Below the pieces are notes generated by a model. That model was not told the origin of the DNA and made no database searches. It was given only the letters and a program-made list of their open reading frames with translations. Below, piece by piece: positions 1 to 64,000 of a stretch of DNA of 64,000 nucleotides (within the stretch, counting starts at the first letter, position 1; the number at the start of each line of letters is the position of its first letter). Origin of the DNA: Thermoanaerobaculia bacterium (GTDB lineage: Bacteria > Acidobacteriota > Thermoanaerobaculia > UBA5066 > Gp7-AA6); contig DASWCZ010000079.1 of the NCBI GenBank assembly GCA_036395755.1, positions 6,363 through 70,362 on the forward strand, given 5' to 3'. The translations under genes were made by a program, and so were the position numbers.

Positions 1-28
1 CTATCCCTCCGGAGACTTCATCGCCGCC

Positions 29-2002
29 ATGTCCACCCTGAAGAACGACGCCGACGTCGTCGTTCTGTCGACGGCCGACCGAAAGCTCTACCGCAACCTG
101 ACGAAGGGCTACACGACCCGCTACGAGTACATCGTCAGCCAGTGGTTGACGACCGGGCCCCTCGGCGGCGCAGACCTCGCGGTCTCGCCCGACGGCAACA
201 CGGTGGCCGTATTCGCGCGGCGCGAGCGCGGCCGCGAGTTGCTTCTCTTGAACGCGCTGGATGGCGGGATCCGGGAGCGCATCGAGATGCCCGGGCTCGA
301 CCAACAGCTGAACCCTGCCTTCTCTCCGGACAACAACACGGTCGTGTTCCGGGCGCTGAAGGGGGGACGCGCGGACATCTGGGCGTACTCGTTCTCCGCG
401 AAGACGCTCACGAACCTGACCGACGACGCGGCGTTCGATTTCGCGCCGGCGGTCTCCCCGGACGGGAAGTGGATCTATTACTCCTCCGTGCGCGGCACAA
501 AGGCGAAGATCTTTCGTTTCGATCCCTCCGCGCCCGGTTCGAGACAGCAGATCACCTACGGCGACTGGAACGACGAGGACGTCTCGGTGACTCCGGACAG
601 CAAGAGAATCTTCTTCACGTCCGACCGGGACGGCGGCATCTACAACATCTACTCGATCAACCTGGAAAACGGAGAGACGAACCTCCACACCAACGTGGTC
701 GCCGGCGCGTTCTCTCCTACGGTCTTCATCGGGAAGGACAACACGGAGAAGCTGGTCTTCTCCGCGTACTACAAGCGGCGGTTCACGCTCTACATCGCGG
801 ACTCGAAGAAGTCGGTCCGCCGGCTGCCGGAGCTCGCGCCGGCGGTCTCCCCCGCCGGTCCCGAATCCGAAGTGCCCTTCCAGCCCGCGATCGAGGTCTC
901 GGTCGATCCGGAGAAGATCAAGTCACGGGCGAGCCGCAAGCTCCAGCTCGAGGACGCGCAGGTGGTCGCGGGCGTCAACACGGACCAGACCTTCGTGTCG
1001 AACACCGTCCTCGTTTTCGGCGACAACCTGGGCGATCGCCGGCTGATCGCGGAGTTCCAGTCCCTGTCTTCGTTCACCAACTTCAACTTCATCTACTTCA
1101 ACCTCACGCACCGGTTGCAGAAGGGGTTCTCCCTTTTCGACGACCGGACCTTTTTCCTCGGCTTCGACCAGTCGACCGGGAACTTCACGCGCAGCCGCCG
1201 AATCTACCGGCAGACCGGGGCGCTGGCGCTCGCGAGCTATCCGCTGAATCGCTACTACCGGATCGATGGACAGCTCGGTTTCATTTCGCGATCTTTCGAT
1301 TTTCCGTTCGTGATCACGAACAGCGACGGGTCGCAGCAGTTCCTGATCGAGAACCGGCAGGACAACTTTCCCACCGCCGGGATCTCGCTCGTCGGAGACA
1401 CCGTCCTCTACCAGGAGTGGGGGCCCCTGTCCGGCCGACGATTCGCGCTGTCCTATTCCTACTCCCCCGACCTGAAGAAAGACACGACCAGCGGGGTTCC
1501 GGGCCAGCACAATTCCGGCACGCTCTCCTCGGACGTCACCGTCGACATCCGGCAGTACTTCAAGATCACCGCCCGCTCGCTCGTCGCCGTCCGACTTTTC
1601 GGCGCGCACTCGACCGGCAATTTCCCCAACATCTACTACTTCGGCGGGCTCGATACCCTGCGCGGCCTCGACTTCCGCGAGCAGATCGGGAACACCATCG
1701 CCTATGCGAATTTCGAGTACCGCTTTCCCCTGATCGACGTGCTGGCGTTTCCGTTCGGCGCGTTCCGCGACATCCGGGGGCAGATTTTCTTGGACGTCGG
1801 CGGCGCAGCGCTGAAGGACCAGAAGTTCGTTTTCTGGGACTCGCAAGACAATCATCTGAAGGACGGCAGGGCCTCCTACGGGATGGGGTTCCAGTTTTCA
1901 CTTCTGGGCCTCGACCTCCACTGGGACTTCGCGAAGCTGTGGGACTTCAAGAAGACCCTCTCCGGGCTGAGGACGTCCTTCTACATCGGGGCGCAGTTCT
2001 AA
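29..2002 (+). CDS. PD40 (TolB-like WD40-like beta-propeller) repeats fused to a C-terminal Omp85/D15 surface-antigen-type beta-barrel; probably 5'-partial because the frame stays open to position 1 and there is no signal peptide after the first Met
   Basis: Repeated SPDG/SPDxxxxxF PD40 motifs. C-terminal GGLDTLRGLDFRE...YGMGFQFSL...SFYIGAQF with a terminal Phe typical of OM barrels. Confidence 0.65.
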   Translation: MSTLKNDADVVVLSTADRKLYRNLTKGYTTRYEYIVSQWLTTGPLGGADLAVSPDGNTVAVFARRERGRELLLLNALDGGIRERIEMPGLDQQLNPAFSPDNNTVVFRALKGGRADIWAYSFSAKTLTNLTDDAAFDFAPAVSPDGKWIYYSSVRGTKAKIFRFDPSAPGSRQQITYGDWNDEDVSVTPDSKRIFFTSDRDGGIYNIYSINLENGETNLHTNVVAGAFSPTVFIGKDNTEKLVFSAYYKRRFTLYIADSKKSVRRLPELAPAVSPAGPESEVPFQPAIEVSVDPEKIKSRASRKLQLEDAQVVAGVNTDQTFVSNTVLVFGDNLGDRRLIAEFQSLSSFTNFNFIYFNLTHRLQKGFSLFDDRTFFLGFDQSTGNFTRSRRIYRQTGALALASYPLNRYYRIDGQLGFISRSFDFPFVITNSDGSQQFLIENRQDNFPTAGISLVGDTVLYQEWGPLSGRRFALSYSYSPDLKKDTTSGVPGQHNSGTLSSDVTVDIRQYFKITARSLVAVRLFGAHSTGNFPNIYYFGGLDTLRGLDFREQIGNTIAYANFEYRFPLIDVLAFPFGAFRDIRGQIFLDVGGAALKDQKFVFWDSQDNHLKDGRASYGMGFQFSLLGLDLHWDFAKLWDFKKTLSGLRTSFYIGAQF

Positions 2003-2005
2003 ACG

Positions 2006-2067
2006 GGGACAGATTTATTTAATCGCAGCGCGAAGAGAGATTCGAACGGTTAAATAAATCTGTCCCC
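2006..2067. repeat. Perfect 18-bp inverted repeat GGGGACAGATTTATTTAA / TTAAATAAATCTGTCCCC with a 26-nt spacer, directly after the stop of the first gene. Shares the GGGGACAG head of the REP family.
   Basis: Read directly; AT-only 10-bp core in a ~70% GC context. Confidence 0.6.
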
Positions 2068-2137
2068 TTATGCGCTCCCTAACGACCCCGACAAGCTCGT
2101 CGGCTTCAGAGAAGGTCTTCACGGGCCGTCCCACTTC

Positions 2138-2950
2138 GTGGGACGACCAGGGCGTAGAATCCATCTCCGATTGCCCCCCCGCAGCTCGTTGGCGATCCGG
2201 GTGCTCGGCACCTACGGCGGCTCCGCGCCAGGCTACCGGATGACGACTTTCCTGATCGACGGCGAGACCGCCCTGGACGCGGGCGCTCTGACCGAGTCGC
2301 TCCCGCTCGCCGCGCAGCGACGCATCCGGCGGGTCGCGCTGACCCACGCGCACTTCGATCACTTCGCCTCGCTTCCCTTTCTCGTCGCGAACCTCGCCGG
2401 ACGCGAGTCCGCGCCGCTCGAGGTCGCCGCGCCGGCGTCGGTCCTCGCGTCGATCCGCCGGCACGTGTTCAACGACTCGACCTGGCCGGACTTCACGCAC
2501 CTTCCCTCGGCGTCGCATCCCGCGCTCAAGTTTCGAACGATCGCCGAAGGGCGCCCGTACCGCGCGGGCTCCGTGACCCTGACGCCTGTGTCCGTCAACC
2601 ATCTGATTCCCGGTTACGGGTACATCGTTTCGAAGCCCGGCCGCTCGGTCGTCTTTTCGGGTGACACCGGGCCGACGGAGCGGCTCTGGAAGGTCGTCTC
2701 TCGGGTACGAAACCTGAAGGCGATCTTCCTCGAGGTGTCCTTCTCCGACGATCAGGAGGACCTCGCGCGGGACTCGAAGCACATGACGCCGCGGCTGGTG
2801 GCCCGAGAGCTCGTGAAAATGCCGGCGAGAGTGCCCGTGTACCTGTACCACATGAAGCCGCCGTCGCTCGCGCGCATCCGAAGGGAAATCGCCGCGCTCC
2901 GCGAGCCCCGGCTGAAGCTGCTGGAGTCCGAGCGCAGCTTCCGCTTCTGA
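2138..2950 (+). CDS. Metallo-beta-lactamase-fold hydrolase resembling class II 3',5'-cyclic-nucleotide phosphodiesterase
   Basis: VLGTYGG...FLIDGETALDAG and THAHFDHFASLPFLV (HxHxDH zinc motif). Confidence 0.55.
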   Translation: MGRPGRRIHLRLPPRSSLAIRVLGTYGGSAPGYRMTTFLIDGETALDAGALTESLPLAAQRRIRRVALTHAHFDHFASLPFLVANLAGRESAPLEVAAPASVLASIRRHVFNDSTWPDFTHLPSASHPALKFRTIAEGRPYRAGSVTLTPVSVNHLIPGYGYIVSKPGRSVVFSGDTGPTERLWKVVSRVRNLKAIFLEVSFSDDQEDLARDSKHMTPRLVARELVKMPARVPVYLYHMKPPSLARIRREIAALREPRLKLLESERSFRF

Positions 2951-2954
2951 AAAT

Positions 2955-2993
2955 GCCGCGGGGACAGGTCCCGCGGACCTGCACCCCGCCACC
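2955..2993 (+). repeat. REP-like palindromic element, consensus GCGGGGACAGGYCCYGCGGRCCTGCACCCGCCRC
   Basis: gccgcggggacaggtcccgcggacctgcaccccgccacc between convergent genes; internal stems CAGGTCC/GGACCTG and GCGGGG/CCCCGC. Confidence 0.6.
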
Positions 2994-2994
2994 T

Positions 2995-4188
2995 TCAGAT
3001 CCGCCGCGACCAGGCGAGGAGATCCACCGCGAGCGTACCGGCCATCCGTCCCCGCGCGGAGTCGTTCTTCAGAAGATCTTCGCGGGGGCCCGCGAGGACC
3101 GCTTCCCGGACGAGCCACGTTTCGCCGTCGTGCACGTCAACGCGCAACGAAAACGATCCCACGCGGCCGTCGCCGTAACGCCGCTCGACTTCGAGGGTCC
3201 GTCGGTCGGGATCGGGCCTGACGTCTTCCTCGAAGCCCGCCTCCGCCATCCCCGGAGGCGAGAGCCGGAAGTGCCAGCCCTCCCCCGTCACGTCGGAGAC
3301 GCTCTCCATCAGCCGCCGGTACCCCTCCGGGCTCGCAACCGCCCGGAACGCTTCCTCCGGACCGGCGTCGACCGAGAGATACGCCGCGATGCGCGCGTCG
3401 GCGATCTCGGGGGCCGGGTCACCCGCGATCGAGAACGCGCGGCGCAAAACTCCCTCTTCGATGCCGAAGAGCTCCGCGAGCTTGCCAGGGCGGTCGTCGG
3501 AAATCGGGATTCGCGTCCGCGTGTGCCGGTCGTCCACCCGCACCTCGCCGCGCGAGAACGTCGCGACCCGCGCGGCGTGGCGTCGTTGGAGCGAGACGTT
3601 TCGAAGGAACTTCGAGTCCGGCCGGAACGTGCGCCGCCAGTGGTCGAAGAACTCTTCCTCCGAGACGGGATCGCGGAAGACTTCCAGGTGGCGCGGCCCG
3701 TCGGGAATGCCCGAGGAGAACCGGACGAGCGTCCCCCGCTCGCTTTCAGCGGCCGACAGACCGAGGACTTCCGTCTCGACCTCGCCCCCGCAGGCCGGCA
3801 CGAGCGCCGGCAGCGGAAACCCGACGTCGGCGATCCACTCCTTCGCCCCGATCGAGATGAGGAGCGCGGCGTGGTCGAAGTCCTTCTCGACCCGTCCGAG
3901 CGCCTTCCGCGTCGCGAAATCGAGCTCGCGGGCGAGCGCGTCGAACGCGGCGACGCGAGCGTAGCAGGTCCCGCCGGTTCCTCTTTCGAGGAAGTCGCGC
4001 CAGAAAACGTCGGGAGTTCGGGGCCCGGCCGCCGGATCCGCGACGTCCGCGTTCCGAAGGATCTTCGAGGCGGTCTCGAACGGCACGCGCGCGAGGAACC
4101 GGCGGAAGAGCGTTTCCAGGAACTCGGTGGACGGCGGTTGCCCGGAGAGCTCGAGCGCGTCGAGCACGTCCTCGAGCGGGAGACTCAC
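2995..4188 (-). CDS. Arylamine N-acetyltransferase (NAT)-family protein with a ~120 aa C-terminal extension
   Basis: RGTGGTCYARVAAF (catalytic Cys region) and HAALLISIGAKEWIADVGFP resemble NAT motifs. GTG start overlaps the upstream stop (GTGA). Confidence 0.45.
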   Translation of the reverse strand: MSLPLEDVLDALELSGQPPSTEFLETLFRRFLARVPFETASKILRNADVADPAAGPRTPDVFWRDFLERGTGGTCYARVAAFDALARELDFATRKALGRVEKDFDHAALLISIGAKEWIADVGFPLPALVPACGGEVETEVLGLSAAESERGTLVRFSSGIPDGPRHLEVFRDPVSEEEFFDHWRRTFRPDSKFLRNVSLQRRHAARVATFSRGEVRVDDRHTRTRIPISDDRPGKLAELFGIEEGVLRRAFSIAGDPAPEIADARIAAYLSVDAGPEEAFRAVASPEGYRRLMESVSDVTGEGWHFRLSPPGMAEAGFEEDVRPDPDRRTLEVERRYGDGRVGSFSLRVDVHDGETWLVREAVLAGPREDLLKNDSARGRMAGTLAVDLLAWSRRI

Positions 4189-4934
4189 GCCTTCGTCGTC
4201 AGACGGGCGACGAGCGCTTCGATCCGACGCCGGGCTTCATCCGAGAACCAGAAGTCGAGAAACGGATCGGCGGCTCCCGCCCGGTCGAAACGCGCAAGCG
4301 TCTCCGCCCTCGCGCGCCGCTTGACCTCGGCGTAGGCGACGCGCGAGCGTCCGGCGAGCTGGCGCGCGCGATCGAGGGCGGCATCGAGAAGATCGGCGGC
4401 GGGGACGATGCGGTCGAGGAGTCCCGCCTCGAGAGCCCGCGCGCCGGACACGTTGTCGCCGGCGGCCGCGAGGCGTTCGGCTCCGCGATTGCCCAGGAGA
4501 TGCACGAAGATTTCGTAGCACGCTCGGGGAATCGGCACGCCGAGCGCGACCTCCGACAGCCCGAGTTCCCCGTTGCCTTCGGCCGCGATCCGCTCGTCGG
4601 CCGCGGACGCCAGGATCAGGCCTCCCGCGATCGCGTGGCCGGGAAGCGCGGCCACGAGGGGAGCCTCGAAGGTGAAGAGGTCGCGCATGAGCGCGGTAAA
4701 GTCGCCGAGAAACGCCTCCATCTCCCGGCGATCGAAACCGCTCACGACGGGGAGGTCCCACCCGGCCGAGAACAGCGTCTGCGACGACGTCAGAACGAGC
4801 GCGGAGGCCTCCGCGTGCTGCGCGAGCACGGCGCGCAATTCGAGAACGAGCGCCGGGCCGATGGCGTTCGCGCGCGGACGGTCGAGTGTGACGAGCGCGA
4901 TGCCGCCGTCGCGCCTCTCGGCCCGGACCGATTC
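4185..4934 (-). CDS. Enoyl-CoA hydratase/isomerase (crotonase-fold) protein; start codon uncertain
   Basis: GGIALVTLDRPRANAI...FSAGWDL...ALPGHAIAGGLILASAADERIAAE...LGLSEVALGVP. No ATG/GTG/TTG between the pdxT stop and the conserved N-terminal strand. Confidence 0.55.
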   Translation of the reverse strand, partial: ESVRAERRDGGIALVTLDRPRANAIGPALVLELRAVLAQHAEASALVLTSSQTLFSAGWDLPVVSGFDRREMEAFLGDFTALMRDLFTFEAPLVAALPGHAIAGGLILASAADERIAAEGNGELGLSEVALGVPIPRACYEIFVHLLGNRGAERLAAAGDNVSGARALEAGLLDRIVPAADLLDAALDRARQLAGRSRVAYAEVKRRARAETLARFDRAGAADPFLDFWFSDEARRRIEALVARLTTKA

Positions 4935-4942
4935 CGACGCGC

Positions 4943-5530
4943 TCAGGCGGTCCTCTGCGCGAAGCGGCGCGGGTCGAACGCGAGCTCGTGCACGGTCGCA
5001 TCGGACGTCAGCTCCGGGTGGAAGGTCGCGGCGATGACGTTTCCAGAGGCGACGAGCACCGGCTCGGAGTCGCGTGTCGCGAGCACCTCGACGCCGGGGC
5101 CGACCCGGCGGATCCGGGGCGCGCGGATGAACACCGCCGGAAGGGCTCCGCCCAAACCCGGCGCGTCGACCTCGCCCACGAACGAGTCGACCTGGCGGCC
5201 GTAAGCGTTTCGCTCGACCGTGATGTCGAGCAACCCGAGCCCGTTCTGCGCCGGATGGGTGACCTCGCGCGCGAGAACGATCGCGCCGGCGCACGTCCCG
5301 AGGACCGAGCGGCCAGTCGCCGCGAAGCGACGGATGGCGTCCTCCCACGGCGCCGACTCGAAGAACTTCCAGAGGGTCGTCGACTCGCCGCCGGGAACGA
5401 CGAGCCCCGTTGCGGGTTCGAGGTCTTCCGGCCTCCGGGCCTCGAACGAGTCGAGCCCCATCTCCCTGAGCCGCCGGCCGTGGGCCGCGAAGTCGCCCTG
5501 GAGAGCCAGGACCGCGATTCCGACTTTCAC
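4943..5530 (-). CDS. pdxT: Pyridoxal 5'-phosphate synthase glutaminase subunit PdxT
   Basis: MKVGIAVLALQGDFAAH...GTCAG...ATFHPEL; GTG start; class I glutamine amidotransferase triad context. Confidence 0.85.
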   Translation of the reverse strand: MKVGIAVLALQGDFAAHGRRLREMGLDSFEARRPEDLEPATGLVVPGGESTTLWKFFESAPWEDAIRRFAATGRSVLGTCAGAIVLAREVTHPAQNGLGLLDITVERNAYGRQVDSFVGEVDAPGLGGALPAVFIRAPRIRRVGPGVEVLATRDSEPVLVASGNVIAATFHPELTSDATVHELAFDPRRFAQRTA

Positions 5531-5681
5531 CAGCCCCTCCCCTGCATGCGCGCTTCGAGTTCACCTGTCATTCCGAGGGCCGCAGGCCCGAGGAATCCGC
5601 TCCCTGTCGAAGGCGCGGCCGAGATTCCTCGCTTCGCTCGGAATGACGGAGTCACCAGCCTCTCCCCTGCATGCGCGCTTC
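5528..5681. mobile_element. MITE-like 96-nt extended-hairpin element (5557-5652; arms GTCATTCCGAG/CTCGGAATGAC, inner CGAGGAATC/GATTCCTCG) flanked by 29-bp direct repeats CACCAGCC(C/T)CTCCCCTGCATGCGCGCTTC (5528-5556 and 5653-5681)
   Basis: Read directly. The left repeat carries the pdxT GTG start and the right repeat the pdxS stop, i.e. a duplicated pdxS/pdxT junction. Confidence 0.55.
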
Positions 5682-6542
5682 CTCCGGAAGACTCGCCGCT
5701 TCGATGCCCTTCATCCCGGTGCCGAGCGACTCCTCGGCCTCCACGAGCGCGTGCGCGTCCTGCCAGTGCGTCGTCGCTTTCACGATCGCGCGCGCGCGAA
5801 GCGCGGGATCGTCCGACTTGAAGATCCCGGAGCCGACGAAGATCGCCTCGGCGCCGAGCATCATGCAGAGCGCGGCGTCGGCCGGCGTCGCGACGCCGCC
5901 CGCGGCGAAGTTCGGCACGGGCATCCGGCCGCTCTCGGCGACTTCCTCCACGAGCTCGAACGGCGCAGCGAGGCGCTTGGCCTCGCGCATCCGTTCGTCC
6001 TTGCTCATCAGCGTCAGGTTGCGGATGTCGCGGTGCACTTCCCGCAGGTGCTTGACGGCGTGAACGATGTCGCCGGTGCCCGCCTCCCCCTTCGTGCGGA
6101 TCATCGCGGCGCCCTCGCCGATCCGGCGCAGTGCCTCCCCCAGGTTGCGGCAGCCGCACACGAACGGCACCGTGAAGTCGTGCTTGTAGACGTGGTTTTC
6201 CTCGTCGGCCGGAGTCAGGACCTCCGACTCGTCGATGAAGTCCACCTTCAGCGCCTCGAGGATCCGGGCCTCGGCGGCATGGCCGATCCGGCATTTCGCC
6301 ATGACGGGTATCGACACCGCCTCCTGGATCTCGCGGATCTTGGAGACCGGCGACATCCTCGCGACTCCCCCATCGCGGCGGATGTCCGCCGGCACGCGCT
6401 CGAGCGCCATGACCGCCGCGGCCCCTGCGGCTTCCGCGATGCGCGCCTGTTCGGCGTTGACGACGTCCATGATGACGCCGCCCTTCAGCATCTCGGCGAG
6501 CCCCACCTTGACCCGATACGAATCGGAATCGCTTCGCCTCAT
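5652..6542 (-). CDS. pdxS: Pyridoxal 5'-phosphate synthase lyase subunit PdxS
   Basis: Full-length match to the PdxS/SNZ signature (GGVIMDV...AEAAGA...KCRIGH...[11 protein letters not shown]...GTG...[14 protein letters not shown]). Confidence 0.9.
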
Positions 6543-6562
6543 GACGATCTCCTCCTATCCTG

Positions 6563-6596
6563 CTGCGGGTGAGGCCCGCAGGGCCTGTCCCCGCGA
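6563..6596 (-). repeat. REP-like palindromic element (reverse orientation)
   Basis: gcgggtgaggcccgcagggcctgtccccgc is the reverse complement of GCGGGGACAGGCCCTGCGGGCCTCACCCGC. Confidence 0.6.
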
Positions 6597-6601
6597 CTTG
6601 C

Positions 6602-8095
6602 TCAGACCACCGGCGCCGTCTCGAGGACCGAGGCCCTCGCGCGCGTTTCTCGAACTGCTTCCGCAAGGAGAGCGACGCCCCGCTCGATCGATTCCCGCTC
6701 CACGCGGGAGACCGAGAGCCGCAGCGCTCCCCGATCTTCGCCCTCCGGGTCGAAGTCTGCGCCCGCCGACACCGCGACACCCCGCGACGCGGCGGCCTCC
6801 GCGACTCTTCGGCCCGACACTGCCGGCGGCAGGACCATCCAGAAGATCGCGCTGCCCGGCTCGCCGCCCCACCACGAGAGATCCGGCAGATGTCTCGCGA
6901 GCGCGCCCGACATCTCTTTCCGCCGCGTCTCGACCTCGCGCGCCCGCGCGCTGCGCGCCTCGCGATCCAGACCCGCGCGCAGGAACGACGCGATCGCCGC
7001 CTGCAGCGGGAGCGGCGTCTGGAAGTCGGCCGTGCGCTTGACGAGGGCGAGGCGCTCGACCACCGCGCGCGGCGCCGCGAGCCAGCCGATCCGAAAGCCG
7101 GGCACGAGGTCCTTGGAAAGGGTGCCGAGCCACACGACCCGTTCGGGGCTGCGCGCCGCGAGCGGCGCCATTCCGGACTCCGGCTCCTCGTAACCGTCCT
7201 CGATGACGAGCGCGCCGGCGTCGACCGCCGCTTCCAGAATCTCCCTCCGCTTCTCGTCGGTCGCGGTGACGCCGGTCGGGTTTTGCCGCTCCGGCATGAC
7301 GTAGACGAGCTTCACGCGGCGCCCGCGCAACGCGGCGACGTCGGGCCCCTCCGGCGTCATCGGCATCGGCACGATCTCGACGCCGGCAAAACGGGCGAGA
7401 GCGAGCGCGCCCGGATACGACGGCGACTCCATCGCGACCGGATCGCGCGGGTCGGTAAAGGTTCGGAAGACGAGGTCGAGTCCCTGCTGCGCTCCGCTCG
7501 TCACCAGGATCTCTTCCGGCGACCGCGTTACGCCGCTCTCTTCCAGGCGTCGCGAGATCTCGACCCTCAACTCCTCGAGGCCGAGCGGGGGAGCGTACTG
7601 CCACAGCTCCGGCCGTCGGCTCCACGCTTCGGTCAAGGTCTGAGTGAAACGCTCGAGAGGGAAAAATCGCTCGTCCGGAGTCAGACGCGAGAAATCGGCG
7701 ACCATCGGAGCGGAAACCGGCGGGGGAGCCGCGGCCGGGATCGCGGACGCGCGGCGCGACACGAGCTCGAGCGCATCGAAGCGCCGGGAACTTCGCGCGT
7801 CGGCGCGGACGAGGGTCCCGCTCCCGACGCGCGTCGAAGCGAGGCCCTCTTCCTGGAGACGCCGGTACGCGGCCTGGACGCTGCCGCGGTTGACTCCGAG
7901 CGCCGCGGCGACTTCGCGCGTCGTCGGGAGCCGCGTCGACGCCGGGAAGAGACCGGTCTCGATGCGAGCGGCCAGAGCGGCGAACAGCTGCTCGGAGAGC
8001 GACTCTCTCGAGGCGCGATCGAGCGTGATCGAGGCGATGTGATCCAATTGGTCCGTCACCACACCAATTGTATCGGCGCAGGGAAGGAATCTCAA
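6602..8095 (-). CDS. MocR-family regulator (GntR wHTH fused to a PLP aminotransferase-like domain); PdxR-like given its position upstream of pdxST
   Basis: N-terminal GntR HTH (TTREVAAALGVNRGSVQAAYRRLQEEGL) and C-terminal fold-type I domain with LSKDLVPGFRIGWLAAP. Confidence 0.75.
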   Translation of the reverse strand: MRFLPCADTIGVVTDQLDHIASITLDRASRESLSEQLFAALAARIETGLFPASTRLPTTREVAAALGVNRGSVQAAYRRLQEEGLASTRVGSGTLVRADARSSRRFDALELVSRRASAIPAAAPPPVSAPMVADFSRLTPDERFFPLERFTQTLTEAWSRRPELWQYAPPLGLEELRVEISRRLEESGVTRSPEEILVTSGAQQGLDLVFRTFTDPRDPVAMESPSYPGALALARFAGVEIVPMPMTPEGPDVAALRGRRVKLVYVMPERQNPTGVTATDEKRREILEAAVDAGALVIEDGYEEPESGMAPLAARSPERVVWLGTLSKDLVPGFRIGWLAAPRAVVERLALVKRTADFQTPLPLQAAIASFLRAGLDREARSARAREVETRRKEMSGALARHLPDLSWWGGEPGSAIFWMVLPPAVSGRRVAEAAASRGVAVSAGADFDPEGEDRGALRLSVSRVERESIERGVALLAEAVRETRARASVLETAPVV

Positions 8096-8156
8096 GCGGT
8101 TTCGACGTTAACTATTGATGGGGAAGGAGAAAAAGGCATTTCAGCGGGGTCTTGAA

Positions 8157-8182
8157 GGGATAACCCAGCATCGAGGGATAAC
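8157..8182. promoter_or_regulatory. Two GGGATAAC direct repeats (8157-8164, 8175-8182; 18 bp apart) in the AT-richer promoter region of the MocR gene; candidate operator
   Basis: Read directly. MocR-type regulators characteristically bind direct repeats. Confidence 0.3.
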
Positions 8183-8208
8183 TCTCTACGCCATCAGTAA
8201 TTTGCCTC

Positions 8209-8475
8209 TCAGGCGCCGTGCTTTCTCAGCTCGTCGTCGAGGTTGCGTGCGAAGAGGAACTCCTCGTCTCGGGGAGACACGTTCTTGCGCTTGCCCAACG
8301 CGGTGCGGACCTTCTGCTCCATCGCGTCGAGCTCTTTGAACGACTCCGTCAGCTCACGGACGATCGCCCGCCGCACGGTGTCGTCGTCTGCCTTCTGCAC
8401 CAGGTTCAGGTTGTCCTTCAGCTTCTTCGCGATGACGCGCGAGAGATACAGCACGCGGTCGGGCGAAGGATTCAT
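8209..8475 (-). CDS. Small conserved hypothetical protein (88 aa), translationally coupled to tal (ATGA overlap)
   Basis: ORF MNPSPDRVLYLSRVIAKKL...; start overlaps the tal stop. Confidence 0.45.
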   Translation of the reverse strand: MNPSPDRVLYLSRVIAKKLKDNLNLVQKADDDTVRRAIVRELTESFKELDAMEQKVRTALGKRKNVSPRDEEFLFARNLDDELRKHGA

Positions 8476-9095
8476 CGCTCTCTTCCCGCGAGCAATTCGC
8501 CGGAGAGCGGATGCCGGAAGAGCTGTTCGATGACCGACGTGGAGATCGCGGCGACGTCGGCGCCCATCAGCGCCGCGTCGAGCACGTGGATCGGGTTGCG
8601 CAGCTCCGAGACCACGATCTGCGTCTGGAAGCCGTAGTTGTCGTACACGCGGATGATCTGCTCGACCAAATCCATGCCGATCGAGCCGACGTCGTCGAGC
8701 GCGCCCACCGCGGGAGCCACGTAGCTGACGTTCGATTTCGCCGCGATCAGCGCCTGCGCGGCGGAGTAACAGCCCGACGCGCAGACGGCGACCTGATCCT
8801 GCGCGAGCAGCCGCGCGACCCGCATTGCCTCGGGCTGCGCGGGTAGCTGCACGACGATGTCCTTTCCGAGCTTCGCGAGCTCGCGCGCCTCCTTGTACAT
8901 GCCCTTCGCGTCGGTCGAGACCGGACCGACGCAGACCGGGCCGTCGGTCAGCGAAGAGAGCTCGCGGGCGGCGCGACGTAAGTCGACCCCGGCCTTCTGA
9001 GCGGCCGCCGCGGAGAGCCAGACGCCGTCCAGAAGGCCCCACTCCCGCACTCTTTTCGCCTCATCGGCGATCGCGCTCTCGAGGAAAAACCGCAT
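8472..9095 (-). CDS. tal: Short-form transaldolase / fructose-6-phosphate aldolase family (TalC/Fsa-like, ~207 aa)
   Basis: MRFFLESA...MYKEARELAKLG..IVVQLP...VAPAVGALDD: typical short transaldolase family layout. Confidence 0.8.
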   Translation of the reverse strand: MRFFLESAIADEAKRVREWGLLDGVWLSAAAAQKAGVDLRRAARELSSLTDGPVCVGPVSTDAKGMYKEARELAKLGKDIVVQLPAQPEAMRVARLLAQDQVAVCASGCYSAAQALIAAKSNVSYVAPAVGALDDVGSIGMDLVEQIIRVYDNYGFQTQIVVSELRNPIHVLDAALMGADVAAISTSVIEQLFRHPLSGELLAGRER

Positions 9096-9189
9096 GGGTG
9101 GCGGGGGATTCTACCCCTCACCCTTTTCGCACAGGCTCCGCGGCGAATCCCTCGGGCCTCTCGGGTGAGTTCGTCCTCGGGATCGCGAC

Positions 9190-11838
9190 TTAAGGGAGGT
9201 CCTCGTCCAAGAACGGAGTGGGTTCCCCCATTCCTTTGGACTTGGGCCCAGGGTTCAGAGTCTGATCTCCGGTTCCGGGCAGCGCCGCCTGGGGCTCGTC
9301 GTCGTTCTCGTCCGGCTCGGCGAGCTTCGCGACGGCGACGACGCGGTCCCCTTCGTCCAAGTTGATCAGCCGGACCCCCTGGGCGGCGCGGCCCGTCTCC
9401 CGGATGTCTTTGACCTTGATCCGGATCAGCATCCCGCTCTGCGTGATGAGAAGGAGCTGGTCGACGTCGGTGACCGACTTGATGCCGGCGACTGGACCGT
9501 TCTTTTCGGTGACCTTGATGTTGATCACGCCGGAGCCGCCGCGCGCCTGGAACCGGTACTCGGACGCCTCGGACCGTTTCCCGTATCCCTTCTCGGTCAC
9601 CGTCAGAAGATGGCCGTGCTCCTCGACGACTTCCATCTCCACGACGTAGTCGCCGTCTTTCTTGAGAGCGATGCCCCAGACCCCCGTCGTGTCGCGGCCG
9701 GTCGGACGCACGTCGGTCTCCGCGAAGCGGATGCCCTGTCCGAGGTGGGTGCCGATGAAGATCTGGCGTGTTCCATCGGTGACGCGTACGGAGAGGAGCT
9801 CGTCCCCATCCTCGACGTTGATCGCGATGATCCCGCCGGAGCGGACGTTCGAGTACGCCGAGAGGGCGGTCTTCTTGACGAGCCCCTGTCGGGTCGCGAA
9901 GACGAGGTACTGGTCCTCCGGGAAGTCCTTCGTGGAGGCGAGCGCCACGACGCGCTCGTTCGGATCGAGGTTCAGCAGGTTGACGATCGCCTTACCGCGC
10001 GTGGCCGGGCCGAGCTGCGGGACCTCGTACACCTTGATCCAGTGCATCCGGCCGCGCGAGGTGAACGCGAGTATGTAGGCGTGCGTCGAAGCGACGAAGA
10101 GGTGCTCGACCACGTCCTCTTCCTTCGTCGTCGCGCCGATGCGGCCTTTGCCGCCGCGCCGCTGCGCGCGGTAGAGGGACAGGGGAGAGCGCTTGATGTA
10201 ACCGCCGCGGGAGACCGTGATCACCATGTCCTCTTCGACGATCAGGTCCTCGATGTCGATGTCCGACGCTTCCGCGATGATCTCGGTCCGGCGCTCGTCG
10301 CCGAAGAGTTTCTTCGCCTCCTGGAGCTCCTCGACGATGATCTCCAGGACGAGATTCTCGGACCCGAGGATCTCGCGCAGCCTGGCGATGAGCGCGAGCA
10401 CTTCCTGGAACTCGGCGACGATCTTTTCGCGCTCGAGTCCCGTCAGCCTCTGCAGGCGCATCTCGAGGATGGCCTGCGCCTGGACCTCGTCCAGCCGCAT
10501 GACGTCCTCGCTCTTCTTTCCTTTCGCCGGCGTGTCGCCGAGCTTCACTCCAGTGAATTTCTCGAGGCCCGCGCGCGTCATCGAGACTTCCGAGATCAAC
10601 CGTTCCTTCGCTTCCTTCGGGTCCTTCGATCCGCGGATGATCTTGATGACGAGGTCGATGTTCGCGAGGGCCAGCGCGAGGCCGCGCAGAAGGTGCGCGC
10701 GCTCCTCCGCCTTCTTGAGGTCGAACTGGGTGCGCCTGATGACCACCGACTTGCGGTGATCGATGAAGTGGCGCAGCAGGTCGGCGAGCGGGAGGATCTT
10801 CGGCTGGTTTTCGACGATCGCCAGGAAGATGATCCCGAAGGTCGACTGCATCGGGGTGAGCGCGTAGAGCTGGTTCAGGACGACCTGGGCGTTCTCCCCG
10901 CGCTTCAGCTCCACGACGACCCGGATTCCCTCGCGGCTCGACTCGTCGCGGAGGTCGGCGATCCCCTCGATCTTCTTTTCGTTGACGAGCTCGGCGATCC
11001 TCTCCACCAGCTTCGCCTTGTTGACCTGGTAGGGGATCTCGGTCAGGACGATCGATTCCTTTTCGCCGCGCGCCGCCTTTTCGATCACGGCCCGGGCGCG
11101 GACCTGCACGATGCCGCGGCCCGTTTTGTACGCGTCTCGAATCCCCTGGGCGCCGTGGATGAAACCGGCGGTGGGGAAGTCCGGGCCCTGCATCTTGCGC
11201 ATCAGCTGCGAAAGCGAGGCGTCGGGGTGCCGGATGAGCTCGATCGTCGCGTCGACGACCTCGCCCAGGTTGTGCGGCGGGATATTCGTCGCCATGCCGA
11301 CCGCGATGCCCGAAGATCCATTGACCAGAAGGTTGGGAAACTTGGCCGGCAACATCGTCGGCTCGACGAGCGAGCCGTCGTAGGTGGGCACCCAGTCGAC
11401 GGTCTCCTTGTCGATGTCCTCGCCGATCAGCTCCGCCGCGAGCCGCGTCAGGCGAACTTCGGTGTAGCGCATGGCCGCTGCGTTGTCGCCGTCGACCGAG
11501 CCGAAGTTGCCCTGTCCGTCGACGAGCGGATAGCGCATCGAGAAGTCCTGCGCCATCCGGACGATCGAGTCGTACACGGAGCCTTCGCCGTGGGGGTGGT
11601 ACTTGCCGAGCACGTCTCCGACGATGCGGGCGGACTTCTTGTACGGCCGGTTGTGGAAGTTGCTCTGCTCCCACATGCCGTAGAGGCAGCGGCGGTGGAC
11701 CGGCTTCAGCCCGTCGCGGACGTCGGGCAGCGCGCGGCCGATGATGACCGACATCGCATAGTCGAGGTAAGACCGGCGGACCTCGTCCTCGATCGTGACG
11801 GGGACTTTTTCTTCGGGGGTCAGGAGGTTCGGGCTCAT
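9190..11838 (-). CDS. gyrA: DNA gyrase subunit A
   Basis: N-terminal [25 protein letters not shown]-terminal beta-pinwheel repeats, acidic C-terminal tail. Confidence 0.95.
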
Positions 11839-11850
11839 TTATTCACGGAC

Positions 11851-11934
11851 CCCGCAGTCATTCCGAGGAGCGCAGCGACGAGGAATCTCCTCGGCGCAAG
11901 AGATCCCTCGCCGCGCTCGGGATGACCCTTCGGG
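11851..11934. repeat. Second copy of the long GTCATTCCGAGG...CGAGGAATC hairpin element, filling the gyrA-gyrB intergenic region
   Basis: gtcattccgagg...cgaggaatctcctcg...ctcgggatgac; the arms pair with 1 mismatch. Confidence 0.5.
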
Positions 11935-15469
<3,535 letters not shown>

Positions 15470-15503
15470 GATCGTTTCCGGTCGGACGACTGCGGAAGAT
15501 CCC

Positions 15504-16616
15504 TCACAGCCGCATCGGCATGACGACGTACAGGTATCGCGACGCGCCGTCGATCCCGCCCTCGGGGGAGCAGAGGCACTGCGTGTTTTCGTCTTTCAGC
15601 TCCAGCCTTACGTTCTCGGTCTCCGCCTCGTCGAAGAAGTCGAGAAGGTATTGCGCGTTCAGCCCGATCGACAGCGGCTCTCCGTCGTATCGCACGTCGA
15701 GCGTCTCGTTTCCCTCTCCGAGCTCCTGGCTCGCGGACGCGACCGTCAGGAGGTCCTTCTCGAACGAGAGGCGTACTCCGCGCGCCCTCTCCGGAGAAAA
15801 CAGGGCGACGCGCCGAATCGCGGACTGGCAGACGAGTCGCGGGACGATCGCGACCTTGTCGTTTCCCTTTCCGAGGATCTTTTCGTAGTCGGGGAAGTTG
15901 ACATCCAAGAGCCGCGCGATCAATTGCCGGCTGCCGACGCGGAAAAGGAGATGGTTTTCCGAATGCCGGATCTCGAGATCGCCGGCTTCGCCCGCGTCCA
16001 TCTTGAGGATCTCAGTCAGCGCCTTCTTGGGGATGAGGACGTTCGGGAGCGTTCCCTTTCCGTTCTCCCGCGCGAAATTGACGAGGGCCAGGCGGTGCCC
16101 GTCGGTTGCGACGAGCTCGAACTCCTTCCCTTTTTCCTTCAAGAGAGCGCCCATCAGCTGGAAGCGCGTCTCCTCCGAGGAGACGGCATACAAGACCTTA
16201 CGGGTCAGTCGTTTCCAGGCCTCGAGAGGAAAGGTCATCCCCCCCTTTCCCTCGACTTTCGGGACCGTCGGATAGTCCTCCGCGGGCTGCGCGACGAGCC
16301 GGAAGCTCGACCGCTCGCACGTCACGCCCAGGTAGTGGTTCTCCATCAGCTTTAAGCGGACGTCCGCCTCCGGAAGGTTGCGGATCAGATCGAACAGTTT
16401 GCGCGCGGGAACCGTCACGGCGCCCGGACGCGATACCCGCGCCTGCGCCGAAGAGAGCAACGTCAGGTCGAGATCGGTCGATGTGAGATCCAGGTGCCCG
16501 TCGGACGCTTTCAAGAGAATGTTGGAGAGAATCGGAATGGTGTTTTTCCTCTCGACGACGCCCTGCATGAGCGCAAGCTCGTTCAGAAAATCGCCCCGCT
16601 TGAGCGTCAATTCCAT
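15504..16616 (-). CDS. dnaN: DNA polymerase III beta sliding clamp
   Basis: Three-domain clamp, ~370 aa, positioned between dnaA and recF. Confidence 0.9.
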   Translation of the reverse strand: MELTLKRGDFLNELALMQGVVERKNTIPILSNILLKASDGHLDLTSTDLDLTLLSSAQARVSRPGAVTVPARKLFDLIRNLPEADVRLKLMENHYLGVTCERSSFRLVAQPAEDYPTVPKVEGKGGMTFPLEAWKRLTRKVLYAVSSEETRFQLMGALLKEKGKEFELVATDGHRLALVNFARENGKGTLPNVLIPKKALTEILKMDAGEAGDLEIRHSENHLLFRVGSRQLIARLLDVNFPDYEKILGKGNDKVAIVPRLVCQSAIRRVALFSPERARGVRLSFEKDLLTVASASQELGEGNETLDVRYDGEPLSIGLNAQYLLDFFDEAETENVRLELKDENTQCLCSPEGGIDGASRYLYVVMPMRL

Positions 16617-16856
16617 TGGGGGAATCCACCTCCGAATTGGAGAAAAAGTCTATCACATGTAGTTGTCGTAATAGGACTGTGCAGGAACGGCGCGACCTAG
16701 AAAAAAGGCAGGAAAAACGGGGCTGAAATGCTCGTCGCGCCTCCGCGAACGGCTGTGCGCCTGAGCGGAAACTTTGCCGAGCGGGGACGAACGAAGCGCG
16801 CTCGAAAGGATGTGGAAAAGCGCAAAGAGGAAGAACGGTCCGAAGACGCGAGCCGG
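16617..16856. promoter_or_regulatory. dnaA-dnaN intergenic region, relatively AT-rich, with a degenerate DnaA-box-like motif (TGTGGAAAA at ~16811); candidate oriC segment
   Basis: Read directly; weak matches only. Confidence 0.3.
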
Positions 16857-18176
16857 CTAGCGGTACGGCTGCTGGAAGCCCTCGATCACTTTGCGGAAAT
16901 CCGGATCGTCCTCCACCAACTTCTCGATCTTCTCGACGGAGTGCATGACCGTCGAATGGTGCTTGTCGTTGAACAGTCTTCCGATCTCCGGATACGAGAG
17001 GCCGGTCAGTCGCCGACAGAGATACATCGCGACCTGTCGCGGAAAAGCGATCGGTTTCGCGTTGGTCTTCGCCTTCAGATCCGACACGCGCAACCCGTAG
17101 TGCGACGCCACGGTTTTGATGATTTCCGAGGGAATTGCCCGGTTTTCGTCGCGTCCAAGGATGTCGCGGAGGGTTTCGCGCGCGAGCTCGATCGAAACCG
17201 GCTTTCCGGTCAGCGAGGAGAAGGCCAGGACGCGGTTCAGCCGCCCCTCGAGCTCCCGGACGTTCGACCGGACCGTTCCGGCGATGAAGAGCGCGACGTC
17301 GTTCGGGATCTCCGCTTTCTCCGCCGCGGCCTTCTTCCGGATGATCGCCACCTTCATCTCGAGATCCGGAGGCTGGATGTCGGCGATCAGGCCCCACTCG
17401 AACCGGGAGCGGAGGCGTTCTTCGAGCGTCGGAATCTCTTTCGGAAGCGCGTCGGACGTCACCACGATCTGCTTCTGCGCATCGTGGAGCGCGTTGAAGG
17501 TGTGGAAAAACTCTTCCTGCGTCGAGTCCTTGCCCGCGATGAACTGGATGTCGTCCATCAGGAGCACGTCGAGCTCGCGGTAACGGCTCTTGAACTCGTG
17601 CATCTTCTCGAACCGCAGCGCGTTGATCAGCTCGTTCAAGAATCGTTCCGCCGACAGGTACATCACCCGCAAGCCCGGCGATTTCCGGACGACCTCATGG
17701 GCGATCGCGTGAACGAGGTGAGTCTTGCCGAGCCCGACGCCGCCGTAGAGAAAGAGCGGGTTGTACGAGCGCGAGGGGGATTCGGCGACGGCGCGCGCCG
17801 CAGCGTGGGCGAACTGATTCGAGGAGCCGACAACGAAACTGTCGAAGGTGAAGCGCGGATTCAGGACCAGGCCGCGCGGCTCCCGAACGGCCGGGGCGGG
17901 CGCCGGCGGCGGAGGGATGTCGATCGCCGCGGCCTGGAAGCGGAAATCGAGCTCCGGGAACCCGGCGGCCGCCGCTTCCCGCTTGAGGAGGTCTCCGTGG
18001 CGTCCGCGGATCCAGTCGGCGAAGACGGGGCTCGGAACCGAAACGGTCAGCGCCGCCCGGGAATCGCCGGCGGGCTCGAAGGAGACCTGCCGGGTCGGGG
18101 CGAACCACGTCTTCAGTTCTTTCGGGTCGAGCTTCCCCTCGAGATTCCTGACGATTGAAGACCAGATCTCGGTCAT
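16857..18176 (-). CDS. dnaA: Chromosomal replication initiator DnaA
   Basis: AAA+ domain (LFLYGGVGLGKTHL), C-terminal DNA-binding domain (helix-turn-helix). Confidence 0.95.
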   Translation of the reverse strand: MTEIWSSIVRNLEGKLDPKELKTWFAPTRQVSFEPAGDSRAALTVSVPSPVFADWIRGRHGDLLKREAAAAGFPELDFRFQAAAIDIPPPPAPAPAVREPRGLVLNPRFTFDSFVVGSSNQFAHAAARAVAESPSRSYNPLFLYGGVGLGKTHLVHAIAHEVVRKSPGLRVMYLSAERFLNELINALRFEKMHEFKSRYRELDVLLMDDIQFIAGKDSTQEEFFHTFNALHDAQKQIVVTSDALPKEIPTLEERLRSRFEWGLIADIQPPDLEMKVAIIRKKAAAEKAEIPNDVALFIAGTVRSNVRELEGRLNRVLAFSSLTGKPVSIELARETLRDILGRDENRAIPSEIIKTVASHYGLRVSDLKAKTNAKPIAFPRQVAMYLCRRLTGLSYPEIGRLFNDKHHSTVMHSVEKIEKLVEDDPDFRKVIEGFQQPYR

Positions 18177-18185
18177 TGCCGACCC

Positions 18186-18218
18186 CGGTTTTCCGCAAGT
18201 TTTTCCGCAGCTGTGGAA
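18186..18218. promoter_or_regulatory. Cluster of three DnaA-box-like nonamers (TTTTCCGCA, TTTTCCGCA, and TGTGGAAAG on the opposite strand) immediately upstream of dnaA in the divergent dnaA/rpmH region; dnaA autoregulation and/or oriC
   Basis: ggttttccgcaagtttttccgcagctgtggaaag; each is 2 mismatches from TTATCCACA. Confidence 0.45.
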
Positions 18219-18289
18219 AGTCCCATCTGCGTGCCGCCGCCGTGGAAGGGGGCGGAGTATATACCCCGGCTGCCGGCCGCCCGGACACT

Positions 18290-18328
18290 CAGCGGGGACA
18301 GGTCCTGCGGACCTGCGCCCGCCACCGG
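18290..18328 (+). repeat. REP-like palindromic element
   Basis: cagcggggacaggtcctgcggacctgcgcccgccaccgg. Confidence 0.6.
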
Positions 18329-18356
18329 ACGACGCCGCAAAGGGGGCCCGCGCGGC

Positions 18357-18385
18357 TTGACTTATCGCACCGCCGCACCTAGCAT
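18357..18385 (+). promoter_or_regulatory. Candidate sigma70-type promoter for rpmH (TTGACT-N17-TAGCAT)
   Basis: Read directly, 12 nt upstream of the rpmH ATG; the -10 is a weak match. Confidence 0.3.
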
Positions 18386-18397
18386 GGCCCGTTTTTT

Positions 18398-18532
18398 ATG
18401 AAGCGGACCTATCAGCCCAACAATCGGCGGCGCCGGCGCACACACGGGTTCCTGGTGCGCATGCGGACCCGCTCGGGGCGCGCGGTGATCTCGGCGCGCC
18501 GGCGCAAGGGGCGCAAGAAACTCTCGGTGTGA
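18398..18532 (+). CDS. rpmH: 50S ribosomal protein L34
   Basis: [44 protein letters not shown], translated by eye; absent from the ORF track (below its size cutoff). Confidence 0.9.
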
Positions 18533-18942
18533 ATTCGGGCCCGGATCGTCGCCGGGAGACGTTCTCCCGCGACGACCGCCTTCGGAAACGACGGGAATTC
18601 GAAGAGTGCTACGCCTCCGGAGTGCGCGTCTCCGGGCGCCATCTCCAGCTTTTTCTGCTGCCGCCGGCGGGAGCGGGGGCGCCGATGACCCCCGCGCGGC
18701 CGCGGCTCGGCATTTCGGTGCCGCGCCGGGTCGGCGGAGCGGTCGTCCGCAACCGGGTGCGCCGGCGACTCCGCGAGATCTTCCGCCGAAGCCGGGAGCT
18801 CTTCGGTCAGCGGGGCGGGAACGTGGTCGTGAACGCGCGCCCCTCGGCATCGGAGGCGACCTTCGCGGAGCTCGCCGAAGAGTATCGGTCGCTTCTCGCG
18901 AAGAGCCTTTCCCGCCCGCCGGAGAATCGGCGTCCCGGATGA
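18529..18942 (+). CDS. rnpA: Ribonuclease P protein component
   Basis: [10 protein letters not shown]...HLQLFL... basic 137 aa protein; GTG start overlaps the rpmH stop. Confidence 0.85.
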
Positions 18943-19157
18943 GCGCGGGTGCCCGCGCAGCCTCCAGGGTCCTGCGTTTCTACAAAGCCATCCTCTCGCC
19001 TCTGCTGCCACGCGCCTGCCGGTACGAGCCGACCTGCTCGGTGTACGCCCGCGAGGCGATCGAGCGCTACGGTTTCCGGCGCGGCGCGGGTCTCGCGCTC
19101 GCAAGGCTCCTCCGCTGCCACCCGTTCCGGCCGGGCGGGTTCGATCCGGTCCCGTGA
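18939..19157 (+). CDS. yidD: Membrane protein insertion efficiency factor YidD
   Basis: [51 protein letters not shown]; ATG overlaps the rnpA stop. Confidence 0.85.
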
Positions 19158-19199
19158 GCGCGAAACCCGTTTTCTCGATCGAGCGCGCCTGAAACGACC

Positions 19200-20825
19200 G
19201 TGGAAAAGCGTCTCCTTCTCGCCGCGCTCCTGTCTCTCGGCATCCTGTTGCTCTGGGAGTGGATCGGTCCGCGTCCACCCCGGCGCGCGACGCTCCCCGT
19301 CGTCCCGACGAAGGGAGCTCTCGTCGTTTCGACGCCGGTGGCCGCCCGGGCGCCGGAGCCCGTCCCGGAAGGCGTGCGGATCGCGGGCACGCAGGAAGGC
19401 CTGACGACCGTCGAGAACGACGTCGCGCGAGCAACCTTCTCCAACCGGGGCGCGGTGCTGACGTCCTTCGTTCTCAGAAAGCATACCGACGACCAGAAGC
19501 GGCCGCTCGAGCTCGTCCGCGCCATCGGCGATCCGTCCGCGAAGTCGCTCGCCCTCGTGTTTCCGGGAAAACCGGACTTGACGCAGCTCGCTTCGAACGC
19601 GCTGTACGCCGTCGAGACCGGTCCCGCCCACACCGTGCGTTTCCGATACGGCGACGAGCGGCTCACGGTGACGAAGGAGGTTCGCCTCGGCGACGGGTAT
19701 CTCTTCGACGTCCAGGTCTCCGTCGCGGGTCCGGAGTTCACGCTCATCGTCGGAACGGGCCTGCGCAACCCGACCGTGGGCGAGCGAGCGTCGCGCTACG
19801 TGATGCCGCCGACCGCGGTCGCGAGCACGGACAGCGGTCTCCAGCGCGTCTCGGCCCAGAAGCTGGAGAAAGAAACCGCGTGGCCGGTCCCTGCCAACGG
19901 CTTCGTCGGGATCGAGGACAACTATTTCCTGACGGCGCTCGTTCCGCGGCATCCCGCGGCCGCGCGGATCTCTCGCTTCGCCCTGCCGGCAGCGCCCGGC
20001 GATCCAGCGGCGAAGCCGGAACCGCTGGTGTCCGTGGGAGTGGCGTCCTCCGGGACCCTGGAGGCGCGCGCCTTTTTCGGACCGAAAGACGTCGCGATCC
20101 TCGAGAGCGCCGGGCTCGGGCTCGAGCGCACCGTGAATTTCGGGTGGTTCGGAATCCTCGCGAGACCGCTGCTCTGGCTCCTGAAGAAGGCGTACGCCTG
20201 GTCGGGGAACTTCGGGCTGGCGATCCTGCTCGTGACTCTGCTGGTCCGGATCCTCCTCTTCCCGCTGATGCACAAGAGCTACGCGTCGATGAAGAAAATG
20301 CAGAAGCTCGCGCCCAAGATGAACGCCATCCGCGACCGTTACAAGAAGGCGAAGACCGACGCGGCGCAGCGCGCGAAGATGAACCAGGAGTTGATGGCGC
20401 TCTACCAGGCCGAGGGATACAACCCGATGAGCGGCTGCTTCCCGGTGGTGCTGCAGCTGCCGATCCTCGTCGCGTTCTACAACGTGCTTTCCCGGGCCGT
20501 GGAGCTGCGGCACGCCCCGTTCATGCTCTGGATCCGCGATCTGTCGGCAGTCGACCACACCTACGTGCTCCTGATCCTCATGATCGTGACGATGTACATC
20601 CAGCAAGCGATGACGCCTTCGACCGTCGACCCGATGCAGAAGAAGATCTTCATGGCCATGCCGCTCTTGTGGGGCTTCATGCTGAAGGACATGCCGTCCG
20701 GTCTCGTCCTCTACTGGCTGTTCTCGAACGTTTTGACGATCCTCCAGCAGATGCTGATCAACCGAATGGGCCGGGACGAACCGCAGGCGGGCAAGCCCGC
20801 GCGCGTCAAGATGGCGCGGGCGTAG
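19200..20825 (+). CDS. yidC: Membrane protein insertase YidC
   Basis: N-terminal TM segment, periplasmic domain, conserved C-terminal 5-TM core (FPLMHKSYASMKKMQKLAPKM...). Confidence 0.9.
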   Translation: MEKRLLLAALLSLGILLLWEWIGPRPPRRATLPVVPTKGALVVSTPVAARAPEPVPEGVRIAGTQEGLTTVENDVARATFSNRGAVLTSFVLRKHTDDQKRPLELVRAIGDPSAKSLALVFPGKPDLTQLASNALYAVETGPAHTVRFRYGDERLTVTKEVRLGDGYLFDVQVSVAGPEFTLIVGTGLRNPTVGERASRYVMPPTAVASTDSGLQRVSAQKLEKETAWPVPANGFVGIEDNYFLTALVPRHPAAARISRFALPAAPGDPAAKPEPLVSVGVASSGTLEARAFFGPKDVAILESAGLGLERTVNFGWFGILARPLLWLLKKAYAWSGNFGLAILLVTLLVRILLFPLMHKSYASMKKMQKLAPKMNAIRDRYKKAKTDAAQRAKMNQELMALYQAEGYNPMSGCFPVVLQLPILVAFYNVLSRAVELRHAPFMLWIRDLSAVDHTYVLLILMIVTMYIQQAMTPSTVDPMQKKIFMAMPLLWGFMLKDMPSGLVLYWLFSNVLTILQQMLINRMGRDEPQAGKPARVKMARA

Positions 20826-20849
20826 CCGAAGGCTGAAGGAGACGCAGCG

Positions 20850-21581
20850 ATGAGGTTCGAAGCGAAGACCGAAGCCGACGCCGTCGAGCAGGCCGCGCGC
20901 GCCTTCGGAAAATCCGCCGCGGAAGTCCGATACCGCGTCGTCCGCGACGAGAAATCGTTCTGGGGCGGCCGGATCGTGGAGATCGAAGTCGACGCGCCGG
21001 CGCCCGAGGAGAAAGCCGAAGCGATCGCGGAGGATGCCGGCGCGGTCCGCGCGGAAAGCGCGGAAGTCGAAATCCCAGTTCCCGATCGGGCGACCCGTCC
21101 GAGGAGAGAGGAGCCGGCGCCGCTCGACGAGGAGTCTTTCGCCGCCGTCGAATCGACGCTCTCCGAGTTGCTGTCGGTGGCCGGCTTCCTGGTCGAGACC
21201 CGCCGGAAGAGCTCGTCCGACGAGATGGTGATCGAGCTGATCGGAGATGACGTGGAGCCGCTCCTCGCCAACAAGGGCGAGGGCTTGAACGGCCTCGAGG
21301 TCCTGACGGGCCGCATCGCCAGCCGCCGCCTGGGACACCCGGTGTATCCGCGCCTGGACGCGGAGGGCTTCCGCGCGCACCAGCGCGAGTCGCTCGAAGA
21401 GCTGGCTCACCGATCCGCCGAAGAGGTCAAGCGCACGCGCCGGGCGACGCTCCTTCCCCCGCTCGCGCCCGGGGAACGTCGCCTCGTGCATCTCGCGCTC
21501 TCCTCCGATCCGGAGGTCGAGACCGAGAGCGAAGGCGAGGGTTATCTGAAGAGAGTCGCGGTCAAGCTCAAGTCGCTCTAG
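20850..21581 (+). CDS. jag: Jag/KhpB RNA-binding protein (KH + R3H)
   Basis: Position after yidC; C-terminal R3H-like LVHLALSSDPEVETESEGEG. Confidence 0.75.
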   Translation: MRFEAKTEADAVEQAARAFGKSAAEVRYRVVRDEKSFWGGRIVEIEVDAPAPEEKAEAIAEDAGAVRAESAEVEIPVPDRATRPRREEPAPLDEESFAAVESTLSELLSVAGFLVETRRKSSSDEMVIELIGDDVEPLLANKGEGLNGLEVLTGRIASRRLGHPVYPRLDAEGFRAHQRESLEELAHRSAEEVKRTRRATLLPPLAPGERRLVHLALSSDPEVETESEGEGYLKRVAVKLKSL

Positions 21582-21596
21582 GCCGGGGGTGAGGGC

Positions 21597-22988
21597 ATGC
21601 GTCCCTCCGCCGAATCGATTCTCGACACGATCGCCGCGCTGGCGACTCCAATCGGTCGTTCCGCGATCGCGCTCGTGCGGATCTCCGGAGAGCGCACGCG
21701 CGAGATCCTCTCTCGCGTGGCGCGCGAGCTGCCGAATCCGGTCGAGCCGCGCCGGCCCTATCTCGTCGGGCTTACCGATCTCCATGGCGAGCCGATCGAT
21801 CGCGGCTTCGTCACCCTCTTTCCCGCGCCGGCTTCCTTCACGGGAGAAGACGTGGCCGAGCTGTCGGTTCACGGAAGCCCGGTCGTCGTCGAGACGCTGA
21901 TTCGCGCCTTGATCGGAAGCGGCGCGCGCCCCGCGAGGCCGGGCGAGTTCACGGAGAGGGCCTTCCGACTGGGGAAGATGGATCTCGTTCGCGCCGAGGC
22001 GATCCGTGACCTGATCGATTCGCGCACCGAGGCGGCCGCCCGCGCTTCCTCCCGGCGCCTGGAGGGCGCGCTGTCGTCGAGGTTGACGGGGGCGCGGGAG
22101 AACCTGCTGGCCGCCGCGGCGAGCCTCGCGGCGACGATCGACTTCTCCGAAGACGTCGGAGAGGCCGTCGATCCTTCCGTCCTCCTTCATCTCACGGCCG
22201 CGCGCGACTCGCTCGCGCGCCTCGCCGCGACTTACGACCGGGGTCGGCTTCTCTCCGCGGGCTGCCGCGTCGCGATCCTCGGCCGCGTGAACGCAGGGAA
22301 ATCGACCCTCTTCAATGCGCTCCTCGGAACGGCGCGCGCGATCGTCACGGAAATTCCGGGGACTACTCGCGACACGATCGAAGCGACGATCGACGTCCGC
22401 GGCATTCCCGTCGAGCTCGTCGACACCGCGGGTCTGCGCGAGACCGACGACCACGTCGAGAAGCTCGGCGTCGAGCGCGCGCGGGAAGAAGGGAAGACCG
22501 CGGCCGCGATCCTCTATGTCTTCGACGCGTCGGCCGGCTGGGCGGAGGAAGACGCCGCGGTCCTGGCGGCGCTCGACGGAAAGCCCGTGGCGGTGGTCGC
22601 GAACAAGATCGACCGCCTGGAGGCGCCCGATCGCCCGGGCGTGACGCGCCTCGAGCCGGCCGGAGCCGCACGGCCGGCGCTCCTCCTCTGCGGCCTCGCG
22701 CCCGAAGCCGGGGCGAGCCTGCGAGCGCTGCTGGCGCAGACGATCGCGGCGGACGTGCCGGGCGAGGCAGAGTCGGGGATCCTCGCGTCTCTGCGGCAGC
22801 TCGATCTGGTCGAACGAGCGCACGCCGCCGTCGGCGACGCCCTCGCCGCGCTCGCGAGCGGCGTTTCTCTGGAATACGCCGCCACCCACGTCGATTCCGG
22901 ACTCGCGGCGCTCGCCGACGTCTTCGGCGAGGCGACCTCGGAAGACGTGCTCCAACGTATTTTTTCGACCTTCTGCATCGGGAAATGA
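21597..22988 (+). CDS. mnmE: tRNA modification GTPase MnmE
   Basis: GRVNAGKSTLFNALLG G-domain; C-terminal CIGK. Confidence 0.9.
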   Translation: MRPSAESILDTIAALATPIGRSAIALVRISGERTREILSRVARELPNPVEPRRPYLVGLTDLHGEPIDRGFVTLFPAPASFTGEDVAELSVHGSPVVVETLIRALIGSGARPARPGEFTERAFRLGKMDLVRAEAIRDLIDSRTEAAARASSRRLEGALSSRLTGARENLLAAAASLAATIDFSEDVGEAVDPSVLLHLTAARDSLARLAATYDRGRLLSAGCRVAILGRVNAGKSTLFNALLGTARAIVTEIPGTTRDTIEATIDVRGIPVELVDTAGLRETDDHVEKLGVERAREEGKTAAAILYVFDASAGWAEEDAAVLAALDGKPVAVVANKIDRLEAPDRPGVTRLEPAGAARPALLLCGLAPEAGASLRALLAQTIAADVPGEAESGILASLRQLDLVERAHAAVGDALAALASGVSLEYAATHVDSGLAALADVFGEATSEDVLQRIFSTFCIGK

Positions 22989-24865
22989 ACGGCTCGGCGA
23001 CGTTCGACGTGATCGTCGTGGGCGCCGGCCACGCCGGCTGCGAAGCGGCCCACGCGGCGGCGCGCATGGGTCGGACGACCGCGCTTCTCTCGGGAGATCT
23101 CTCGGCGATCGCGCGGATGTCGTGCAATCCGGCAATCGGCGGTCTCGCGAAGGGGCAGCTCGTCAAGGAGGTCGACGCACTCGGCGGTCTGATGGGGCGC
23201 CTCGCCGACGCGGCGGGGATTCAATTCAAGATCCTCAATCGCTCGCGGGGCCCGGCGGTGTGGGGGCCGCGGGCACAGTGCGACAAGGCGCTCTACTCGC
23301 GGCTCGCCGCACAGGCCCTCTCGGAAACGCCGAACCTCCAGCTCGTGGAAGGCATGGCGGAGGAGCTCGTTGAGGAAGAGGGACGGGTCGCCGGCGTCGT
23401 CACGGGGAATGGAACGCGGCTCGGCGCCCGGGCCGTCGTCGTGACGACCGGAACCTTTCTGCGCGGTCTCATGCACACCGGGGAGCGGCGGACGGAGGGA
23501 GGCCGCGTCGGCGAAGCGGCTGCGGTCGGCCTGTCCGCGGCGCTCGCTCGGGCCGGGCTCGCACTCGGACGGTTCAAGACCGGCACGCCGCCGCGCGTCG
23601 AGCGGGACACCGTCGACTACGATCTCTGCGAGCCGCAGCGCGGCGACGATCCCCCCGTTCCCTTCTCCTTCCGGACCGTCGCGCTGCCCTCGCACCAGGC
23701 TCTCTGCTGGCTGACGAGCACGAATGAGCGCGTTCACGACCTGATCCGCGCCAACCTCCACTTGAGCCCGATGTACTCCGGACGGATCGTCGGCATCGGA
23801 CCGCGCTACTGCCCTTCCGTGGAAGACAAGGTGGTCAAGTTCGCCGACAAGCCGCGGCACTCGATCTTTCTGGAGCCGGAAGGATGGGACGCGCCGGAGA
23901 TCTACATCAACGGTCTCTCGACGTCTCTGCCCGAGGAAGTGCAACGCGCGATCCTCCGGGAGGTCGCCGGTCTCGCAAACGCGGAGATGATCCGGCCGGG
24001 CTACGCCGTCGAATACGACTTCTCGTTTCCCGACCAGCTCCGGGGCACGCTCGAAGCCCGCGACGTCCCCGGACTCTTCCTCGCCGGCCAGATCAACGGC
24101 ACCTCGGGATACGAAGAAGCTGCGGCGCAAGGGATCTGGGCGGGCATCAACGCGGCCCTCGCGGTGCGCGGAGAGGAACCGTTCGTGCTCGATCGTTCGG
24201 AAGCGTACGCCGCCGTCATGGTCGACGACTTGACGACGAAGGGCCTGGAGGAGCCCTACCGGCTTTTCACATCGCGAGCGGAGCACCGACTGCTCCTCGG
24301 CGTGGACTCCGTTCTGCCCCGCCTCCTGCCTCACGCACGCCGTATCGGGCTCGTGTCTTCCGCGGAGTACTCGCGGGCGATGCGATCCGAGGAGCGTCTG
24401 CGCCGAGCCGAGTCGGAGCTGCGGGCAGCGGAGATCCATCCGGACCGCGAGACGCGCGAAGAGTTCGAGAAGACGATCGGGATTCAGCTCGCCGAGCCGA
24501 CGACTCTACATAAACTGCTGAAAAGACAGGACTTATCTGTAGAGCTGCTGATGCCTTACGGCCCGGAGAGTCTCGGGGCGCTCTGCCGCGAAGAGCGGGC
24601 GATCCTGGAGAGCCGCGTGCGTTACGAGGGATACATTCGCCGCGAGACCGATCGGGTCGAGAGGATGAAGCCGCTCGAGGGTCGCCGGATTCCGGAAGAC
24701 TTCGAGTACGAATCCCTCCCCGGGCTCTCGCGCGAGGTCATCCAAAGCTGCACGCGGAAACGTCCCCGCACGCTCGGCGAAGCGGGCCGGATCCCCGGAG
24801 TTACTCCCGCCGCCGTCGCGATAATCTGCGCGCATGTCGTCCGGTCCCGAACCTCTTCGGCCTGA
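22985..24865 (+). CDS. mnmG: tRNA uridine 5-carboxymethylaminomethyl modification enzyme MnmG
   Basis: FDVIVVGAGHAGCEAA FAD motif; ~626 aa. Confidence 0.9.
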   Translation: MNGSATFDVIVVGAGHAGCEAAHAAARMGRTTALLSGDLSAIARMSCNPAIGGLAKGQLVKEVDALGGLMGRLADAAGIQFKILNRSRGPAVWGPRAQCDKALYSRLAAQALSETPNLQLVEGMAEELVEEEGRVAGVVTGNGTRLGARAVVVTTGTFLRGLMHTGERRTEGGRVGEAAAVGLSAALARAGLALGRFKTGTPPRVERDTVDYDLCEPQRGDDPPVPFSFRTVALPSHQALCWLTSTNERVHDLIRANLHLSPMYSGRIVGIGPRYCPSVEDKVVKFADKPRHSIFLEPEGWDAPEIYINGLSTSLPEEVQRAILREVAGLANAEMIRPGYAVEYDFSFPDQLRGTLEARDVPGLFLAGQINGTSGYEEAAAQGIWAGINAALAVRGEEPFVLDRSEAYAAVMVDDLTTKGLEEPYRLFTSRAEHRLLLGVDSVLPRLLPHARRIGLVSSAEYSRAMRSEERLRRAESELRAAEIHPDRETREEFEKTIGIQLAEPTTLHKLLKRQDLSVELLMPYGPESLGALCREERAILESRVRYEGYIRRETDRVERMKPLEGRRIPEDFEYESLPGLSREVIQSCTRKRPRTLGEAGRIPGVTPAAVAIICAHVVRSRTSSA

Positions 24866-25466
24866 GGCATTTCGAGACCTTCTCCAGAAAAAGCTCTCCG
24901 ACTTCCGGCTGGAGCTGGACGATCTGAAAGAGGCTCGCCTGGCCCGATTCCTCGCCGAGCTCGACCGCTGGCGGCGAACCGTCAATCTGACGGGCCGGCT
25001 TTCCCCGGATGGGCTGGTCTTGCATGCCCTCGAATCGGCATTCGGCGCAAACCTACTGCCGCTGCGTGATTCCGTCGTCGACATCGGCACAGGAGGAGGG
25101 TTTCCGGGAGTGCCGCTGGCGGTCTGCCGGCCGGACCTCCGGTGGATCTGGCTCGAGCCGCGGGAAAAGAGGGCTGCTTTTCTGCGTCACGTCGCGCGAA
25201 CGGTCCCGGTCGAAAACGCCGAGGTGGTCCCCGGCCGATCCGACGAGCTCGCCGTCGAGGGCTTCGATTCCGCGACGTCGCGCGGGCTGAAGCTCGACGC
25301 CACAATGATCGCCGGCCTTCTCCGGCCGGGCGGCGGCCTCTTTCTTTGGACGACGCGGGAGAATGCGACGAAAAACGCGCTCTTGTCCCTTCGCTTTCGG
25401 CTCGAGCAGACTCTGCCAATTCCGGAAACCCGCCATCGGGTGATCGCGCTCTTTCGCAGGAACTGA
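24834..25466 (+). CDS. rsmG: 16S rRNA (guanine527-N7)-methyltransferase RsmG
   Basis: DIGTGGGFPGVPLA SAM motif; gene order mnmG-rsmG-parA-parB. Confidence 0.85.
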   Translation: MSSGPEPLRPEAFRDLLQKKLSDFRLELDDLKEARLARFLAELDRWRRTVNLTGRLSPDGLVLHALESAFGANLLPLRDSVVDIGTGGGFPGVPLAVCRPDLRWIWLEPREKRAAFLRHVARTVPVENAEVVPGRSDELAVEGFDSATSRGLKLDATMIAGLLRPGGGLFLWTTRENATKNALLSLRFRLEQTLPIPETRHRVIALFRRN

Positions 25467-25481
25467 CGGCGCACGGGCAAC

Positions 25482-25495
25482 GTTCCACGTGGAAC
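25482..25495. promoter_or_regulatory. parS-like centromere site: perfect palindrome GTTCCACGTGGAAC (canonical parS is tGTTnCACGTGAAACa)
   Basis: Read directly in the rsmG-parA intergenic region. Confidence 0.6.
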
Positions 25496-25576
25496 GTCAT
25501 CCGGATCGCGACGGTGACAATCCATTAAGAGGCCTGCGCGGCTCAAATCTTTCTATTTGAGCGCGAAGGCTCCACA

Positions 25577-26353
25577 ATGCGAAAAATGGGGCGCGTGATC
25601 GCAATTGCGAACCAGAAGGGGGGAGTCGGTAAGACCACCACGGCTATCAACCTCGGCGCTGCTCTGGCGGCGTTCGACCGAACGGTCGTCCTCGTCGACT
25701 TCGACCCCCAGGCGAACGCAACCTCCGGTCTGGGCCTGGCCGACCGCAAGAACGGGTCGAACGCCTACGACGTTCTGCTCGGGGCCGACCCCGCGCAAGC
25801 GCTTCTCCAGAGTGGATTTCCCAATTTTTCGGTCCTGCCGTCCGGCCGGGACCTCGTCGGGGCGGAGATCGAGTTGGTCGGCCAGGACGGGCGCGAACGC
25901 CGGCTCCGGGAAGCGATCGACTGCATCCGGAACCAGTTCGATTTCATGTTCGTCGACTGCCCGCCATCGCTCTCGCTCTTGACCGTAAATGCCCTCACCG
26001 CCGCGGACTCGGTGCTGATTCCCCTCCAGACCGAGTATTTCGCGCTCGAGGGGTTGAGCGAGCTGCTCGAGTCGGTCGAACGGGTTCGCCACTCCTTCAA
26101 TCCGGGCCTGGAGATCGAGGGGATTCTCCTGACCCTGTACGATGAGCGAACGAACCTCGGCCGACAGGTCGTGGAGGACATCCGTCAGCACTTCGGAAAA
26201 CTGGTCTACGACACCGTGATCCCGCGCAACGTGAAGCTCGGAGAGGCACCCTCTTTCGGCAAGCCGGTCCTGGCCTACGACGTCAAATCGAAGGGGGCAG
26301 CGGCCTATCTCTCTCTCGGACGAGAGGTTTTGAAGAGGAGGGCGGTTCGATGA
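25577..26353 (+). CDS. parA: Chromosome partitioning ATPase ParA/Soj
   Basis: IAIANQKGGVGKTTTAINL deviant Walker A. Confidence 0.9.
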   Translation: MRKMGRVIAIANQKGGVGKTTTAINLGAALAAFDRTVVLVDFDPQANATSGLGLADRKNGSNAYDVLLGADPAQALLQSGFPNFSVLPSGRDLVGAEIELVGQDGRERRLREAIDCIRNQFDFMFVDCPPSLSLLTVNALTAADSVLIPLQTEYFALEGLSELLESVERVRHSFNPGLEIEGILLTLYDERTNLGRQVVEDIRQHFGKLVYDTVIPRNVKLGEAPSFGKPVLAYDVKSKGAAAYLSLGREVLKRRAVR

Positions 26354-27201
26354 CCCAGAAGCAGGCTCTCGGACGGGGTCTTTCGGCGCTCCTGCCCGGG
26401 CGGGAGGAGGTTCCACGGGAAACGAGTGGTGCGCGGGAGGTGGAGATCGGCCATCTCGTGCCGAACCGTTTCCAGCCGCGACGGGACTTTTCCGAGGCGG
26501 GGCTCGCCGAGCTCGCCGCTTCGATCCGCGAACAGGGGATCGTCCAGCCGATCGTGGTCACGCCGCGGGGCGAAAAGCTCGAGATCGTCGCGGGTGAGAG
26601 ACGGTGGCGCGCCGCGGCGATCGCCGGGCTGACGAAAGTACCGGTCGTGTTCCGGGAACGGCAGTCGGAGACCGATCTTCTCGAGGCCGCCCTCGTCGAG
26701 AACCTCCAGCGCGAGGACCTGAACCCGCTCGACGCGGCCGAAGCGTATGCCCGGCTCAAAGAGCAGTTTCGAATGTCTCACGAGAGGATCGCCGACCGGG
26801 TCGGCAAGGACCGCACGACGATCTCGAATGCCCTGCGGCTTCTGAAGCTTCCTTCGAGCGTGAAAGATCGGGTGCGCTCCGGGCTTCTTTCGGGAGGGCA
26901 CGCCCGCGCGCTCGCGTCTCTGACGTCGGCGGACGATCAGGAGCGGCTCGCGGAGGAGATCGTCCGCCGCGGTCTTTCGGTCCGGCAGGCCGAAAAACGC
27001 GTCGCGAGCTTCGGGAGAGCGGATAAGCTTCGGCGAGAACACCGTCGCGATCCGTTTACCCGGGACGCCGAGGAGAAACTCTCCCGGCGCCTGCGGTCGC
27101 GCGTGCGAATCGTGCGCCGCCGTCGCGGAGGGAGGGTCGAGATCGCTTTCGGTTCGGAAGAGGAGCTCATCGGTCTTTACGATCGGCTTGCGCGCGCCTG
27201 A
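26350..27201 (+). CDS. parB: Chromosome partitioning protein ParB/Spo0J
   Basis: GERRWRAA ParB box, HTH, overlap with parA. Confidence 0.9.
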   Translation: MTQKQALGRGLSALLPGREEVPRETSGAREVEIGHLVPNRFQPRRDFSEAGLAELAASIREQGIVQPIVVTPRGEKLEIVAGERRWRAAAIAGLTKVPVVFRERQSETDLLEAALVENLQREDLNPLDAAEAYARLKEQFRMSHERIADRVGKDRTTISNALRLLKLPSSVKDRVRSGLLSGGHARALASLTSADDQERLAEEIVRRGLSVRQAEKRVASFGRADKLRREHRRDPFTRDAEEKLSRRLRSRVRIVRRRRGGRVEIAFGSEEELIGLYDRLARA

Positions 27202-27269
27202 GGCGAGGGCGCGGCGAGCCGGAAGCTGTGGATGGAATCAGGGCGGATCGAACCAGGAAGGAAGGGGTC

Positions 27270-27665
27270 ATGAAAGGGAAGACAGAGGAAGCGACGTTGA
27301 ACGGGTTTCTGGATCGTGGGAGCCACCTGAGCGGTGATCTCAAGTTCGAGGACGGGTTCCGCATCGACGGAAAGTTCGAAGGAAAGATCACCTCGGGGAG
27401 CGAGCTCGTCGTCGGCGAGAACGCGGACGTCGAAGCGGAGATCCACGTCGAGAGACTCTCGGTCAACGGCACTCTGCGGGGAAACGTCGTCGCGACCGAG
27501 CGGATCGAGCTTCACCCGAAGGCCCGCGTGCTCGCGGATCTGACGACACCCGCGCTCGCCATCGAGGAAGGAGCGTTCTTCCAGGGCTCTTGCAAGATGG
27601 GACAGGAAGCGCCCTCGAACGTGGTGGGGATGCCAGCGCCGGCAGCTGGAGAGCGGCGGGGCTAA
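27270..27665 (+). CDS. Bactofilin (DUF583) cytoskeletal protein
   Basis: Beta-helical repeat pattern (G.L.G...G.V.G); RBS GGAAGGAAGGGG before ATG 27270. The track ORF starts 14 codons earlier. Confidence 0.7.
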   Translation: MKGKTEEATLNGFLDRGSHLSGDLKFEDGFRIDGKFEGKITSGSELVVGENADVEAEIHVERLSVNGTLRGNVVATERIELHPKARVLADLTTPALAIEEGAFFQGSCKMGQEAPSNVVGMPAPAAGERRG

Positions 27666-27738
27666 ACTACTGAATATACGTAACTTAGAGACATAAGCCT
27701 TCGATCCCAGCCCTCGGTCAAGCGTCCTTCCGTCCGGG

Positions 27739-27763
27739 TGATCTTGGACTTTGATCTTGGACT
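27739..27763. repeat. 13-bp tandem duplication TGATCTTGGACTT x2 in the leader of the ATP synthase operon
   Basis: Read directly. Confidence 0.5.
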
Positions 27764-27887
27764 GCTCGTCGGTTTGACCGCTTCGGGAGCGTGTGCTATT
27801 CATCCGCGCTCCGGCGCGGTCACACAAGCGGTCTTCGTTCTCTCCCGGTCCGATCCCTAAAATCGCGAGGAAGGCGACGCCAGCTCC

Positions 27888-28322
27888 ATGATCAAAGCCC
27901 CCGACGTGACGCTTCTCTACGTGATGTTCGCGTTCGTCCTCTCGTACGCGATCCTGAAGCGCTTCCTCTTCGGGCCTCTCGGCGCGATCCTGGCGGAGCG
28001 GGACCGGGAAGGGCGCGAGGCGTCCCGGATTCACCAGGAGAGCTTGAGGGAGCTCGAGCGAACGGTCGCGGAGGCAGAGCGCCGGCTCGCGGAAGCGCGG
28101 CGCGAGGCGTTGAGGGAGCGCGAAGCGCTTCGCGCCGAAGGCCTCGCGAAATTCGAAAGCCAGCTGGCGCAGGCGCGCCAGGAAGCGACGACGTCCATCG
28201 AAGCCGCGAGTCGAGAGATCGGCGCCGAAGTGCAAAAGGCAGCGGCCGAGCTCTCGACCCGGGCGCGGGCGCTCGCCGTCCTGCTGGCGGAAAAAATCCT
28301 CGGACGGAAGCTCGCCGCGTGA
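27888..28322 (+). CDS. atpF: F-type ATP synthase subunit b' (one N-terminal TM, then an Ala/Glu/Arg-rich coiled coil)
   Basis: TM then REALREREALRAEGLAKFESQL...; precedes a second b-type gene. Confidence 0.7.
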   Translation: MIKAPDVTLLYVMFAFVLSYAILKRFLFGPLGAILAERDREGREASRIHQESLRELERTVAEAERRLAEARREALREREALRAEGLAKFESQLAQARQEATTSIEAASREIGAEVQKAAAELSTRARALAVLLAEKILGRKLAA

Positions 28323-28933
28323 TCGACGGCCGGAAGAGCGTTTCGGACGCGGGTCGGCGTCCGCTCGTCTGGGGGCTGTTCGGGAGCGTCCCGCTCGCGC
28401 AGCAGGAGGCCGGCGAGCACGCGGCCACTTTCCTGGGTCTGCCCCTCTGGCTCTGGCAGATCGTCAACCTGATCCTCTTTCTGGGCGTGATGCTGTATTT
28501 CGTGGCGCGGCCGCTCGCGGCGATGTTTCGAAAGCGCCAGCTCGAGGTCGAACAGCGGCTCGAGGAAGCGAAGGAGCTTCGCGCGGAAGCGGCGCGGCTC
28601 GAAGCGCAGGTGCACGACCGGATGGTCCGCCTCGACCAGGAAATCGTGGAGATCCGGGCCCGCGGGGTGGCGGAGGGAGAAGCCGAGCGCGCCGCTCTGT
28701 CGGAGAAGGCGGACCTGGAGGTGGAGCGCGTGCGCCGGGAGGCGGAAGAGGAAATCGGGCGACGTCTGGCCGCCGCGAAACAGGAGCTGCGTCGAACGGC
28801 AGCGGATCTGACCGCGGGCGCGGCGCGCGAGCTGCTTGCCGGAGAGATCAACGACGAGGACCGCCGGCGGCTCCTCGAGGAAAGTGTCGCGCGGCTCGCG
28901 GAGAAGAAGCGCTCGGAGAACGCGGGATCGTGA
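28319..28933 (+). CDS. atpF: F-type ATP synthase subunit b
   Basis: GTG start overlapping the upstream stop; TM (LWQIVNLILFLGVMLYFV) followed by a coiled coil. Confidence 0.7.
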   Translation: MIDGRKSVSDAGRRPLVWGLFGSVPLAQQEAGEHAATFLGLPLWLWQIVNLILFLGVMLYFVARPLAAMFRKRQLEVEQRLEEAKELRAEAARLEAQVHDRMVRLDQEIVEIRARGVAEGEAERAALSEKADLEVERVRREAEEEIGRRLAAAKQELRRTAADLTAGAARELLAGEINDEDRRRLLEESVARLAEKKRSENAGS

Positions 28934-29460
28934 GCCGATTCGCACGTCCCTACGCGCAGGCGTTTCTCGAGACGGTTCCGACGGGCTATGACGTCGAAGC
29001 TTTTCTCGCGGCGGCGGGGGCGATTCAGCGGGCGATCGCACAGGACGCGCGCCTGAAGCACTTCCTCATGGCTCCAGCCATTCCGGTCGACGCGAAGCGC
29101 CGGGTCTCAGATGACCTTGCCGCCCGGGCCGGCGTCGACGAATTCGGCCGCCGGTTCCTCCGACTCGTCCTCGAGAAGCGGAGGATCGTGGCGCTGGCCG
29201 AGATCCTTTCGGCGATTCGCGCCGTGCACGATCGAAAATCCGGGATCATGGAGGCGCGGGTCACGGTCGCTGCCCCGCTCGACGCCGCGGAGAGGGCCCG
29301 GATCGAGCAAGCGCTCGCACAGCAGATAAACCGCCGCGTGCGGATGAACGTCGAGGTGGATCCGAAGATCCTGGCCGGTTTCGTGGCGAGGGTCGGCAGC
29401 GAAGTCTTCGATGCGTCCGCGGCGCGGGCGATCGAGAGGTTCCACGAAACGGCTGGGTAA
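28930..29460 (+). CDS. atpH: F-type ATP synthase subunit delta (OSCP)
   Basis: OSCP-like 176 aa; position b-delta-alpha. Confidence 0.8.
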   Translation: MSRFARPYAQAFLETVPTGYDVEAFLAAAGAIQRAIAQDARLKHFLMAPAIPVDAKRRVSDDLAARAGVDEFGRRFLRLVLEKRRIVALAEILSAIRAVHDRKSGIMEARVTVAAPLDAAERARIEQALAQQINRRVRMNVEVDPKILAGFVARVGSEVFDASAARAIERFHETAG

Positions 29461-29467
29461 CCACGCT

Positions 29468-29495
29468 TGGGGACAGGTTTTAACCTGCACCCGGA
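29468..29495 (+). repeat. Degenerate REP-like element between atpH and atpA
   Basis: ttggggacaggttttaacctgcacccgg keeps GGGGACAGG and CCTGCACCCG. Confidence 0.35.
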
Positions 29496-29508
29496 TGTAC
29501 GGAGTGTT

Positions 29509-31041
<1,533 letters not shown>

Positions 31042-31075
31042 AGTTATTCGTACTTACGACTGAACTCCGGAAACC

Positions 31076-31957
31076 GTGGCTTCGCTCATCGACATCCGCC
31101 GGCGACTGAAGTCGGTCAAGAACACACAGCAGATCACCCGGGCCATGAAGATGGTCTCGGCGGCGAAGCTGCGGCGGGCGCAGGACCGGGTCATCGCCGC
31201 GCGGCCTTACGCGAAGGCGTTGCGCGAGGTCCTCGCCTCCGTCTCTTCGCGGGTGAAGGAAGCGCAGCACCCGCTCCTGGCCGCCCGCGAGGAGAGGCAC
31301 GTCGCGCTCCTCGTCGTCGAGGGCGACAAGGGTCTGGCGGGGGCCTTCAACGCGAACATCAACCGCGCGGTCGCGGCCCTCCTCGCCGAGAAGAAGGAGT
31401 GGCAATCCGTCACGATCCTCCCGATCGGGAAGCGGGCGTTCGATTACTTCCGGCGGCGCAAGGCGACCCTCGCGCCGAAGGCCTATCCCGGAATCTTCGC
31501 GCGCGTGGAATACGCGCACGCGAAGGAGATCGCCGACTACCTGACGGCGGAGTTCGTGGAGGGCCGGATCGACGCGGCCTACGCGGTGTACAACGAGTTC
31601 AAGTCGGTCATGACGCAGATCGTGCGCCGCGACCGGATCCTCCCGATCTCCCGGTCGGAGACCGCGATCGCGGAAGCGGCCGCCTCGGGGGCTCCCGCCG
31701 TCGAGTACATCTACGAGCCGGATCCGGAGACCATCCTCGCGAAGCTTCTCCCGCGGTATCTCGAGTTCGTGATCTTCCGGATGCTGCTCGAATCGGCCGC
31801 CGCGGAGCACGGTGCGCGGATGACCGCGATGGAGTCGGCGACGAAGAACGCCGGCGACATGATCGACTCGCTGACGCTGACCTACAACCGCGCGCGCCAG
31901 GCGCGGATCACGAAGGAATTGATCGAGATCGTGTCGGGCGCGACGGCGCTCGAGTAG
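31076..31957 (+). CDS. atpG: F-type ATP synthase subunit gamma
   Basis: MASLIDIRRRLKSVKNTQQITRAMKMVSAAKLRRAQ. Confidence 0.9.
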   Translation: MASLIDIRRRLKSVKNTQQITRAMKMVSAAKLRRAQDRVIAARPYAKALREVLASVSSRVKEAQHPLLAAREERHVALLVVEGDKGLAGAFNANINRAVAALLAEKKEWQSVTILPIGKRAFDYFRRRKATLAPKAYPGIFARVEYAHAKEIADYLTAEFVEGRIDAAYAVYNEFKSVMTQIVRRDRILPISRSETAIAEAAASGAPAVEYIYEPDPETILAKLLPRYLEFVIFRMLLESAAAEHGARMTAMESATKNAGDMIDSLTLTYNRARQARITKELIEIVSGATALE

Positions 31958-33427
<1,470 letters not shown>

Positions 33428-33452
33428 GACGGCTGTCGTAGCGCGCCGTCTA

Positions 33453-33538
33453 ACATGGCGTTGCGGCGGACTCGCCGCCTCGCATTCGCTCGAGCCGCTC
33501 GCTACGCTCGCTCGGCTCACCGCTGAACGCCCGACCGT
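33453..33538 (+). repeat. Copy 1 of an ~85-95 nt imperfect direct repeat (ACATGG..GCGGACTCGCCGNCCTCGCATTCGCTCGRGCC..GCTCGCTCGGC..GAACGYCCG) right after atpD
   Basis: Aligned by eye to 34391-34475; ~75-80% identity. Confidence 0.5.
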
Positions 33539-33584
33539 TAGGCGTGCTTAGATGATCATTGAACGTAGGGTTCTGGAATAATAA

Positions 33585-34230
33585 ATGACGATATTCGGCA
33601 GACTTCGCTCGTCTCTCGCGATTGCGGCGCTGATTCCTTGCGGAGTCGCCACCGCGCAGAACCTCATTCGGGACCCGACGTTCTCGTCGGGGATCGGGGC
33701 TTGGACCACGCGAGGCGCACTGCCCTCAAGATTGGACTGGAATGGAGGTCCAGGGGCTGATGGAGCAGTTGGCTTCGCCCGACTGAGCGCACTGACTGGA
33801 GGTCCAGGAGCGTTCTTCGGAAGAGTCTGCCTTCCAGCCCGACCAGGGGTGGTCTATTTATGGGGGCGGCTATCTCCGATTTCTGTCTGCCCCAGATGCT
33901 AGTGCCCAGTTCACCCTTAGCTTCTCGGGGGACTCCGCTTGCGCAGGTCCTATTCTCCTTCACGCTGGTGGTCCCCAACTCTCTGGCTCTCTGGCGAGCC
34001 CTAACACGTGGTATCTGAGACCAGGGCAAGATGTCGCTGCTCCCTCAGGCGCCAACAGCGTTAGCTTTGAGATTCAGCTCACCACCTTGTCTAACCCTCT
34101 CCGCAGTGTTGACTTCGACAATGTATATTTCGGCCCCCCAGCCGTCGTTCCGATGCTTTCAATCTCGAACCTACTGCTTCTGGCCGCCGCAATGGCAGCC
34201 GTAGGTCTCTGGCGCTTAGCGAGTCGATGA
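33585..34230 (+). pseudogene. Frameshifted gene for a secreted protein: signal peptide plus N-terminal part in frame 0 (33585-33902), then the C-terminal part in the +1 frame ending in a hydrophobic segment and basic tail (VPMLSISNLLLLAAAMAAVGLWRLASR)
   Basis: The frame-C translation runs from ~33790 to the TGA at 34228-34230 without an M start. G5 homopolymer at ~33862. Markedly lower GC than the surroundings. Confidence 0.4.
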
Positions 34231-34390
34231 ATGTCTCTGCCCCAAGAACTGGCTTCATTCTGGATCCGCCATTGAAGCCGCAAACTGTATGCTCTTAGCA
34301 TATCTGGCTGTTGCCGATATTTCAGACTTAGGTAGGAATGGAGACGGCCGCCAGGCCGAGCGAGCGGTCCGACCGGGGAACAACGGCCAT

Positions 34391-34475
34391 ACATGGTATT
34401 GAAGCGGACTCGCCGGCCTCGCATTCGCTCGGGCCCAGGTTTTGCTCGCTCGGCCTGGCGCGGAACGTCCGTCTC
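34391..34475 (+). repeat. Copy 2 of the direct repeat flanking the frameshifted secreted-protein gene
   Basis: See copy 1. Confidence 0.5.
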
Positions 34476-34609
34476 GACTGGAGACTTCTATGGGCAGGAT
34501 CACTCGTCGCGACTTCGTAAGTATTAGTGCCGCGGGCGGGCTCATAGCTCTTGGATCTGATCCGGCACGCTTTGACCGCCGGCGGGATGAAAGCAAAGGA
34601 GGAAGACCG

Positions 34610-34942
34610 ATGCCGTTCTATCTGACCCGGTTCAGTTACACGCCAGCGACTTGGGCGAAGCTCATCAAGAACCCCGAAGACCGCCGAGCGGCAGCCAGGC
34701 AGTACATCGAGGCGGTCGGCGGAAAGCTGCACGGTTTCTGGTATGCCTTAGGCGATCACGACGGATACAATTTGTGGGAGGCTCCGGATAACGTCTCGAT
34801 AGCAGCCACGACGATCGCGATCAACGCCGGCGGAGCGCTGAGCTCCCTCCAGACGACTGCCTTGCTGACCGTCGAGGAGACGCTCGCAGCCCTGAAGAAA
34901 GCCTCATCGATCAAGTATCGGCCACCGGGAGAAAAGGGATAG
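34610..34942 (+). CDS. GYD-domain protein (110 aa from the ATG with strong RBS AAAGGAGG). An in-frame upstream extension from TTG 34442 / ATG 34490 encodes a Tat-type signal (RRDFVSISAAGGLIALGS).
   Basis: MPFYLTRFSYTPATWAKLIKNPEDRRAAARQYIEAVGGKLHGFWYALGDHDGYNLWEAPDNVSIAA matches the GYD family. Confidence 0.55.
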   Translation: MPFYLTRFSYTPATWAKLIKNPEDRRAAARQYIEAVGGKLHGFWYALGDHDGYNLWEAPDNVSIAATTIAINAGGALSSLQTTALLTVEETLAALKKASSIKYRPPGEKG

Positions 34943-35158
34943 CAGCACTCCCCGCTCGAATCGGTCTTGGTCTATCAACGCTCGGCGCCTGACCAGGAGT
35001 TGTGGGTTCGGCGCCGCGCTTCGCCAGGCGACCGTTGGCCGTCGATGGTGAGGTGCCCTACCCGAGACCCGGTGCCTCGACAGACTTCGACCATCCCGAC
35101 CGAGGGGAGAACAGCGCCGTCTGAGGTTGCGAGGCGCCTTCGGTGATAATCCGGCGCC

Positions 35159-35953
35159 ATGGATCTCGGAATCGCCGGCCGCGTGGCGATGGTCGCGGCA
35201 GCGAGCAAGGGCATCGGGCGAGGGGTCGCGACGGCGCTCCTCGGCGAAGGATGCCGCGTGTCGATCTGCGCGCGGACGGCGGAGCAGCTCGAGTCGGCGC
35301 GGGAGGAAATGGCCGCGGCGGCGCCGATCACGGAAGTCCTGGGCGTTCCGTGCGACGTGACCAAGGAGGAAGAGCTCGCCGCCTGGCACCGCGTGACCGT
35401 GTCCCGGTTCGGCCCGGTCGAGATCCTCGTCACGAACACGGGAGGACCGCCCGCCGCGCGATTCCTGGACCTGACGGAAGCCCAGTGGCGCGAGGGGATC
35501 GAAGGGGTGCTCTTCAACGTCGTGCGCCTCTGCCGGCTCGTCCTTCCGGAGATGCGCAAGCGCCGCTGGGGCCGGATCGTGCACCTGACCTCGCTCGCCG
35601 CGAAGCAGCCGATCGAGCTCCTGACCGTGTCGAGCACCCTGCGCGCCGGCCTCTCCGCGCTCACCAAGACGATGTCCAACGAGTTCGCGGGCGAAGGCGT
35701 CCTCGTCAACGCGGTCATGCCCGGGCACATCCTGACGGACCGCCAGGTCGAATTGAACGAAATCCGCTCCCGCGAGGAGGGAATCTCCGCCGACGACTAC
35801 ACTCGACGGCTCGCTGCGGCGATCCCGCTCCACCGCCATGGCCGGCCGGAAGAGATCGGCGACGTCGTCGCCTTTCTCGCGAGCGAGCGGGCGAGTTACG
35901 TCACGGGCGCCACCCTGCAGGTGGACGGCGGAGTCATTCAGAGCACGTTCTGA
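35159..35953 (+). CDS. Short-chain dehydrogenase/reductase (SDR) family oxidoreductase
   Basis: [12 protein letters not shown] cofactor motif; 264 aa. Confidence 0.8.
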
Positions 35954-35966
35954 CGAGAGGAAGCCG

Positions 35967-36362
35967 ATGAAACTCAAGCTGAAGGTCGTCACGCCCACCC
36001 GCACCGTGGTCGATTCCGAGGCCGACTTTGTCGAGATGCCCGGCGAGCTCGGTTACCTGGGCATCCTGCCAGGACACACTCCGCTCATCACGGTCGTCAA
36101 GACGGGCGTCCTCTCCTTCAAGAGTGACGGTTCCGAGCGCGCCCTTGCGATTACGGCGGGCTTCGCGGAGGTCTCGAACGACGTCGTGACCGTTCTCGCG
36201 GACTCGGCCGACCAACCGTCCGAGGTCGACGTCGCGGCGGCGGAGCGGGAGCGCGCGCAGGCGGAGGAGGAATTGAAGACGGCGGGCCGGGAAACGCTCG
36301 AGCAGATCCGATCGAAGCTCGAGCTGGCCGAGGCGAGGCTCGCGGTGGCGAAGCGGAGCTGA
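35967..36362 (+). CDS. atpC: F-type ATP synthase subunit epsilon
   Basis: MKLKLKVVTPTRTVVDSEADFVEMPGELGYLGILPGHTPLIT; RBS GAGGAAG; separated from atpD by a 2.5 kb insertion. Confidence 0.85.
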   Translation: MKLKLKVVTPTRTVVDSEADFVEMPGELGYLGILPGHTPLITVVKTGVLSFKSDGSERALAITAGFAEVSNDVVTVLADSADQPSEVDVAAAERERAQAEEELKTAGRETLEQIRSKLELAEARLAVAKRS

Positions 36363-36364
36363 CT

Positions 36365-38098
36365 TCAGAAGACCGATGCCATCGAAACGGCGGGCACGAA
36401 GCCGGACGGTGACGGTCGGCTCCAACCCGGTCCGCGAAGCGCTCGGCCCGGCGTCCTGCCGGTCAGCTTTCCTCCGTCCACGACGAGCACGCCGTTGACG
36501 GCGACGAAGCGGAACCCTTCGCTGTAGCGGTTCGGGGCCTCGAACGTCGCGACGTCGCTGACCGTCCGGGGATCGAAGACCGCCAGGTCCGCGGGGAAGC
36601 CCTCCTTGACGAGACCGCGGTCGGAGAGCCCCGCGGCCTCCGCCGCAAACGACGTCATCTTCCGGATGGCCTCTTCCAGCCGCAGAATTTTCTCGTCGCG
36701 GACGTAGTGCCCGAGGATCCGCGCCGCCGAGCCCCAGCCCCGCGGGTGCGATCCCTCGTGCGAGAAAGGCCCGTCGGTCGCCTTCGCGGGCGAGTCGGTT
36801 CCGAAGGAGACGAGCGGGTGGGCGAGAGCGGCCCGGACGTCCTTCTCGTCCATGATCGAGATGATGCAGGACACGTTGGCGCGATCAGCGAGGACGAGGT
36901 CGATGAGCGCGTCGCGCGGGTCTTTTTTTTCTTCGTCGGCGATTTTCGCGATCGTCTTGCCTTCGTAAGCCTTGAGCTTGTCGGAGAGGACCGATCCGAC
37001 CATGACGCCTTCCGGACCGCCGGAGCCCAGGTACTGGTTCTCCCAGTCGGTCGTGTCGCGCGCCATGTCCTCGCGGGCGCGCTCGCGCGTCGCCGGGTCG
37101 GAGAGGCGTTTCAGGAGGGCCTCGCGTCCGCCCTCGCGGACCCAGGGGGGGAGGCAGGCGTCCAGGCCGTTGGACGCGCGGTTGTACGGGTACTGGTTCG
37201 CACTGACGTCGAGACCCTCCGTGCGCGCCGCCTCGATCTTCTTCAAGACCTCGGGCATCCGCCCCCAGTTCGGCTTGTAGGCGGTTTTCAGATGCCAGAT
37301 CTGTGTTCGCACCTTCGCGTTGCGCGCGATCGAGAAGACCTCCTCGAGCGAGGAGTCGATGCGAGAAGACTCCGACCGCTGGTGCGTGAAATAGGCGCCG
37401 CCGTGGCGCGCGGCGACTTTCGAGAGCGCCGTGAGCTCCTCGGTCGTCGAGTAGATGTTGGGAATGTACTGGAGCGATGACGAGACGCCGAGCGCGCCCT
37501 CGCGCATCGCCTGTTCCAGCAGCGACTGCATCGAGGCGATCTCGGTCGACGTCGCCGCGCGCCTCTCTTTGCCGATGACGTAACTCCGAAGCCCTCCGGA
37601 ACCGATGAACGTTCCGAGGTTGATCGCGGTGCCGCGCCTCTCCAGCGTCTTGAAGTAGCCGTCCAGGGTCCGCCAGTCCGGCCACACGCCGTATTTCTTG
37701 TAGGTGTCACGCTCCTCGTCGATCAGCCCCTGGTTGAGCGGCGCGATCGACACGCCTTCGCCCGTCACTTCGGTCGTGATCCCCTGCGTCACTTTCGACG
37801 CGGCCCGTCCGTCGACGAGGACGTTGTACTCGGACTGTCCCAGGAGATCGATGAACCCGGGCGCGACGATAAGACCGCGCGCGTCGATCCGCCGTTTCGC
37901 CGGGCGCTTCCCGAGCGGTCCGATCGCGACGATCCGACCGTCGCGGACCGCTACGTCCGCGACGAACCAGGGCGCGCCGGTTCCGTCCACGACGCGGCCA
38001 CCCTCGAAGACGAGGTCGTCGATCGCCGGAGCGCGCGGTGCGAAAAGCGCGATGGACGGCAAAGCCAGGAGGGCTCCGACCGCGATGAGCTTCTTCAT
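36365..38098 (-). CDS. Secreted amidohydrolase of the D-aminoacylase / N-acyl-D-amino-acid deacylase family
   Basis: Signal peptide MKKLIAVGALLALPSIALFA; GGRVVDGTGAPWF..DVAVRDGRIVAIG..IDARGLIVAPGFID. Confidence 0.7.
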   Translation of the reverse strand: MKKLIAVGALLALPSIALFAPRAPAIDDLVFEGGRVVDGTGAPWFVADVAVRDGRIVAIGPLGKRPAKRRIDARGLIVAPGFIDLLGQSEYNVLVDGRAASKVTQGITTEVTGEGVSIAPLNQGLIDEERDTYKKYGVWPDWRTLDGYFKTLERRGTAINLGTFIGSGGLRSYVIGKERRAATSTEIASMQSLLEQAMREGALGVSSSLQYIPNIYSTTEELTALSKVAARHGGAYFTHQRSESSRIDSSLEEVFSIARNAKVRTQIWHLKTAYKPNWGRMPEVLKKIEAARTEGLDVSANQYPYNRASNGLDACLPPWVREGGREALLKRLSDPATRERAREDMARDTTDWENQYLGSGGPEGVMVGSVLSDKLKAYEGKTIAKIADEEKKDPRDALIDLVLADRANVSCIISIMDEKDVRAALAHPLVSFGTDSPAKATDGPFSHEGSHPRGWGSAARILGHYVRDEKILRLEEAIRKMTSFAAEAAGLSDRGLVKEGFPADLAVFDPRTVSDVATFEAPNRYSEGFRFVAVNGVLVVDGGKLTGRTPGRALRGPGWSRPSPSGFVPAVSMASVF

Positions 38099-38123
38099 GG
38101 CTTCAAGTCTATGATCGCCGCCG

Positions 38124-39191
38124 ATGCAGTCCGACGCGGTTTCGCCAGGCGCCGGCGCGCGGGCGGTGGACCTCCTCGAGCGGCTGGTCGAGATCCCGTC
38201 GGTGACCGGCGCCGAGAAGCCGCTGCTCTCGTTTCTGGAAGAGCGTTACCGGGGATCGGGCTGGACCGTCGAGTCCATGGAGGTCGGTCCCGACCGGCGC
38301 AACCTCTTCATCCACCGCGGGCACCCGAGCGTCGTCCTGACGACGCACGCGGACACGGTGCCTCCGTTCTTTCCGCCGCGCCAGGAGGCGAATTCCTTGA
38401 TCGGCCGCGGAGCCTGCGACGCGAAGGCGAGCCTCGCCGCGCAGGCGATTGCCTTGGAAGAGCTGGCGCGGGACCGAGGGGGCGAGGTCGGGCTCCTCGT
38501 GCTCGTCGGAGAGGAGCGCGGTTCCGACGGCGCGCTCGCGGCCAACCGGCGCCCGCATCTCGCTCGATATTTGATCGGCGGCGAGCCGACCGGCAGCCGC
38601 TTCGTCACCGGTTCGAAAGGCTGCCTGCGGATCGAGGTCGAAGCGCGCGGCGTGTCGGGGCACTCGTCGATTCCGGAGAGCGGCCGCTCCGCGGTCGATC
38701 CGCTGCTCGACTTTCTGAACGACCTGCGCGAGCTGAAGCTGCCGGAGCATCCGGCGTTCGGGCGGACGACGATGAACATCGGCCTGATCCAGGCCGGCAC
38801 CGCGCCGAACGTCATCGCGGAGAGCGCGCGCGCCGAAGTCATTTTCCGCACGGGACAGCCGATCGAGATGCTGCTCGCGCACATCCGCCCGATGGCGCAG
38901 GGCCGGGTCGGGCTCGCCGTCGGCTACCGCTCGGATCCCGTTTCGTTCCGTCGCCCGAAGGGGGAGCCGGGTGACGTCGTCTCCTTCGCCTGCGACCTGC
39001 CGCTCCTGCCGGCGTGGGGCGAGCCAATCCTCTTCGGGCCCGGCTCGATCCGCGACGCGCACGGTGCGGAGGAAAAAGTGGAGCTCGCGGAGGTCGAGGC
39101 GGCGGTCGCGGTCTACGCCCGGCTCGTGCGGGGCCTTCTGGCGCGCGGCGACGCGTGCCTGGAACCCCGGAACACCGGGACCGTCCGATAG
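38124..39191 (+). CDS. M20-family metallopeptidase (ArgE/DapE/CPG2-like)
   Basis: LLERLVEIPSVTGAEKP, HADTV, GACDAKAS, GEERGSDG motifs. Confidence 0.75.
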   Translation: MQSDAVSPGAGARAVDLLERLVEIPSVTGAEKPLLSFLEERYRGSGWTVESMEVGPDRRNLFIHRGHPSVVLTTHADTVPPFFPPRQEANSLIGRGACDAKASLAAQAIALEELARDRGGEVGLLVLVGEERGSDGALAANRRPHLARYLIGGEPTGSRFVTGSKGCLRIEVEARGVSGHSSIPESGRSAVDPLLDFLNDLRELKLPEHPAFGRTTMNIGLIQAGTAPNVIAESARAEVIFRTGQPIEMLLAHIRPMAQGRVGLAVGYRSDPVSFRRPKGEPGDVVSFACDLPLLPAWGEPILFGPGSIRDAHGAEEKVELAEVEAAVAVYARLVRGLLARGDACLEPRNTGTVR

Positions 39192-39202
39192 CGGGAAATA
39201 GA

Positions 39203-40591
39203 ATGCCCGCGGTGAAGGTGCGTTTCGCGCTCGTCCCTCTGATGACCCTGTCCCTGCTCGTGCCGGGGCGCGCGGCCGGCCAGGAGGAGAAAAAGCTCGC
39301 GGTTCCCTACACCGAGTTCACCCTCCCGAACGGCCTCGACGTGATCCTCCACGAGGACCACAAGGTTCCGCTCGTCGCGGTCAGCGCCTGGTACCACGTC
39401 GGCTCCGCGCGCGAGAAGCCGGGTCGAACCGGGTTCGCCCACCTCTTCGAGCACATCATGTTCGAAGGGTCGGGGCACGTGGCCGAAGGGAATTTCGACA
39501 ACTGGCTCGAGTCCGCCGGCGGCGACAACAACGGCTCGACGGACAACGACCGGACGAACTACTGGGAAACGGTCCCCTCCAACGCGCTCGAGCTGGCGCT
39601 CTTCCTCGAGTCCGACCGGATGGGCTACCTGCTCGATTCGTTGAATCTCGAGAAAGTCAACGTGCAACGCGACGTGGTCAAGAACGAGCGCCGGCAGTCG
39701 TATGAGAACCGTCCATACGGAATGGCGTTCCTGAAGCTGCCCGAAGAGCTCTTCCCTCCCAACCACCCGTACCACTGGCCGGTGATCGGCTCGATGGAAG
39801 ACCTGACCGCGGCGAGCTACGAGGACGTGGTCCAGTTCTTCAAGAGCTGGTACCGGCCGAACAACACGAGCCTCGTCGTCGCGGGGGACATCGATCCCGC
39901 CGACGCGCGGCGGAAGGTCGAAAAGTGGTTCTCCGACGTTCCCCGGGGGGCGGCCGTGCCGCCGATCGCCGCGCCGCCCGCGGTCCTGACTTCGGAGAAG
40001 CGGCTGACGCTCGAGGACCGGGTCCAGCTGCCGCGTCTGTATCTCGCGTGGCTCTCCCCCCAGCTCTTCGCGCCCGGCGACGAAGCGATGAACGTCCTTT
40101 CACGCGTGCTCGCGTCCGGCAAGAACTCCCGGCTCTACAAGAGGCTCGTCTACGACCTCCAGATCGCCCAGGACGTGTCGGCGAGCCAGAACTCCGGTCC
40201 TCTCGGTTCCTCTTTCCTTCTGATCGTCACGGCCCGCGAAGGCCACGGTCTCTCCGAGATCGAGAAAGTGGTCTCCGAGGAGCTCGCGAGAGTGAAGCGG
40301 GACCCGCCTACGCCCCGCGAGCTCGAACGCGCCGTCAACCAGATCGAGGCCGCGTTCTACGGCGGGATGGAGCGCGTGGGCGGATTCGGAGGGGTTGCGG
40401 ATCAGCTGAACGCGTACGAGTTTTACGCGGGCCGGCCGGATTACTTCGCGGAGGATCTCGCGCGTTACACGTCTCTCGACACCCAGGACATCCAGGCGGC
40501 CGCAAACCGCTATCTGCGGGACGACGCGCGCCTCGTCCTCTCGGTCGTGCCGCAGGGGAAGAAGACCCTGGCCGCGGAAAAGAAGCCATGA
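39203..40591 (+). CDS. Secreted M16-family zinc peptidase (pitrilysin-like, active subunit with HxxEH)
   Basis: Signal peptide; GFAHLFEHIMFEGS inverted zincin motif. Confidence 0.8.
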   Translation: MPAVKVRFALVPLMTLSLLVPGRAAGQEEKKLAVPYTEFTLPNGLDVILHEDHKVPLVAVSAWYHVGSAREKPGRTGFAHLFEHIMFEGSGHVAEGNFDNWLESAGGDNNGSTDNDRTNYWETVPSNALELALFLESDRMGYLLDSLNLEKVNVQRDVVKNERRQSYENRPYGMAFLKLPEELFPPNHPYHWPVIGSMEDLTAASYEDVVQFFKSWYRPNNTSLVVAGDIDPADARRKVEKWFSDVPRGAAVPPIAAPPAVLTSEKRLTLEDRVQLPRLYLAWLSPQLFAPGDEAMNVLSRVLASGKNSRLYKRLVYDLQIAQDVSASQNSGPLGSSFLLIVTAREGHGLSEIEKVVSEELARVKRDPPTPRELERAVNQIEAAFYGGMERVGGFGGVADQLNAYEFYAGRPDYFAEDLARYTSLDTQDIQAAANRYLRDDARLVLSVVPQGKKTLAAEKKP

Positions 40592-42048
40592 GACGGGCGG
40601 ACGTCCCCGTCGCATTGCTCCTCCTCATTCTCGCCCTGCCCGCGTCCGGGCAGACTCCGTCGCCCGGAAAGCCCGATCGTTCGAAACCACCGGCGCTCGG
40701 ACCCGTTCGGCCGTTGAAGCTTCCGCCCGTCCAGGAGCTCCATCTTTCGAACGGCGTGCCCGTGTTCTTAATCGAGCGGCACGAGGTGCCGGTCGTGCAG
40801 GTCGACACGGTCGTCCGCGCGGGGGCGGGAAACGACCCGCTCGAGAAGCCCGGCCTCGCGAGCCTGACCGCCGACATGCTGGATGAAGGCGCCGCAGGCA
40901 AAAGCGCGCTCGAGATCTCCGACGAAGTCGACTACCTCGGCGCGGACCTGGCGTCGGAGGCGGGCTGGGACGCGACCGTCGTCGCACTCCAGGTTCCGGT
41001 CAAGCGCGTCGAGAAGGCTCTTCCGATCCTCGCCGACGTGGTGGTACATCCGACGTTCCCCGCAGGCGAGATCGAACGCGTGCGGACGGACCGCCTGACC
41101 GAGCTCCTCCAGTGGCGCGACGAGCCGCGGGCCATCGCGTCCGTCGCGTTCGCCCGCGCCCTGTACGGCCGCAAGCACCGCTATGGAACTGCGACCCTCG
41201 GGACCGAATCTTCGGTGCGCGGGTTCTCGCGCGCGGACCTAGCCGCTTTCCATTCGCAGGCCTTCCGGCCGGACAACGCCGCGATCGTCGTCGTGGGCGA
41301 CGTGACCGCCGCTTCGATCCAGCCCCGGCTCGAGAAGGCTTTCGGCGGCTGGAAATCCGCCGGCAACCGGGCCGCGGCCGAGGTCCCGGCGGCGCCGCAG
41401 ATTCCCGGGCGGGAGATCTGGATCATCGACCGGCCCGGATCGGCGCAATCCGAGATCCGCATCGGACGGATCGGGCCGCCGCGCTCGACGCCCGACTACT
41501 TTGCTCTGACGGTCATGAACACGATTCTCGGCGGCTCCTTCACTTCCCGGCTGATGCAGAACCTGCGCGAGCAGCACGGCTACGCGTATGGGGCGCGATC
41601 ATCGTTCGACTACCGTCTGTCGACCGGGCCGTTCGTGGCCGCGGCCGCCGTCCAGACCGACAAGACCGCTCCGGCGGTGACCGAGTTCTTCAAGGAGCTC
41701 GATGCGATTCGTAAGACGATCACGGACGCCGAGGTCGCGAAAGCGAAAAACTACGTTGCCCTGTCGTTCCCGTCCGAGGTGGAGACGACGGGCGACCTCG
41801 CTTCCCGGCTCGCGCAGCAGTTCATCTACCGCCTGCCCAACGACTGGCTCGAGACGTACGTCGCTCGGATCGCCGCCGTCACCGTCGCGGACGTGCGTCG
41901 CGTGGCGAGCCAGTACCTGGATCCAGAGAAGGTCGCGGTCGTCGTGGTCGGAGACCGGAGCAAGATCGAAGGGGAATTGAAAACGCTGAACCTGGGTCCG
42001 GTGAAGACGCTGTCGGTCGACGAGCTCTTCGCGGCCGAGAAGAAGTAG
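40588..42048 (+). CDS. Secreted M16-family peptidase partner subunit (no HxxEH)
   Basis: Signal peptide MRRADVPVALLLLILALPASG; M16 fold without the zinc motif; ATGA overlap with the upstream gene. Confidence 0.75.
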   Translation: MRRADVPVALLLLILALPASGQTPSPGKPDRSKPPALGPVRPLKLPPVQELHLSNGVPVFLIERHEVPVVQVDTVVRAGAGNDPLEKPGLASLTADMLDEGAAGKSALEISDEVDYLGADLASEAGWDATVVALQVPVKRVEKALPILADVVVHPTFPAGEIERVRTDRLTELLQWRDEPRAIASVAFARALYGRKHRYGTATLGTESSVRGFSRADLAAFHSQAFRPDNAAIVVVGDVTAASIQPRLEKAFGGWKSAGNRAAAEVPAAPQIPGREIWIIDRPGSAQSEIRIGRIGPPRSTPDYFALTVMNTILGGSFTSRLMQNLREQHGYAYGARSSFDYRLSTGPFVAAAAVQTDKTAPAVTEFFKELDAIRKTITDAEVAKAKNYVALSFPSEVETTGDLASRLAQQFIYRLPNDWLETYVARIAAVTVADVRRVASQYLDPEKVAVVVVGDRSKIEGELKTLNLGPVKTLSVDELFAAEKK

Positions 42049-42057
42049 CTTCGGCCG

Positions 42058-42723
42058 ATGGCGAAACCGATCGTCCGGAAACTGCTTCTTGGCGTTCTCG
42101 CCGTCATTGTCCTTCTCGTCGCCGCCTTCGTCTGGAGAATCGGGCCGAGAAACGTCTTCGGGATGCTCCGGTACGACCAGCGCCGCGAAGGGAACCTCGC
42201 GGTCGGCCATGCCGCTCCCGACGTCTCGCTCTATTCGCTCGACGGCCGAACCCGCGTGCGACTCGCGGACGAGATCGGCGTGAAGCCTCTGGTGATCATT
42301 TTCGGCAGCTACACCTGACCGCCGTTCCGGCGCTCGGTCGAGCGCGTCCAAAAAGCGTACCGGCAGTATCGGGACCGCGCCCGTTTTCTGACCGTCTACA
42401 TCAAGGAGGCGCACCCGGAAGACGAGTGGCAGATGGATTCGAACGAGAAGGAGAGCGTCTGTTACCCGCAGCCGCGCACGCTCTCGCAGCGGGTCGCGAT
42501 CGCCAACGACTTCGTGAAGCGCTTCCACTACGAAATCCCGATTGCCGTCGACGACATGGACAATCGGGCGAATCAGCTCTATGCCGGCTGGCCGGAGCGC
42601 TTCTACATCGTCGACGAGAGCGGAAAGATCGTCTTCAAGGGCAAGCCCGGACCGTTCGGGTACCACCCCGAAGAGGTGGAGTCGTGGCTCGCAAAGAGAT
42701 TTCCTCCTCCGACCGGTAGCTGA
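42058..42723 (+). CDS. Selenocysteine-containing iodothyronine-deiodinase-like (thioredoxin-fold) protein, membrane-anchored by an N-terminal TM helix; Sec encoded by in-frame TGA 42316-42318
   Basis: Track ORFs 42058..42318 and 42433..42723 are in the same frame. The joined sequence reads VIIFGSYT-U-PPFRRSVERVQKAYRQYRDRARFLTVYIKEAHPEDEW, matching the deiodinase active-site motif FGS(C/A)TUPPF and the downstream YI(D/E)EAHxxDGW region. Confidence 0.65.
42330..42345 (+). promoter_or_regulatory. SECIS-like hairpin GCGCUC-GGUC-GAGCGC; the GGUC apical loop begins 17 nt after the UGA (E. coli fdhF: 18 nt, same GGUC loop)
   Basis: Read directly; a smaller hairpin CGCCG-UUC-CGGCG sits immediately 5' of it. 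Confidence 0.5.
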
Positions 42724-42809
42724 TCGAATCGGCGACCGACGAACCGCGCTGCACAACTCACTGTGCATTCGCGAGGGCAACACCAGATTTTAGACAGCAA
42801 TTCGATGAG

Positions 42810-43220
42810 GTGGTTCCGCGTGAGGCGGGTTGCGTTACCTCCCAGCGCACTGATGTCACACTCAGGATGGAGGAGAAGATGGCAGGTCATACCGTTGTCT
42901 CGATCCGGGCGGATGGATATGGCTTTGGCATCGGTCTCATATTCTTCGGCTGTGAGTGTCTCGTTCTGGGGTATCTGATTCGGAGATCGGGCTATCTGCC
43001 CGGGGTTCTCGGCGTTCTGATGCAAGTCGCGGGCTTGTGCTACCTGACGAATAGCTTCGCGCTGCTTCTGGCCCCGAACTTCGCAAGCCGGATATTCCCC
43101 GCGATTCTCCTTCCTGCCTTTGCCGCGGAGCTGTCGCTCTGCCTTTGGCTTCTCGTGAAGGGCGTGGACGTGCCGAAGTGGGAAGAGCGAGCAAACGCGG
43201 GACGGGTTAGCGGAGGCTAG
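42810..43220 (+). pseudogene. C-terminal fragment of a DUF4386-type membrane protein in a lower-GC patch; the N-terminal half is missing
   Basis: GLIFFGCECLVLGYLIRRSGYLPGVLGVLMQVAGLCYL...ELSLCLWLLVKGV corresponds to the C-terminal half of the family. Confidence 0.4.
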
Positions 43221-43234
43221 GCTCGGGGTTCGCG

Positions 43235-44131
43235 ATGCGTGCCCCTCTGCCGGTCCTTCTCAATCGCTCTTCCGGGAGCCCGGCGGATCGCGACGCGGTC
43301 GACCGGGTCCGGGCGGCTTTCCGTTCGGCGGGCGCGGAGGCGGACGTCCAGCTCGCGCCGAGCGGCAAAGACGTCATCGCCCTCGCCCGACGCGCGGCGT
43401 CTGGCGGTAGCGACGTCGTCGTCGCCGGAGGAGGCGACGGCACCGTCAGCTCCGTCGCTTCCGTCCTCGCGGGAAGCGAGAAGACGCTCGGCATTCTCCC
43501 GCTCGGTACGCTCAACCACTTCGCGAAGGACCTTAGGATTCCCATGGACTTCGAAGAGGCGGCGAGAAACGTTGTCGAAGGCCGCATCGCTCTGGTCGAC
43601 GTCGGAGAGGTCAACGGGAACGTCTTCGTGAACAACTCCAGCCTCGGCCTCTATCCGCGCATCGTTCGGCATCGGGAGGAGCTCCAGCAGCGGCTCGGAC
43701 AGGGGAAATGGCCGGCGTTCGCCTGGGCGACCCTTCACGCACTTCACCGGCATGCGTCCAGCCTCGAGCTCACTCTTTCCATCGACGGCCGCGAGATCCG
43801 CCGGCGCACTCCTTTCGTGTTCGTCGGCAATAATTTTTACGAGATGGAGGGTTTCAAGATCGGGAAACGCGACCGGCTCGACTTAGGAGAGCTTTCCGTC
43901 TATCTTGCTCCCGACGCGCGCCCTTTCGACTTGATCTTCCTGGCCATTCGCGCTTTCTTCGGACGACTGCGCGCCGCCGGCGACTTCGAAGCGCTGCGAA
44001 CCAGGGAGCTTCGAATCGAGACGCGGACCGGCCGGTTTCAGGTCGCGACCGACGGCGAGATCTCCATGCTGGACACGCCGCTCCTCTACCGCGTGCGGCC
44101 GCAGGACCTTCGCGTCGTCGTGCCGCGATGA
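43235..44131 (+). CDS. Diacylglycerol/lipid kinase catalytic-domain protein (YegS/BmrU-like)
   Basis: VVAGGGDGTVSSVASVL, GILPLGTLNHFA. Confidence 0.7.
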   Translation: MRAPLPVLLNRSSGSPADRDAVDRVRAAFRSAGAEADVQLAPSGKDVIALARRAASGGSDVVVAGGGDGTVSSVASVLAGSEKTLGILPLGTLNHFAKDLRIPMDFEEAARNVVEGRIALVDVGEVNGNVFVNNSSLGLYPRIVRHREELQQRLGQGKWPAFAWATLHALHRHASSLELTLSIDGREIRRRTPFVFVGNNFYEMEGFKIGKRDRLDLGELSVYLAPDARPFDLIFLAIRAFFGRLRAAGDFEALRTRELRIETRTGRFQVATDGEISMLDTPLLYRVRPQDLRVVVPR

Positions 44132-44982
44132 AGGTTCTGCTCCACCTCTCCGACCTTCACTTCGGCCGCGTCGATCCGGCGACGCTCGATCCGCTGGTCG
44201 CGGCAGCAGAGACGATCCATCCCGACGTCCTGATCGTCTCCGGCGACCTGACGCAACGCGCTCGGCGCGCGGAGTTCCGCGCCGCCCGCGACTTCCTGGC
44301 GAGGCTTCCGAGGCCCCAGATCGTCGTGCCGGGAAACCATGACGTTCCGCTCTACAACGTCCTCTTCCGTTTTCTCCGGCCGCTCGGTGGCTACCGGCGG
44401 TACATCACGGATGATCTCGAACCGTACTACCAGGACGAAGAGATTGCGGTCATCGGGATCAATACCGCGCGCTCCCTGGCGTTCAAAGGGGGGCGCATCA
44501 ACGAGCGCCAGGTCGGCCGCGTGCGCGATCGGCTCTGCGCGCTTCCCGACGCGACCGTGCGGGTCATCGTCACGCATCACCCTTTCGATCTGCCGGAGGG
44601 CCGAATGGACGCGGACGTCGTCGGGCGAGCCCGGATGGCGATGGAAACGTTCGTCGAATGCGGCGCGGACGTCATCGCCTCCGGCCACTTACACGTGTCT
44701 CACACGGCGCACACGGCGATCCGCTACAAGATACCGGGGCGCTCGGCGCTCCTCGTCCAGGCCGGAACCGCGACCTCGACCCGGGAGAGAGGGGAGCAGA
44801 ACTCCTTCAACGTGCTCCGGATTGAGCGCCCGCAGATCTCGGTGGAGCGTTACGTCTGGCAGCCGCTCGAGCGGCGGTTCGCGCCGGCAGCGCTCGAGAC
44901 CTTCCTCCGCACCGACGAAGGCTGGGAGCGCGCGACGCCGCCGAAGCCCGCAGACGAACAGCCCCCGTCCGTCAGCCGCTAG
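44128..44982 (+). CDS. Calcineurin-like metallophosphoesterase
   Basis: LSDLHFG, GDLT, GNHD, VTHHP motifs; ATGA overlap with the lipid kinase gene. Confidence 0.7.
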   Translation: MKVLLHLSDLHFGRVDPATLDPLVAAAETIHPDVLIVSGDLTQRARRAEFRAARDFLARLPRPQIVVPGNHDVPLYNVLFRFLRPLGGYRRYITDDLEPYYQDEEIAVIGINTARSLAFKGGRINERQVGRVRDRLCALPDATVRVIVTHHPFDLPEGRMDADVVGRARMAMETFVECGADVIASGHLHVSHTAHTAIRYKIPGRSALLVQAGTATSTRERGEQNSFNVLRIERPQISVERYVWQPLERRFAPAALETFLRTDEGWERATPPKPADEQPPSVSR

Positions 44983-45028
44983 CCCCTCGGATACAATCCG
45001 CGCGGTTTTTCGTCGAGAGGTGCCGGCG

Positions 45029-45784
45029 ATGTCCGAAGCTCGCGGCGTTGCCGCTCGGAGCCGTTTCGGGGAAACACTGCGCCGCGACGTCTGGTGGGTG
45101 GAGATCCTGCCGGTCGTCGCGTTGCTCGGCCTCTTCGCGATCTACGCCACAGCGCGCGCGTTCGAGGGGCGTTGGTTCGAGTGGGGGCCGTATATCTCCC
45201 CCTTCTACTCGCCCTTGATCGACCGCAATCACCACTGGTGGCCTTTCTCACCGGCGCTCTTGATCCTCGGCGGCCCTCTCGGATTCCGGGCGACGTGTTA
45301 CTACTACCGCAAGGCGTATTACCGGGCGTTCTTCCTCGATCCACCGGCCTGCGCGGTCGGCGAGGCGCGCCGCGGCTACCGGGGCGAGACCGCCTTTCCG
45401 TTCGTGTTGCAGAACCTCCACCGCTTTTTCCTCTATCTCGCGATCCTCTTCCTCGGGTTTCTCTGGTACGACGCGATCCGGTCGTTCCGCTTCGACGGCC
45501 GGTTCGGCGTCGGGGTCGGATCGCTCGTGCTGACGGCGAACGTCGTCCTCCTGACGCTGTACACGTTTTCCTGTCACTCGCTGCGGCACCTCGCGGGCGG
45601 GCAGGTCGACTGCTTCTCCTGTTCGGCGTCGGGCCGCGCGCGTCACCGCTTCTGGGGCTGGGCGAGCGCGCTCAACGAACGCCACATGCTGTTCGCCTGG
45701 ATGAGCCTGGTCGCCGTCGGTCTCGCCGACCTCTACGTGCGCGCGCTCGCGTGCGGCGCGATCCACGATCTGCGGCTGCTCTGA
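45029..45784 (+). CDS. sdhC: Succinate dehydrogenase/fumarate reductase cytochrome b membrane subunit (single large subunit type)
   Basis: ~5 TM helices with conserved His; directly precedes sdhA and sdhB. Confidence 0.7.
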   Translation: MSEARGVAARSRFGETLRRDVWWVEILPVVALLGLFAIYATARAFEGRWFEWGPYISPFYSPLIDRNHHWWPFSPALLILGGPLGFRATCYYYRKAYYRAFFLDPPACAVGEARRGYRGETAFPFVLQNLHRFFLYLAILFLGFLWYDAIRSFRFDGRFGVGVGSLVLTANVVLLTLYTFSCHSLRHLAGGQVDCFSCSASGRARHRFWGWASALNERHMLFAWMSLVAVGLADLYVRALACGAIHDLRLL

Positions 45785-47499
45785 TGAGCCTCCCTTACGA
45801 GATTCACGAGCACGACGTCCTCGTCGTGGGCGCCGGAGGGGCGGGCCTGCGGGCCGCCATCGAAGCGCTCGCGCACGGGGCGAGCGTCGGAGTCGTCTGC
45901 AAGTCTCTGCTCGGCAAGGCGCACACGGTCATGGCGGAAGGGGGCATCGCCGCCGCGATGGCGAACGTCGATCGGGGCGACGACTGGCGCACCCATTTCC
46001 GCGACACGATGCGCGGCGGCAAGTACCTGAACAACTGGCGGATGGCGCAGATCCACGCGCAGGAGGCGCCGGACCGGGTGAGGGAGCTCGAGCAATGGGG
46101 CGCTCTCTTCGATCGCACGGCCGAGGGCGACATCCTCCAGCGGGCGTTCGGTGGTCATACGTTCAAGCGGCTGTGTCACGTCGGCGACCGCACGGGACTC
46201 GAGATGATCCGCACTCTTCAGGACCGGGGAGTCCAGATGGGCTTTCACGTCTACATGGAGTGCGCAGTGACGAGGCTGCTCACGGACGGCAAACGGGTCT
46301 GCGGCGCGGTCGGATACTGGCGCGAGCAGGGGCGTTTCGTCGTGTTCCGGGCGAAGTCTGTCGTGCTCGCCACCGGAGGGATCGGCAAGGCCTGGAAAAT
46401 CACGTCGAACTCCTGGGAGTACACCGGCGACGGGATAGCGCTCGCCTACGACGCCGGCGCGGAGTTGCTCGACATGGAGTTCGTCCAGTTCCACCCGACC
46501 GGAATGGTCTGGCCGCCGGGCGTGCAGGGCCTTCTCGTCACCGAGGCCGTCCGCGGCGAAGGAGGCGTGCTCCGCAATCGCCTGGGCGAGCGGTTCATGG
46601 AGCGCTACGACCCGGAGAAGCTGGATCTCTCGACCCGCGACGTCGTCGCCCGGGCGATCTACACGGAGGTGCGGGAGGGGCGCGGAACGGAGCACGGCGG
46701 CGCGTTCCTCGACATTTCCCAGAAGCCGGCGGAGTACGTGAAGCGCAAGCTCCCGAGCATGTACCACCAGTTCTTAGAGCTCGCCGACGTCGACATCACG
46801 AAAGGGCCGATGGAGGTCGGACCCACCTGCCATTACATGATGGGCGGCGTGCGCGTGGACGCGGAAACGGCGGAGACGACCGTGCCCGGCCTGTACGCGG
46901 CGGGGGAGGTCGCGGCCGGACTCCACGGAGCGAACCGGCTGGGGGGAAACTCCCTCTCCGACCTGCTGGTCTTCGGGCGGCGCGCCGGGCTCGCGGCCGC
47001 CGAGCGGGCCGACCGGGCTCCGTCGGGCTCTTCGGACGACGGACAGATCGAGGAGGCCACGAGGGAGATGCTCGCTTTCTTCGAGCGGCCGGAGGGGGAG
47101 AGCCCGTACGCCGTCCACCGGGACTTGACCGAGACGATGCAGAGCCTCGTCGGGATTTTCCGCAATGAAAAGGACCTCGAGGACGGCCTCGCGAAGATCC
47201 GGGAGCTCCAGGATCGCGCCGGTCGCGTCCGAGTCGAAGGCTCGAGGCTGTTCAACCCCGGGTGGCACCTTGCGCGAGATCTGAAGGCGATGCTGACGGT
47301 CTCCGAGGCGGTCGCGCGGAGCGCTCTTCTCCGCAGGGAGAGTCGCGGCGCGCACAGCCGGACGGATTTTGCGAAGAGCGATCCGGAGTGGGGGAAGAGG
47401 AACATCGTCGTCTCGCGTCGGGGCGGCGCGATGGAGCTGTCGGAGCGATCGGTCCCCGAGGCGCCGCCGGACTTGAAGGCGCTCATGGAGTCACAATGA
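45784..47499 (+). CDS. sdhA: Succinate dehydrogenase/fumarate reductase flavoprotein subunit
   Basis: HDVLVVGAGGAGLRAA FAD motif, HTVMAEGG, RLGGNSL. Confidence 0.9.
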   Translation: MSLPYEIHEHDVLVVGAGGAGLRAAIEALAHGASVGVVCKSLLGKAHTVMAEGGIAAAMANVDRGDDWRTHFRDTMRGGKYLNNWRMAQIHAQEAPDRVRELEQWGALFDRTAEGDILQRAFGGHTFKRLCHVGDRTGLEMIRTLQDRGVQMGFHVYMECAVTRLLTDGKRVCGAVGYWREQGRFVVFRAKSVVLATGGIGKAWKITSNSWEYTGDGIALAYDAGAELLDMEFVQFHPTGMVWPPGVQGLLVTEAVRGEGGVLRNRLGERFMERYDPEKLDLSTRDVVARAIYTEVREGRGTEHGGAFLDISQKPAEYVKRKLPSMYHQFLELADVDITKGPMEVGPTCHYMMGGVRVDAETAETTVPGLYAAGEVAAGLHGANRLGGNSLSDLLVFGRRAGLAAAERADRAPSGSSDDGQIEEATREMLAFFERPEGESPYAVHRDLTETMQSLVGIFRNEKDLEDGLAKIRELQDRAGRVRVEGSRLFNPGWHLARDLKAMLTVSEAVARSALLRRESRGAHSRTDFAKSDPEWGKRNIVVSRRGGAMELSERSVPEAPPDLKALMESQ

Positions 47500-48230
47500 A
47501 GGAAGCGACCCTTCACGTCTTCCGCGGAACGGCGGACGGCGGCGACCTCGTTGCGTACCGCGTGCCCGTCGCGCCGGGGATGGTCGTGCTCGACGCGCTC
47601 CATCACATCCAGGGTTATCTCGCGCCGGACCTCGCCGTGCGCTGGAACTGCAAGGCCGGCAAGTGCGGGTCGTGCTCGGCCGAGGTCAACGGCCGTCCAC
47701 GGCTGACGTGCAAAACGCGAATGGATTCCCTGCCGCTCGAACGCCCGGTGGTCGTGACTCCGATGAAGTCGTTTCCCGTCATCCGCGACCTGGTGACGGA
47801 CGTCTCCTGGAACTACGAGGTCAACCGGAAGATCCCGCCTTTTTCTCCGCGCCCCGGCACCGACTGGAAGATGTCGCAGGCCGACGTCGACCGGGTGCAG
47901 GAGTTCCGCAAGTGCATCGAGTGCTTCCTCTGCCAGAACGTCTGTCACGTTCTGCGGGACCACGGAAAGAAGGCGGAGTTCGGCGGCCCCCGTTTCTTCG
48001 TCCGCGTCGCCGCCCTCGAGATGCACCCTCTCGACGGCGTATCGCGGACGAAGCTCCTGAAGGAGGAGCTCGGACTGGGCTACTGCAACATCACCAAGTG
48101 CTGTACCGAAGTCTGCCCGGAGGACATTCGCATCACGGACAACGCGATCATTCCCTTGAAGGAGCGCGTCGTCGACGACTTCTACGACCCGGTGGCGAAG
48201 CTCCTGCGCAAAGTCTTCGGTCGGAAATGA
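47496..48230 (+). CDS. sdhB: Succinate dehydrogenase/fumarate reductase iron-sulfur subunit
   Basis: CKAGKCGSC (2Fe-2S), CIECFLCQNVC and CNITKCCTEVCP cysteine clusters. Confidence 0.85.
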   Translation: MKEATLHVFRGTADGGDLVAYRVPVAPGMVVLDALHHIQGYLAPDLAVRWNCKAGKCGSCSAEVNGRPRLTCKTRMDSLPLERPVVVTPMKSFPVIRDLVTDVSWNYEVNRKIPPFSPRPGTDWKMSQADVDRVQEFRKCIECFLCQNVCHVLRDHGKKAEFGGPRFFVRVAALEMHPLDGVSRTKLLKEELGLGYCNITKCCTEVCPEDIRITDNAIIPLKERVVDDFYDPVAKLLRKVFGRK

Positions 48231-48244
48231 GAATTGGAGGCCTC

Positions 48245-48754
48245 ATGGAACACCAGTTGAAGACCATTTCGAAAGAGGCGATTCCCGAGGCGACCGCCAA
48301 GGCGGACTGGTACCGGCTGTTGAACGAGCCGGGCGAGGCGGAATCGATCTGCCGCGACGTGCTCGCCGTCGATCCGGCAGACCAGACGGCTCTGCGCCTT
48401 CTCGGGCTCGCGATCACCGATCAGTTCAGCGGAGCGCCGTCGGACCGCCGCGCGGAGGCGGAGGGGATCTTCCAGAAGCTCGGGGATCCCTACGAGCGGC
48501 TCTATTACGCCGGCATCGTGCGCGAGCGGTTCGCGAAAGCACAACTCTCGGCCGGCCGTCCCCCGCACACGTTGATCGTCCTCTTCGAGGACGCGCTCAA
48601 ATGGTTCGAGGAGGCCGAGAAGATCCGGCCGCCGGGCAACGACGAAGCGATCCTCCGGTGGAATCGTTGCGTGCGGATCCTGAAGAACCTCGCCGTCTCC
48701 GACCGCGAGCGCGAGCACGCCCACTTCGAGCCGAGCGACAGCCCGCCGCTCTAA
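48245..48754 (+). CDS. Hypothetical protein co-transcribed with sdhCAB (14-bp gap)
   Basis: ORF only; no recognised motif. Confidence 0.4.
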   Translation: MEHQLKTISKEAIPEATAKADWYRLLNEPGEAESICRDVLAVDPADQTALRLLGLAITDQFSGAPSDRRAEAEGIFQKLGDPYERLYYAGIVRERFAKAQLSAGRPPHTLIVLFEDALKWFEEAEKIRPPGNDEAILRWNRCVRILKNLAVSDREREHAHFEPSDSPPL

Positions 48755-48770
48755 GAGAATGTCGCGTGAG

Positions 48771-48812
48771 TTCGGTGGCGGGTGCAGGTCCGCAGGATCT
48801 GTCCCCGCGACA
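48771..48812 (-). repeat. REP-like palindromic element (reverse orientation)
   Basis: Reverse complement reads gcggggacagatcctgcggacctgcacccgccaccgaa. Confidence 0.6.
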
Positions 48813-48867
48813 TTCTCTCGGGCAAGTGGAGACATGACCCCTCCCCGGATCGTCTAGACTCAAAGCG

Positions 48868-49170
48868 ATGCTCAAATTGAAGGGGATGCGGGAGGCGGCT
48901 CCCGGGAAACGGCTCTTCGTGATCGAGGACGAAGGGCAGCCCGCTTCCGCCGAGGCGCTGGAACGCCTCGCTTCGATCGCCCGCCGGCTCGTCGAGGAAA
49001 ACGCGCTTCCCGGCGAGTTCGAGGTCTTCGGAGAAGGCCTGCTCGCTCTGAACCTTCGCGCCTCCGACCGGACCTTCTTCCACGACGGCATCGTGTTCGC
49101 CGCTCTCGACGCCGTCAACGATCCGGGCCGCAATCCCACGCTCACGCGGATCTCAAACGAGGTCGACTAG
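48868..49170 (+). CDS. Hypothetical small protein
   Basis: ORF only. Confidence 0.3.
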   Translation: MLKLKGMREAAPGKRLFVIEDEGQPASAEALERLASIARRLVEENALPGEFEVFGEGLLALNLRASDRTFFHDGIVFAALDAVNDPGRNPTLTRISNEVD

Positions 49171-49907
49171 CCCAGGACGAGCTTCGCCGCTGCGATTAGG
49201 AGAACGAGGGCGAGGAGCCGCCGGATCGCGATCGGCACGAGTCGTTTCGCGCCAAGCCAGGACCCGAGGAGTCCCCCGGCGAGCGCGACCGCGGTCAGCG
49301 GCGCCGCCGCGGCCGGAACGCCGCCTCCGCCGGCAAGATGACCGGCGAGACCGGCAGCCGAGTTCACGAGGATGAACACCGCGGAGGCGCCAGCGGTGCG
49401 CCGCGGCTCCTCCCATCGCGCGAGGATCAGGAGAGGAGAGAGAAAGATCCCCCCGCCGACGCCCGTCAGGCCCGCCACGAATCCGAAGAGGACGCCGATC
49501 GAGGCGAGCGCGACTGCCGGGGGCGGGGGCCGCAACGAATCGCCGGAGTACCGCATTGCCAGGCGAATCGCGGCGAACAGCAGAGCCGCGCCGAGCAGGA
49601 CCCGGTGCGAGCGCGTCGGGAGCGCAATCATGCCGCCGACGTACGCCGCCGGTATCGAACCGGCGCAGAGGGTGCCGACCAAACGCCACGGCACGAGAGA
49701 CGCGGACGCGAAGCGCAAGCTTCCCACGCCCGCGACGGCGAGGTTCATGACGAGAGCGGCCGGTTTCGTCACCGGCGCGGGCACGCCGAAGAGCGCCATC
49801 GCAGCGAGGTATGCCGAGGCGCCCCCGTGCCCGACCGACGAATACAGAACGGCGGCGATCGCAACCAGACCCAGCAGGACGGCGAGCGTTTGCGGATCGT
49901 CCGGCAT
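49167..49907 (-). CDS. TauE/SafE (DUF81) family anion exporter membrane protein
   Basis: Hydrophobic 246 aa; GHGGAS...G.G.G motifs duplicated in the two halves. Confidence 0.7.
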   Translation of the reverse strand: MPDDPQTLAVLLGLVAIAAVLYSSVGHGGASAYLAAMALFGVPAPVTKPAALVMNLAVAGVGSLRFASASLVPWRLVGTLCAGSIPAAYVGGMIALPTRSHRVLLGAALLFAAIRLAMRYSGDSLRPPPPAVALASIGVLFGFVAGLTGVGGGIFLSPLLILARWEEPRRTAGASAVFILVNSAAGLAGHLAGGGGVPAAAAPLTAVALAGGLLGSWLGAKRLVPIAIRRLLALVLLIAAAKLVLG

Positions 49908-49939
49908 CGACTCGAAGGATAGGACGAACGTCGGCGCGC

Positions 49940-49993
49940 GTTCACCTTCGGTTCATCGTGCCCCGCGCCAGAATTCATTCACGCGGCGTTCAC
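49940..49993 (+). promoter_or_regulatory. Two copies of the direct-repeat operator GTTCAC-N5-GTTCAT-(CG)GTGCCCC (49940-49956) and TTCAC-N6-GTTCAC-CGCGTGCCCC (49978-49993), 11-bp half-site spacing typical of OmpR-family regulators
   Basis: Read directly, 40-95 bp upstream of the 50034 ATG. Confidence 0.45.
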
Positions 49994-50033
49994 CGCGTGC
50001 CCCTTACGCTCCTCAATGAAAAGGAGGACCGCT

Positions 50034-50351
50034 ATGAGGAAAACAGCCTGGCTCTCGTTGATCGCGTTCGTTCTCGCGATCGGCGTCGCGTCCACATCGA
50101 TGGCAAAAGGCAAGAATCACGCGATGACGATGGAGGGAACGGTGTCCTCGGTCGACCAGAGCAGGAAGACATTTTCCCTGACGAACAAGGCGGGGAAAGC
50201 GACTTCGATCTCGTGGACTGCCGCCACGAAAGTCCGGGGAGGATCGCTCAAGGACGGAGAGCGCGCCCAGGTCAGCGTCCTGACGAAAGACGGCAAGAAC
50301 ATTGCGACTTCGATTCGGATCGCTTCCGCGAAGATGGCAAAAGCTTCTTAG
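50034..50351 (+). CDS. Small secreted/periplasmic protein (signal peptide MRKTAWLSLIAFVLAIGVASTSMA), likely target of the adjacent two-component system
   Basis: RBS AAGGAGG 8 nt before ATG 50034; beta-rich Lys/Thr-rich mature part. Confidence 0.5.
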   Translation: MRKTAWLSLIAFVLAIGVASTSMAKGKNHAMTMEGTVSSVDQSRKTFSLTNKAGKATSISWTAATKVRGGSLKDGERAQVSVLTKDGKNIATSIRIASAKMAKAS

Positions 50352-50441
50352 CTTGAGCGGGGGCCTTGCGGTCCCGCGAGCCCCTCGCGGAGCACATCCC
50401 CCTCCAACCGGCCGGAGCCGAGAGGCTCCGGCCGCTTTTTC

Positions 50442-51845
50442 TCACGCTGCGGGCAGCACTGCCCGAAAGATCGCGCCCCCTCCGGAGCGCTCTTCGACCT
50501 CGATGCGTCCGCCATGCGTCCTGGCGACCTGTTGGACGATAGCGAGGCCGAGACCGGACCCCTCCGGGTGTCTCGCGCGGGCGCTGTCGAGCCGCACGAA
50601 GCGCTCGAAGATCCGCGAGCGATCCGTCTCCGGCACGCCCGGCCCGCGGTCGCGCACCTCGAAGACCACGTCCTGTCCGCGCGTTCCCGCGACGACTTCG
50701 ACGGAAGTGCCGGGGTCGGAATAGACCGCCGCGTTCGACACGAGATTCGTGGCAAGCCGAAAGAGCGCCGCCGGGTCGCCCCGCACGCTCGCCCCGTTCT
50801 CCCGGAAAAGGTCGATCTGCACGTTCCGCAGAGCGGCGATCGCCCGGGAAGCCTGGACCGACCGCTCGACGATCGCGCCGAAGTCCACCACCTCGAACGG
50901 GGGGGTCGGCGCCGTGTCGGCGCGCGCGAGGGACAGCAGGTTCTCGGCTTCACGGGCGAGCCCTCGGGCGGTGCGCTCGATCGTCTCGAGCGACCGGCGC
51001 CGGTCTTCGGGGGCCGTTTCCGGCCGCAGCGCGTCCTGGGCCTCCCCGAGAAGCACCGCGATCGGCGTCTTCAGTTCGTGCGCGGCGTCGGCGACGAGAC
51101 GGCGCTGAGCCTGGAAGGCACCCTGCAGCCGTTCGAGGAGGGAGTTGATGACGCCGGTCAATCTCTGGAACTCGTCGCCGCCCGTGGAAACGCGAACGCG
51201 GCGCGAGAGGTCGGAAGCTTCGACGGATTCCGCCAGCCGCGTGACTTCCTCGACCGGGCGCAACGCCCGGTCGAGGACGAAAGCCAGGATCGCAGCGGTC
51301 CCGACGAAACCGATCAGCACCAGGCCGGCGAGCGTGCGGTCGAGGCGGGCCAGAGTCCTCAACGCCGGCTCGATGGATCGGAAGATCACCAGAGTCGCGC
51401 CGACCGCCTTTCCTCGGAGTCGCAACACGAGGAACCGGCAGATCCGGCGCTGACCGCTGTAAGGCTCGACGGCGGTGTACGCATCTTCCGTGCGGCCGCG
51501 ATACGGCGAGAGGCTGAAAGAGCGGCTCGGGCGGACCAGGTCGCCCGAAACGGTCAGCGCGCGCTCCCCGTCGAAGAGAATCGCGGAGTGGTTCTGGAGA
51601 CGGAATTCGAAGACGTTCGCTTCCAGACCTTTCGCGAGGGACTCCTGATAACCGAGCCCCTCCATCTCGAAGTCGGAGCCGACCGCGACGGCGAGCGTCC
51701 GCAGCTCCTCATCGATGTCGCGGAAGGTGAGCTCCCGGACCGTGGTCCGGGCCCCGAGAGCGAGGAGCAGCAGGAGAACCGCGGAGAGAGCCGCTCCCGC
51801 CAACGCGATGCGAGTGCGGGCTTTCCGCGGCCGGGGCAGGATCAC
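50442..51845 (-). CDS. Sensor histidine kinase (2 TM, periplasmic sensor domain, HAMP, HisKA, HATPase_c)
   Basis: AAHELKTPIAVL H-box; GSGLGLAIV G2 box; GTG start overlaps the response-regulator stop. Confidence 0.8.
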   Translation of the reverse strand: MILPRPRKARTRIALAGAALSAVLLLLLALGARTTVRELTFRDIDEELRTLAVAVGSDFEMEGLGYQESLAKGLEANVFEFRLQNHSAILFDGERALTVSGDLVRPSRSFSLSPYRGRTEDAYTAVEPYSGQRRICRFLVLRLRGKAVGATLVIFRSIEPALRTLARLDRTLAGLVLIGFVGTAAILAFVLDRALRPVEEVTRLAESVEASDLSRRVRVSTGGDEFQRLTGVINSLLERLQGAFQAQRRLVADAAHELKTPIAVLLGEAQDALRPETAPEDRRRSLETIERTARGLAREAENLLSLARADTAPTPPFEVVDFGAIVERSVQASRAIAALRNVQIDLFRENGASVRGDPAALFRLATNLVSNAAVYSDPGTSVEVVAGTRGQDVVFEVRDRGPGVPETDRSRIFERFVRLDSARARHPEGSGLGLAIVQQVARTHGGRIEVEERSGGGAIFRAVLPAA

Positions 51846-52507
51846 GTCAGGCGGTATCCCACTCCGCGAACGGTTTCGATTCGCGAAGAAGATCCGCACG
51901 CGTCGAGCTTCCTTCGGAGACGCGCGATCAGCACGTCGATCGTGTTGCTCATCGGCTCTTCCCGCTCGCCCCACGCCTGCTCCAGGATTTCTTCGCGGGA
52001 AAGGACGCTGCCTTCCCGGCGCATGAGCGTTTCCAGGATCGCGAACTCGCGGGCGGTCAGGGAGAGCTCGGCGCCATCGTGCCACGCCATACGGCGACCC
52101 GGGTCGAGCCGCAGGCTTCCGCAGACGAGCTGCGATGGCGCGCGACGCTCGTTGCGGCGAAGGAGAGCGTGGGCGCGCGCCACCAGAACGTCGAGGTCGA
52201 ACGGCTTGCCGAGATAGTCGTCCGCGCCGTCGGAGAGTCCCTCGACGGTCGCCGCGGGGTCGTCGAGCGCGGTCAAGATCAGGATCGAACGGCCGAACCC
52301 CTTCCGGCGCGCCCGGCGACAGACCTCCAACCCGTCGCCGTCCGGCAGGCGCCGGTCGAGCACCAGGAGGTCGTAGTCGTGGACCGAGAGGAGCTCTTCC
52401 GCTTCCGAGATCCGCGCCGCTTCGTCGCAGGCGAGGCCAGCGCGTGCTAATGTCCTCACGACCAGCGAACGGAGCCGCTGATCGTCTTCCACTACGAGCG
52501 CTCTCAC
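51842..52507 (-). CDS. OmpR-family response regulator (receiver + winged-helix)
   Basis: MRALVVEDD...DLLVLDRRLPDGDG...ADDYLGKPF; C-terminal RGVGYRLT. Confidence 0.85.
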   Translation of the reverse strand: MRALVVEDDQRLRSLVVRTLARAGLACDEAARISEAEELLSVHDYDLLVLDRRLPDGDGLEVCRRARRKGFGRSILILTALDDPAATVEGLSDGADDYLGKPFDLDVLVARAHALLRRNERRAPSQLVCGSLRLDPGRRMAWHDGAELSLTAREFAILETLMRREGSVLSREEILEQAWGEREEPMSNTIDVLIARLRRKLDACGSSSRIETVRGVGYRLT

Positions 52508-52519
52508 GAAAACGACCCC

Positions 52520-52535
52520 TTCATCCCGTGTTCAC
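52520..52535. promoter_or_regulatory. TTCAT-N6-TTCAC direct repeat (11-bp spacing) in the short divergent region between the response-regulator gene and the Omp85-family gene
   Basis: Read directly; same half-site family as 49940 and 62781. Confidence 0.3.
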
Positions 52536-52538
52536 GGT

Positions 52539-54161
52539 ATGGATTCTAGTGTGCGGTCTCTGCACGGGAACGGGGGGCGCGCCCTCGTGCTCGTCCTGGG
52601 CATTCTGTTTTCCGCGGGCATCGGGATCGCCCCGGCGTCCGCGGAGGCCCCCCCGCGCATCCGATACATCCGCATCGAGACGGAGAACGTCTTCCAGGAC
52701 GCGGAGTCTTCCTTTCTGGCCCGGGCCGCCGACGCCATCCACGGCGTCACACGGGCCGAGGTCGTCCGTCGCGAGCTGCTCTTCGCCGAGGGCGACGCGC
52801 TCGATCCGACCAAGCTCGCCGAGACCGAGAGGAACCTGCGCGCGCTCGGGCTCTTTCGGACCGTGACCATTACCTCCCAGCCGGTCGGTGAAGGGGAGGT
52901 CGACGTTCTGGTCCGAGCGCGCGACTCCTGGACCACGGAGGTCTCCGGGTCTCTCGGCCGGGCGGGCGGCAAGGTGCATTACGGCGTCTCGCTCGTGGAG
53001 AAGAACCTCTTCGGACAGGGCAAGAAAGTGTCGCTCGGGGCGGACGAACGGCCCGAGCGGTCGACGCGCGAGGTCCTCTACTCCGATCCGCAGTTCCTCG
53101 GAAGGCGCCTGTCACTCGACCTGCTCTACGACCACAACAGCGACGGCGACCGGCGCCTCTTCGATTTCACGAGCGGTTTCCGCTCCCTCGATTCCCCGGC
53201 GGGAGAGACGCTCCTGTACGACCAGGGGAGACAGCAGACCCGGCTCTACGCGGAAGGCAGCGAAATTGCGCGCTTCGCGATGCGCACCCGATCTTACGAG
53301 CTGTCGGGAGGGCAGAGGCTCTCGGCCGAAGGCGACCGACCCGTCGCGCGGCTTTTCGCCGGCTACCGCCGCGAGGAGGTGACGTTCGGACCGGTCCTTC
53401 GCGAACCCGAAGGTTTCGTCCTTCCGGACGAGCGCCGCTTCGGTTATTTCTTTGCGAGGCTCGAGCTCGCGCGACCGGTTTTTTCGGTCCAGCACGACGT
53501 GGAGTTCTTTCTGCGCGACGAGGACTTCGACCTGGGAGAAGCGCTCTCCTTCGAGCTCGGCTATTCCCCCCAGGTCTGGCGCGCGCAGGAGGCGGTCCGG
53601 GCGGCCCTCCAGTGGTCGCACGGGCTCGTCTTCCCGCGAGGATTCCTGGTCGGCTCTCTCACCGCGGCGACCCGCGCCCGTGGAGGCTCTTTCGAGAACA
53701 CGCTCGCCGAAGGACAGGTCTTCGGCGTCTGGCGCCCGGACGAGCGCTCGGCCCAGACGTTCGCCGGGCGAGTCCTTCTCTCGTGGGGAGAGCGCCTCGA
53801 CAAAGAAGTCCAGCTCGAGGCCGACGGCGCGAACGGTTTGCGCGCCTACCGGCTCCACGCTTTCGCCGGCGACCGGCGCCTGATCGTCAACCTGGAAGAC
53901 CGCATCCGGTTGACGCCCGAGCTCCTCCATCTGATCGTGCTGGGCGCGGCGGCTTTCGTGGATGCGGGCTATGCATGGCCTCCCGGAAGCCCCATGCGCC
54001 TCTCCGATCTACGCGCCGACGCCGGCGTGGGATTGCGCGTAGGCCTGCCGCGCGCGTCGAGGCACGCGCTCGTCCGCTTCGACCTCGCCTACGCCTTGCG
54101 GCCGGACCTGAAGGGCCGCCGCGGCTGGCTCGTCTCCTTCTCGAGCTCGCAGGCCTTTTGA
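52539..54161 (+). CDS. Omp85/BamA/TamA-family outer-membrane protein (signal peptide, POTRA-like N-terminus, C-terminal beta-barrel ending in Phe)
   Basis: Architecture and the terminal ...WLVSFSSSQAF. Confidence 0.6.
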   Translation: MDSSVRSLHGNGGRALVLVLGILFSAGIGIAPASAEAPPRIRYIRIETENVFQDAESSFLARAADAIHGVTRAEVVRRELLFAEGDALDPTKLAETERNLRALGLFRTVTITSQPVGEGEVDVLVRARDSWTTEVSGSLGRAGGKVHYGVSLVEKNLFGQGKKVSLGADERPERSTREVLYSDPQFLGRRLSLDLLYDHNSDGDRRLFDFTSGFRSLDSPAGETLLYDQGRQQTRLYAEGSEIARFAMRTRSYELSGGQRLSAEGDRPVARLFAGYRREEVTFGPVLREPEGFVLPDERRFGYFFARLELARPVFSVQHDVEFFLRDEDFDLGEALSFELGYSPQVWRAQEAVRAALQWSHGLVFPRGFLVGSLTAATRARGGSFENTLAEGQVFGVWRPDERSAQTFAGRVLLSWGERLDKEVQLEADGANGLRAYRLHAFAGDRRLIVNLEDRIRLTPELLHLIVLGAAAFVDAGYAWPPGSPMRLSDLRADAGVGLRVGLPRASRHALVRFDLAYALRPDLKGRRGWLVSFSSSQAF

Positions 54162-54167
54162 AGAGGT

Positions 54168-54248
54168 TGCGGGGACAGGCCCCCTGCGGGCCTGCACCCG
54201 CCGCGGTCCAACGGGGACAGGCCCTGCGGGCCTGCACCCGCCGCAGTC
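54168..54248 (+). repeat. Two tandem REP-like palindromic elements (54168-54204 and 54213-54248)
   Basis: gcggggacaggccccctgcgggcctgcacccgccgc ggtccaac ggggacaggccctgcgggcctgcacccgccgc. Confidence 0.65.
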
Positions 54249-54284
54249 CACTGCGGCGCTTCCCGCCATAAGATTTTCCTCACC

Positions 54285-56894
54285 GTGACACTCCCCACCG
54301 GGTTCCGGCTGGGCCCCTACGAGATCCTCGCTCCGCTCGGTTCGGGCGGAATGGGCGAGGTCTATCGCGCTCGCGACGCCCGGCTCGGCCGCGAGGTCGC
54401 GTTGAAGGTGCTCCCCGAGGATCTCTCGCAGGACCAGGACCGGCTCTCGCGCTTCGAGAAGGAGGCTCGGTCGGCGTCCGCGTTGAATCACCCCAACATC
54501 GTCACGATCTACGAAGTCGGTTCTCACGATTCGAACTCCTACATCGCGATGGAGCTGGTCGAGGGAAAGACGCTGCGAGAGCTCCTGTTGCCGGGTCTTC
54601 TTCCGGTGAAGCGGGCCATCCCGATTGCAACGCAGGTGGCCGAGGGCCTTGCGAGAGCGCACGAAGCGGGAATCGTTCACAGGGACTTGAAGCCCGAGAA
54701 CCTGATGGTCACCCGGGACGGCCTGGTCAAGATCCTCGACTTCGGGCTGGCCAAACTGATTTCCACGGGCGAAGGGAGCAGCGAAGTCACGAGTCTTCCG
54801 ACCGAGACGGGGACGCAGGCGGGGGTCATTCTCGGAACGGTCGGCTACATGTCGCCGGAACAGGCGAGCGGCCAGCCTGCCGACCATCGCTCCGACCAGT
54901 TCTCCTTCGGTTCGATCCTCTATGAGATCGCGTGCGGCCGGAGGGCATTTCAGAAGAAGACGACGGCGGAGACCTTGACGGCCATCATCCGGGACGAGCC
55001 GGAGCCGATCGGGAAAGTTCGACCGGAAGTCCCGTCGCCGCTCCGCTGGATCGTGGAGCGGTGTCTCGCGAAGGATCCGGAGGAACGTTACGTCTCGACC
55101 CGCGACCTCGCTCGCGACCTCGCGAGCGTTCGCGACCACGTCTCGGAGATCACGAGTGCGCCGGAGCAGGCGTTTTCTTTGGGACCGAGACCCCTTCGCC
55201 GGCTCCGGCGGTCCACGGTTCTCGCGTCGGCTCTTCTTCTGCTCCTCGTCGGTGGCGTCGCCGGATGGCTCGTCGCTTCGAATAGGATACTCAGGACCTC
55301 CGCGCCCACCTTCCAGCGCCTGACGTTCCGCTCCGCCGCGCTGGAGAACGCCCGCTTCACGCCGGACGGGCAGACGATTGTCTACGGCGCAGCGCTCGCG
55401 GGCGAGCCGCGAGGGTTGTATGCCGTTCGTCCGGAGAGTCCCGAATCGCGCTCGTTCGGCATGGACGCGGACATTCTGGCGATTTCCCGCTCCGGCGAAA
55501 TGGCACTTCTGATAAATGAAGTCGGCCCCTTCGGAACCCTGGCCCGCGTCCCGTTCGCCGGCGGAGCCCCGCGGCCGGCGATCGAGCACGTCACTTACGC
55601 CGGAGCCGATTTTTCGCCCGGCGGCGAGGAGCTCGCGATCGTTCGGGGCGTGGGCGAGCGGGTTCGGCTCGAGTTCCCCATCGGGAAAGTCCTGTACGAA
55701 GGGCAGCAGATCGGGTCGCCGCGGTTCTCCCCGGGAGGCGACCAGATCGCGTTCTTCGATTACGACGGCGGTTCGGTGATGGTCGTCGGGAGAGCCGGTG
55801 GGCCCCCGCGCGTGCTCGTCAGGGGGTTCAACCTGCCGGGCGGCGCTCCCTGCTGGTCTCTCAACGGGAAGGAGGTGTGGTTCACCGGATCGACCGAGCC
55901 GGGAAAACCGAGCGGGCTCCACGCCGTCGATCGGCGGGGAAAGCTGCGGCTGGTGGCTCAAATGCCGGGCGAGCTCGAGCTCGACGACATCTCGCGCGAC
56001 GGCCACGTGCTTCTCGCTCATCACTCGATCATCAACGGGCTGTGGGGTTCCGGCCCCGGCGATTCCGCCGAACGTGACCTGACTTGGCTTGACTGGCCCG
56101 AGCCTTTCGATCTCACTTCCGACGGGAAGGCGGTCCTGTTCAACGAGATCGGCGAAGGCGGAGGGCGAAAGGGATCCGTTTACCTCCGCAGGACGGACGG
56201 GTCTCCTGCAGTCCGATTGGGCGAGGGCCGTGGCCTCGCGCGGTCGGCCGACGGGAGCACCGTGCTGGTCAAGTTCCCCGATGCGGCGGAAGGACTTCGT
56301 CTCGTCCCGACGGGCACGGGAGAACCCCGCGCCCTGCCCTCCATCCGGTTCGAAGAAATCTCCAACGCGGTCTGGCTGCCCGACGGGAAATCGTTCCTCC
56401 TATCCGCGCGCGAGCCCGGGAAAAACTGGCGGATCCACAGGGTCGACCTGGCGGACGGAAAGCCGCGTCCGGTGAGCCCGGAGGGTGTCGCCATTCCCTA
56501 TTTCGTCACGAAAGCACTCTCCCCGGACGGGCACTGGCTGCTCGCCGCGCAGCGACCGGGCAATTTCGTTCGGTACCCGCTCGATGGCGGAACGTCGCGT
56601 CCGATCGCGGGCCTCATGGAGCGGGAAGTCCCGATCGGCTGGACGTCGGACGGCCGGACGATCTTCGTCTCCGAGGGTCTCATGGTCCCGATCGCGATCC
56701 GGGCGGTGCACCCGGTCAAAACGATCCGGCACCTGGATCCGGATACCGGCCGAAGAGGCGTCGTCAAGGAGATCCGGCCGGTGGACGCGGCCGGCAACGT
56801 GAACCGTATCGTCGTGGCCCCCGACGGTCGGGCTCTCGCGTACGCCCTGCGGCGAGGCAACTCGCAGCTCTACGTCGTCGAGGGACTCCGCTGA
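54285..56894 (+). CDS. Ser/Thr protein kinase with a TM segment and a C-terminal TolB-like PD40 beta-propeller sensor domain
   Basis: GSGGMGEVYRA...ALK, HRDLKPEN, DFGLAK, GTVGYMSPEQ; then a TM segment and PD40-type repeats. Confidence 0.8.
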   Translation: MTLPTGFRLGPYEILAPLGSGGMGEVYRARDARLGREVALKVLPEDLSQDQDRLSRFEKEARSASALNHPNIVTIYEVGSHDSNSYIAMELVEGKTLRELLLPGLLPVKRAIPIATQVAEGLARAHEAGIVHRDLKPENLMVTRDGLVKILDFGLAKLISTGEGSSEVTSLPTETGTQAGVILGTVGYMSPEQASGQPADHRSDQFSFGSILYEIACGRRAFQKKTTAETLTAIIRDEPEPIGKVRPEVPSPLRWIVERCLAKDPEERYVSTRDLARDLASVRDHVSEITSAPEQAFSLGPRPLRRLRRSTVLASALLLLLVGGVAGWLVASNRILRTSAPTFQRLTFRSAALENARFTPDGQTIVYGAALAGEPRGLYAVRPESPESRSFGMDADILAISRSGEMALLINEVGPFGTLARVPFAGGAPRPAIEHVTYAGADFSPGGEELAIVRGVGERVRLEFPIGKVLYEGQQIGSPRFSPGGDQIAFFDYDGGSVMVVGRAGGPPRVLVRGFNLPGGAPCWSLNGKEVWFTGSTEPGKPSGLHAVDRRGKLRLVAQMPGELELDDISRDGHVLLAHHSIINGLWGSGPGDSAERDLTWLDWPEPFDLTSDGKAVLFNEIGEGGGRKGSVYLRRTDGSPAVRLGEGRGLARSADGSTVLVKFPDAAEGLRLVPTGTGEPRALPSIRFEEISNAVWLPDGKSFLLSAREPGKNWRIHRVDLADGKPRPVSPEGVAIPYFVTKALSPDGHWLLAAQRPGNFVRYPLDGGTSRPIAGLMEREVPIGWTSDGRTIFVSEGLMVPIAIRAVHPVKTIRHLDPDTGRRGVVKEIRPVDAAGNVNRIVVAPDGRALAYALRRGNSQLYVVEGLR

Positions 56895-56928
56895 TTCGAT
56901 ACGATCCTGATTCTTCACGGAGGACGAA

Positions 56929-58323
56929 ATGACGATCAGTCGCCGTTCGCTTCTCGCAACGACCGGCGCGGCCGCAGCGGGCTCTCTCCTCGCGCGGACC
57001 GCCGCTGCGCAGACCGGGGTCGACGGCTCGAAGTCCGCGGCGCTCTTCCTCAAGGAGGACGACGGCCTCGCGCCCGCCACGGTCGACCGGCTGCCGCTTG
57101 AGTGGCACAAGGGCCGCGTCAAGCTCCTGCAGGAGTATCTCCAGGACCAGGGCTACGCGGGCGCGCTCCTGTCGGACCGCTGGAACATCATCTACTTCAC
57201 GGGTCTCTTTCACTCGACGACCGAGCGCCCGTTCTCGGTCTTCCTCCCCGCGGACAAGATGGCCGCGATCTGGTTCCATCCGGGCCTCGATCGCGACCTC
57301 GTCAAGAGCTGGTGGGCCACGGAAACCGAGTCCTACTTCGACTTTCAGCACGCCGAAGGCGCGTTCCCGAACCTCGGCAAGGTTCAACAGGGAGAAAAAG
57401 TCAATCTCTACGAGTGGGTCTTGAAGGGGCTGAAGAAACGGGGCTACGACGGAAAGCGGATCGCGACCGATCGCGAGCAGAACAGCCGGCAGAAGGAGTC
57501 GGCCGCGAAGATCTTCACCAAGCCGACCGAGTTCAACTCGATTTCCGAACGCTGCGAAAAGATGCGCATGGTCAAGACGCCCGAGGAGCTCGCGCTGTGG
57601 CGCCGCGCGTACCGCGTCTTCGATGAAACGCACGCGTTCGCCCGCGATCTGCTGCTCGCGAAGGGCACGGACCTGACCGACTACGAGCTCGGCCACGCGG
57701 CCGAGGAGTTCGGGACCAACCTCCTGATGAAAGGAATCCGGCGGGACGGGACGCCGCACACCGCGGTCGGCATCGAGTTGGGCGTCGGGGTCCGCGTGGG
57801 CCGGGGGACCGGTTACCCCCACCCGAACCAGTTCCACCACAACCGAATCCAGAAAGGGCAGGCTCTGCAGATCGCGGGCGGCGTCGAGATCGGCGGATGC
57901 GGTGGCGAGCTGTATCGCGCTTTCCTCCTCCATCCGTGGACCGACCACCAGAAGAAGGTCTGGACCGTCTCGCGCGACTGCTGCCTCATGCAGAAAGACC
58001 TCTCGCGCGAGGGGATCGCCTGCTCGACGGTCGCGTATCAGATCCACCAGTTCCAGGTGAAGGAAGGGATGCAGAAGTACATCTACCACCGCCCCGCGCA
58101 CGGCATGGGCATGGAGGGGCATCAGCCGCCGTATCTCGCGCTCGGCGACTACACGATGCTCGAGCCGGGGATGATCTTTTCCGTCGAGCCGGGTCTCTAC
58201 GACCCGGAGAACGGGTTCGGCGTGAACTTCAGCGACGGCTTTGCCGTTGCCACGGCCGGCAAGCCCTCGCTCCAGATGTCGCGGCTGCCGTGGTCCGAGG
58301 AGTGGTGCCTGGTCAAGTTGTAG
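56929..58323 (+). CDS. M24-family metallopeptidase (Xaa-Pro aminopeptidase/creatinase fold) with a twin-arginine signal peptide
   Basis: MTISRRSLLATTGAAAAGSLLARTAAAQ Tat signal. Pita-bread fold metal ligands (D, D, H, E, E) within a 464 aa protein. Confidence 0.7.
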   Translation: MTISRRSLLATTGAAAAGSLLARTAAAQTGVDGSKSAALFLKEDDGLAPATVDRLPLEWHKGRVKLLQEYLQDQGYAGALLSDRWNIIYFTGLFHSTTERPFSVFLPADKMAAIWFHPGLDRDLVKSWWATETESYFDFQHAEGAFPNLGKVQQGEKVNLYEWVLKGLKKRGYDGKRIATDREQNSRQKESAAKIFTKPTEFNSISERCEKMRMVKTPEELALWRRAYRVFDETHAFARDLLLAKGTDLTDYELGHAAEEFGTNLLMKGIRRDGTPHTAVGIELGVGVRVGRGTGYPHPNQFHHNRIQKGQALQIAGGVEIGGCGGELYRAFLLHPWTDHQKKVWTVSRDCCLMQKDLSREGIACSTVAYQIHQFQVKEGMQKYIYHRPAHGMGMEGHQPPYLALGDYTMLEPGMIFSVEPGLYDPENGFGVNFSDGFAVATAGKPSLQMSRLPWSEEWCLVKL

Positions 58324-58325
58324 CG

Positions 58326-60673
58326 TGACGCTTTTCCCCGGCACTCGCCTCGGTCCCTACGAGATCGTCGCCCCTCTCGGCGCCGGAGGCATGGGCGAGG
58401 TCTACCGCGCGCGCGATCGCCGTCTCGATCGCGACGTCGCGATCAAGGTCCTTCCCGACCGGTTGGCGGCGGATCCGCAGGCCCTCTCGCGGTTCGAGCG
58501 GGAGGCGAAGGCCGTTGCGGCACTCTCACACCCGAACATCCTCGCGATCCATGACCTCGGGAGCGAGGGTGACGTCCGCTATGCGGTCATGGAGCTCTTG
58601 GACGGACGCACGCTTCGGGACCACCTCGAGGGAGGAACGGTCACGCCGCATCGCGCGGCGGAGTACGCGATTCAGATCGCTCAAGGTCTGGCGGCCGCTC
58701 ATGAAAGAGGGATCCTCCATCGGGATCTCAAGCCCGAGAACCTCTTCGTCACGCGCGACGGGCACGTGAAGATCCTCGACTTCGGCCTCGCTAAGGCGGT
58801 CGCGCCCGGCGCCGATGGCACCGGAGCGTTGACGGCATCGGAGGGCACTGAGCCCGGCACGATACTCGGCACGATCGGATACATGTCGCCCGAGCAGGTC
58901 CGCGGGCAGAGCGTCGACGGCCGATCGGACATCTTTTCGTTCGGCGCGGTCTTCTTCGAGATGCTGGCGGGCCGCCGCGCCTTCCGCGCGGAATCCGCGG
59001 TCGAGACGATGAACGCGATCCTCACGGAGGAGCCCGACTTCTCGGGAGCCGGAAAGAGCGTGCCCGCCGGGCTCGAGCGCGTCGCGCGGCGTTGCCTCGA
59101 GAAGGATCCCGCGCACCGCTTTCAGAACGCCCGGGACCTGGGCTTCGCGATCGAGGCGGTCTGGGGCTTGAGCGCTGCAGAGGCGGCGCCGCTGGCGGCC
59201 GCAGAACCGACCGCCGGAAGGCGGTCCATCGCCGTACTCCTGTTCAAGGACCTCGCACGGAATTCGGAGAACGCCCACCTCGGGCTGGGACTGGCCGATG
59301 CGACGATCACCGAACTCGCGACCGTCAAGTCGCTCCTCGTGCGGCCCACCGCCGCGATCCTGCGCTATCAGGACAGAACCGTCGACCCGCAGCAGGCGGG
59401 GCGGGAACTGGCAGTCGACGCGGTGGTCGACGGGAGCTTTCAGCGCGCGGGGTCGCGGCTCCGGGTCACGGTGCAGCTCGTCCGGACCTCCGACGGCCGA
59501 TCGCTGTGGGGCTCGAAGATCGATACGACGCTCGATGACATCTTCGAGATGCAGGATCAGGTCTCGCGAAAGATCGCGGAGGCTCTGCAGGTCGAGCTGA
59601 CTCCTTCCGAAGAGCGTCGCCTCGCTCGGTCGGCGCGCCCCGCAGGGGGAGCTTACGAGCTTTACATGAAAGGGAGGCTTCACCTTTCCCGCGAGACGAT
59701 CGACGACGTCAACGCGGCGATCGAATCTTTCGAGAAGGCCGCGGAGGCCGACCCGCGCTTCGCGCTCGCCTGGGCGGGTCTCTCCGCCGCTTTTGCCAGG
59801 ATGGGTTTCAGCTTCGACCCGGAGGGTGACTGGTGGGATCGCGCCCACGCGATGTGCGAGAAGGCGCTCGCTTTGGAGCCGGGCCTGCCGGAAGCACGGT
59901 ACACCCGCGCGATCCTGCTCTGGAGCCCGGTCCGCGGATTCGACGTCGCCGGAGCGCTGCCCCAGTTCGCCGCCGCGATCGCCGGCCGCCCCAGCCTCGG
60001 GGATGCGCACGAGCGCCTCGCGGTCATGCTCGTCCACATCTCGATGTTCGAAGAGGGAGCGCGGCACTTCGGGCGCGCTCTCGAAATCAATCCGAACGAC
60101 ATGATGGCCCAGACCCATCTCGCTCTCTGCCGTTACTATCAGGGCCGCTACCGCGAGTCGCTCGACTCGTCGCAGCTCGCGATTCGCGAGGCGGCTTCGG
60201 CCTGGGGCACGTACCACTTGGCGCTCTGCCAGCTGCGTCTGGGCCTGCTAGCGGAGGCGGAGCAGACGGCCGAGCTCGGCGCCCGCCGCTTTCCGGGCGA
60301 CGTTCTCGTATTCGGCGTCCGCGGACTCGTCGCCGCGTCTCGAGGCGAGGCCGCGCGCGCCCGCGATCAGATACAACTCACGATCCAGCACCGTCGTTCG
60401 TTCGGTCATTACCACCATGCGCAGTACGACGTCGCCTGCATTTATGCGCAGCTCGGCGAGAGAGAGCAGGCGCTCGACTGGCTGACCGACGCCGCGCGCA
60501 ATGGGTTCCCGTGCTACGGCTTTTTCGAGACCGATCCGCTCCTCGGGTCCATCCGCGGAGAGGAGCGATTCCGCGCCCTCATGTCCGAGCTCCGCGAAGA
60601 GTGTGCCGGCTATCGGCGGCTCTACGAAGAGTTGCGCCGCTCGCACAGCGGCTCGGGCGAGACCGCGGCTTAG
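58326..60673 (+). CDS. Ser/Thr protein kinase with a C-terminal TPR-repeat domain
   Basis: GTG start just after the M24 stop; GAGGMGEVYRA, HRDLKPEN, DFGLAK; C-terminal TPR-like helices. Confidence 0.8.
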
Positions 60674-60688
60674 GCGCGCCTTCGTCCT

Positions 60689-61417
60689 TCAAAAGAGAAA
60701 CTGGCCTCCGACATATCCGAGCAGCCGCGGCTTCTCCCGGGTCCGGTTTCCCAGTCCCGTCCCCGAGGCAACGAGCAGCAGGAGCCTTTCGCTGAGCCTT
60801 CCGCGCAGGCCGACGTTCAGAAGGAACTCCGACCGCCGAATGCCGAGCGGCCTCGAGCCGAACACCTCTCCGATGACTTCCACGTTCTTGGAAACCTCCC
60901 GTCCGATCGCGAGTCCGTAAATCCATTCGTCTTCCTCGCGCGGCCGGTATTCGAAGCCGATCTCGGCGTTTGCGGAGACCGGCCCGAGTTTCTTCTGCGC
61001 GGAAAGGGGGAGCAGGTACAGTCGGTCCGTCTCTCCGAGGCCACGCTTACGCGACGCCGCGGGGGCTCGGAGCCCGGCCTGGGGGTAGAGGGACAATGCG
61101 ACTCCGTGGGTATCCTCATCGAGAAACCGCCACTTGATCCCAAGGAGCAGGTTTCCCAGGCCGTTCTCGCCGTTTCCGACGAGCCACGGCGCTTCGATCT
61201 TGAGCTGGATCCGATCGCCGACTCCGTAGTTTGCGTCGATGAGTGGCACGCTGAAAGTCCGACCCGCGCGGCTGTCCTCTACGGTGAAGGCGACATTGAC
61301 CTCCCACCGCCGGTTTCCGGGCGTGCCCGGATCGTCGGTCAGCATCGGAGGACCGCCCTGCGCCAAAGCCGCCGAAGCAGGGAATGCCACCGCTCCCAAT
61401 AGAGAGGTCAGCCGCAT
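60689..61417 (-). CDS. Putative outer-membrane beta-barrel protein (signal peptide, alternating amphipathic strands, C-terminal Phe)
   Basis: MRLTSLLGAVAFPASAALAQ...YVGGQFLF. Confidence 0.5.
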   Translation of the reverse strand: MRLTSLLGAVAFPASAALAQGGPPMLTDDPGTPGNRRWEVNVAFTVEDSRAGRTFSVPLIDANYGVGDRIQLKIEAPWLVGNGENGLGNLLLGIKWRFLDEDTHGVALSLYPQAGLRAPAASRKRGLGETDRLYLLPLSAQKKLGPVSANAEIGFEYRPREEDEWIYGLAIGREVSKNVEVIGEVFGSRPLGIRRSEFLLNVGLRGRLSERLLLLVASGTGLGNRTREKPRLLGYVGGQFLF

Positions 61418-61468
61418 GGGACCGCTACCCTCTCACGGTTCGGATTCTCGGGGAACGTCGCGGGGCGG

Positions 61469-62668
61469 ATGAACGTCGGTCGCCGCCGCGCCGCCCGTTT
61501 CACGGACTACTTCGGGCTCGAGCGCAACGTCGTCGCGGTCGGCTCCGCGATGTTCCTGCTCGGCCTGGGGGAAAACCTCTGGAAGAGTTTCCTCCCGAAA
61601 TATCTCCAGGCGTTGGGCGCGCCGGTGCTCGCGATCGGGCTCTACGGGACCCTGAAGGACTTCTTGGATGGCGCGTATCAGTATCCGGGAGGGTGGATCG
61701 CGGACCGATACGGTCGGAGACGCGCTCTCCTCCTCTTCGTGGGTCTCGCGTCCGTCGGGTACCTGATCTACGCGCTCGCTCCCTCCTGGCCGTTCGTTCT
61801 CGTCGGCCTCGTGTTCAGCATGGCGTGGGTGAGCATGGCGAGCCCGACCCTCTTCGCGGTCGTGGGAGATGCGCTTCCCCGGGAGCGGCGTGCGATCGGT
61901 TTTACGGCCCAGGCCATCTTGAAGAGGCTTCCGATCGTGGTCGCGCCGACGCTCGGAGGGCTTGCGATCGCCGCTTACGGAGTGCGCACCGGCGTTCGGC
62001 TCGGCCTCGCGGTCACCGTGGCGCTCGCGCTCGCCACGTTCACCGTGGTCGCGAGAGTCCGGATCCCGCTCGTCGGGGAAGAGATCCCGACCCGGATCGG
62101 GGGCGTCTGGCGGTCCCTGCCCGGTCCGCTCAAGTGGCTCCTCTTCTCCGACATTTTCATCCGGACGTGCGAGGGCTTGGTCGACGTCTTTCTCGTCCTG
62201 TACGCGACGAACGTCGTGGGAGTGAGCGCGCCTCGCTACGGCGCGCTCATCGCCGTTCAGATGGCGACGGCGATCCTGGTCTACGTTCCCGCTTCGAAAA
62301 TCGCCGACCGCGCCGGAAGGAAGCCCTTCGTCATCACGACCTTCCTCTGTTTCGCGGCCTTCCCCGTCGCCGTCGTGCTCTCGCGGAGCTTTCCGGCGCT
62401 CGTCGCCGCGTTCGTGGTCGGGGGCCTTCGCGAAGTCGGCGAGCCCGCTCGAAAAGCCATGATCGTGGATCTCGCGCGCCCCGACATCCGGGCGCGGTCG
62501 ATCGGCCTCTACTACCTCGTCCGCAGCTCCGCCATCGCCCCGGCGGCATTCGCGGGCGGGCTCCTCTGGAAGATCGCGCCGTCCGTGCCGTTTCTGGCCG
62601 CCGGAGCGGTCGGCCTGGCGGGCACTCTTCTCTTTGCGCTGACGGTGGAGGAGCGCTACGCGGCGTGA
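61469..62668 (+). CDS. MFS transporter
   Basis: 12 predicted TM helices; GWIADRYGRRRALL motif A. Confidence 0.8.
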   Translation: MNVGRRRAARFTDYFGLERNVVAVGSAMFLLGLGENLWKSFLPKYLQALGAPVLAIGLYGTLKDFLDGAYQYPGGWIADRYGRRRALLLFVGLASVGYLIYALAPSWPFVLVGLVFSMAWVSMASPTLFAVVGDALPRERRAIGFTAQAILKRLPIVVAPTLGGLAIAAYGVRTGVRLGLAVTVALALATFTVVARVRIPLVGEEIPTRIGGVWRSLPGPLKWLLFSDIFIRTCEGLVDVFLVLYATNVVGVSAPRYGALIAVQMATAILVYVPASKIADRAGRKPFVITTFLCFAAFPVAVVLSRSFPALVAAFVVGGLREVGEPARKAMIVDLARPDIRARSIGLYYLVRSSAIAPAAFAGGLLWKIAPSVPFLAAGAVGLAGTLLFALTVEERYAA

Positions 62669-62780
62669 TCCCCGGAGCGCGACTTGCTTCGAATTGGAGC
62701 GGAGGACGGGCGTCGGAGAACTCGACCTCGAACGCAATTCGGACGAAGGCGCCGTTCTCGCCTGCGACGTCCTGCCGCCT

Positions 62781-62797
62781 GTTCACTCTCTGTTCAT
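62781..62797 (+). promoter_or_regulatory. GTTCAC-N5-GTTCAT direct repeat (same operator as 49940), 72-88 bp upstream of the 62869 ATG
   Basis: cctgttcactctctgttcatctcgg, read directly. Confidence 0.45.
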
Positions 62798-62868
62798 CTC
62801 GGCAAACGCTGTCACGCTTTTTGCTCTGGTTTCTTGTGGCCACATTCCTGTGGCCAGGAGGGTGACAA

Positions 62869-63552
62869 GTGATGAAGCGCGTAATTGGAATTGCGGCTGC
62901 TTTCTGCTTCCTCATTGGAGCACAGGCGGCCCTCGCCCAGACCACGGCCCACACGGAGACCAAGATGAAGCAGACGGGCCCCGGACCGAACGTCAAGGTC
63001 AAGACCGAGACCGTCGTCGGCACCGTCAAGGAATACGAGGCGGGCAAGAAGATCAAGATCACGGGTCCGAACAACAAGAACTATTCGTTCGACCTCGACG
63101 AGACTGTCCGGGTCGACGGTGCGGTCACCGTTGGCCAGATGGCGAAAGTCGAATGGGCGAAGGGGAAGGACGGCAAGGAACGCGTGAACGTGATCGCTCT
63201 CTACACCGCCCCGCCGGGAGTCGGTACCGCCGCCAGCACGGCGAAGACGATGCCGGCAGTGCACCAGAAGACGGAAAAGGTCGTCCACAAGCCCGGGCCG
63301 GACATCAAGGTCAAGACCGAAACCGTCATCGGAACCGTGAAGGAGTACGAGCCGGGCAAAAAGATCAAGGTCACGGGTCCGAACGACAAGGACTATTCGT
63401 TCGACCTGGATGAAAACGTTTCGATGAAGAAACCCGTCGCGGTCGGCCAGCGCGTCAAAGTCGAGTACACGAAGGGCGACATGGGCAACCACGTCTCGGT
63501 CGTCTCCCTCGTGAAGGGGATGAAGAGCAAAAAGGCACGCAAAGCGGCCTGA
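62869..63552 (+). CDS. Secreted protein made of two tandem ~100 aa repeats (KVKTETV(V/I)GTVKEYE(A/P)GKKIK(I/V)TGPN.K.YSFDLDE.V...VGQ..KVE..KG), lower GC
   Basis: Signal peptide MMKRVIGIAAAFCFLIGAQAALA; internal duplication read directly. Confidence 0.5.
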   Translation: MMKRVIGIAAAFCFLIGAQAALAQTTAHTETKMKQTGPGPNVKVKTETVVGTVKEYEAGKKIKITGPNNKNYSFDLDETVRVDGAVTVGQMAKVEWAKGKDGKERVNVIALYTAPPGVGTAASTAKTMPAVHQKTEKVVHKPGPDIKVKTETVIGTVKEYEPGKKIKVTGPNDKDYSFDLDENVSMKKPVAVGQRVKVEYTKGDMGNHVSVVSLVKGMKSKKARKAA

Positions 63553-63564
63553 AGCGTTCGCGCC

Positions 63565-64000
63565 TCAGCGCGGAACAGTCGCCGACAGATCCGTGTTCGC
63601 CAGACGCTGCGCGGCCTCGCGCAGCGTCTCTTCTTTTTTCGCAAAATTGAAACGCGCCCGCGTTCTGCCTCCATTCGTCGCGTAGAAGCTCGACCCCGGG
63701 ACCGCGACGACGCCCGCCCGCCGGGCCAGGATTTCGACGAACGACCGATCGTCCCGCCACCCGAGCGCCGCGGCGTCGGCCATCACGTAGTACGCGCCCT
63801 GCGGCGGCGTGAAGGCGAGTCCGGCGCTCTCGAGTCCCGCGAGCAGAATTTCGCGGCGTTCGGCATACGCCCGGCGAAGCTTCCGGTAGTACGAATCGGG
63901 AAGCGCGAGCGCGGCCCGGCCAGCCTCCTGAAACGGCACCGGCGCGCAGATCGTCAGGTAGTCGTGGACCTTCCGGATTCGGGAAGTGAGCGGCGCGGCC
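63565..64000 (-). CDS. C-terminal part of a class I/II PLP-dependent aminotransferase; the gene continues beyond the window end
   Basis: GQRVALAEPTYPVYSDAVRLA... (track ORF 63565..63939, frame open to 64000). Confidence 0.55.
   Translation of the reverse strand, partial: AAPLTSRIRKVHDYLTICAPVPFQEAGRAALALPDSYYRKLRRAYAERREILLAGLESAGLAFTPPQGAYYVMADAAALGWRDDRSFVEILARRAGVVAVPGSSFYATNGGRTRARFNFAKKEETLREAAQRLANTDLSATVPR

Follow-up and report, generated by a model that had tools for sequence, protein, structure and literature searches.

A REP-type hairpin dimer as a live insertion/deletion polymorphism at the overlapping pdxS-pdxT gene junction of Thermoanaerobaculia, with an apparent translational relay

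The DNA analyzed here (the window, a stretch of 64 kb in all) comes from an uncultured soil Thermoanaerobaculia lineage and carries a PdxS/PdxT PLP synthase operon on its minus strand, given that two adjacent, co-oriented genes encode proteins with SOR_SNZ and SNO domains. The gene pdxS (5652..6542, minus strand) encodes the PLP synthase subunit of 296 aa, as judged from its ORF and from PF01680 SOR_SNZ on an identical protein, and ends in a TGA stop codon at 5654..5652. The gene pdxT (4943..5530, minus strand; ORF and PF01174 SNO) encodes the glutaminase subunit of 195 aa and begins with a GTG start codon at 5530..5528. Homologues of the window pdxT product carry the name PdxT in their sources, the nearest named ones being from Thermoanaerobaculia MAGs. 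The junction between the genes is bounded by two direct repeats on the minus strand. The upstream copy (GAAGCGCGCATGCAGGGGAGAGGCTGGTGA, 5652..5681) comprises the last 9 codons and the stop codon of pdxS and includes a GTG at 5655..5653 that opens a bridging ORF, and the downstream copy (GAAGCGCGCATGCAGGGGAGGGGCTGGTGA, 5527..5556) holds a Shine-Dalgarno-like GGAGG, the pdxT GTG and the overlapping TGA that closes the bridging ORF. A sequence-only reading of the window had placed the pdxS stop in one repeat and the pdxT GTG in the other, as the minus-strand ORFs and Pfam domains bear out; the direct repeats and the insert that it described are real, but the repeats are 30 nt long (29/30 matching, 97%) rather than 29, and the insert has 95 rather than 96 nt. 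The repeats start 125 nt apart, and a comparable pair appeared in 0 of 100 shuffles. The 30-mer occurs exactly twice in the window and the 25-nt left module of the insert once, neither of which the shuffles predict. Given that the window allele recurs in independent assemblies (L011 and L012), it is no assembly artefact.

The 95-nt insert between the repeats (5557..5651, minus strand) is a dimer of REP-type hairpins that is missing from the empty alleles L001, L003-5, L007, L010, L229, L230, L232 and L254. Read along the minus strand, it opens with the leader CTCC (5648..5651), whose final C completes a CGTC tag; this leader measures 4 nt in the alleles that we call A-type and 12 nt in those that we call B-type. 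The L-module (GTCATTCCGAGCGAAGCGAGGAATC, 5623..5647, minus strand) is a REP-type hairpin with an ATTCC/GGAAT stem, a tandem G-A step and a GCGAAGC mini-hairpin. A variable spacer (5598..5622, minus strand), which is 25 nt long here and 17 nt long in B-type alleles, separates it from the R-module (GATTCCTCGGGCCTGCGGCCCTCGGAATGAC, 5567..5597, minus strand), an inverted REP-type hairpin with the inner stem-loop GGGCC-TGC-GGCCC. The insert closes with the tail AGGTGAACTC (5557..5566, minus strand), which is common to the junction alleles and to a copy at an unrelated locus (L190) and is therefore part of the element and not of the target. The 81-nt core of the insert is significantly structured as RNA (-42.2 kcal/mol, z -3.46, with 0/200 shuffles as good) and as DNA (folding energy -25.1, z -3.76), but the stability of the whole 154-nt span is unremarkable (z +0.64).

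A look-up with the exact PdxS sequence returned ten contigs with the common gene order gyrA-tal-(hyp)-pdxR-pdxS-pdxT-ech. Six of these (L001, L003, L004, L005, L007 and L010) are empty alleles with a single 30-mer and a GTGA overlap, the pdxT start lying 4 nt before the pdxS end. Two others (L002 and L008) contain three 30-mers and two elements with a 125-nt period, and the remaining two (L006 and L009) contain a related element whose downstream copy is just 13-16 nt; L011 has the allele of the window. The filled allele corresponds to the empty site with two additions, the 95-nt element and a direct duplicate of the final 30 nt of pdxS, and both ORFs are intact in it. The relatives with an identical PdxS thus support the earlier proposals that an empty site would show one copy of the repeat, that the ancestral junction had overlapping stop and start codons, and that the element duplicated its target on insertion and left both frames intact.

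A scan of metagenomes for the pdxS end led to a more distant lineage, designated E, with empty (L229, L230 and L232) and filled (L231 and L233) alleles whose flanks are 99.0-99.3% identical. One identical PdxT of this lineage is found on contigs in which the junction is empty (L254), filled once (L256) or filled at least twice (L255). We considered that the filled allele could have been imported into lineage E by homologous recombination and rejected this, given that no tract of donor-type SNPs lies beside the element within -37..+188 nt of the junction. Because empty, single and double alleles surround an identical PdxS or PdxT, the insertion is a real polymorphism of 0, 1 or 2 tandem 125-nt units, and the ancestral junction was a stop/start overlap. 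In lineages A and E, backgrounds that are otherwise identical, or 99% so, are found with 0, 1 and 2 units, and the E double allele has the variant of the downstream copy in its middle 30-mer. These states fit unequal recombination between the repeats, which could both add units in tandem and remove them precisely.

The element belongs to a dispersed repeat family, and this, together with its presence or absence between 99% identical flanks, agrees with the earlier reading of the insert as a mobile element. Viral contigs contain the left module (GTCAT-NNN-GAGCGAAGCGA-NNN-ATC) in 96 stretches, and among species-representative genomes at least 119 stretches contain the right module (GATTCCTCGGGC...TCGGAATGACA). 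Among the matches listed, the hosts of the right module were mostly Acidobacteriota, and also Gemmatimonadota, Chloroflexota, Proteobacteria, Deinococcus, Synergistaceae, Clostridiales, Saccharimonadales, Nitrospinota and Verrucomicrobiota. The NNN triplets of the L-module are Watson-Crick complementary in 96 of 105 distinct copies and come in eight types. The outer arms GTCATTCCGAG/CTCGGAATGAC (5567-5577 and 5637-5647) and the inner arms CGAGGAATC/GATTCCTCG (5589-5597 and 5623-5631) of the window copy are each 100% complementary, so that the nested hairpin described earlier does exist in this copy, but it is not what the family retains: across the 99 distinct two-module dimers in the retrieved loci, pairing between the L- and R-modules is perfect in only 45/99 (outer) and 44/99 (inner). 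Each module's own stem is complementary in 95/99 and 98/99 of these dimers, the latter figure being that of the R-module. The family conserves two independent hairpins in inverted orientation, each with an ATTCC/GGAAT-type stem, a tandem G-A step and a GC-rich mini-hairpin. Other copies lie close by. A second dimer of the same family (11857..11926, minus strand) sits between the gyrB stop (11937..11935) and the gyrA start (11838..11836) and varies among lineages, and a decayed copy lies at the orthologous gyrA-TAL spacer. Related contigs contain further copies in neighboring spacers, all of which vary between lineages. A blastn search of the 155-nt region against plasmids gave no match, and a literature search with the exact module sequences returned chance primer matches only.

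With its two inverted REP-type hairpins and a layout like that of REPINs and BIMEs, the element matches, if imperfectly, the TGTC/CGTC-tagged REP superfamily. In the published description (Di Nocera, De Gregorio and Rocco 2013, PMC3733652), members of this superfamily, among them dRS3 of Neisseria and RPE-4/-6 of Rickettsia, carry an unpaired tag (CGTC/TGTC), a stem of 8-9 bp whose first two positions are complementary A/T, a 4-5-nt loop and a short tail; they are mostly dimers and lack a dedicated transposase. The window modules carry the unpaired 4-nt tag (CGTC, with the variants TGTC and CCTC), as CGTC on the L-module and, in reverse complement, as TGTC on the R-module, and a T precedes GTC in 184/202 L-modules and 418/465 R-modules (~90%). 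The L-module stem (ATTCCGAG / CGAGGAAT around CGAAG) has 8 positions, starts with A-T and T-A and includes two G-A mismatches. The family shares the unpaired end tag with the superfamily and comes near to it in the first two pairs, a stem of 8-9 positions, the 5-nt loop of the L-module and a short tail, and its members are likewise multi-copy, mostly inverted dimers with 20-100-nt spacers that lie just downstream of ORFs in several phyla and flank no dedicated transposase gene. The fit is nevertheless imperfect, given the G-A mismatches in the stem, the inner hairpin of 11-15 nt in the R-module where the published description of the superfamily has a 4-5-nt loop, and a tail of CTC/CTG instead of CCA. 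The hosts differ as well (Acidobacteriota, Gemmatimonadota and others here, mainly Alphaproteobacteria for the superfamily), and neither a 30-nt duplication nor a live presence/absence polymorphism has been described there.

REPINs and BIMEs are mobilized by RAYT tyrosine (HUH) transposases (Bertels and Rainey 2011, PMC3116915). The element resembles them in having two inverted REP hairpins, each conserved on its own, around a short spacer, in its size of ~100 nt and in its intergenic or operon-internal position. It differs in that neither their GTAG-type tags nor a cognate RAYT with the same flanking REPs was found here: the tag is (T/C)GTC, and no RAYT flanked by family modules was found in the available DNA. 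The REPIN/RAYT literature that we searched makes no mention of a target site duplication.

The earlier label of a MITE-like element is not borne out by the comparison, and the insert is not a classical MITE. Bacterial MITEs (Correia, ERIC/IRU, RUP) are similarly small and non-coding, with terminal inverted repeats like those of the window copy, a flanking direct target duplication and presence or absence between close relatives. Their target duplications are short and fixed and are set by the transposase of a parent IS. In our case the duplication is 30 nt long, the terminal arms are not conserved as a pair (the low outer-arm count given above, set against well-kept module stems) and no parent IS is known, none having been found in a non-exhaustive search. 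In a scan that covered 82 full L+R elements at viral and genome-scan loci, but no pdx-junction loci, flanking direct repeats did not exceed the control except inside tandem arrays. This argues against a MITE identity, and we also rejected a long duplication as a general trait of the family on this ground. Long duplications are known from other systems: IS1634/IS1549-type IS have long, variable direct repeats, and integration by casposons or of Cas1-Cas2 spacers gives a duplication of ~14 bp or of a 28-37-bp repeat. The likeness lies in a target duplication of tens of bp, which by analogy might imply widely staggered strand attacks. Neither a transposase of this kind nor cas1 nor CRISPR features were seen here, and what would count as the CRISPR 'spacers' in the two-unit alleles are copies nearly identical to each other, in line with tandem duplication.

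No transposase or nuclease is consistently linked to the family in the available DNA (~1.9 Mb), which yielded only 2 GIY-YIG and 2 Y1-transposase matches. A small GIY-YIG gene lies between or beside dimers at two loci (L097 and L180). Given that these were the only 2 matches in ~1.9 Mb, a GIY-YIG nuclease is not backed as a general link, and we set it aside as the autonomous partner. A RAYT/Y1 transposase was likewise rejected: the two matches are weak, and the repeat that flanks the one examined (L182) is a different one.

Additional junction alleles were reached through PdxT homologues. Lineage F (L246 and L250-253) has an A-type element and a 30-nt duplication with 2 mismatches between the copies. 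Lineage G (L248 and L249) has a B-type element of 95 nt with a 12-nt leader and a 17-nt spacer, and its 30-nt duplication shows 4 mismatches; lineage I (L245) combines a different dimer with the old right end and has a 27-31-nt duplication with 3-4 mismatches. A duplication of ~30 nt is thereby seen in five lineages (A, E, F, G and I), always with an identical right boundary directly after GGTGA and in one orientation. The description of the insertion as recent is apt for some lineages but not as a general statement, since the same architecture also occurs where pdxT has only ~80% nucleotide identity to that of the window and the copies differ by 2-4 mismatches. On the pdxT tree, A-type elements are found in A, E and F and B-type elements in B, C and G, a distribution that does not follow the host tree. 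Outside the modules, A-type copies are identical at 32-36 of 39 positions, compared to 0.72-0.74 at the four-fold sites of the flanking genes, and the B-G element identity is 24/39, compared to a neutral flank figure of 0.57. A- and B-type inserts are both exactly 95 nt long and have the right half and the tail in common. The shorter downstream copies in B, B' and C, of 13-17 nt, have the appearance of deletion derivatives. B' is a recombinant, its left half being B-type and its right half A-type, and its right junction is that of the A-type minus exactly 15 nt, with the downstream-copy variant GAGGGG common to both. The downstream 30-mer of each lineage is closest to the upstream copy of its own lineage (1, 1, 2, 4 and 4 mismatches), and the downstream 30-mers of different lineages differ from one another by 3-8 mismatches. 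Lineage-specific states are concordant between the copies at positions 3, 5, 9, 10 and 24. Own-lineage pairing gives the minimum total distance of 120 pairings, tied only with the swap of E and F, whose upstream 30-mers are identical.

We lean slightly toward the interpretation that the dimer entered the pdx junction repeatedly, by a site- and orientation-specific process that made a 30-bp target duplication each time. The match of the 30-mers within each lineage favors repeated de novo duplication, given that crossovers between the repeats would be unable to carry upstream-copy information to the 5' edge of the homology. The element types that do not follow the host tree, the identity figures of the A-type copies, the related copy at L190 and the lack of donor-type SNPs in lineage E count on the same side. 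Against recurrence stands the fact that, apart from the L190 copy, which lies directly after the TGA of a gene, all tail-bearing copies are at the pdx junction. A second A-type copy was not found when the four open element frames were searched as a chimeric query against the protein collection, where the only match was an antisense ORF of a two-unit allele. The common length, right half and tail of the A- and B-types look like common descent, the divergence between B and G matches that of the neutral flank, as vertical inheritance predicts, and the 82 other elements lack long duplications, with no consistently linked enzyme. On these grounds a single ancient insertion remains a serious rival, and we regard it as possible, if rather doubtful: one element and one 30-nt duplication would have arisen in the ancestor of these Thermoanaerobaculia and been inherited vertically, with repeated loss via the direct repeats. 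The identity of site, orientation, 125-nt unit, tail and conserved R-module in all filled alleles speaks for it, as do the B' recombinant and the 0/1/2 copy polymorphism, which indicates active recombination between repeats. It also needs the left half to have been swapped occasionally by recombination and gene conversion to have kept the 30-mers alike. However, it would require that the upstream and downstream copies changed in parallel at least 7 times, including at positions 3 and 5 at the very edge of the homology. The sharing of both the A-type and the B-type by distant host lineages also counts against it, and a range of 1 to 4 mismatches between the copies is not what a single age predicts.

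For repeated entry, the unusually long and reproducible target duplication constrains the mechanism, and its simplest reading is one of staggered nicks and fill-in. The target would be opened by nicks ~30 nt apart, one of them fixed just after GGTGA and the other 30 nt upstream on the opposite strand, and fill-in would yield the duplication; the flanking repeats could later permit precise loss and tandem gain by unequal recombination. To our knowledge, no chemistry that gives a fixed 30-bp duplication has been reported for REPs, REPINs or bacterial MITEs. A replication template switch would do without a transposase, in that a nascent strand leaves after GGTGA, copies a distant REP dimer and returns 30 nt upstream. 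Such an event would place an ectopic segment between duplicated local sequence, the L190 copy is preceded by GTGA and so offers a 4-nt microhomology, and hairpin-forming repeats stall replication forks (general knowledge; PMC3733652). We nonetheless consider it improbable, because no microhomology is visible at the return junction and two switch points would have been reused to the nucleotide in several lineages. Less probable still is a reading of the hairpin as an RNA that evolved locally for cis-regulation of the pdxST operon (an attenuator, stabilizer or sensor), and not as mobile DNA. The significant structure of the core lends this some appeal, as does the fact that the element lies inside the operon and is kept in many lineages. 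The cis-regulatory reading is largely refuted by the empty alleles of very close relatives, and the modules recur in unrelated contexts in many phyla and in viral contigs. A terminator scan of 5300-5900 found no terminator-like site or U tract and no promoter in the element, and Rfam gave no match on it at E<=10 and none across the whole window at the gathering score; the element corresponds neither to an intrinsic terminator nor to a known RNA family. A weak Rfam ASdes match, below threshold, was seen inside pdxT.

REP-type repeats are among the commonest non-coding repeats in bacteria. The pdx junction offers empty, single and double filled sites together with decayed derivatives in near-identical natural genomes, a kind of record that was missing for the CGTC-type superfamily, where the literature asks whether new copies still arise (PMC3733652). 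It is a rare natural record of the gain and loss of repeats without a known transposase. More tentatively, REP dimers of this superfamily could still be mobile, entering at a defined nucleotide and in a defined orientation with a fixed duplication of 30 bp (three helical turns) and surviving only if the relay described below is rebuilt.

The junction, otherwise a 4-nt GTGA overlap, retains an apparent translational relay in its filled form. A bridging ORF of 42 codons plus stop (5527..5655, minus strand) overlaps the pdxS stop at one end (5') and the pdxT start at the other (3'), in each case by a GTGA. The earlier claim that the insertion uncouples translation of the two genes is for this reason probably wrong, given that similar relays are present in other alleles. 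Of the 10 alleles whose insert is intergenic, 9 (A, Ax2, E, F, G, B, B', C and H) have relay ORFs with 4-nt stop/start overlaps. The bridging ORF has 42 codons in A, E, F and G and occurs twice over in the two-unit allele; in B and B' it has 37 codons, and the indels there are both 15 nt and keep the frame. In allele C, two ORFs joined at the ATGA inside GAATGAC reach pdxT, and in allele H an 18-codon ORF joined to a new ATG does so. Allele I has a 13-nt gap in the relay, followed by a mini-ORF (MQGRGW*) that overlaps the pdxT start. In alleles J and K, a different palindromic repeat lies in frame and forms an N-terminal extension of PdxT.

Overlapping stop and start codons are a reviewed route of translational coupling (PMC12548453). 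The empty site has such an overlap, and in the filled alleles each link of the relay still overlaps by 4 nt; the difference is that coupling here would run through one or more bridging ORFs encoded by the element, an arrangement that we did not find described in a limited literature search. After finishing pdxS, ribosomes could reinitiate at the GTG that overlaps its stop codon, translate across the hairpins, terminate at the duplicated TGA and begin anew on pdxT. A relay requires that element and duplication together equal 2 mod 3 and that a frame be open, and the insertion may be tolerated because 95 + 30 nt satisfies the first requirement and one frame is open. In shuffled elements of fixed length, a relay arose by chance at frequencies of 0.43 (A), 0.30 (G), 0.33 (B) and 0.09 (C), to which the frame condition adds a further factor of 1/3. 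The relays and the frame-keeping 15-nt deletions are suggestive evidence, and not proof, that selection keeps termination-reinitiation coupling; these chance frequencies and the incomplete independence of the alleles weaken it. The junction also illustrates that two tightly packed genes with coupled translation can take up a structured insert and keep both ORFs and, apparently, the coupling as well. We considered whether relay ORFs might be a general trait of spaced gene pairs and rejected this, given that just 1 of 9 qualifying pairs in the window (gyrB-gyrA) had one, compared to 0.52 expected. The gyrB-gyrA spacer shows a similar relay in three structural variants, with chance values of 0.08-0.53.

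The junction between pdxS and pdxT is an insertion hotspot for several repeat families, given that other Thermoanaerobaculia lineages carry a different, in-frame repeat family at this position. In the loci L243 (544-620), L244 (109-200), and L245 (1201-1260), the insert is a palindromic repeat, CCCTCTCCCC..GGGGAGAGGG, which differs from the REP-family dimer (two TGTC/CGTC-tagged REP-type hairpins in inverted orientation) and lies immediately 3' of the GTGA stop/start overlap. This repeat is translated as ..SPRARGEGQGEG.. or PHPGPLPEGEG and lengthens the PdxT N-terminus by 14-28 aa. The junction takes a further form in lineage H, another of the Thermoanaerobaculia lineages (L247, 1152-1200), where a 23-nt head-tail hairpin (GTCATCCCGCTCCTCAGGATGAC) stands alone 3' of the pdxS stop with a duplication of ~6 nt (GACGCC), and where an 18-codon ORF bridges the two genes, its stop overlapping a new ATG start of pdxT. 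Within the pdxT coding sequence of the window, Rfam returned a weak match to the ASdes sRNA (5054-5115, - strand). At 25.5 bits it falls short of the gathering score (40), and chance similarity between GC-rich sequences is its most likely explanation.

A second REP-family dimer was found in the window on the - strand at 11857-11926, in the gyrB-gyrA spacer, 8 nt downstream of the gyrB stop (11937..11935) and upstream of the gyrA start (11838..11836). This spacer measures 96 nt in the window; L234 has a longer one of 109 nt, and that of L235, a deletion derivative, is down to 51 nt. Mini-ORFs with overlapping stops and starts chain gyrB to gyrA completely in all three variants; the frequency of such a chain by chance was 0.13 for the window, 0.53 for L234, and 0.08 for L235. 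The gyrA-tal spacer of the window (9095-9192) holds a degraded family copy immediately 3' of the gyrA stop, as read from the orthologous L237 (4610-4745). A full dimer is retained there in L234 (7300-7440), the tail of a dimer alone remains in L235 (7070-7165), and a degenerate GCGATCCCGAGG..CCCGAGGGATTCGC remains in clade A (L237). The convergent spacer between the genes for an MBL-fold protein and Tricorn protease carries long palindromic elements that differ from lineage to lineage (L235, 13914-14054; L237, 11713-11951; L239, 6199-6291), such as GGGGTCAGGTCT...AGACCTGACCCC or GGGGACAGATTTATTTAA...TTAAATAAATCTGTCCCC, and that of L234 has no long palindromic element.

Two types of candidate enzyme gene were found near family dimers. 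A small GIY-YIG ORF (YhbQ/UPF0213-like) lies between or beside full dimers in L180 (1600-2340), where the dimers on either side are near-identical, and in L097 (~940-1445, reverse strand). Because these are just 2 cases in ~1.9 Mb of loci examined, a general link between GIY-YIG ORFs and the family is not shown. An IS200/RAYT-like Y1 transposase of 177 aa with the HUH motif MPNHIHLL is encoded in L182 (3256-3789, - strand) next to a tRNA gene, with a REP-family dimer ~200 nt away; the repeat flanking the transposase, CCCGCCCTTGA..TCAAGGACGGGG, is distinct from that dimer.

Several loci showed unusual dimer architectures. The dimer ends are "stuttered" in L051, L074, L035, L095, L117, L157, L180, and L245, with repeated partial heads (GTCATCCTGAGC + ~8 nt) upstream of the full dimer and repeated partial tails (CTCGGAATGAC + 12-16 purine-rich nt) downstream, at a period of ~20-27 nt. 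The pdxS 3' end (GCATGCAGGGGAGAGGCTGGTGAC) is similar to one such tail unit. Inverted arrays of the heptamer GTGAGAA/TTCTCAC enclose the dimers of L128, L135, L195, L213, and L225 (Gemmatimonadota MAG OBJ2_061818_070_14) and lengthen the palindrome by tens of bases. A very uniform composite of ~190 nt has the dimer enclosed by the arms of another inverted repeat (..GCTGCGGAAAAAGTACTTTTT [dimer] ..GAGTTTTTCCGCAGC..) in L118, L127, L129, L136, L200, L207-L209, L212, L218, L226, and others (Acidobacteriota), and near-identical copies occur in many MAGs, one of them labelled Saccharimonadales.

Follow-up and report, generated by a model that had tools for sequence, protein, structure and literature searches.

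The interval between atpD, which encodes the F1 beta subunit of ATP synthase, and an SDR-family oxidoreductase gene (SDR) directly upstream of the epsilon subunit gene atpC is probably a hotspot of gene gain inside a core operon, filled stepwise in one clade of Thermoanaerobaculia from soil. In the window, the whole 64-kb stretch of DNA that was analysed, atpD (31979-33427, + strand; Pfam ATP-synt_ab 4e-67; start set as called in L165, a contig identical here, with GTG 31970 also open) represents the left conserved anchor. The right anchor is atpC (35967-36362, + strand), which matches ATP-synt_DE_N (PF02823, 2.8e-27) and the epsilon subunit profile TIGR01216 with 117.1 bits at a cut-off of 67.25. 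As originally predicted, the two genes are separated by 2,539 bp (33428-35966), extending from the end of the atpD stop codon at 33427 to the atpC ATG at 35967 and harbouring, all on the + strand, a frameshifted secreted-protein gene (SEC), a GYD-domain gene with a Tat-type leader (GYD) and the SDR gene, which is followed after 13 nt (cgagaggaagccg) by atpC with a preceding Shine-Dalgarno-like GAGAGGAAG at 35956-35964. The atp cluster begins with atpF'-atpF-atpH, and the genes for the a and c subunits are absent from it. Inspection of ORFs and a Pfam search identified no integrase, no transposase and no other mobility gene within the interval of the window.

The assumption that epsilon directly follows beta is borne out, among the matches listed, by all of the 78 loci in Acidobacteriota genomes and by about 60 loci in metagenomes, with atpC located 3-7 nt after atpD in the nearest outgroups L001, L089 and L091. 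In a neighbour-joining tree built on two proteins, AtpD and AtpA, the SDR-bearing Thermoanaerobaculia are monophyletic in 96 of 100 bootstraps with the topology ((((window,L165),L088),L163),L164), and sister to L001 and L089 with their adjacent atpD and atpC. Between atpD and atpC, only the SDR gene is found in L164 (AtpD 90% identical to the window at the amino acid level), MFS-cupin-SDR in L163, (Δ)MFS ... cupin-R-GYD-SDR in L088 and L086 and R-SEC-R-GYD-SDR in the window and L165, with R designating a direct repeat of ~100 bp. The SDR gene occupies the atpC side in L164, L163, L160, L161, L086 and L088, whereby L160 and L161 display the SDR-atpC linkage without the full interval because atpD lies beyond the fetched 7 kb. 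Among these lineages, at least five different contents thus occur from atpD (or its side) to SDR-atpC, namely none (L164), MFS-cupin (L163, L088), ΔMFS-TA-cupin (L086), TA-redoxin-GNAT-ANT-peptidase (L161) and SEC (window). The comparison shows that a native SDR gene present throughout the class entered between atpD and atpC, formerly 3-7 nt apart, in the ancestor of the clade; MFS and cupin genes were gained early, GYD in the immediate ancestor of the species group and SEC latest, in this population.

The direct repeat R and the SEC gene

Imperfect direct repeats had been predicted near both ends of the insert. Such repeats are real (nhmmer E about 1e-22 to 1e-25), with copy 1 at 33440-33544 (+ strand, 13 nt after the atpD stop; E 1.9e-25) and copy 2 at 34384-34484 (+ strand, directly upstream of GYD; E 7e-22), but flank SEC only and not the whole insert. 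Copy 1 can be aligned to copy 2 as well as to the copies of L086, L088, L161 and L167, and in the core of R, where mean column identity is ~68%, long stretches are invariant. The orthologue of copy 2 in L086 and L088 is the only full-length R that precedes GYD there. The left half of copy 2 is nearer to copy 1 (84-95%), and the part to the right of ~34444 shares 94% identity with L086, with the breakpoint at ~34444 setting this segment against one of ~70% identity. A partial inverted copy of the R core (34346-34376), detected as inverted repeat, precedes copy 2, and its 17-nt core at 34349-34365 pairs perfectly with 34444-34460 in copy 2. The long hairpin at 34340-34480 has fold z-scores of -3.8 and -4.7 on the two strands, with one arm mismatch in L081. 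The distance from a stop codon to the following R amounts to ~0-26 nt, with the exception of the 153 nt between the SEC stop and copy 2, where the inverted R is located.

R copies occur in arrays, two in the window, two in L161 and three in L167 (R-ORF-R-ORF-R), which are co-oriented, located on the gene strand and spaced by ~380-940 bp. R-X-R modules enclose SEC in the window, a cupin gene in L086 and L088 (with the upstream R truncated) and a redoxin gene in L161. It is with these repeats that the most recent exchanges are associated, and the exchanges might have taken place between them. Candidate identities of R were discarded for a structured element, as individual folds and RNAalifold were negative, a small ORF, as indels between copies break every frame, a tRNA-derived att site, as the 64-kb window contains no tRNA, and a repeat dispersed across the window, as its 64 kb contain no copies beyond the two. 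Equally, pattern scans of viral contigs gave zero matches to R, and an Rfam scan of 33000-36500 at E<=1 retrieved just one chance match to a eukaryotic element.

SEC (33585-34230, + strand), in which frame analysis identified one frameshift and which is intact in L081 and L165, consists of regions encoding a signal peptide, a beta-sandwich similar to CBMs and an anchor resembling IPTL-CTERM. Its 18 homologues are 43-59% identical to the intact protein, and the structure predicted by AF2 (pLDDT 84) would resemble CBM16/22/4 according to Foldseek. The family member P0134 passes the Pfam IPTL-CTERM model (PF18203) with 25.5 bits at a cut-off of 20.8; the C-terminus of the window and L081 proteins (VPMLS...WRLASR) aligns with P0134 and scores below the cut-off by itself. 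With a GC3 of 0.55-0.59 (z -6 to -7) and a presence at the atpD-SDR site in this population only, among the loci listed, SEC looks like a recent foreign acquisition. The AT-rich stretches that had been assigned to the insert are present, but are SEC coding sequence rather than a separate feature; gttgacttcgacaatgtatatttcgg encodes VDFDNVYFG, in which the D-F-D-N, F and G residues are invariant throughout the SEC family. That SEC is a cassette moving together with R was rejected, as SEC homologues occur without R in L168-L171.

Could the R copies be integron-type attC sites, or an attC cluster without integrase, with SEC, cupin, redoxin and the L167 ORFs as the cassettes? attC sites form an imperfect hairpin conserved in structure and variable in sequence, with R'' (RYYYAAC) and R' (GTTRRRY) ends. 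The co-oriented R-ORF-R-ORF arrays with tightly packed ORFs, the occupation of one R-X-R slot by different genes in L086 and L161, the confinement of R to variable regions in the ~2 Mb sampled from Acidobacteriota, the genes for an adenylyltransferase of the aminoglycoside type and a GNAT protein that follow R in L161 and an IS110 fragment adjoining the L167 array are all in line with such an origin. Copy 1 also possesses complementary ends, GTCTAAC...GTTAGGC (duplex z -3.1), that fit RYYYAAC/GTTRRRY, and the right ends of L161b (GTCTAAC/GTTTAGA), L167a (GTTAAGC) and L167b (GTTAGCC, as in L167a the right end only) are of the GTTA or GTTT type. On the other hand, one or both ends are missing in five copies, and complementary ends are present in only two of nine. 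The whole of copy 1 folds like its shuffles (z -0.5), none of seven copies outfolds them (z -0.5 to +1.6), and the RNAalifold consensus is weak (-7.6 kcal/mol) and devoid of covariation, so that sequence is conserved rather than structure, the reverse of attC. Breakpoints fall inside R (~34444 in copy 2; ~45 bp into the copy upstream of cupin) and not at a G|TT core, no Phage_integrase family member is found among the called genes within ±6-8 kb at the fetched loci, and SEC homologues exist elsewhere without R. An integron origin is therefore considered unlikely. That R constitutes an as yet undescribed, non-integron system of gene-cassette exchange in Thermoanaerobaculia, with sequence-conserved, non-hairpin sites, is doubtful as well; if true, single genes (SEC, cupin, redoxin, small ORFs) would be docked by it at a small number of chromosomal sites, which include the gap between beta and epsilon in the ATP synthase operon.

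The SDR gene and the transcription of atpC

The SDR gene (35159-35953, + strand) encodes a 264-aa oxidoreductase (adh_short_C2 6e-51), which reaches 173.7 and 144.8 bits with the Pfam models adh_short and adh_short_C2 versus cut-offs of 27 and 26.6, and contains the N-terminal glycine-rich dinucleotide motif AASKGIGRG at residues 14-22. The catalytic YxxxK motif is absent, as Y151 and K155 of E. coli FabG align in BLASTP with Ser and Arg in 'SSTLR', a motif present in 10 of 10 orthologues (as SSTVR in P0116). The SDR is under strong purifying selection with a mean column identity of 82%, its best 120 homologues listed are 67-93% identical and distributed across Thermoanaerobaculia, and its composition is native (GC3 0.89, CAI-like z +1.2).

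Eight nucleotides before the SDR ATG, the -10-like hexamer GATAAT (35145-35150, + strand) is a putative promoter element. [G/C]ATAATCC is found at the same distance from the SDR gene in six loci, L086, L087, L088, L160, L161 and the window, in an upstream region that otherwise differs among them, and the SDR ATG is not preceded by a Shine-Dalgarno sequence. ATAAT occurs only four times in the 64 kb, two of the four being promoter-like; the second promoter-like occurrence lies 8 nt before the rsmG start in the same ATAAT-N8-ATG layout, and another one, at 43830, inside coding sequence. In L161, where atpD is not found within 7 kb, the start of a peptidase gene on the minus strand lies 50 bp upstream of the SDR gene. 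Based on the conserved ATAAT without Shine-Dalgarno sequence and this divergent gene directly upstream, the sequence comparison suggests that SDR-atpC is an own, probably leaderless transcription unit, and argues that atpC is independent of read-through from atpD. L163 and L164 do not possess ATAAT before the SDR gene, which in L164 is probably co-transcribed with atpD. A consensus scan recovered neither a sigma-70 consensus promoter nor a clear -35 element. Terminator-like sites were not above shuffle expectation, and as no consensus terminator is located between atpD and SDR, read-through from atpD is still conceivable.

The SDR-atpC junction is conserved in L086, L088, L160 and L161, with a gap of 13-17 nt in most loci and of 65 nt in L164. 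In a second, proposed step, judged from sequence conservation, SDR-atpC would have come to be made as its own mRNA in most of the clade, a probably leaderless one because the -10-like ATAAT lies 8 nt before an ATG lacking a Shine-Dalgarno sequence. For atpC, 13-17 nt past the SDR stop, a Shine-Dalgarno sequence of its own would serve translation, and expression of epsilon would be freed from transcription through atpD. An own transcription unit would explain the tolerance of insertions; with the constraint gone, atpD-SDR would have turned into a permissive site between two very conserved anchors. The gain and exchange of accessory genes there is a pattern seen among the loci, and we infer the own promoter as its cause.

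Alternatively, selection might keep the SDR next to atpC because it works with the ATP synthase, for instance in the redox-linked regulation or the assembly of epsilon. Such a role would accord with the adjacency maintained in L086, L088, L160, L161 and L164 while the upstream region changes, with the strong purifying selection and with an atypical active site in which Ser and Arg replace the catalytic Tyr and Lys. However, the link is interrupted in L163 by 2.7 kb of opposite-strand gene fragments, one orthologue of 70% identity is located far from any atp gene, and the sister lineages L001 and L089 as well as all other Acidobacteriota loci listed possess atpD-atpC without SDR; a function in ATP synthase is accordingly regarded as quite improbable, and a literature search found no link between SDR and ATP synthase.

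Age of the layers and support for the arrangement

GYD (34490-34942, + strand; PF08734 1.7e-21, 76.4 bits versus a cut-off of 31.4) encodes a 150-aa protein with a predicted twin-arginine signal peptide in frame from ATG 34490, and an internal ATG at 34610 with a strong Shine-Dalgarno sequence would give rise to a 110-aa, domain-only form. The leader reads MGRITRRDFVSISAAGGLIALGSDPA and shows the features of a putative Tat signal, (S/T)RRxF(L/V), a run of hydrophobic residues and a cleavage region made up of small ones. The 150-aa form is covered to 99-100% by homologues of 148-167 aa, which share 72-87% identity with it. All 13 homologues aligned, 12 of them from databases and one the L086 ortholog, retain (T/S)RR[DEN]F, while other leader positions vary. 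Including the leader, which is deleted in L088, the 150-aa form is 93-95% identical to L086/L088. Among the loci listed, these sister species are the only ones besides this population with GYD at the atpD-SDR site. As a widespread protein, GYD with its candidate Tat leader might permit Tat export to be tested in a poorly studied phylum; nothing relevant on the GYD domain was found in the literature. Between GYD and SDR, a spacer of 124 bp (34967-35090) is seen in this population only, among the loci listed; L086, L087 and L088 join window position 34966 straight to 35091, and no further copies of the spacer are present in the window or any locus compared.

A GC3 check against the window reference of 0.85±0.04 gave 0.55-0.59 for SEC, 0.50 for the Tat leader, 0.75 for GYD (0.68-0.76 in a comparison of cargo composition) and 0.89 for SDR, and the redoxin and toxin-antitoxin cargo of relatives has a GC3 of 0.62-0.75. 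The low GC ascribed to the insert is real, but applies to part of it only and not to SDR. A joint and recent arrival of SEC, GYD and SDR by horizontal transfer, in a single cassette with direct repeats at its ends, as first proposed, might seem plausible in view of an interval missing from most Acidobacteriota loci listed, of low GC in part of it and of the direct repeats. The SDR gene, however, is native in composition and recurs at the site down to relatives with 90% AtpD identity, GYD is common to L086 and L088, both without SEC, the repeats enclose no gene but SEC, the GC3 differs among the three genes (0.57, 0.75 and 0.89) and mobility genes are absent. A single cassette is thus very unlikely. 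Of the horizontal acquisition originally predicted, it holds that genes were inserted relative to the ancestral state and that SEC looks foreign, but they did not arrive together; judged by the relatives, SDR is the oldest layer, GYD intermediate and SEC recent.

Although the probably metagenomic source of the window, its homopolymer frameshift and repeats able to mislead assemblers could point to a chimera in which unrelated fragments were fused at repeats, the chance of such an artefact is negligible, as the order atpD-R-SEC-R-GYD-SDR-atpC-amidohydrolase recurs with 99.93% identity in an independent 122-kb ENA contig and, in parts, in assemblies of other samples in Logan, JGI and NCBI. The arrangement is present in four independent data sets (L081, L082, L083 and L165). 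Over 12.6 kb, L165 and the window are 99.93% identical, with the sole indel being one extra G in the G-run 33862-33866 that causes the SEC frameshift. L081 and L165, independent assemblies of the same population, lack the extra G and encode an intact SEC of 214 aa; this one-base homopolymer difference reflects an error in assembly or, alternatively, a rare allele.

Comparison with known systems

Few gene adjacencies are otherwise as stable as those of the F1 ATP synthase block, and the beta-epsilon pair, usually translationally coupled, belongs to the most stable bacterial gene pairs. Here this pair has been broken once, and the gap then probably kept growing and turning over. In Pelagibacter, the F1 ATP synthase genes are equally listed as a conserved block (bioRxiv 10.64898/2026.04.03.716430). 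Our literature search found nothing relevant on atp operon insertions in Acidobacteria. A core operon would have tolerated intrusion by gaining a new internal promoter, which probably created a permissive site for accessory genes. While knowledge of ATP synthase itself is unchanged and hotspots between core genes are already known, leaderless SDR-atpC transcription and a ~100-bp repeat linked to gene swapping become testable in a poorly studied phylum.

Known examples of horizontal-transfer hotspots flanked by core genes are the minimal mobile elements of Neisseria and the chromosomal integration hotspots of pangenome surveys. Like minimal mobile elements, the atp site combines conserved flanks (atpD and SDR/atpC) with a short interval of variable and mostly atypical cargo, in the window devoid of integrase and transposase; it differs in being located inside the F1 block and in the ~100-bp repeat bounding the newest exchanges. 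Exchange through homologous recombination in the flanks, following DNA uptake, may apply to the atp site, with the breakpoint near 34444 as an indirect hint. With integron cassettes it shares single co-oriented ORFs with a ~100-bp element recurring between them, the use of one slot by different ORFs in different genomes and one R copy whose ends resemble RYYYAAC/GTTRRRY, whereas the sequence conservation of R, its lack of hairpin potential and covariation, the internal breakpoints and the absence of an integrase from the genes seen set it apart. The closest solved relatives of the SDR are PRK08339-type enzymes (PDB 6jh7, 5vps and 5va8; E 5e-52 to 7e-49, full length), in which, as in the window SDR, the canonical YxxxK is lost in the aligned segment, with the Tyr likewise absent from 6jh7 and 5vps; we know of no genomic link of these enzymes to ATP synthase. 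Split atp operons are established in cyanobacteria and chloroplasts, where atpBE is apart, and in alphaproteobacteria, where atpHAGDC is apart from atpIBEFF'; to our knowledge, beta and epsilon stay together in all known cases. As in these operons, F-type subunits would be produced from more than one transcription unit with function kept, the additional unit being predicted from sequence features, but the break in the window lies exactly between beta and epsilon and leaves epsilon paired with an unrelated SDR.

Gene content and ancestry of the atpD-atpC interval

On the plus strand, parA, parB, a bactofilin gene, atpF', atpF, atpH, atpA, atpG and atpD follow one another in this order, with atpD ending at 33427 and atpC, also on the plus strand and followed by a convergent amidohydrolase gene, starting at 35967. 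The spacing of 2,539 bp between atpD and atpC harbours three genes, for a secreted protein (SEC; 33585-34230, one open reading frame after removal of one base), a GYD-domain protein (GYD; 34490-34942) and a short-chain dehydrogenase-type protein (SDR; 35159-35953), the last followed by a 13-nt gap containing GAGAGGAAG and then atpC. The original prediction described this splitting of atpD from atpC accurately save for two corrections: the AT-rich strings quoted from the insert lie within the coding region of SEC, where one string specifies VDFDNVYFG, and the direct repeats thought to bound the insert are two copies of an approximately 100-bp repeat, R (33440-33544 and 34384-34484), that enclose SEC only. 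The atp cluster of the window has two genes for b-type subunits; atpB and atpE, for the a and c subunits, are missing from it and must be located elsewhere.

A gap of a few nucleotides between atpD and atpC is the usual coupled arrangement. Among the matches listed, atpC lies at most about 300 bp after atpD in all 78 Acidobacteriota genome loci and likewise in about 60 metagenome loci, none of them with SDR, GYD or SEC between the two genes, and 3-7 nt separate the two genes in the nearest outgroups (L089, L001 and L091; AtpD 86% identical); adjacency is therefore the ancestral state. The arrangements in relatives, collected by matches to atpC and to the SDR protein, can be ordered into a nested series. 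L164 (AtpD 90% identical) shows parB-bactofilin-atpF'FHAGD-SDR-atpC only, with spacers of 62 and 65 nt, and L163 (95%) atpD, a minus-strand gene (232 aa), MFS, 116 aa, cupin, 82 aa and SDR, then rifampicin-phosphotransferase-like fragments, then atpC. The sister species carry atpD-MFS-cupin-R-GYD-SDR-atpC (L088, 98%) and atpD-ΔMFS-ParE-type toxin-antitoxin genes-cupin-R-GYD-SDR-atpC (L086, 99%), and the window and L165 from the same population (100%) atpD-R-SEC-R-GYD-SDR-atpC. In a neighbour-joining tree of AtpD and AtpA the SDR-bearing loci are monophyletic in 96 of 100 bootstraps, with L001 and L089 as sister, and the branching order within the group matches this series. Two further relatives (L160 and L161; SDR 83-84% identical) retain SDR-atpC and the downstream amidohydrolase gene with different genes upstream.

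Several features of these relatives are recorded in their own right. The parA-parB-bactofilin-atpF'-atpF-atpH block (window 25577-29460) is conserved in L164 (1-2934; AtpD 90% identical), the most basal SDR-bearing relative, in which the spacers flanking SDR (6939-7000 and 7796-7860) consist of short tandem motifs, aggtccaaggtccaaattccaaagtccaaagt and ggtaggtggtgggtggtaggtggtag, which may be original insertion footprints or regulatory repeats. In L163 (7792-10443), a gene for a rifampicin-phosphotransferase/PEP-utilising enzyme lies between SDR and atpC on the minus strand in three fragments (PPDK_N, Rph_4th, PEP-utilizers), which demonstrates that the SDR-atpC link is also breakable and that the inserted gene itself is decaying. 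A ParE-like toxin and a small antitoxin are encoded at the L086 hotspot (1238-2000), an HTH antitoxin in L086 and L161, and the L161 hotspot (1675-5028) contains a GNAT acetyltransferase, a nucleotidyltransferase of a resistance-type family (PF04439) and a small toxin-like upstream ORF that matches no Pfam family.

Composition and three layers of age

With 34 window genes as reference (GC3 0.85±0.04), SDR (0.89) and atpC (0.87) stand apart from the GYD domain (0.75), the GYD leader (0.50) and SEC (0.55-0.59; z about -6 to -7), so that low GC marks SEC and GYD and not SDR. In relatives, MFS, cupin and SDR look native, and the toxin-antitoxin, redoxin, GNAT, adenylyltransferase and GYD genes look atypical. 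The nested gene series together with composition therefore indicates three ages, with SDR old, GYD intermediate and SEC recent. A single acquired cassette of SEC, GYD and SDR is contradicted by the same nested series and by the three distinct GC3 values; relatives sharing the gene in native composition, as in an ancestral arrangement, exist for SDR, partly for GYD and not for SEC. We consider it probable that the beta-epsilon gap was enlarged stepwise in this lineage, where an old resident gene, a probable promoter newly gained inside the interval and a gene of recent foreign origin now lie. The insertion described in the original prediction is confirmed, and the interpretation given there is in part supported.

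The SEC frame is interrupted by GGGGG at 33862-33866 versus GGGG in two independent assemblies of this population, L081 (Logan) and L165, where SEC is intact (214 aa); L165, a 122-kb ENA contig, is 99.93% identical over 12.6 kb, and the extra G is the sole indel. The SEC family (18 homologues of 209-255 aa, 43-59% identical to the intact protein) combines a signal peptide with a beta-sandwich and ends in a VPTLS-hydrophobic-basic tail, with D-F-D-N, F and G of VDFDNVYFG invariant and one member passing Pfam IPTL-CTERM. The AlphaFold model (pLDDT 84) matches the carbohydrate-binding modules CBM16, CBM22 and CBM4, and the most likely role of SEC is that of a surface-anchored protein that binds glycans.

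In GYD, the frame is open from ATG 34490; the domain itself (Pfam 1.7e-21) begins at 34610 after AAGGAGG, and the part ahead of it encodes MGRITRRDFVSISAAGGLIALGSDPA. Since homologues of 148-167 aa span 99-100% of the 150-aa form and an alignment of 13 homologues (12 database proteins and the L086 ortholog) shows (T/S)RR[DEN]F to be conserved, the predicted Tat leader belongs to the gene. That domain-only homologues, about 90% identical, occur in unrelated contexts indicates that the gene moves. Every long homologue with a Tat leader has an invariant internal Met, and the residues before it are in nearly all cases GG-x-P or closely similar, corresponding to a GGAGG Shine-Dalgarno in the DNA; judged from this pattern, one gene could yield both an exported product of 150 aa and a cytoplasmic one of 110 aa. 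A deletion has removed the leader in L088, where the short form alone is left. A 124-bp stretch of the GYD-SDR spacer (34967-35090) is missing from L086, L087 and L088, with no further copy in the window or any fetched locus.

SDR and a candidate internal promoter

The motif [G/C]ATAATCC is located 8 nt before the SDR ATG in six loci (window, L086, L087, L088, L160 and L161), between the more distant of which the remaining upstream sequence is unrelated, and junction comparison revealed no Shine-Dalgarno before this ATG in the loci bearing the motif. ATAAT occurs four times in the 64-kb window. One further copy is found 8 nt upstream of the rsmG (gidB) ATG at 24834, a start that sits inside the last 32 nt of mnmG (gidA) (24821-24865), a layout like that of SDR and suggestive of the use of leaderless starts in this organism; of the other two, one precedes the SEC ATG by 2 nt and one is internal coding sequence. 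In L161 a minus-strand peptidase gene starts 50 bp upstream of SDR and no atpD is present within 7 kb, so that SDR-atpC must be driven there by a promoter of its own. As ATAAT is absent before SDR in L164 and L163, the promoter is probably younger than the SDR insertion. A consensus scan located no terminator within the interval, and read-through from atpD may occur.

SDR-atpC would thus be carried on a leaderless transcript on which a Shine-Dalgarno of its own serves atpC translation, and epsilon expression would be freed from transcription through atpD, leaving the atpD-SDR junction open to incoming DNA, for which the two highly conserved flanks, atpD and SDR-atpC, would be good recombination anchors.

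The best 120 SDR homologues listed share 67-93% identity with SDR and range from 254 to 278 aa, nearly all being 264 aa long, and those with a named organism are mostly from Thermoanaerobaculia or Acidobacteriota, with one from Gemmatimonadota; an orthologue 70% identical occurs in an unrelated context. The catalytic Tyr and Lys positions are Ser and Arg, 'VSSTLR' at residues about 157-162 aligning with FabG Tyr151 and Lys155; SSTLR (SSTVR in one) is kept in 10 of 10 orthologues, and the Tyr is also absent from the closest solved structures, PDB 6jh7 and 5vps. By its sequence, SDR is a well-conserved atypical member without the canonical YxxxK, and the family may use a different mechanism or be no dehydrogenase at all.

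The repeat R and its likeness to known systems

A profile built from the R copies was run over about 2 Mb of fetched Acidobacteriota DNA. Full-length R is present twice each in the window and L165, once in L081, once each in L086 and L088 (orthologous to window copy 2), twice in L161, enclosing a redoxin gene at the same hotspot, and three times in L167, where the copies alternate with small ORFs ahead of another Tat-GYD gene and adjoin an IS110 fragment; the profile detected none elsewhere in this DNA. As the left 45 bp are likewise found in front of the cupin gene of L086 and L088, HTH-R-cupin-R (L086) matches HTH-R-redoxin-R (L161) and atpD-R-SEC-R (window). All copies are oriented as the genes. 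R is associated with gene swapping, which may be either site-specific or driven by homology.

A 23-nt stretch close to the SDR promoter-like element, on its upstream side (35114-35136; GCGCCGTCTGAGGTTGCGAGGCG), shows 74% identity to the left end of copy 1 (33443-33465). It may be what is left of a decayed R end or a chance match, and its L086/L088 orthologue is less similar. Between SEC and GYD, a partial inverted R fragment pairs with copy 2 in a long hairpin (34340-34480; ΔG about -42 kcal/mol; z -3.8/-4.7) whose stem is perfect over 17 bp here and has one mismatch in L081. The hairpin could be a transcript barrier or processing site.

With respect to its identity, R as a tRNA fragment (no tRNA in the 64-kb window), a known RNA family (Rfam search) or a sequence of viral contigs (pattern scans without matches) was rejected. 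The ends of copy 1, GTCTAAC...GTTAGGC, fit the core pattern of integron attC sites and the overall layout of R is cassette-like, but R fails hairpin folding, the defining attC property: the folds of the copies are no better than those of shuffled sequence (z -0.5 to +1.6), and the consensus fold reaches -7.6 kcal/mol with covariation absent. The ends are complementary in 2 of 9 copies, and breakpoints fall inside R. In the fetched loci no integrase is found near R. The interval adds a case, at an unusual site, to the known hotspots of horizontal gene transfer between core genes, together with an uncharacterised repeat.

Follow-up and report, generated by a model that had tools for sequence, protein, structure and literature searches.

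The four plus-strand genes described here, which are located in a 64-kb stretch (the window) of an Acidobacteriota chromosome of Thermoanaerobaculia-like type, are likely to represent three independent units lined up one behind the other on one strand, their adjacency reflecting a rearrangement specific to one lineage and not a shared pathway. This degree of confidence applies to the explanation as a whole, comprising the packing, the decoding of an internal UGA codon, a probable read-through of all genes, and a selenoprotein that functions as a stand-alone redox enzyme. The first unit would be an M20 deacylase, which belongs with a divergently transcribed, exported amidohydrolase. The second would be a heterodimeric M16B zinc peptidase that is exported and consists of a catalytic HxxEH subunit and a non-catalytic subunit, and the third a membrane-anchored selenoprotein, whose UGA would be decoded as selenocysteine (Sec) through the action of a SECIS hairpin. 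In the window genome, all four genes would probably be read through as one transcript, while the selenoprotein gene may also have retained its own promoter. The units would have been brought together by local rearrangement within a single lineage.

The gene coordinates, checked from the open reading frames (ORFs) and the sequence, are compiled in Table 1. The M20 and M16A genes are separated by 11 bp, M16A and M16B overlap by 4 bp (ATGA), and 9 bp lie between M16B and the selenoprotein gene. On a public contig encoding an identical M16B protein, an independent gene call yielded identical sizes (355, 462, and 486 amino acids) for the three genes upstream. The gene identities, ORFs, and gaps given in a preliminary description of this DNA were thus reproduced exactly by the ORFs, the Pfam domains, and the independent gene call; all four proteins are members of known families.

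Table 1. Features of the locus, with positions in the window.
Feature	Position	Strand	Basis
Exported amidohydrolase (D-aminoacylase-like, Amidohydro_3)	36365..38098	-	Pfam PF07969, E = 1.4e-19
Divergent intergenic region, 25 bp, two overlapping -10-like hexamers	38099..38123		Read from sequence
M20-family (ArgE/DapE-type) deacylase, 355 aa	38124..39191	+	Pfam M20 and M20_dimer
M16B-type zinc peptidase, active subunit (M16A), 462 aa, ATG at 39203	39203..40591	+	Pfam, PDB, motifs
M16B-type inactive subunit (M16B), 486 aa	40588..42048	+	Pfam, PDB, HxxEH absent
TAGCTT, -10-like hexamer, candidate leaderless-type promoter	42046..42051	+	TANNNT enrichment in homologous loci
Deiodinase-family selenoprotein, 221 aa	42058..42723	+	PF00837
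UGA selenocysteine codon, residue 87	42316..42318	+	TGA in 81/81 homologues
Bacterial SECIS-type hairpin GCGCUC-GGUC-GAGCGC	42330..42345	+	Covariation across 78 distinct sequences
ORF matching the C-terminal half of DUF4386 only, likely gene remnant	42810..43220	+	Pfam

The gene of the third unit has an internal TGA codon. This codon occupies the catalytic position in all 81 homologous genes compared, and the conserved coding sequence runs on in frame behind it. The hairpin follows the UGA after a spacer of 11 nt and consists of a 6-bp stem closed by a GGUC loop. Across 78 distinct sequences, 95.5% of the cells in the stem are paired, compared with 22-72% in slid controls; 19 double-change cells are found at two of the pairs, a level that was reached in 0 of 500 shuffles. 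The compensatory changes are G-C to C-G at synonymous Arg codons and U-A to G-C. Searches against Rfam returned nothing relevant, neither for the whole window at gathering thresholds nor for positions 42000-42800 at E-values up to 10, and when the 35 or 60 nt behind the UGA were folded as a single sequence, the z-scores stayed near 0 and the hairpin was not picked out; it is recognized only by the comparative count. Were translation to terminate at the TGA at 42316, the locus would amount to a disrupted gene or to a pair of small ORFs. The missing Rfam match and the unexceptional stability of the single-sequence fold would agree with this, as would the fact that most database entries of the family are fragments of about 122 amino acids that begin after the TGA. 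The idea retains next to no probability, however, given that the codon aligns with the Sec or Cys of deiodinases in 81 out of 81 cases, that both halves of the gene are conserved in one frame, that the hairpin carries its compensatory changes at synonymous sites, and that homologues with Cys in place of Sec (P0001 and P0003-P0006) include full-length proteins. By this comparison of gene sequences, the TGA at 42316-42318 is a real selenocysteine codon, and the Sec assignment made earlier stands. An alternative genetic code in which TGA specifies Trp or Gly was rejected; M16A itself ends in TGA (40589-40591). The 64-kb window holds no tRNA genes. A warning for genome annotation is that automatic procedures split these selenoprotein genes at the UGA.

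The selenoprotein matches the T4_deiodinase family PF00837 with E = 7.5e-39 and 133.9 bits, well over the cut-off of 27, along profile positions 70-236 of 237. With the NCBIfam model NF038285 ("deiodinase family protein", the bacterial type of 347 amino acids) it reaches 202.5 bits, under the cut-off of 250; the match is limited to profile positions 177-340 of 347, and the N-terminal domain of that model is absent. A total of 563 homologues were found, and 402 loci in species-representative genomes. Structural matches in the PDB are 9H48 (Dio2, E = 5.6e-25) and 4TR3 (Dio3, E = 1.5e-24), both crystallized as Cys variants. The active site S84-Y85-T86-U87-P88-P89-F90 (FGSYT-U-PPFRR) has as its aligned counterparts FGSATCPPF in Dio2 and FGSCTCPPF in Dio3. 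Over the catalytic domain, the identity amounts to about 39% by a hand count from the alignment with Dio2. The residues Y114, E117, A118, H119, D122, and W124 (Y-x-x-E-A-H-x-x-D-x-W) are invariant or nearly so in the family alignment. Y114, E117, H119, and W124 are equivalent to Tyr197, Glu200, His202, and Trp207 of Dio3, the roles of which, among others, have been described (PMC7506546), and R145 is equivalent to Arg225. As in Dio2, no Cys adjoins the Sec residue (Tyr85 being found there). The single N-terminal transmembrane helix of the deiodinases is likewise predicted, from hydrophobicity only, as one strongly hydrophobic segment at residues 9-26 with positive charges on both sides. In contrast, Dio3 His219 and Arg275, which take part in substrate binding and a hydrogen-bond network, are absent, the aligned residues being Pro139 and Pro197, with K196 at the position of the Dio1 Arg. 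Further differences are a conserved Cys135, which is not found in Dio, and a SECIS element of the bacterial type within the coding region. The substrates are not expected to include thyroid hormones.

Bacterial deiodinase-like selenoproteins were described in 2005 from the Sargasso Sea by Zhang, Fomenko, and Gladyshev, who proposed a redox role (PMC1088965). With that family the present protein shares PF00837 membership, a UGA-encoded Sec, a bacterial SECIS element with a G in a small apical loop, the existence of both Sec and Cys forms, and the presumed redox function. The family motif is given as UxxC in reviews from 2022 and 2026, whereas the present protein has U-P-P-F as in animal deiodinases, with no Cys three residues on; it also differs in its N-terminal membrane anchor and in being of a form that is concentrated in soil Thermoanaerobaculia and not in marine bacteria. 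In two loci of other Acidobacteria, homologues of the Cys form lie amid two or three AhpD/CMD-like "peroxidase-related" genes; none of these were seen near the Sec-form loci or in the window. AhpC/AhpD-type peroxiredoxin systems offer a working analogy only, which extends to the thioredoxin/peroxiredoxin-like fold, the single peroxidatic-type Sec or Cys, and the AhpD/CMD-like genes flanking the Cys-form homologues. It ends where the Sec forms have no CMD genes nearby, and any peroxidase activity of family members would be hypothetical. From the Dio/peroxiredoxin-like fold, the S-x-T-U and Y-x-x-E-A-H-x-x-D-x-W motifs, R145, the two related Cys-form loci, and the literature we infer a redox role, the protein most likely being a stand-alone, membrane-anchored selenol redox enzyme. 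It would act alone at the membrane by peroxiredoxin-like chemistry through selenenic acid or selenenyl intermediates, which would be resolved by a thiol, provided either by the conserved Cys135 or by an external reductant.

Both proteins of the second unit contain the Pfam domains Peptidase_M16 and M16_C. The HxxEH motif is confined to the first of them (HLFEH at residues 80-84, together with E162), which has 3AMJ_C, a "zinc peptidase active subunit", among its best PDB matches (E = 8.9e-52); the second protein lacks HxxEH and matches best the "zinc peptidase inactive subunit" 3AMJ_B (E = 8.5e-52). The active/inactive pair postulated in the preliminary description is therefore confirmed by the motif in one subunit and the split of the PDB matches. 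The signal peptides of the M16 proteins and the membrane anchor of the selenoprotein, also postulated there, find their counterpart in hydrophobic segments, signal-peptide-like N-termini being recognized in both M16 proteins by hydrophobicity only. The closest known system is SPH2681/SPH2682 of Sphingomonas sp. A1 (3AMJ), with the similar TTHA1264/1265, where two adjacent genes encode proteins of about 50 kDa and HxxEH plus the distal Glu are likewise restricted to one of two subunits. M16B heterodimers of this type have been described (PMC12731061), and the enzymes are general oligopeptide-degrading "peptidasomes". The present pair differs in the export-signal-like N-termini of both subunits, and its heterodimeric state is predicted from the genes.

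Of the first unit, the M20 protein comprises the Pfam domains Peptidase_M20 and M20_dimer. Its scores against the specific NCBIfam equivalogs and subfamilies are all far under the cut-offs (the best being 123 bits versus 289), so that the assignment is generic, at the superfamily level. A hydrophobicity scan detected no hydrophobic N-terminus or export signal in this protein. The amidohydrolase possesses an N-terminal hydrophobic segment and reaches 226 bits with NCBIfam NF006560, under the cut-off of that model. The two genes co-occur in about 22 of 80 loci, and by this distribution the amidohydrolase/M20 pair is a unit that is conserved more widely. Between them, TATGAT (38110-38115) is situated 8 nt before the ATG of M20, and the ATG of the amidohydrolase is preceded at a distance of 7 nt by TAGACT, read as the reverse complement of 38106-38111; a promoter role of both hexamers would be inferred from their sequence and position. 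TANNNT at 5-10 nt before the start is seen at several other genes of the window, too.

Gene order was compared in the 80 most similar of the 402 genomic loci, mostly from Thermoanaerobaculia, by means of a crude gene caller and tblastn. The M16 pair is found directly upstream of the selenoprotein gene in nine of 13 genomes, all within one shallow clade (the window, L001-4, L006, L008, L012, and L018). In the other four members it is separated or gone: the junction is occupied in L007 by a HicAB-like toxin-antitoxin pair and, in both L010 and L025, by a beta-propeller gene on the minus strand, while L005 has lost the M16 pair, its selenoprotein being 84% identical to that of the window with TGA and hairpin retained. 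No M16 remnants were found in the gaps of L005 and L007, the former consisting of repeats and a small ORF. In L002, the closest relative, a minus-strand gene interrupts the M20/M16 junction, and in L001 an additional small ORF does so. An upstream M16 pair is missing from all of the other 67 loci, about 55 of which extend at least 1.8 kb upstream. Their neighbours are a convergent DUF2127 gene downstream in about 45 and, besides, genes for an FmdA/AmdA-like amidase, M24, Nramp, a histidine kinase, and Ser/Thr kinases; loci of Planctomycetota, Polyangiaceae, and Holophagales have none of these neighbours in common. The order expected to be conserved in related genomes is thus restricted to nine members of a single clade, four others having it broken or lost.

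The preliminary description had coupled the peptidases functionally to the selenoprotein. The exported M16 heterodimer and the selenoprotein would then share a modified, for example halogenated, peptide or amino acid substrate, the breakdown of which would be finished by M20 in the cytoplasm. The very short gaps with one overlap are compatible with such a module, and the arrangement has been kept in nine genomes with selenoproteins down to 73% identical to that of the window. Further points in its favour are the paralogous M16 pair that follows the selenoprotein gene at a distance of 2.3-2.7 kb in L028, L042, and L049, the other clades in which a same-strand exported hydrolase (FmdA-like or M24) lies directly upstream, sometimes with a 4-bp overlap, and the retention of most deiodinase hallmarks, including the equivalent of His202. 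We nevertheless regard a module as quite improbable. The junctions are broken in L005, L007, L010, and L025 (and that of M20 in L001 and L002), whereas the selenoprotein gene, its UGA, and the hairpin stay intact; the 67 further loci do without an upstream M16 pair, the distant phyla without any common neighbour, and the selenoprotein gene bears a promoter-like signal of its own. The equivalents of Dio3 His219 and Arg275 are Pro, and literature searches on Thermoanaerobaculia and selenocysteine and on operons of M16 and selenoprotein genes found nothing relevant, linking no M16 peptidase with selenoproteins. With the relatives largely devoid of synteny, the functional coupling is unsupported, nor does anything in the analysis support a halogenated-peptide substrate. 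That the arrangement is not described as a module would follow from its not being a conserved one.

Same-strand genes for exported amide-bond hydrolases (M16, FmdA-like, M24) nonetheless occur upstream in three different clades, a recurrence that might be more than coincidence. The selenoprotein might accordingly be conceived as a reductive dehalogenase, or another envelope selenol enzyme, acting on the products of exported amide-bond hydrolases and repeatedly recruited beside their genes, to which we assign a very low probability. The hydrolases concerned would be the M16 pair of the window, the paralogous M16 pair (L028, L042, and L049), the FmdA-like amidase, and M24, and the window would represent one variant of a loose, recurring partnership between hydrolases and Sec-containing deiodinase-like proteins. 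A true coupling would have provided the first functional handle on the deiodinase-like selenoproteins of bacteria described in 2005. No such handle is obtained here, because the comparative evidence points to a lineage-specific accident of gene packing. What is gained is a well-supported collection of 81 deiodinase-family genes with Sec from Thermoanaerobaculia and relatives, with animal-type U-P-P-F and a covarying SECIS element, and a map of their neighbours that covers those shared more widely (DUF2127, FmdA-like amidase) as well as the AhpD/CMD-like redox neighbours of the Cys forms.

Independent units may still be transcribed together. A scan for sigma-70 promoter and terminator consensus sequences over 36-45 kb, which is uninformative for the host phylum, revealed neither a plus-strand promoter nor a terminator between the genes, and folding of the sequence after the selenoprotein stop codon showed no clear intrinsic terminator. 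As the intervals measure 11, -4, and 9 bp and a terminator is lacking, a single transcript is probable, and co-transcription of the four genes in the window genome is plausible from the sequence. Real translational coupling, maintained by selection in this clade, could be the reason for the 9-bp gap and for the gaps of -4 to 8 bp in L003, L004, L006, and L008. As a candidate promoter is present in TAGCTT, the earlier wording "almost certainly co-transcribed" is too strong. With start codons set by a heuristic in the other loci, 30 of 73 homologous loci have a TANNNT hexamer whose end lies 6-10 nt ahead of the start, in 16 of them at exactly 6 nt, with about 0-1 occurrences at each other position. 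The TAGCTT of the window sits at this modal spacing of 6 nt before the selenoprotein ATG and includes the M16B stop codon.

The selenoprotein gene could hence form a separate leaderless or near-leaderless unit starting from TAGCTT, with the operon reduced to three genes or to two plus one. Besides the enrichment and the modal spacing, GATAAT at 8-21 nt upstream in L001, L002, L010, L018, and L025 and the same signature at the M20 and amidohydrolase genes speak for such a unit. We consider it rather unlikely, though: no terminator-like structure follows M16B, so that transcription is still expected to read through; the "TA" comes for free with the stop codon TAG, and TAGCTT could be a chance match; the hexamer is absent from L003, L004, L006, and L008, which are tightly gapped as well; a -35-like element is missing; and the starts underlying the enrichment were assigned heuristically. 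Downstream of the selenoprotein gene, the segment reaching to DAGK varies among close relatives, and the DUF4386 ORF, the Pfam match of which spans profile positions 117-210 of 210, is situated in this variable region.

The four open reading frames lie where the preliminary description had placed them, and its gene layout is confirmed, with coordinates, gaps and Pfam domains in agreement, since ORFs, public gene calls, domains, motifs and hydrophobic segments all fit. The three upstream gene calls are matched on a public contig that encodes an identical M16B protein; the selenoprotein ORF contains one in-frame TGA and is otherwise open over its full length. Peptidase_M20 and M20_dimer domains are found in the M20 gene, Peptidase_M16 and M16_C domains in either M16 gene (M16A and M16B, the first and the second), and a T4_deiodinase domain (PF00837, E = 7.5e-39) in the fourth gene. 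As had been claimed from the sequence, both M16 proteins have hydrophobic N-termini of the signal-peptide type, which are also found in the divergent upstream amidohydrolase, and the selenoprotein has a single, very hydrophobic segment (residues 9-26). No such N-terminal segment is found in the M20 protein.

Positions of the features discussed, in the window or in the homologous selenoprotein loci compared with it (L numbers)
Feature	Position or locus	Strand	Length	Remark
M20 gene	38124-39191	+	355 aa	11 bp to next gene
M16A	39203-40591	+	462 aa	next gene at -4 bp (ATGA overlap)
M16B	40588-42048	+	486 aa	9 bp to next gene
Selenoprotein gene	42058-42723	+	221 aa	last of four
In-frame TGA	42316-42318			within FGSYT-U-PPFRR
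Hairpin GCGCUC-GGUC-GAGCGC	42330-42345			begins 11 nt 3' of UGA
Amidohydrolase/M20 intergenic interval	38099-38123		25 bp	TATGAT and TAGACT
Hexamer TAGCTT	42046-42051			overlaps M16B stop codon
ORF with partial DUF4386 match	42810-43220			profile positions 117-210 of 210
Histidine kinase gene	50451-51974	-		neighbour type of other clades, downstream in window
Ser/Thr kinase genes	54285-56891; from 58325			neighbour type of other clades, downstream in window
M24 peptidase gene	57028-58320			80% identity to M24 directly preceding selenoprotein gene in L037
M16B adjoining selenoprotein gene	window, L001, L002, L003, L004, L006, L008, L012, L018			gaps 9, 34, 35, -4, -4, 3, 8, about 95 and 34 bp, in this order
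HicB/HicA-like toxin-antitoxin pair	L007:560-1075			within M16B-selenoprotein junction
Beta-propeller-repeat gene	L010, L025	-		within M16B-selenoprotein junction
M16 genes absent	L005			M20, then 339 bp, then selenoprotein gene
Repeat copies and small ORF	L005:2405-2745			the 339-bp gap
DUF2127 gene, example	L019:8654-9121	-		convergent
IS200-like Y1 transposase gene	L011, L021, L022, L026, L030 (7016-7981), L034, L041, L044, L050, L055, L059, L070			between FmdA-like and selenoprotein genes
Loci of Cys-form homologues	L082:4622-6690; L084:4795-7302			other Acidobacteria

The M16 genes encode an active/inactive pair, as had been stated: the HxxEH motif is restricted to the M16A protein (HLFEH, residues 80-84, with Glu162 downstream). 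Against the PDB, the best match of M16A is 4NNZ from Pseudomonas, a 'probable zinc protease' (E = 2e-59), followed by 3AMJ_C (E = 8.9e-52), which is the 'active subunit' of the M16B peptidase from Sphingomonas sp. A1; the best match of M16B is the 'inactive subunit' of this peptidase, 3AMJ_B (E = 8.5e-52). A class of M16B-type heterodimers in which a single subunit carries both HxxEH and the distal Glu has been described (PMC12731061), and, as in the Sphingomonas sp. A1 peptidase, both elements occur in only one member of the window pair, M16A. For the M20 protein every specific NCBIfam model scores far under its cut-off, and by sequence it is assignable to the ArgE/DapE superfamily only.

Comparative evidence identifies the TGA of the fourth gene as a genuine selenocysteine codon. 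It is aligned to the Sec position of vertebrate Dio2 and Dio3 (crystallised as Cys) and is present in 81 of 81 genes, i.e., in the window and in the best 80 of the 402 loci that were obtained by scanning a single genome for each species. These 80 loci belong mostly to Thermoanaerobaculia and other Acidobacteriota, with a few from Planctomycetota and Holophagales and one from Polyangiaceae. In the hairpin that follows the codon, 95.5% of cells are paired over 78 distinct sequences, and only 22-72% in control registers slid along the alignment. Two pairs show compensatory changes, one from G-C to C-G in Arg codons that stay synonymous and one from U-A to G-C. Double-change cells number 19, and the observed values are reached by none of 500 shuffles. 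The hairpin, which is missed by single-sequence folding and by an Rfam search, agrees with the bacterial SECIS features of the 2005 family description, namely G within an apical loop of small size (PMC1088965). Among 563 homologues from the protein search the majority are fragments of about 122 aa starting just past the TGA, the usual form of truncation of selenoprotein genes by gene callers; a few full-length homologues carry Cys in place of Sec. In public annotation almost all of these genes are split at the UGA, the pieces of about 122 aa being entered as 'type I thyroxine 5'-deiodinase' or as 'hypothetical protein', and two entries (P0002 and P0008) have W at the Sec position, presumably from TGA read as Trp.

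With the catalytic domain of Dio2 the selenoprotein shares about 39% identity (our count from the alignment). It retains, with Dio3 equivalents in brackets, Ser84 (Ser167), Thr86 (Thr169), Sec87 (Sec170), Pro88-Pro89 (Pro171-172), Tyr114 (Tyr197), Glu117 (Glu200), His119 (His202), Trp124 (Trp207) and Arg145 (Arg225), as well as Asp122; the roles of the Dio3 residues used for comparison are those in PMC7506546. The positions of Dio3 His219 and Arg275 are both occupied by Pro, and the protein has a conserved Cys135, which deiodinases lack. Bacterial deiodinase-like selenoproteins were first described in 2005, when a redox role was proposed (PMC1088965), and are included in reviews of 2022 and 2026; the family motif in these reviews is UxxC, whereas the window protein has UPPF, as in animals. 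Every component of the four-gene stretch belongs to a known family.

The gene content and a probable co-transcription can be retained from the preliminary description, but its further claim of a functional module composed of M20, the M16 pair and the selenoprotein finds no support: judged from gene order, this module lacks conservation, and it has been disrupted several times while the selenoprotein persisted. The conservation of the order in relatives, which had been named as a check, was followed by tblastn in the 80 loci (the most similar of 402, with heuristic gene calling), using the window proteins and representative neighbours as queries. Among the 80 loci and the window, an M16 pair directly 5' of the selenoprotein gene is confined to one shallow clade of 13 genomes, and outside this clade none is found upstream of that gene. 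Even within the clade the M16B-selenoprotein junction is interrupted or lost, yet TGA and hairpin are retained in all 13 genomes; the selenoprotein of L005, where the M16 genes are absent, is 84% identical to that of the window. The M20-M16 junction is conserved no better: a minus-strand glycosyltransferase-like gene splits M20 from the M16 pair in L002, the closest relative among the 80 loci, and in L001 an extra 102-aa ORF separates M20 from M16A. The same small ORF is found in the gap of L005, where a GGGGGACC...GATTACTCGGACA repeat is also present three times.

Co-transcription is favoured by the short gene spacing by itself. A sequence scan detects no terminator-like site between the four genes, and in this genome a single transcript probably runs through all of them. 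The selenoprotein gene may also have its own promoter in the window. Of the 73 loci in which the start could be usefully assigned, 30 have a -10-like hexamer, TANNNT, that ends 6-10 nt ahead of the selenoprotein gene, and in 16 of these the spacing is exactly 6 nt; at other upstream positions the hexamer is found in 0-1 loci each. In five more loci GATAAT is present at a distance of 8-21 nt upstream, with M16B adjoining in L001, L002 and L018 and not adjoining in L010 and L025. This pattern suggests a promoter giving a leaderless or very-short-leader, SECIS-containing mRNA, so that the selenoprotein gene would normally be its own transcription unit. TAGCTT in the window has the modal 6-nt spacing to the selenoprotein start and may be functional or a chance match. 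The amidohydrolase (-) and M20 (+) start codons form a very compact divergent pair, and the -10-like hexamers between them overlap on opposite strands, each 7-8 nt from its own start codon. The same hexamer signature is seen at several more window genes.

The commonest neighbour of the selenoprotein gene among the 80 loci is a convergent gene for a DUF2127 membrane protein, located just 3' of it in about 45 loci of the range L009-L080. An exported FmdA/AmdA-like (acetamidase/formamidase-like) gene lies upstream in about 27 loci, directly adjoining in about 14 and in some with a 4-bp overlap; genes of this family frequently accompany the DUF2127 gene, before or after it. Both neighbours have been lost from the window's clade. 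In about 13 loci an IS200-like Y1 transposase gene (RayT-like, PF01797) intervenes between the FmdA-like and selenoprotein genes, and there the motif AGACCTGACCCC, which may be a REP-type element, is repeatedly found directly 5' of the selenoprotein start. The amidohydrolase/M20 pair occurs 2.7-5.4 kb upstream in about 10 loci outside the window's clade, with a minus-strand histidine kinase gene, with or without Nramp, intervening, and an M24 peptidase gene is found upstream in a few. None of these neighbours is found in the loci of other phyla (62-65% identical). In L028, L042 and L049 a paralogous M16 pair (31% identity) lies 2.3-2.7 kb downstream, past DUF2127, which would be at most a second independent association.

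We propose that three independent functions are packed together rather than one pathway. The first would be that of a cytoplasmic deacylase, M20, tied to the exported amidohydrolase; the second that of a general exported M16B-type oligopeptidase; and the third that of a membrane-anchored selenol enzyme acting on its own. For this enzyme, peroxiredoxin-like redox chemistry is the best-supported working model, based on the fold, the literature and two Cys-form homologues situated among AhpD/CMD-like genes. Sec87 would be oxidised or would attack an electrophile, and its regeneration would proceed via a selenenylsulfide with a thiol, for which Cys135 is a candidate. The two Cys forms, 55-57% identical, have on their flanks two or three 'peroxidase-related' genes of the CMD/AhpD-like kind (DCxxCQxxH) and a class-V aminotransferase gene; near the Sec-form loci no AhpD/CMD-like genes are found. 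Dehalogenation would be a less likely activity of the selenoprotein and stays a candidate because most deiodinase hallmarks are kept.

Orthologues of the neighbours seen in other clades are located 8-16 kb downstream in the window (50451-59140), pointing to a local rearrangement of the region. The ORF behind the selenoprotein gene matches the C-terminal half of DUF4386 only and is probably a truncated remnant. Close relatives differ in the distance between the selenoprotein gene and a DAGK-like gene, which ranges between 85 bp and 3 kb, and around this ORF the G+C content falls to 0.63.

Follow-up and report, generated by a model that had tools for sequence, protein, structure and literature searches.

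Bacterial deiodinase-like selenoproteins were first reported in 2005 by Zhang, Fomenko and Gladyshev from Sargasso Sea metagenomes (PMC1088965), and the family is listed in prokaryotic selenoproteome reviews of 2022 and 2026. At the level of the phylum, Acidobacteria have also been reported to contain selenoproteins (PMC1794560). In the literature that we searched, no experimentally characterised bacterial member of the deiodinase-like family was found. The 2005 sequences are bacterial PF00837 proteins whose catalytic position is encoded by an in-frame UGA. They have homologues with Cys, and immediately 3′ of the UGA lies a bacterial-type SECIS whose small apical loop contains a G. The same features recur in a gene that we analysed within a 64-kb stretch of DNA (the window). 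Whereas the 2005 family was described from marine metagenome reads, this gene belongs to a soil clade of Thermoanaerobaculia (Acidobacteriota) that offers complete genes and genome context. The representative motif given in the reviews is UxxC; in contrast, the motif here is UPPF, as in animals, and lacks a Cys partner.

The gene adds a member to a listed family and opens no new category, and for recoding it carries a bacterial SECIS of textbook form. An initial annotation of the window had called deiodinase-like selenoproteins rare in bacteria, which overstates the case: the family was published in 2005 and appears in both reviews, and the present clade occurs in at least 75 species-level genomes. 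Among NCBIfam models, the best match is to NF038285 (deiodinase_rel, a hypothetical equivalog; profile positions 177-340, E 1.2e-59). Since the score of 202.5 bits lies under the cutoff of 250 and the first ~176 of 347 profile positions are unmatched, the protein falls outside that equivalog.

Vertebrate Dio1-3 share with the bacterial protein the FGSxTUPPF motif, the Tyr, Glu, His and Trp of YIxEAHPxDxW, the WPER/FER and GPF motifs, a predicted thioredoxin fold with the deiodinase insertion, one N-terminal hydrophobic helix, and a Sec encoded by UGA. In contrast to the vertebrate SECIS, a kink-turn element of the 3′-UTR, the putative bacterial signal is a short hairpin within the coding sequence, 11 nt after the UGA. 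The cysteines proposed as resolving residues in vertebrate deiodinases have no Cys equivalent here, and the bacterial protein possesses a conserved juxtamembrane motif, IGPRNVxGMLRYDQRxEG, that sets it apart from Dio. Thyroid hormone, moreover, is not expected in the bacterial host.

Reading frame and in-frame UGA

Beginning at an ATG, the 221-codon frame contains a single internal stop, the TGA of codon 87, with 86 residues ahead of the predicted Sec (Table 1). The joined translation across this TGA reads ...VIIFGSYT*PPFRRSVERVQKAYRQYRDRARFLTVYIKEAHPEDEW... Re-reading and re-translating the frame gave the same picture as the initial annotation, in which the ORF list splits the gene into two pieces (42058..42318 and 42433..42723) that share one frame, are interrupted only by the TGA and join to a product containing FGSYT-U.

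Related loci, mostly from Thermoanaerobaculia MAGs, provide the comparative evidence. Of the 76 loci that span codon 87, 75 have TGA there, with protein conserved on both sides, and the one exception (L075) carries TGT (Cys). Cys likewise occupies the Sec position in homologues P0001 and P0003-P0006. Trp at this position in P0002 and P0008 was rejected as a real variant; it would instead reflect a TGA that the gene caller read with an alternative code. In the stretch from the TGA to the next ATG, substitutions are distributed over the three codon positions as 30:18:130, and on this comparative evidence the frame 3′ of the UGA is under purifying selection. The initial annotation had raised the prospect of orthologues stopping at the TGA; what was found in the 75 loci that keep it is conserved, in-frame protein beyond.

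Automated gene calls at ENA and JGI retain only a 96-aa C-terminal ORF, and the homologues in databases are mostly fragments of some 122 aa, as would be expected if the TGA were a true stop, be it through a pseudogene, two small genes of 86 aa and roughly 96-121 aa, or a sequencing error. The comparative data already contradict such a stop, to which we assign a practically negligible probability. The identical TGA is present in 75 independent assemblies, and the 38 codons between it and the first ATG are conserved as protein, with change biased towards third positions, and include the family motif Y-I-x-E-A-H-P. Furthermore, the Pfam and PDB alignments described below continue straight through the TGA. 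With its 75 orthologues and covariation, the locus is a clean example of a selenoprotein gene mishandled by public gene callers, which systematically split or truncate such genes or put Trp at the Sec codon, a behaviour that matters for the annotation of soil Acidobacteriota MAGs.

Table 1. Features of the deiodinase-like selenoprotein locus, in window coordinates
Feature	Position	Strand	Details and basis
Two M16 (insulinase-type) peptidase genes	39014..42048	+	Pfam; context only
Predicted deiodinase-like selenoprotein CDS	42058..42723	+	221 residues, Sec87, own stop TGA 42721-42723; single frame, PF00837, Dio2/Dio3 matches
N-terminal hydrophobic segment LLLGVLAVIVLLVAAFVW, residues 9-26	42082..42135	+	Conserved in homologues
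Active-site motif F82-G-S-Y-T-U87-P-P-F-R91	42301..42330	+	Conservation in 73 aligned sequences
In-frame UGA, predicted selenocysteine, codon 87, next base C (UGAC)	42316..42318	+	TGA in 75/76 loci
Putative bacterial SECIS hairpin	42330..42345	+	Stem 42330-42335 / 42340-42345; loop GGUC 42336-42339
Loop-D edge motif Y114-IKEAHPEDEWQ-M126	42397..42435	+	Carries Tyr114, Glu117, His119, Trp124

The hairpin downstream of the UGA

Bacterial SECIS elements have been defined as a stem-loop shortly 3′ of the UGA whose small apical loop contains a G (PMC1088965). The hairpin GCGCUC-GGUC-GAGCGC conforms to this description, with a 6-bp stem that begins 11 nt past the UGA and a GGUC loop reached after 17 nt. 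The SECIS of E. coli fdhF (NC_000913.3) shares with it the UGAC context, the 11-nt spacer, a short G+C-rich stem and the GGUC loop. In contrast, the 5′ arm of fdhF has a bulged U (7 nt versus 6 here) and its long lower stem reaches back to the UGA, whereas in the present clade conservation is limited to the upper stem of 6 bp. The fdhF product, formate dehydrogenase H with UGA at codon 140, is unrelated to the deiodinase-like protein.

Perfect hairpins with a 6-bp stem and 4-nt loop number 49 on the + strand of the window (66% GC), and two TGAs are followed by one at 11 nt, the other (stem at 19944) being out of frame. The 66-nt region 42310-42375 is no more stable than its shuffles (z = -0.12), and its MFE fold does not choose the SECIS hairpin. 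Rfam returned no match at the gathering threshold over the whole window, and a sensitive scan of 42250-42450 gave only a meaningless lncRNA match (E 0.15). Because such hairpins are common in the window and this region has no excess stability, the single sequence proves nothing; thermodynamic support was dropped, and the proof is comparative.

The hairpin is present in all main-clade loci, and some relatives extend the stem from 6 to 7 bp. Across the alignment, 95.8% of stem cells are paired, three pairs show double changes, the covariation score is reached by 0/500 shuffles and the outer stem pair covaries at synonymous sites (p = 2e-4), all of these being statistics that take no account of phylogeny. 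The four-fold degenerate third positions of the GGUC loop are invariant (63/63 sequences), in contrast to 0.9-1.7 bits at third positions beyond the hairpin. Distant clades (L065-L077) possess different hairpins, equally placed and with G-rich loops. The SECIS-like hairpin of the initial annotation, placed 17 nt after the UGA and likened to fdhF, is therefore sustained by its coordinates, conservation and covariation and by the spacer and loop that it has in common with fdhF.

Overall, the comparisons make it highly probable that the gene encodes a genuine membrane-anchored, Sec-containing relative of the deiodinases, with a UGA recoded by means of a conserved bacterial SECIS. The hairpin loop would be bound by SelB-GTP-Sec-tRNA(Sec), which would compete with RF2 to bring Sec to the UGA; if Sec were not inserted, the product would end after 86 residues. 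The comparisons define a large clade from soil in which the genes are complete and the SECIS resembles that of fdhF. E. coli SelB may well recognise this SECIS, and heterologous expression would then be a realistic route to a first biochemical assay of a bacterial deiodinase homologue.

Using E. coli SelA, SelB and SelD as tblastn queries, we found no selA, selB or selD in the window or in 77 related loci. ARAGORN detected no tRNA at all in the window, and in the first 60 loci no tRNA-Sec and only one tRNA-Ile. The window results agree with the initial annotation, which had seen no sel genes there. A coding-potential-filtered scan of the window for in-frame TGAs recovered this gene as the only selenoprotein gene, and no second selenoprotein with redox context was found in the locus flanks. 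Three other in-frame TGA candidates in the window were discarded as antisense shadows of real genes.

The absence of Sec-machinery genes from the window would also suit a readthrough of the UGA that dispenses with this machinery, in which an opal suppressor, an allo-tRNA or a near-cognate Trp, Cys or Arg tRNA would insert a residue other than Sec at position 87; allo-tRNAs, possible nonsense suppressors, have been reported from Acidobacteria (PMC5389517). We judge this very improbable. Suppression would not depend on a hairpin, whereas here one with a G-rich apical loop is kept at a fixed distance, with covarying stems and frozen synonymous sites, and it copies the SelB-binding element of fdhF. 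The UGA, moreover, falls on the catalytic Sec/Cys position of the family, and general suppression would be costly because TGA ends this gene and most neighbouring genes.

Family membership, active site and fold

The predicted product belongs to the iodothyronine-deiodinase family, with a thioredoxin fold and PF00837 as its defining domain. Residues 44-214 align with positions 70-236 of the 237-position T4_deiodinase profile (PF00837) at 133.9 bits, relative to a cutoff of 27 (E 7.5e-39). In the PDB, the sequence matches the catalytic cores of mouse Dio2 (9h48, E 5.6e-25) and Dio3 (4tr3, E 1.5e-24). The deiodinase assignment of the initial annotation is thus borne out, with PF00837 far above its cutoff and the joined protein aligning to Dio2 and Dio3 across the TGA at E~1e-25. 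Weak but above-cutoff Pfam matches to Redoxin and AhpC-TSA were also obtained.

Within the active site, conservation reaches at least 97% of 73 aligned sequences at each of F82, G83, S84, T86, U87, P88, P89, F90 and R91: P89 and F82 occur in 72/73, the remaining conserved active-site positions in 73/73. The motif, which in the family marks the beginning of helix alpha1, aligns with FGSATCPPF of Dio2 and FGSCTCPPF of Dio3, as present in the Sec-to-Cys crystal constructs, and the TGA sits exactly at the Sec position of Dio and the Cys position of bacterial homologues. The loop-D edge motif is retained in at least 90% of the 73 sequences, with position 116 variable, and its Tyr114, Glu117, His119 and Trp124 correspond to Tyr157, Glu160, His162 and Trp167 of Dio2. 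At least 97% of the set retain these four residues as well as the WPER motif and GPF. Both the Sec active site and the downstream YI-EAH region had been recognised in the initial annotation, and the alignment places them as proposed.

The proton relay of Dio2 comprises Ser127, Thr129, Tyr157, Glu160, His162 and His182 (PMC11592359). Five of these six residues are retained (S84, T86, Y114, E117 and H119), whereas the position of His182, the second relay His, is taken by an invariant Pro139. Similarly, the clamp formed by Arg275 in Dio3 or Lys241 in Dio2 is absent, its position being Pro197 and the adjacent Lys196 not being conserved. The missing basic clamp bears on substrate specificity and not on PF00837 membership. 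A search of the 73 aligned sequences for a second conserved Cys, in the form of a CxxC/UxxC partner or a resolving Cys, found none.

As a structural proxy for the window protein, we used the model of a Cys homologue (P0006, 57% identical, pLDDT 86.2). In the PDB it most closely resembles Dio2 (E 5.6e-13) and Dio3 (E 4.4e-12), with TM 0.76-0.79, followed by ResA, TlpA-like and 1-Cys Prx proteins at about 1e-8, several of which are membrane-anchored. The modelled structure has a thioredoxin fold with the deiodinase-specific insertion, and deiodinases are its nearest solved structures. TlpA/ResA oxidoreductases and 1-Cys Prx resemble the predicted protein in placing a thioredoxin fold behind an N-terminal anchor, and 1-Cys Prx additionally in having a single nucleophilic chalcogen with no nearby partner. 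In contrast to TlpA/ResA, the deiodinase-like protein is without a CxxC motif, and relative to the deiodinases the matches to TlpA/ResA/Prx are weaker by 4-5 orders of magnitude in structural score and by about 30 in sequence score.

A 19-residue segment comparable to the N-terminal hydrophobic segment is found in 56/58 homologues (mean Kyte-Doolittle about 2.4), and residues 3-25 of the P0006 model form a helix, in keeping with the N-terminal TM helix initially annotated. The segment would serve as a membrane anchor or as an uncleaved signal, in either orientation. Flanking K/R residues average 3.0 on the N side versus 2.8 on the C side in the 58 homologues, which does not discriminate, and topology from charge balance was dropped.

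Candidate chemistry and gene neighbourhood

The GOS survey counted Sec and Cys forms at 22:21 for the deiodinase-like family, 40:3,287 for GPx and 253:7,348 for Prx, and Sec is almost never replaced in the present clade. The rare replacement and the high Sec:Cys ratio fit a reaction that especially needs selenium. Deiodinase-type substrate binding is disfavoured by the change of the second relay His to Pro139 and of the clamp to Pro197. The choice of substrate is narrowed by a relay that is mostly kept, a carboxylate clamp and second His that are lost, and a resolving Cys that is lacking. We favour, tentatively, the reductive dehalogenation of a halogenated phenolic other than thyroid hormone. 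The selenolate of Sec87 would be activated by the conserved network of Ser84, Thr86, Tyr114, Glu117 and His119 and would attack an electrophilic substrate atom to yield an Se-X intermediate. An external thiol would then be needed to resolve this intermediate, because the family is without a conserved second Cys.

The same recoded selenoprotein could instead be a thiol peroxidase or thiol-disulfide oxidoreductase resembling peroxiredoxin or TlpA/ResA, a possible function to which we give somewhat less credence. Redox function was proposed in 2005 since thyroid hormones are unexpected in bacteria (PMC1088965), and it is compatible with the Redoxin and AhpC-TSA matches, with the ResA, TlpA-like and 1-Cys Prx proteins of the second structural tier, and with the missing second relay His and substrate clamp of Dio. 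Against it stand Tyr114, Glu117, His119, Trp124, WPER and GPF, which lie outside the Trx/Prx core and are nonetheless strongly conserved, the absence of a CxxC/UxxC partner or resolving Cys, and a Sec:Cys ratio unusually high relative to Prx and GPx. A thiol-redox enzyme is the assumption of the selenoproteome literature.

More specifically for the favoured dehalogenation, members of the clade might be membrane-bound, Se-dependent reductive dehalogenases that act in soil on naturally occurring organo-iodine or organo-bromine phenolics, a proposal that we consider unlikely as it stands. It is compatible with a nearly complete retention of Sec, with the conserved deiodinase-specific network of Tyr, Glu, His and Trp, and with a loss that is confined to the clamp for the amino-acid carboxylate. 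If true, thyroid-hormone deiodination would have its prokaryotic precursor activity in this clade, which would also link the soil cycles of selenium and iodine.

No conserved functional partner emerged from the gene neighbourhoods of the related loci, and in other clades the neighbours are TonB_C, Zn-ADH, ROK, Nramp or kinase genes. The M16-M16-DIO order of the window is limited to the ~10 closest relatives and is therefore not a family-wide partnership. Since the second M16 gene ends 10 nt before the start of the selenoprotein gene, the M16 genes and the selenoprotein gene are probably co-transcribed.

Recoding of the in-frame UGA codon

One frame of 222 codons runs from the ATG at 42058 to the TGA at 42721-42723, interrupted internally by a single TGA at which the mechanical ORF list cuts it into 42058..42318 and 42433..42723. 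Translation across this point reads KPLVIIFGSYT, the stop, then PPFRRSVERVQKAYRQYRDRARFLTVYIKEAHPEDEWQM, which makes the recoded residue number 87. Before and after the TGA alike, the gene carries the local coding signature (GC1/GC2/GC3 of ~0.7/0.4/0.8, in a window of 66% G+C), and on recheck the initial annotation had described the single frame, the split ORF list, the TGA position and its FGSYT context accurately.

Features of the deiodinase-like selenoprotein gene (window coordinates)
Feature	Position	Strand	Remark
Deiodinase-like selenoprotein CDS	42058-42723	+	Single frame; PF00837 match across the TGA
In-frame UGA, codon 87	42316-42318	+	TGA in 75/76 covering loci
SECIS hairpin GCGCUC-GGUC-GAGCGC	42330-42345	+	Stem starts 11 nt past the UGA

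Homologs were sought in one genome per species, giving 77 related loci. Most belong to MAGs of Thermoanaerobaculia or other Acidobacteriota, some to Planctomycetota and Vicinamibacteria, and the nearest are 90-91% identical. One locus (L074) ends before the Sec site and was left out. TGA stands at exactly the codon 87 position, between FGS[YFC]T and PPFR, in 75 of the remaining 76, a count that is biased towards relatives of the window protein and, since the scan patterns omitted the Sec codon, unbiased towards TGA. The single exception, a Chromatiales locus (L075), carries TGT for Cys, and Cys also occupies the site in the full-length database homologs P0001 and P0003-P0006. Two other full-length database proteins, P0002 and P0008, read FGSFT-W-PPFRR; this Trp most likely reflects TGA translated by the gene caller under an alternative genetic code rather than a real Trp variant.

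Over codons +1 to +38, from the TGA to the first ATG, nine pairwise comparisons gave 30/18/130 substitutions at codon positions 1/2/3, a bias indicating that this stretch, which contains the invariant family motif Y-I-x-E-A-H-P-x-D-E-W, is translated in this frame. The TGA conservation and the conserved frame past it rule out a genuine stop codon, a pseudogene, a pair of separate genes or a sequencing mistake; orthologs ending at the TGA with unrelated 3′ sequence, the outcome that the initial annotation had named as refuting, were not what the loci revealed. Antisense to the entire gene runs a 394-codon open frame (41599-42783, minus strand), with a comparable overlapping frame in 62 related loci, which resembles the shadow ORFs usual in high-GC DNA rather than a gene.

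The SECIS hairpin and probable selenocysteine insertion

The minimal SelB-binding element of E. coli is reportedly the upper stem-loop 11 nt from the UGA, a finding attributed to Liu et al. 1998. The hairpin noticed earlier was located just downstream of codon 87, and E. coli fdhF (read from NC_000913.3) presents the same arrangement as the window gene: UGA-C, an 11-nt spacer, a stem and a GGUC loop. Taken from the single sequence, the hairpin evidence is weak. Perfect 6-bp/4-nt hairpins number 49 on the plus strand of the window, and the local fold around the UGA is no more stable than shuffles. One further TGA is followed 11 nt on by such a hairpin (19930-19959, plus strand), lying out of frame inside gene 19200-20825 and thus a chance occurrence, so the hairpin criterion by itself is unspecific.

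Comparison across the family provides strong evidence. The GGUC loop is invariant in 63 main-clade sequences, in which 95.8% of stem cells are paired versus 20-72% with the 3′ arm shifted out of register. Two-sided changes affect three of the six stem pairs (G-C to C-G or A-U; C-G to G-C or U-A; U-A to G-C), and the covariation score was reached by none of 500 shuffles. Each base of the outermost pair is the third of an Arg codon, which makes the covariation of this pair wholly synonymous (G/C 42, C/G 6 vs G/G 2, C/C 4; Fisher p = 2e-4, phylogeny not corrected for). Four-fold-degenerate third positions in the loop are likewise frozen (63/63; third positions outside the hairpin have entropies of 0.9-1.7 bits), so the RNA is constrained beyond protein requirement. 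Distant clades encode other amino acids at the hairpin site (FRKKIGDL, FRARLAE) and carry in the same place the hairpins GAAGAUC-GGC-GAUCUUC and GCCA-GGU-UGGC, both with G-rich loops. In four Vicinamibacteria-type loci (L066, L067, L070 and L077, at ~3160-3300 in each), the former accompanies the motif FGSCT-U-PPF, which is identical to the active-site motif of mammalian Dio3, down to its Cys two positions ahead of Sec.

Searches by tblastn with E. coli proteins detected no selA, selB or selD in the window, as the initial annotation had stated, or in the 77 locus flanks. The window holds no tRNA gene of any kind, the first 60 loci yielded no tRNA-Sec, and neither window nor flanks held a second selenoprotein candidate. 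At the phylum level, selenoproteins have been reported in Acidobacteria genomes (PMC1794560). Formally, the UGA could be read by a suppressor, and 'allo-tRNAs' of Acidobacteria are possible suppressors (PMC5389517), but such decoding would leave the conserved SelB-type hairpin unexplained. We consider it very probable that the window gene encodes a SECIS-dependent, Sec-containing protein of the deiodinase family.

Deiodinase fold, active site and putative chemistry

Profile searches were run with Cys placed at position 87. Pfam T4_deiodinase (PF00837) matched residues 44-214 in an alignment spanning the TGA (E 7.5e-39; 133.9 bits vs a cutoff of 27), and Redoxin and AhpC-TSA barely passed their own cutoffs. 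The top sequence matches among solved structures were the catalytic cores of mouse Dio2 (9h48, E 5.6e-25) and Dio3 (4tr3, E 1.5e-24), bearing out the deiodinase identity first proposed for the joined protein. The leading NCBIfam match, 'deiodinase_rel' (NF038285), scored 202.5 bits against a cutoff of 250 and was restricted to the C-terminal half of the 347-position profile; membership in this equivalog was therefore rejected. An AlphaFold model of P0006, the nearest genuine Cys-form homolog (57% identical), stands in for the window protein (pLDDT 86.2, pTM 0.81). Dio2 (E 5.6e-13) and Dio3 (E 4.4e-12) were its top PDB matches, at TM 0.76-0.79, followed by ResA/TlpA-like oxidoreductases and 1-Cys peroxiredoxins at ~1e-8.

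The N-terminal hydrophobic helix recognized earlier has a counterpart of ~19 residues before the domain in 56 of 58 homologs and appears as a helix at residues 3-25 of the P0006 model; flanking K/R (3.0 vs 2.8) do not settle its orientation by charge. After the anchor comes a juxtamembrane motif conserved throughout the clade, IGPRNVxGMLRYDQRxEG (42139-42192, residues 28-45), which precedes the Dio2/Dio3 core alignment starting at residue 50. The P0006 model gives it a short helix at 27-35, with less confidence (pLDDT 66-72).

Residues conserved in at least 97% of 73 sequences comprise F82, G83, S84, T86, U87, P88, P89, F90 and R91; Y114, E117, A118, H119, P120, D122, E123, W124, Q125, M126, N129, Q138, P139, R145 and A149; and D165, W178, P179, E180, R181, Y183, G195, G198, P199 and L211, with K194 at 96%. 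The Dio2 proton relay consists of Ser127, Thr129, Tyr157, Glu160, His162 and His182, with a His162/Trp167 pair as loop-D element and Dio3 Arg275 / Dio2 Lys241 as substrate clamp (PMC11592359). The first five relay residues align with S84, T86, Y114, E117 and H119 in the Dio2/Dio3 sequence alignments, and the loop-D Trp aligns with W124. In contrast, His182 is replaced by the invariant Pro139, and the clamp position is Pro197 in the window protein. Cys135 is not conserved, which leaves the Sec with neither a resolving cysteine nor a UxxC partner.

We infer a mechanism in which the selenolate of Sec87, activated by the conserved residue network, would attack an electrophilic atom to form a Se-X adduct, from which an external thiol would then restore the selenolate. 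Two points make us lean, tentatively, towards reductive dehalogenation of a halogenated phenolic without the amino-acid carboxylate. Deiodinase-specific residues are kept, and Cys hardly ever takes the place of Sec: 75 of 76 loci are Sec, and Sec:Cys forms in the GOS survey numbered 22:21 for the deiodinase family, compared with 40:3,287 in GPx and 253:7,348 in Prx (PMC2398784). A peroxidase or thiol-oxidoreductase role is the literature default (PMC1088965) and, to us, a credible if somewhat doubtful alternative.

Distribution, annotation and gene neighborhood

Sec- and Cys-containing bacterial deiodinase homologs with bacterial SECIS elements were described from the Sargasso Sea in 2005 (PMC1088965), and the family was counted in GOS in 2008 (PMC2398784). 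Reviews of 2022 and 2026 list a 'deiodinase-like protein, PF00837', with a UxxC motif in contrast to the UPPF site found here. The present gene is a real, well-supported selenoprotein gene from a soil Acidobacteriota clade with this UPPF site, within an already known family and no new category; a specialist would find it unsurprising. Our literature search found no experimental study of a bacterial deiodinase-like member, and the gene is useful to annotators and offers a way into the first biochemical work on such a homolog.

When residues 88-221 were searched exhaustively with HMMER against 1.84 billion cluster representatives, 3,354 matched at E<=1e-3 and 1,136 at E<=1e-10. At least 64 of the best 150 matches, and most matches of a further homolog search, are fragments starting just past the Sec position, the footprint of TGA-split gene calls. 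Public calls (L080 224-514, L082 293-583; proteins P0007-P0120) present the gene and most relatives as C-terminal fragments of ~96-125 aa labeled T4_deiodinase, which lack the first 86 codons as well as the active site; the family is thus systematically misannotated in metagenome protein catalogs.

Upstream of the selenoprotein gene stand two M16 peptidase genes, the nearer ending 10 nt before its start, and downstream come a short DUF4386 gene, a DAGK-like kinase, a metallophosphoesterase and SdhA/SdhB-like genes. The M16-M16-selenoprotein arrangement is common only to the ~10 closest relatives, and other clades have unrelated neighbors. No promoter-like sites were found in 38000-43400, where terminator-like sites were no commoner than in shuffles. 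Between the selenoprotein and DAGK-like genes, the small gene at 42879-43220 (plus strand; publicly called as 113 aa) aligns with no more of DUF4386 than its C-terminal half, positions 117-210 of a 210-position profile. A membrane-protein gene may have been truncated or split here. About 2.4 kb downstream lie genes for the flavoprotein and iron-sulfur subunits of a succinate dehydrogenase / fumarate reductase (45094-48230, plus strand); a 251-aa protein with no Pfam domain, which public calls put immediately before the flavoprotein gene, falls within the window's 801-codon ORF.
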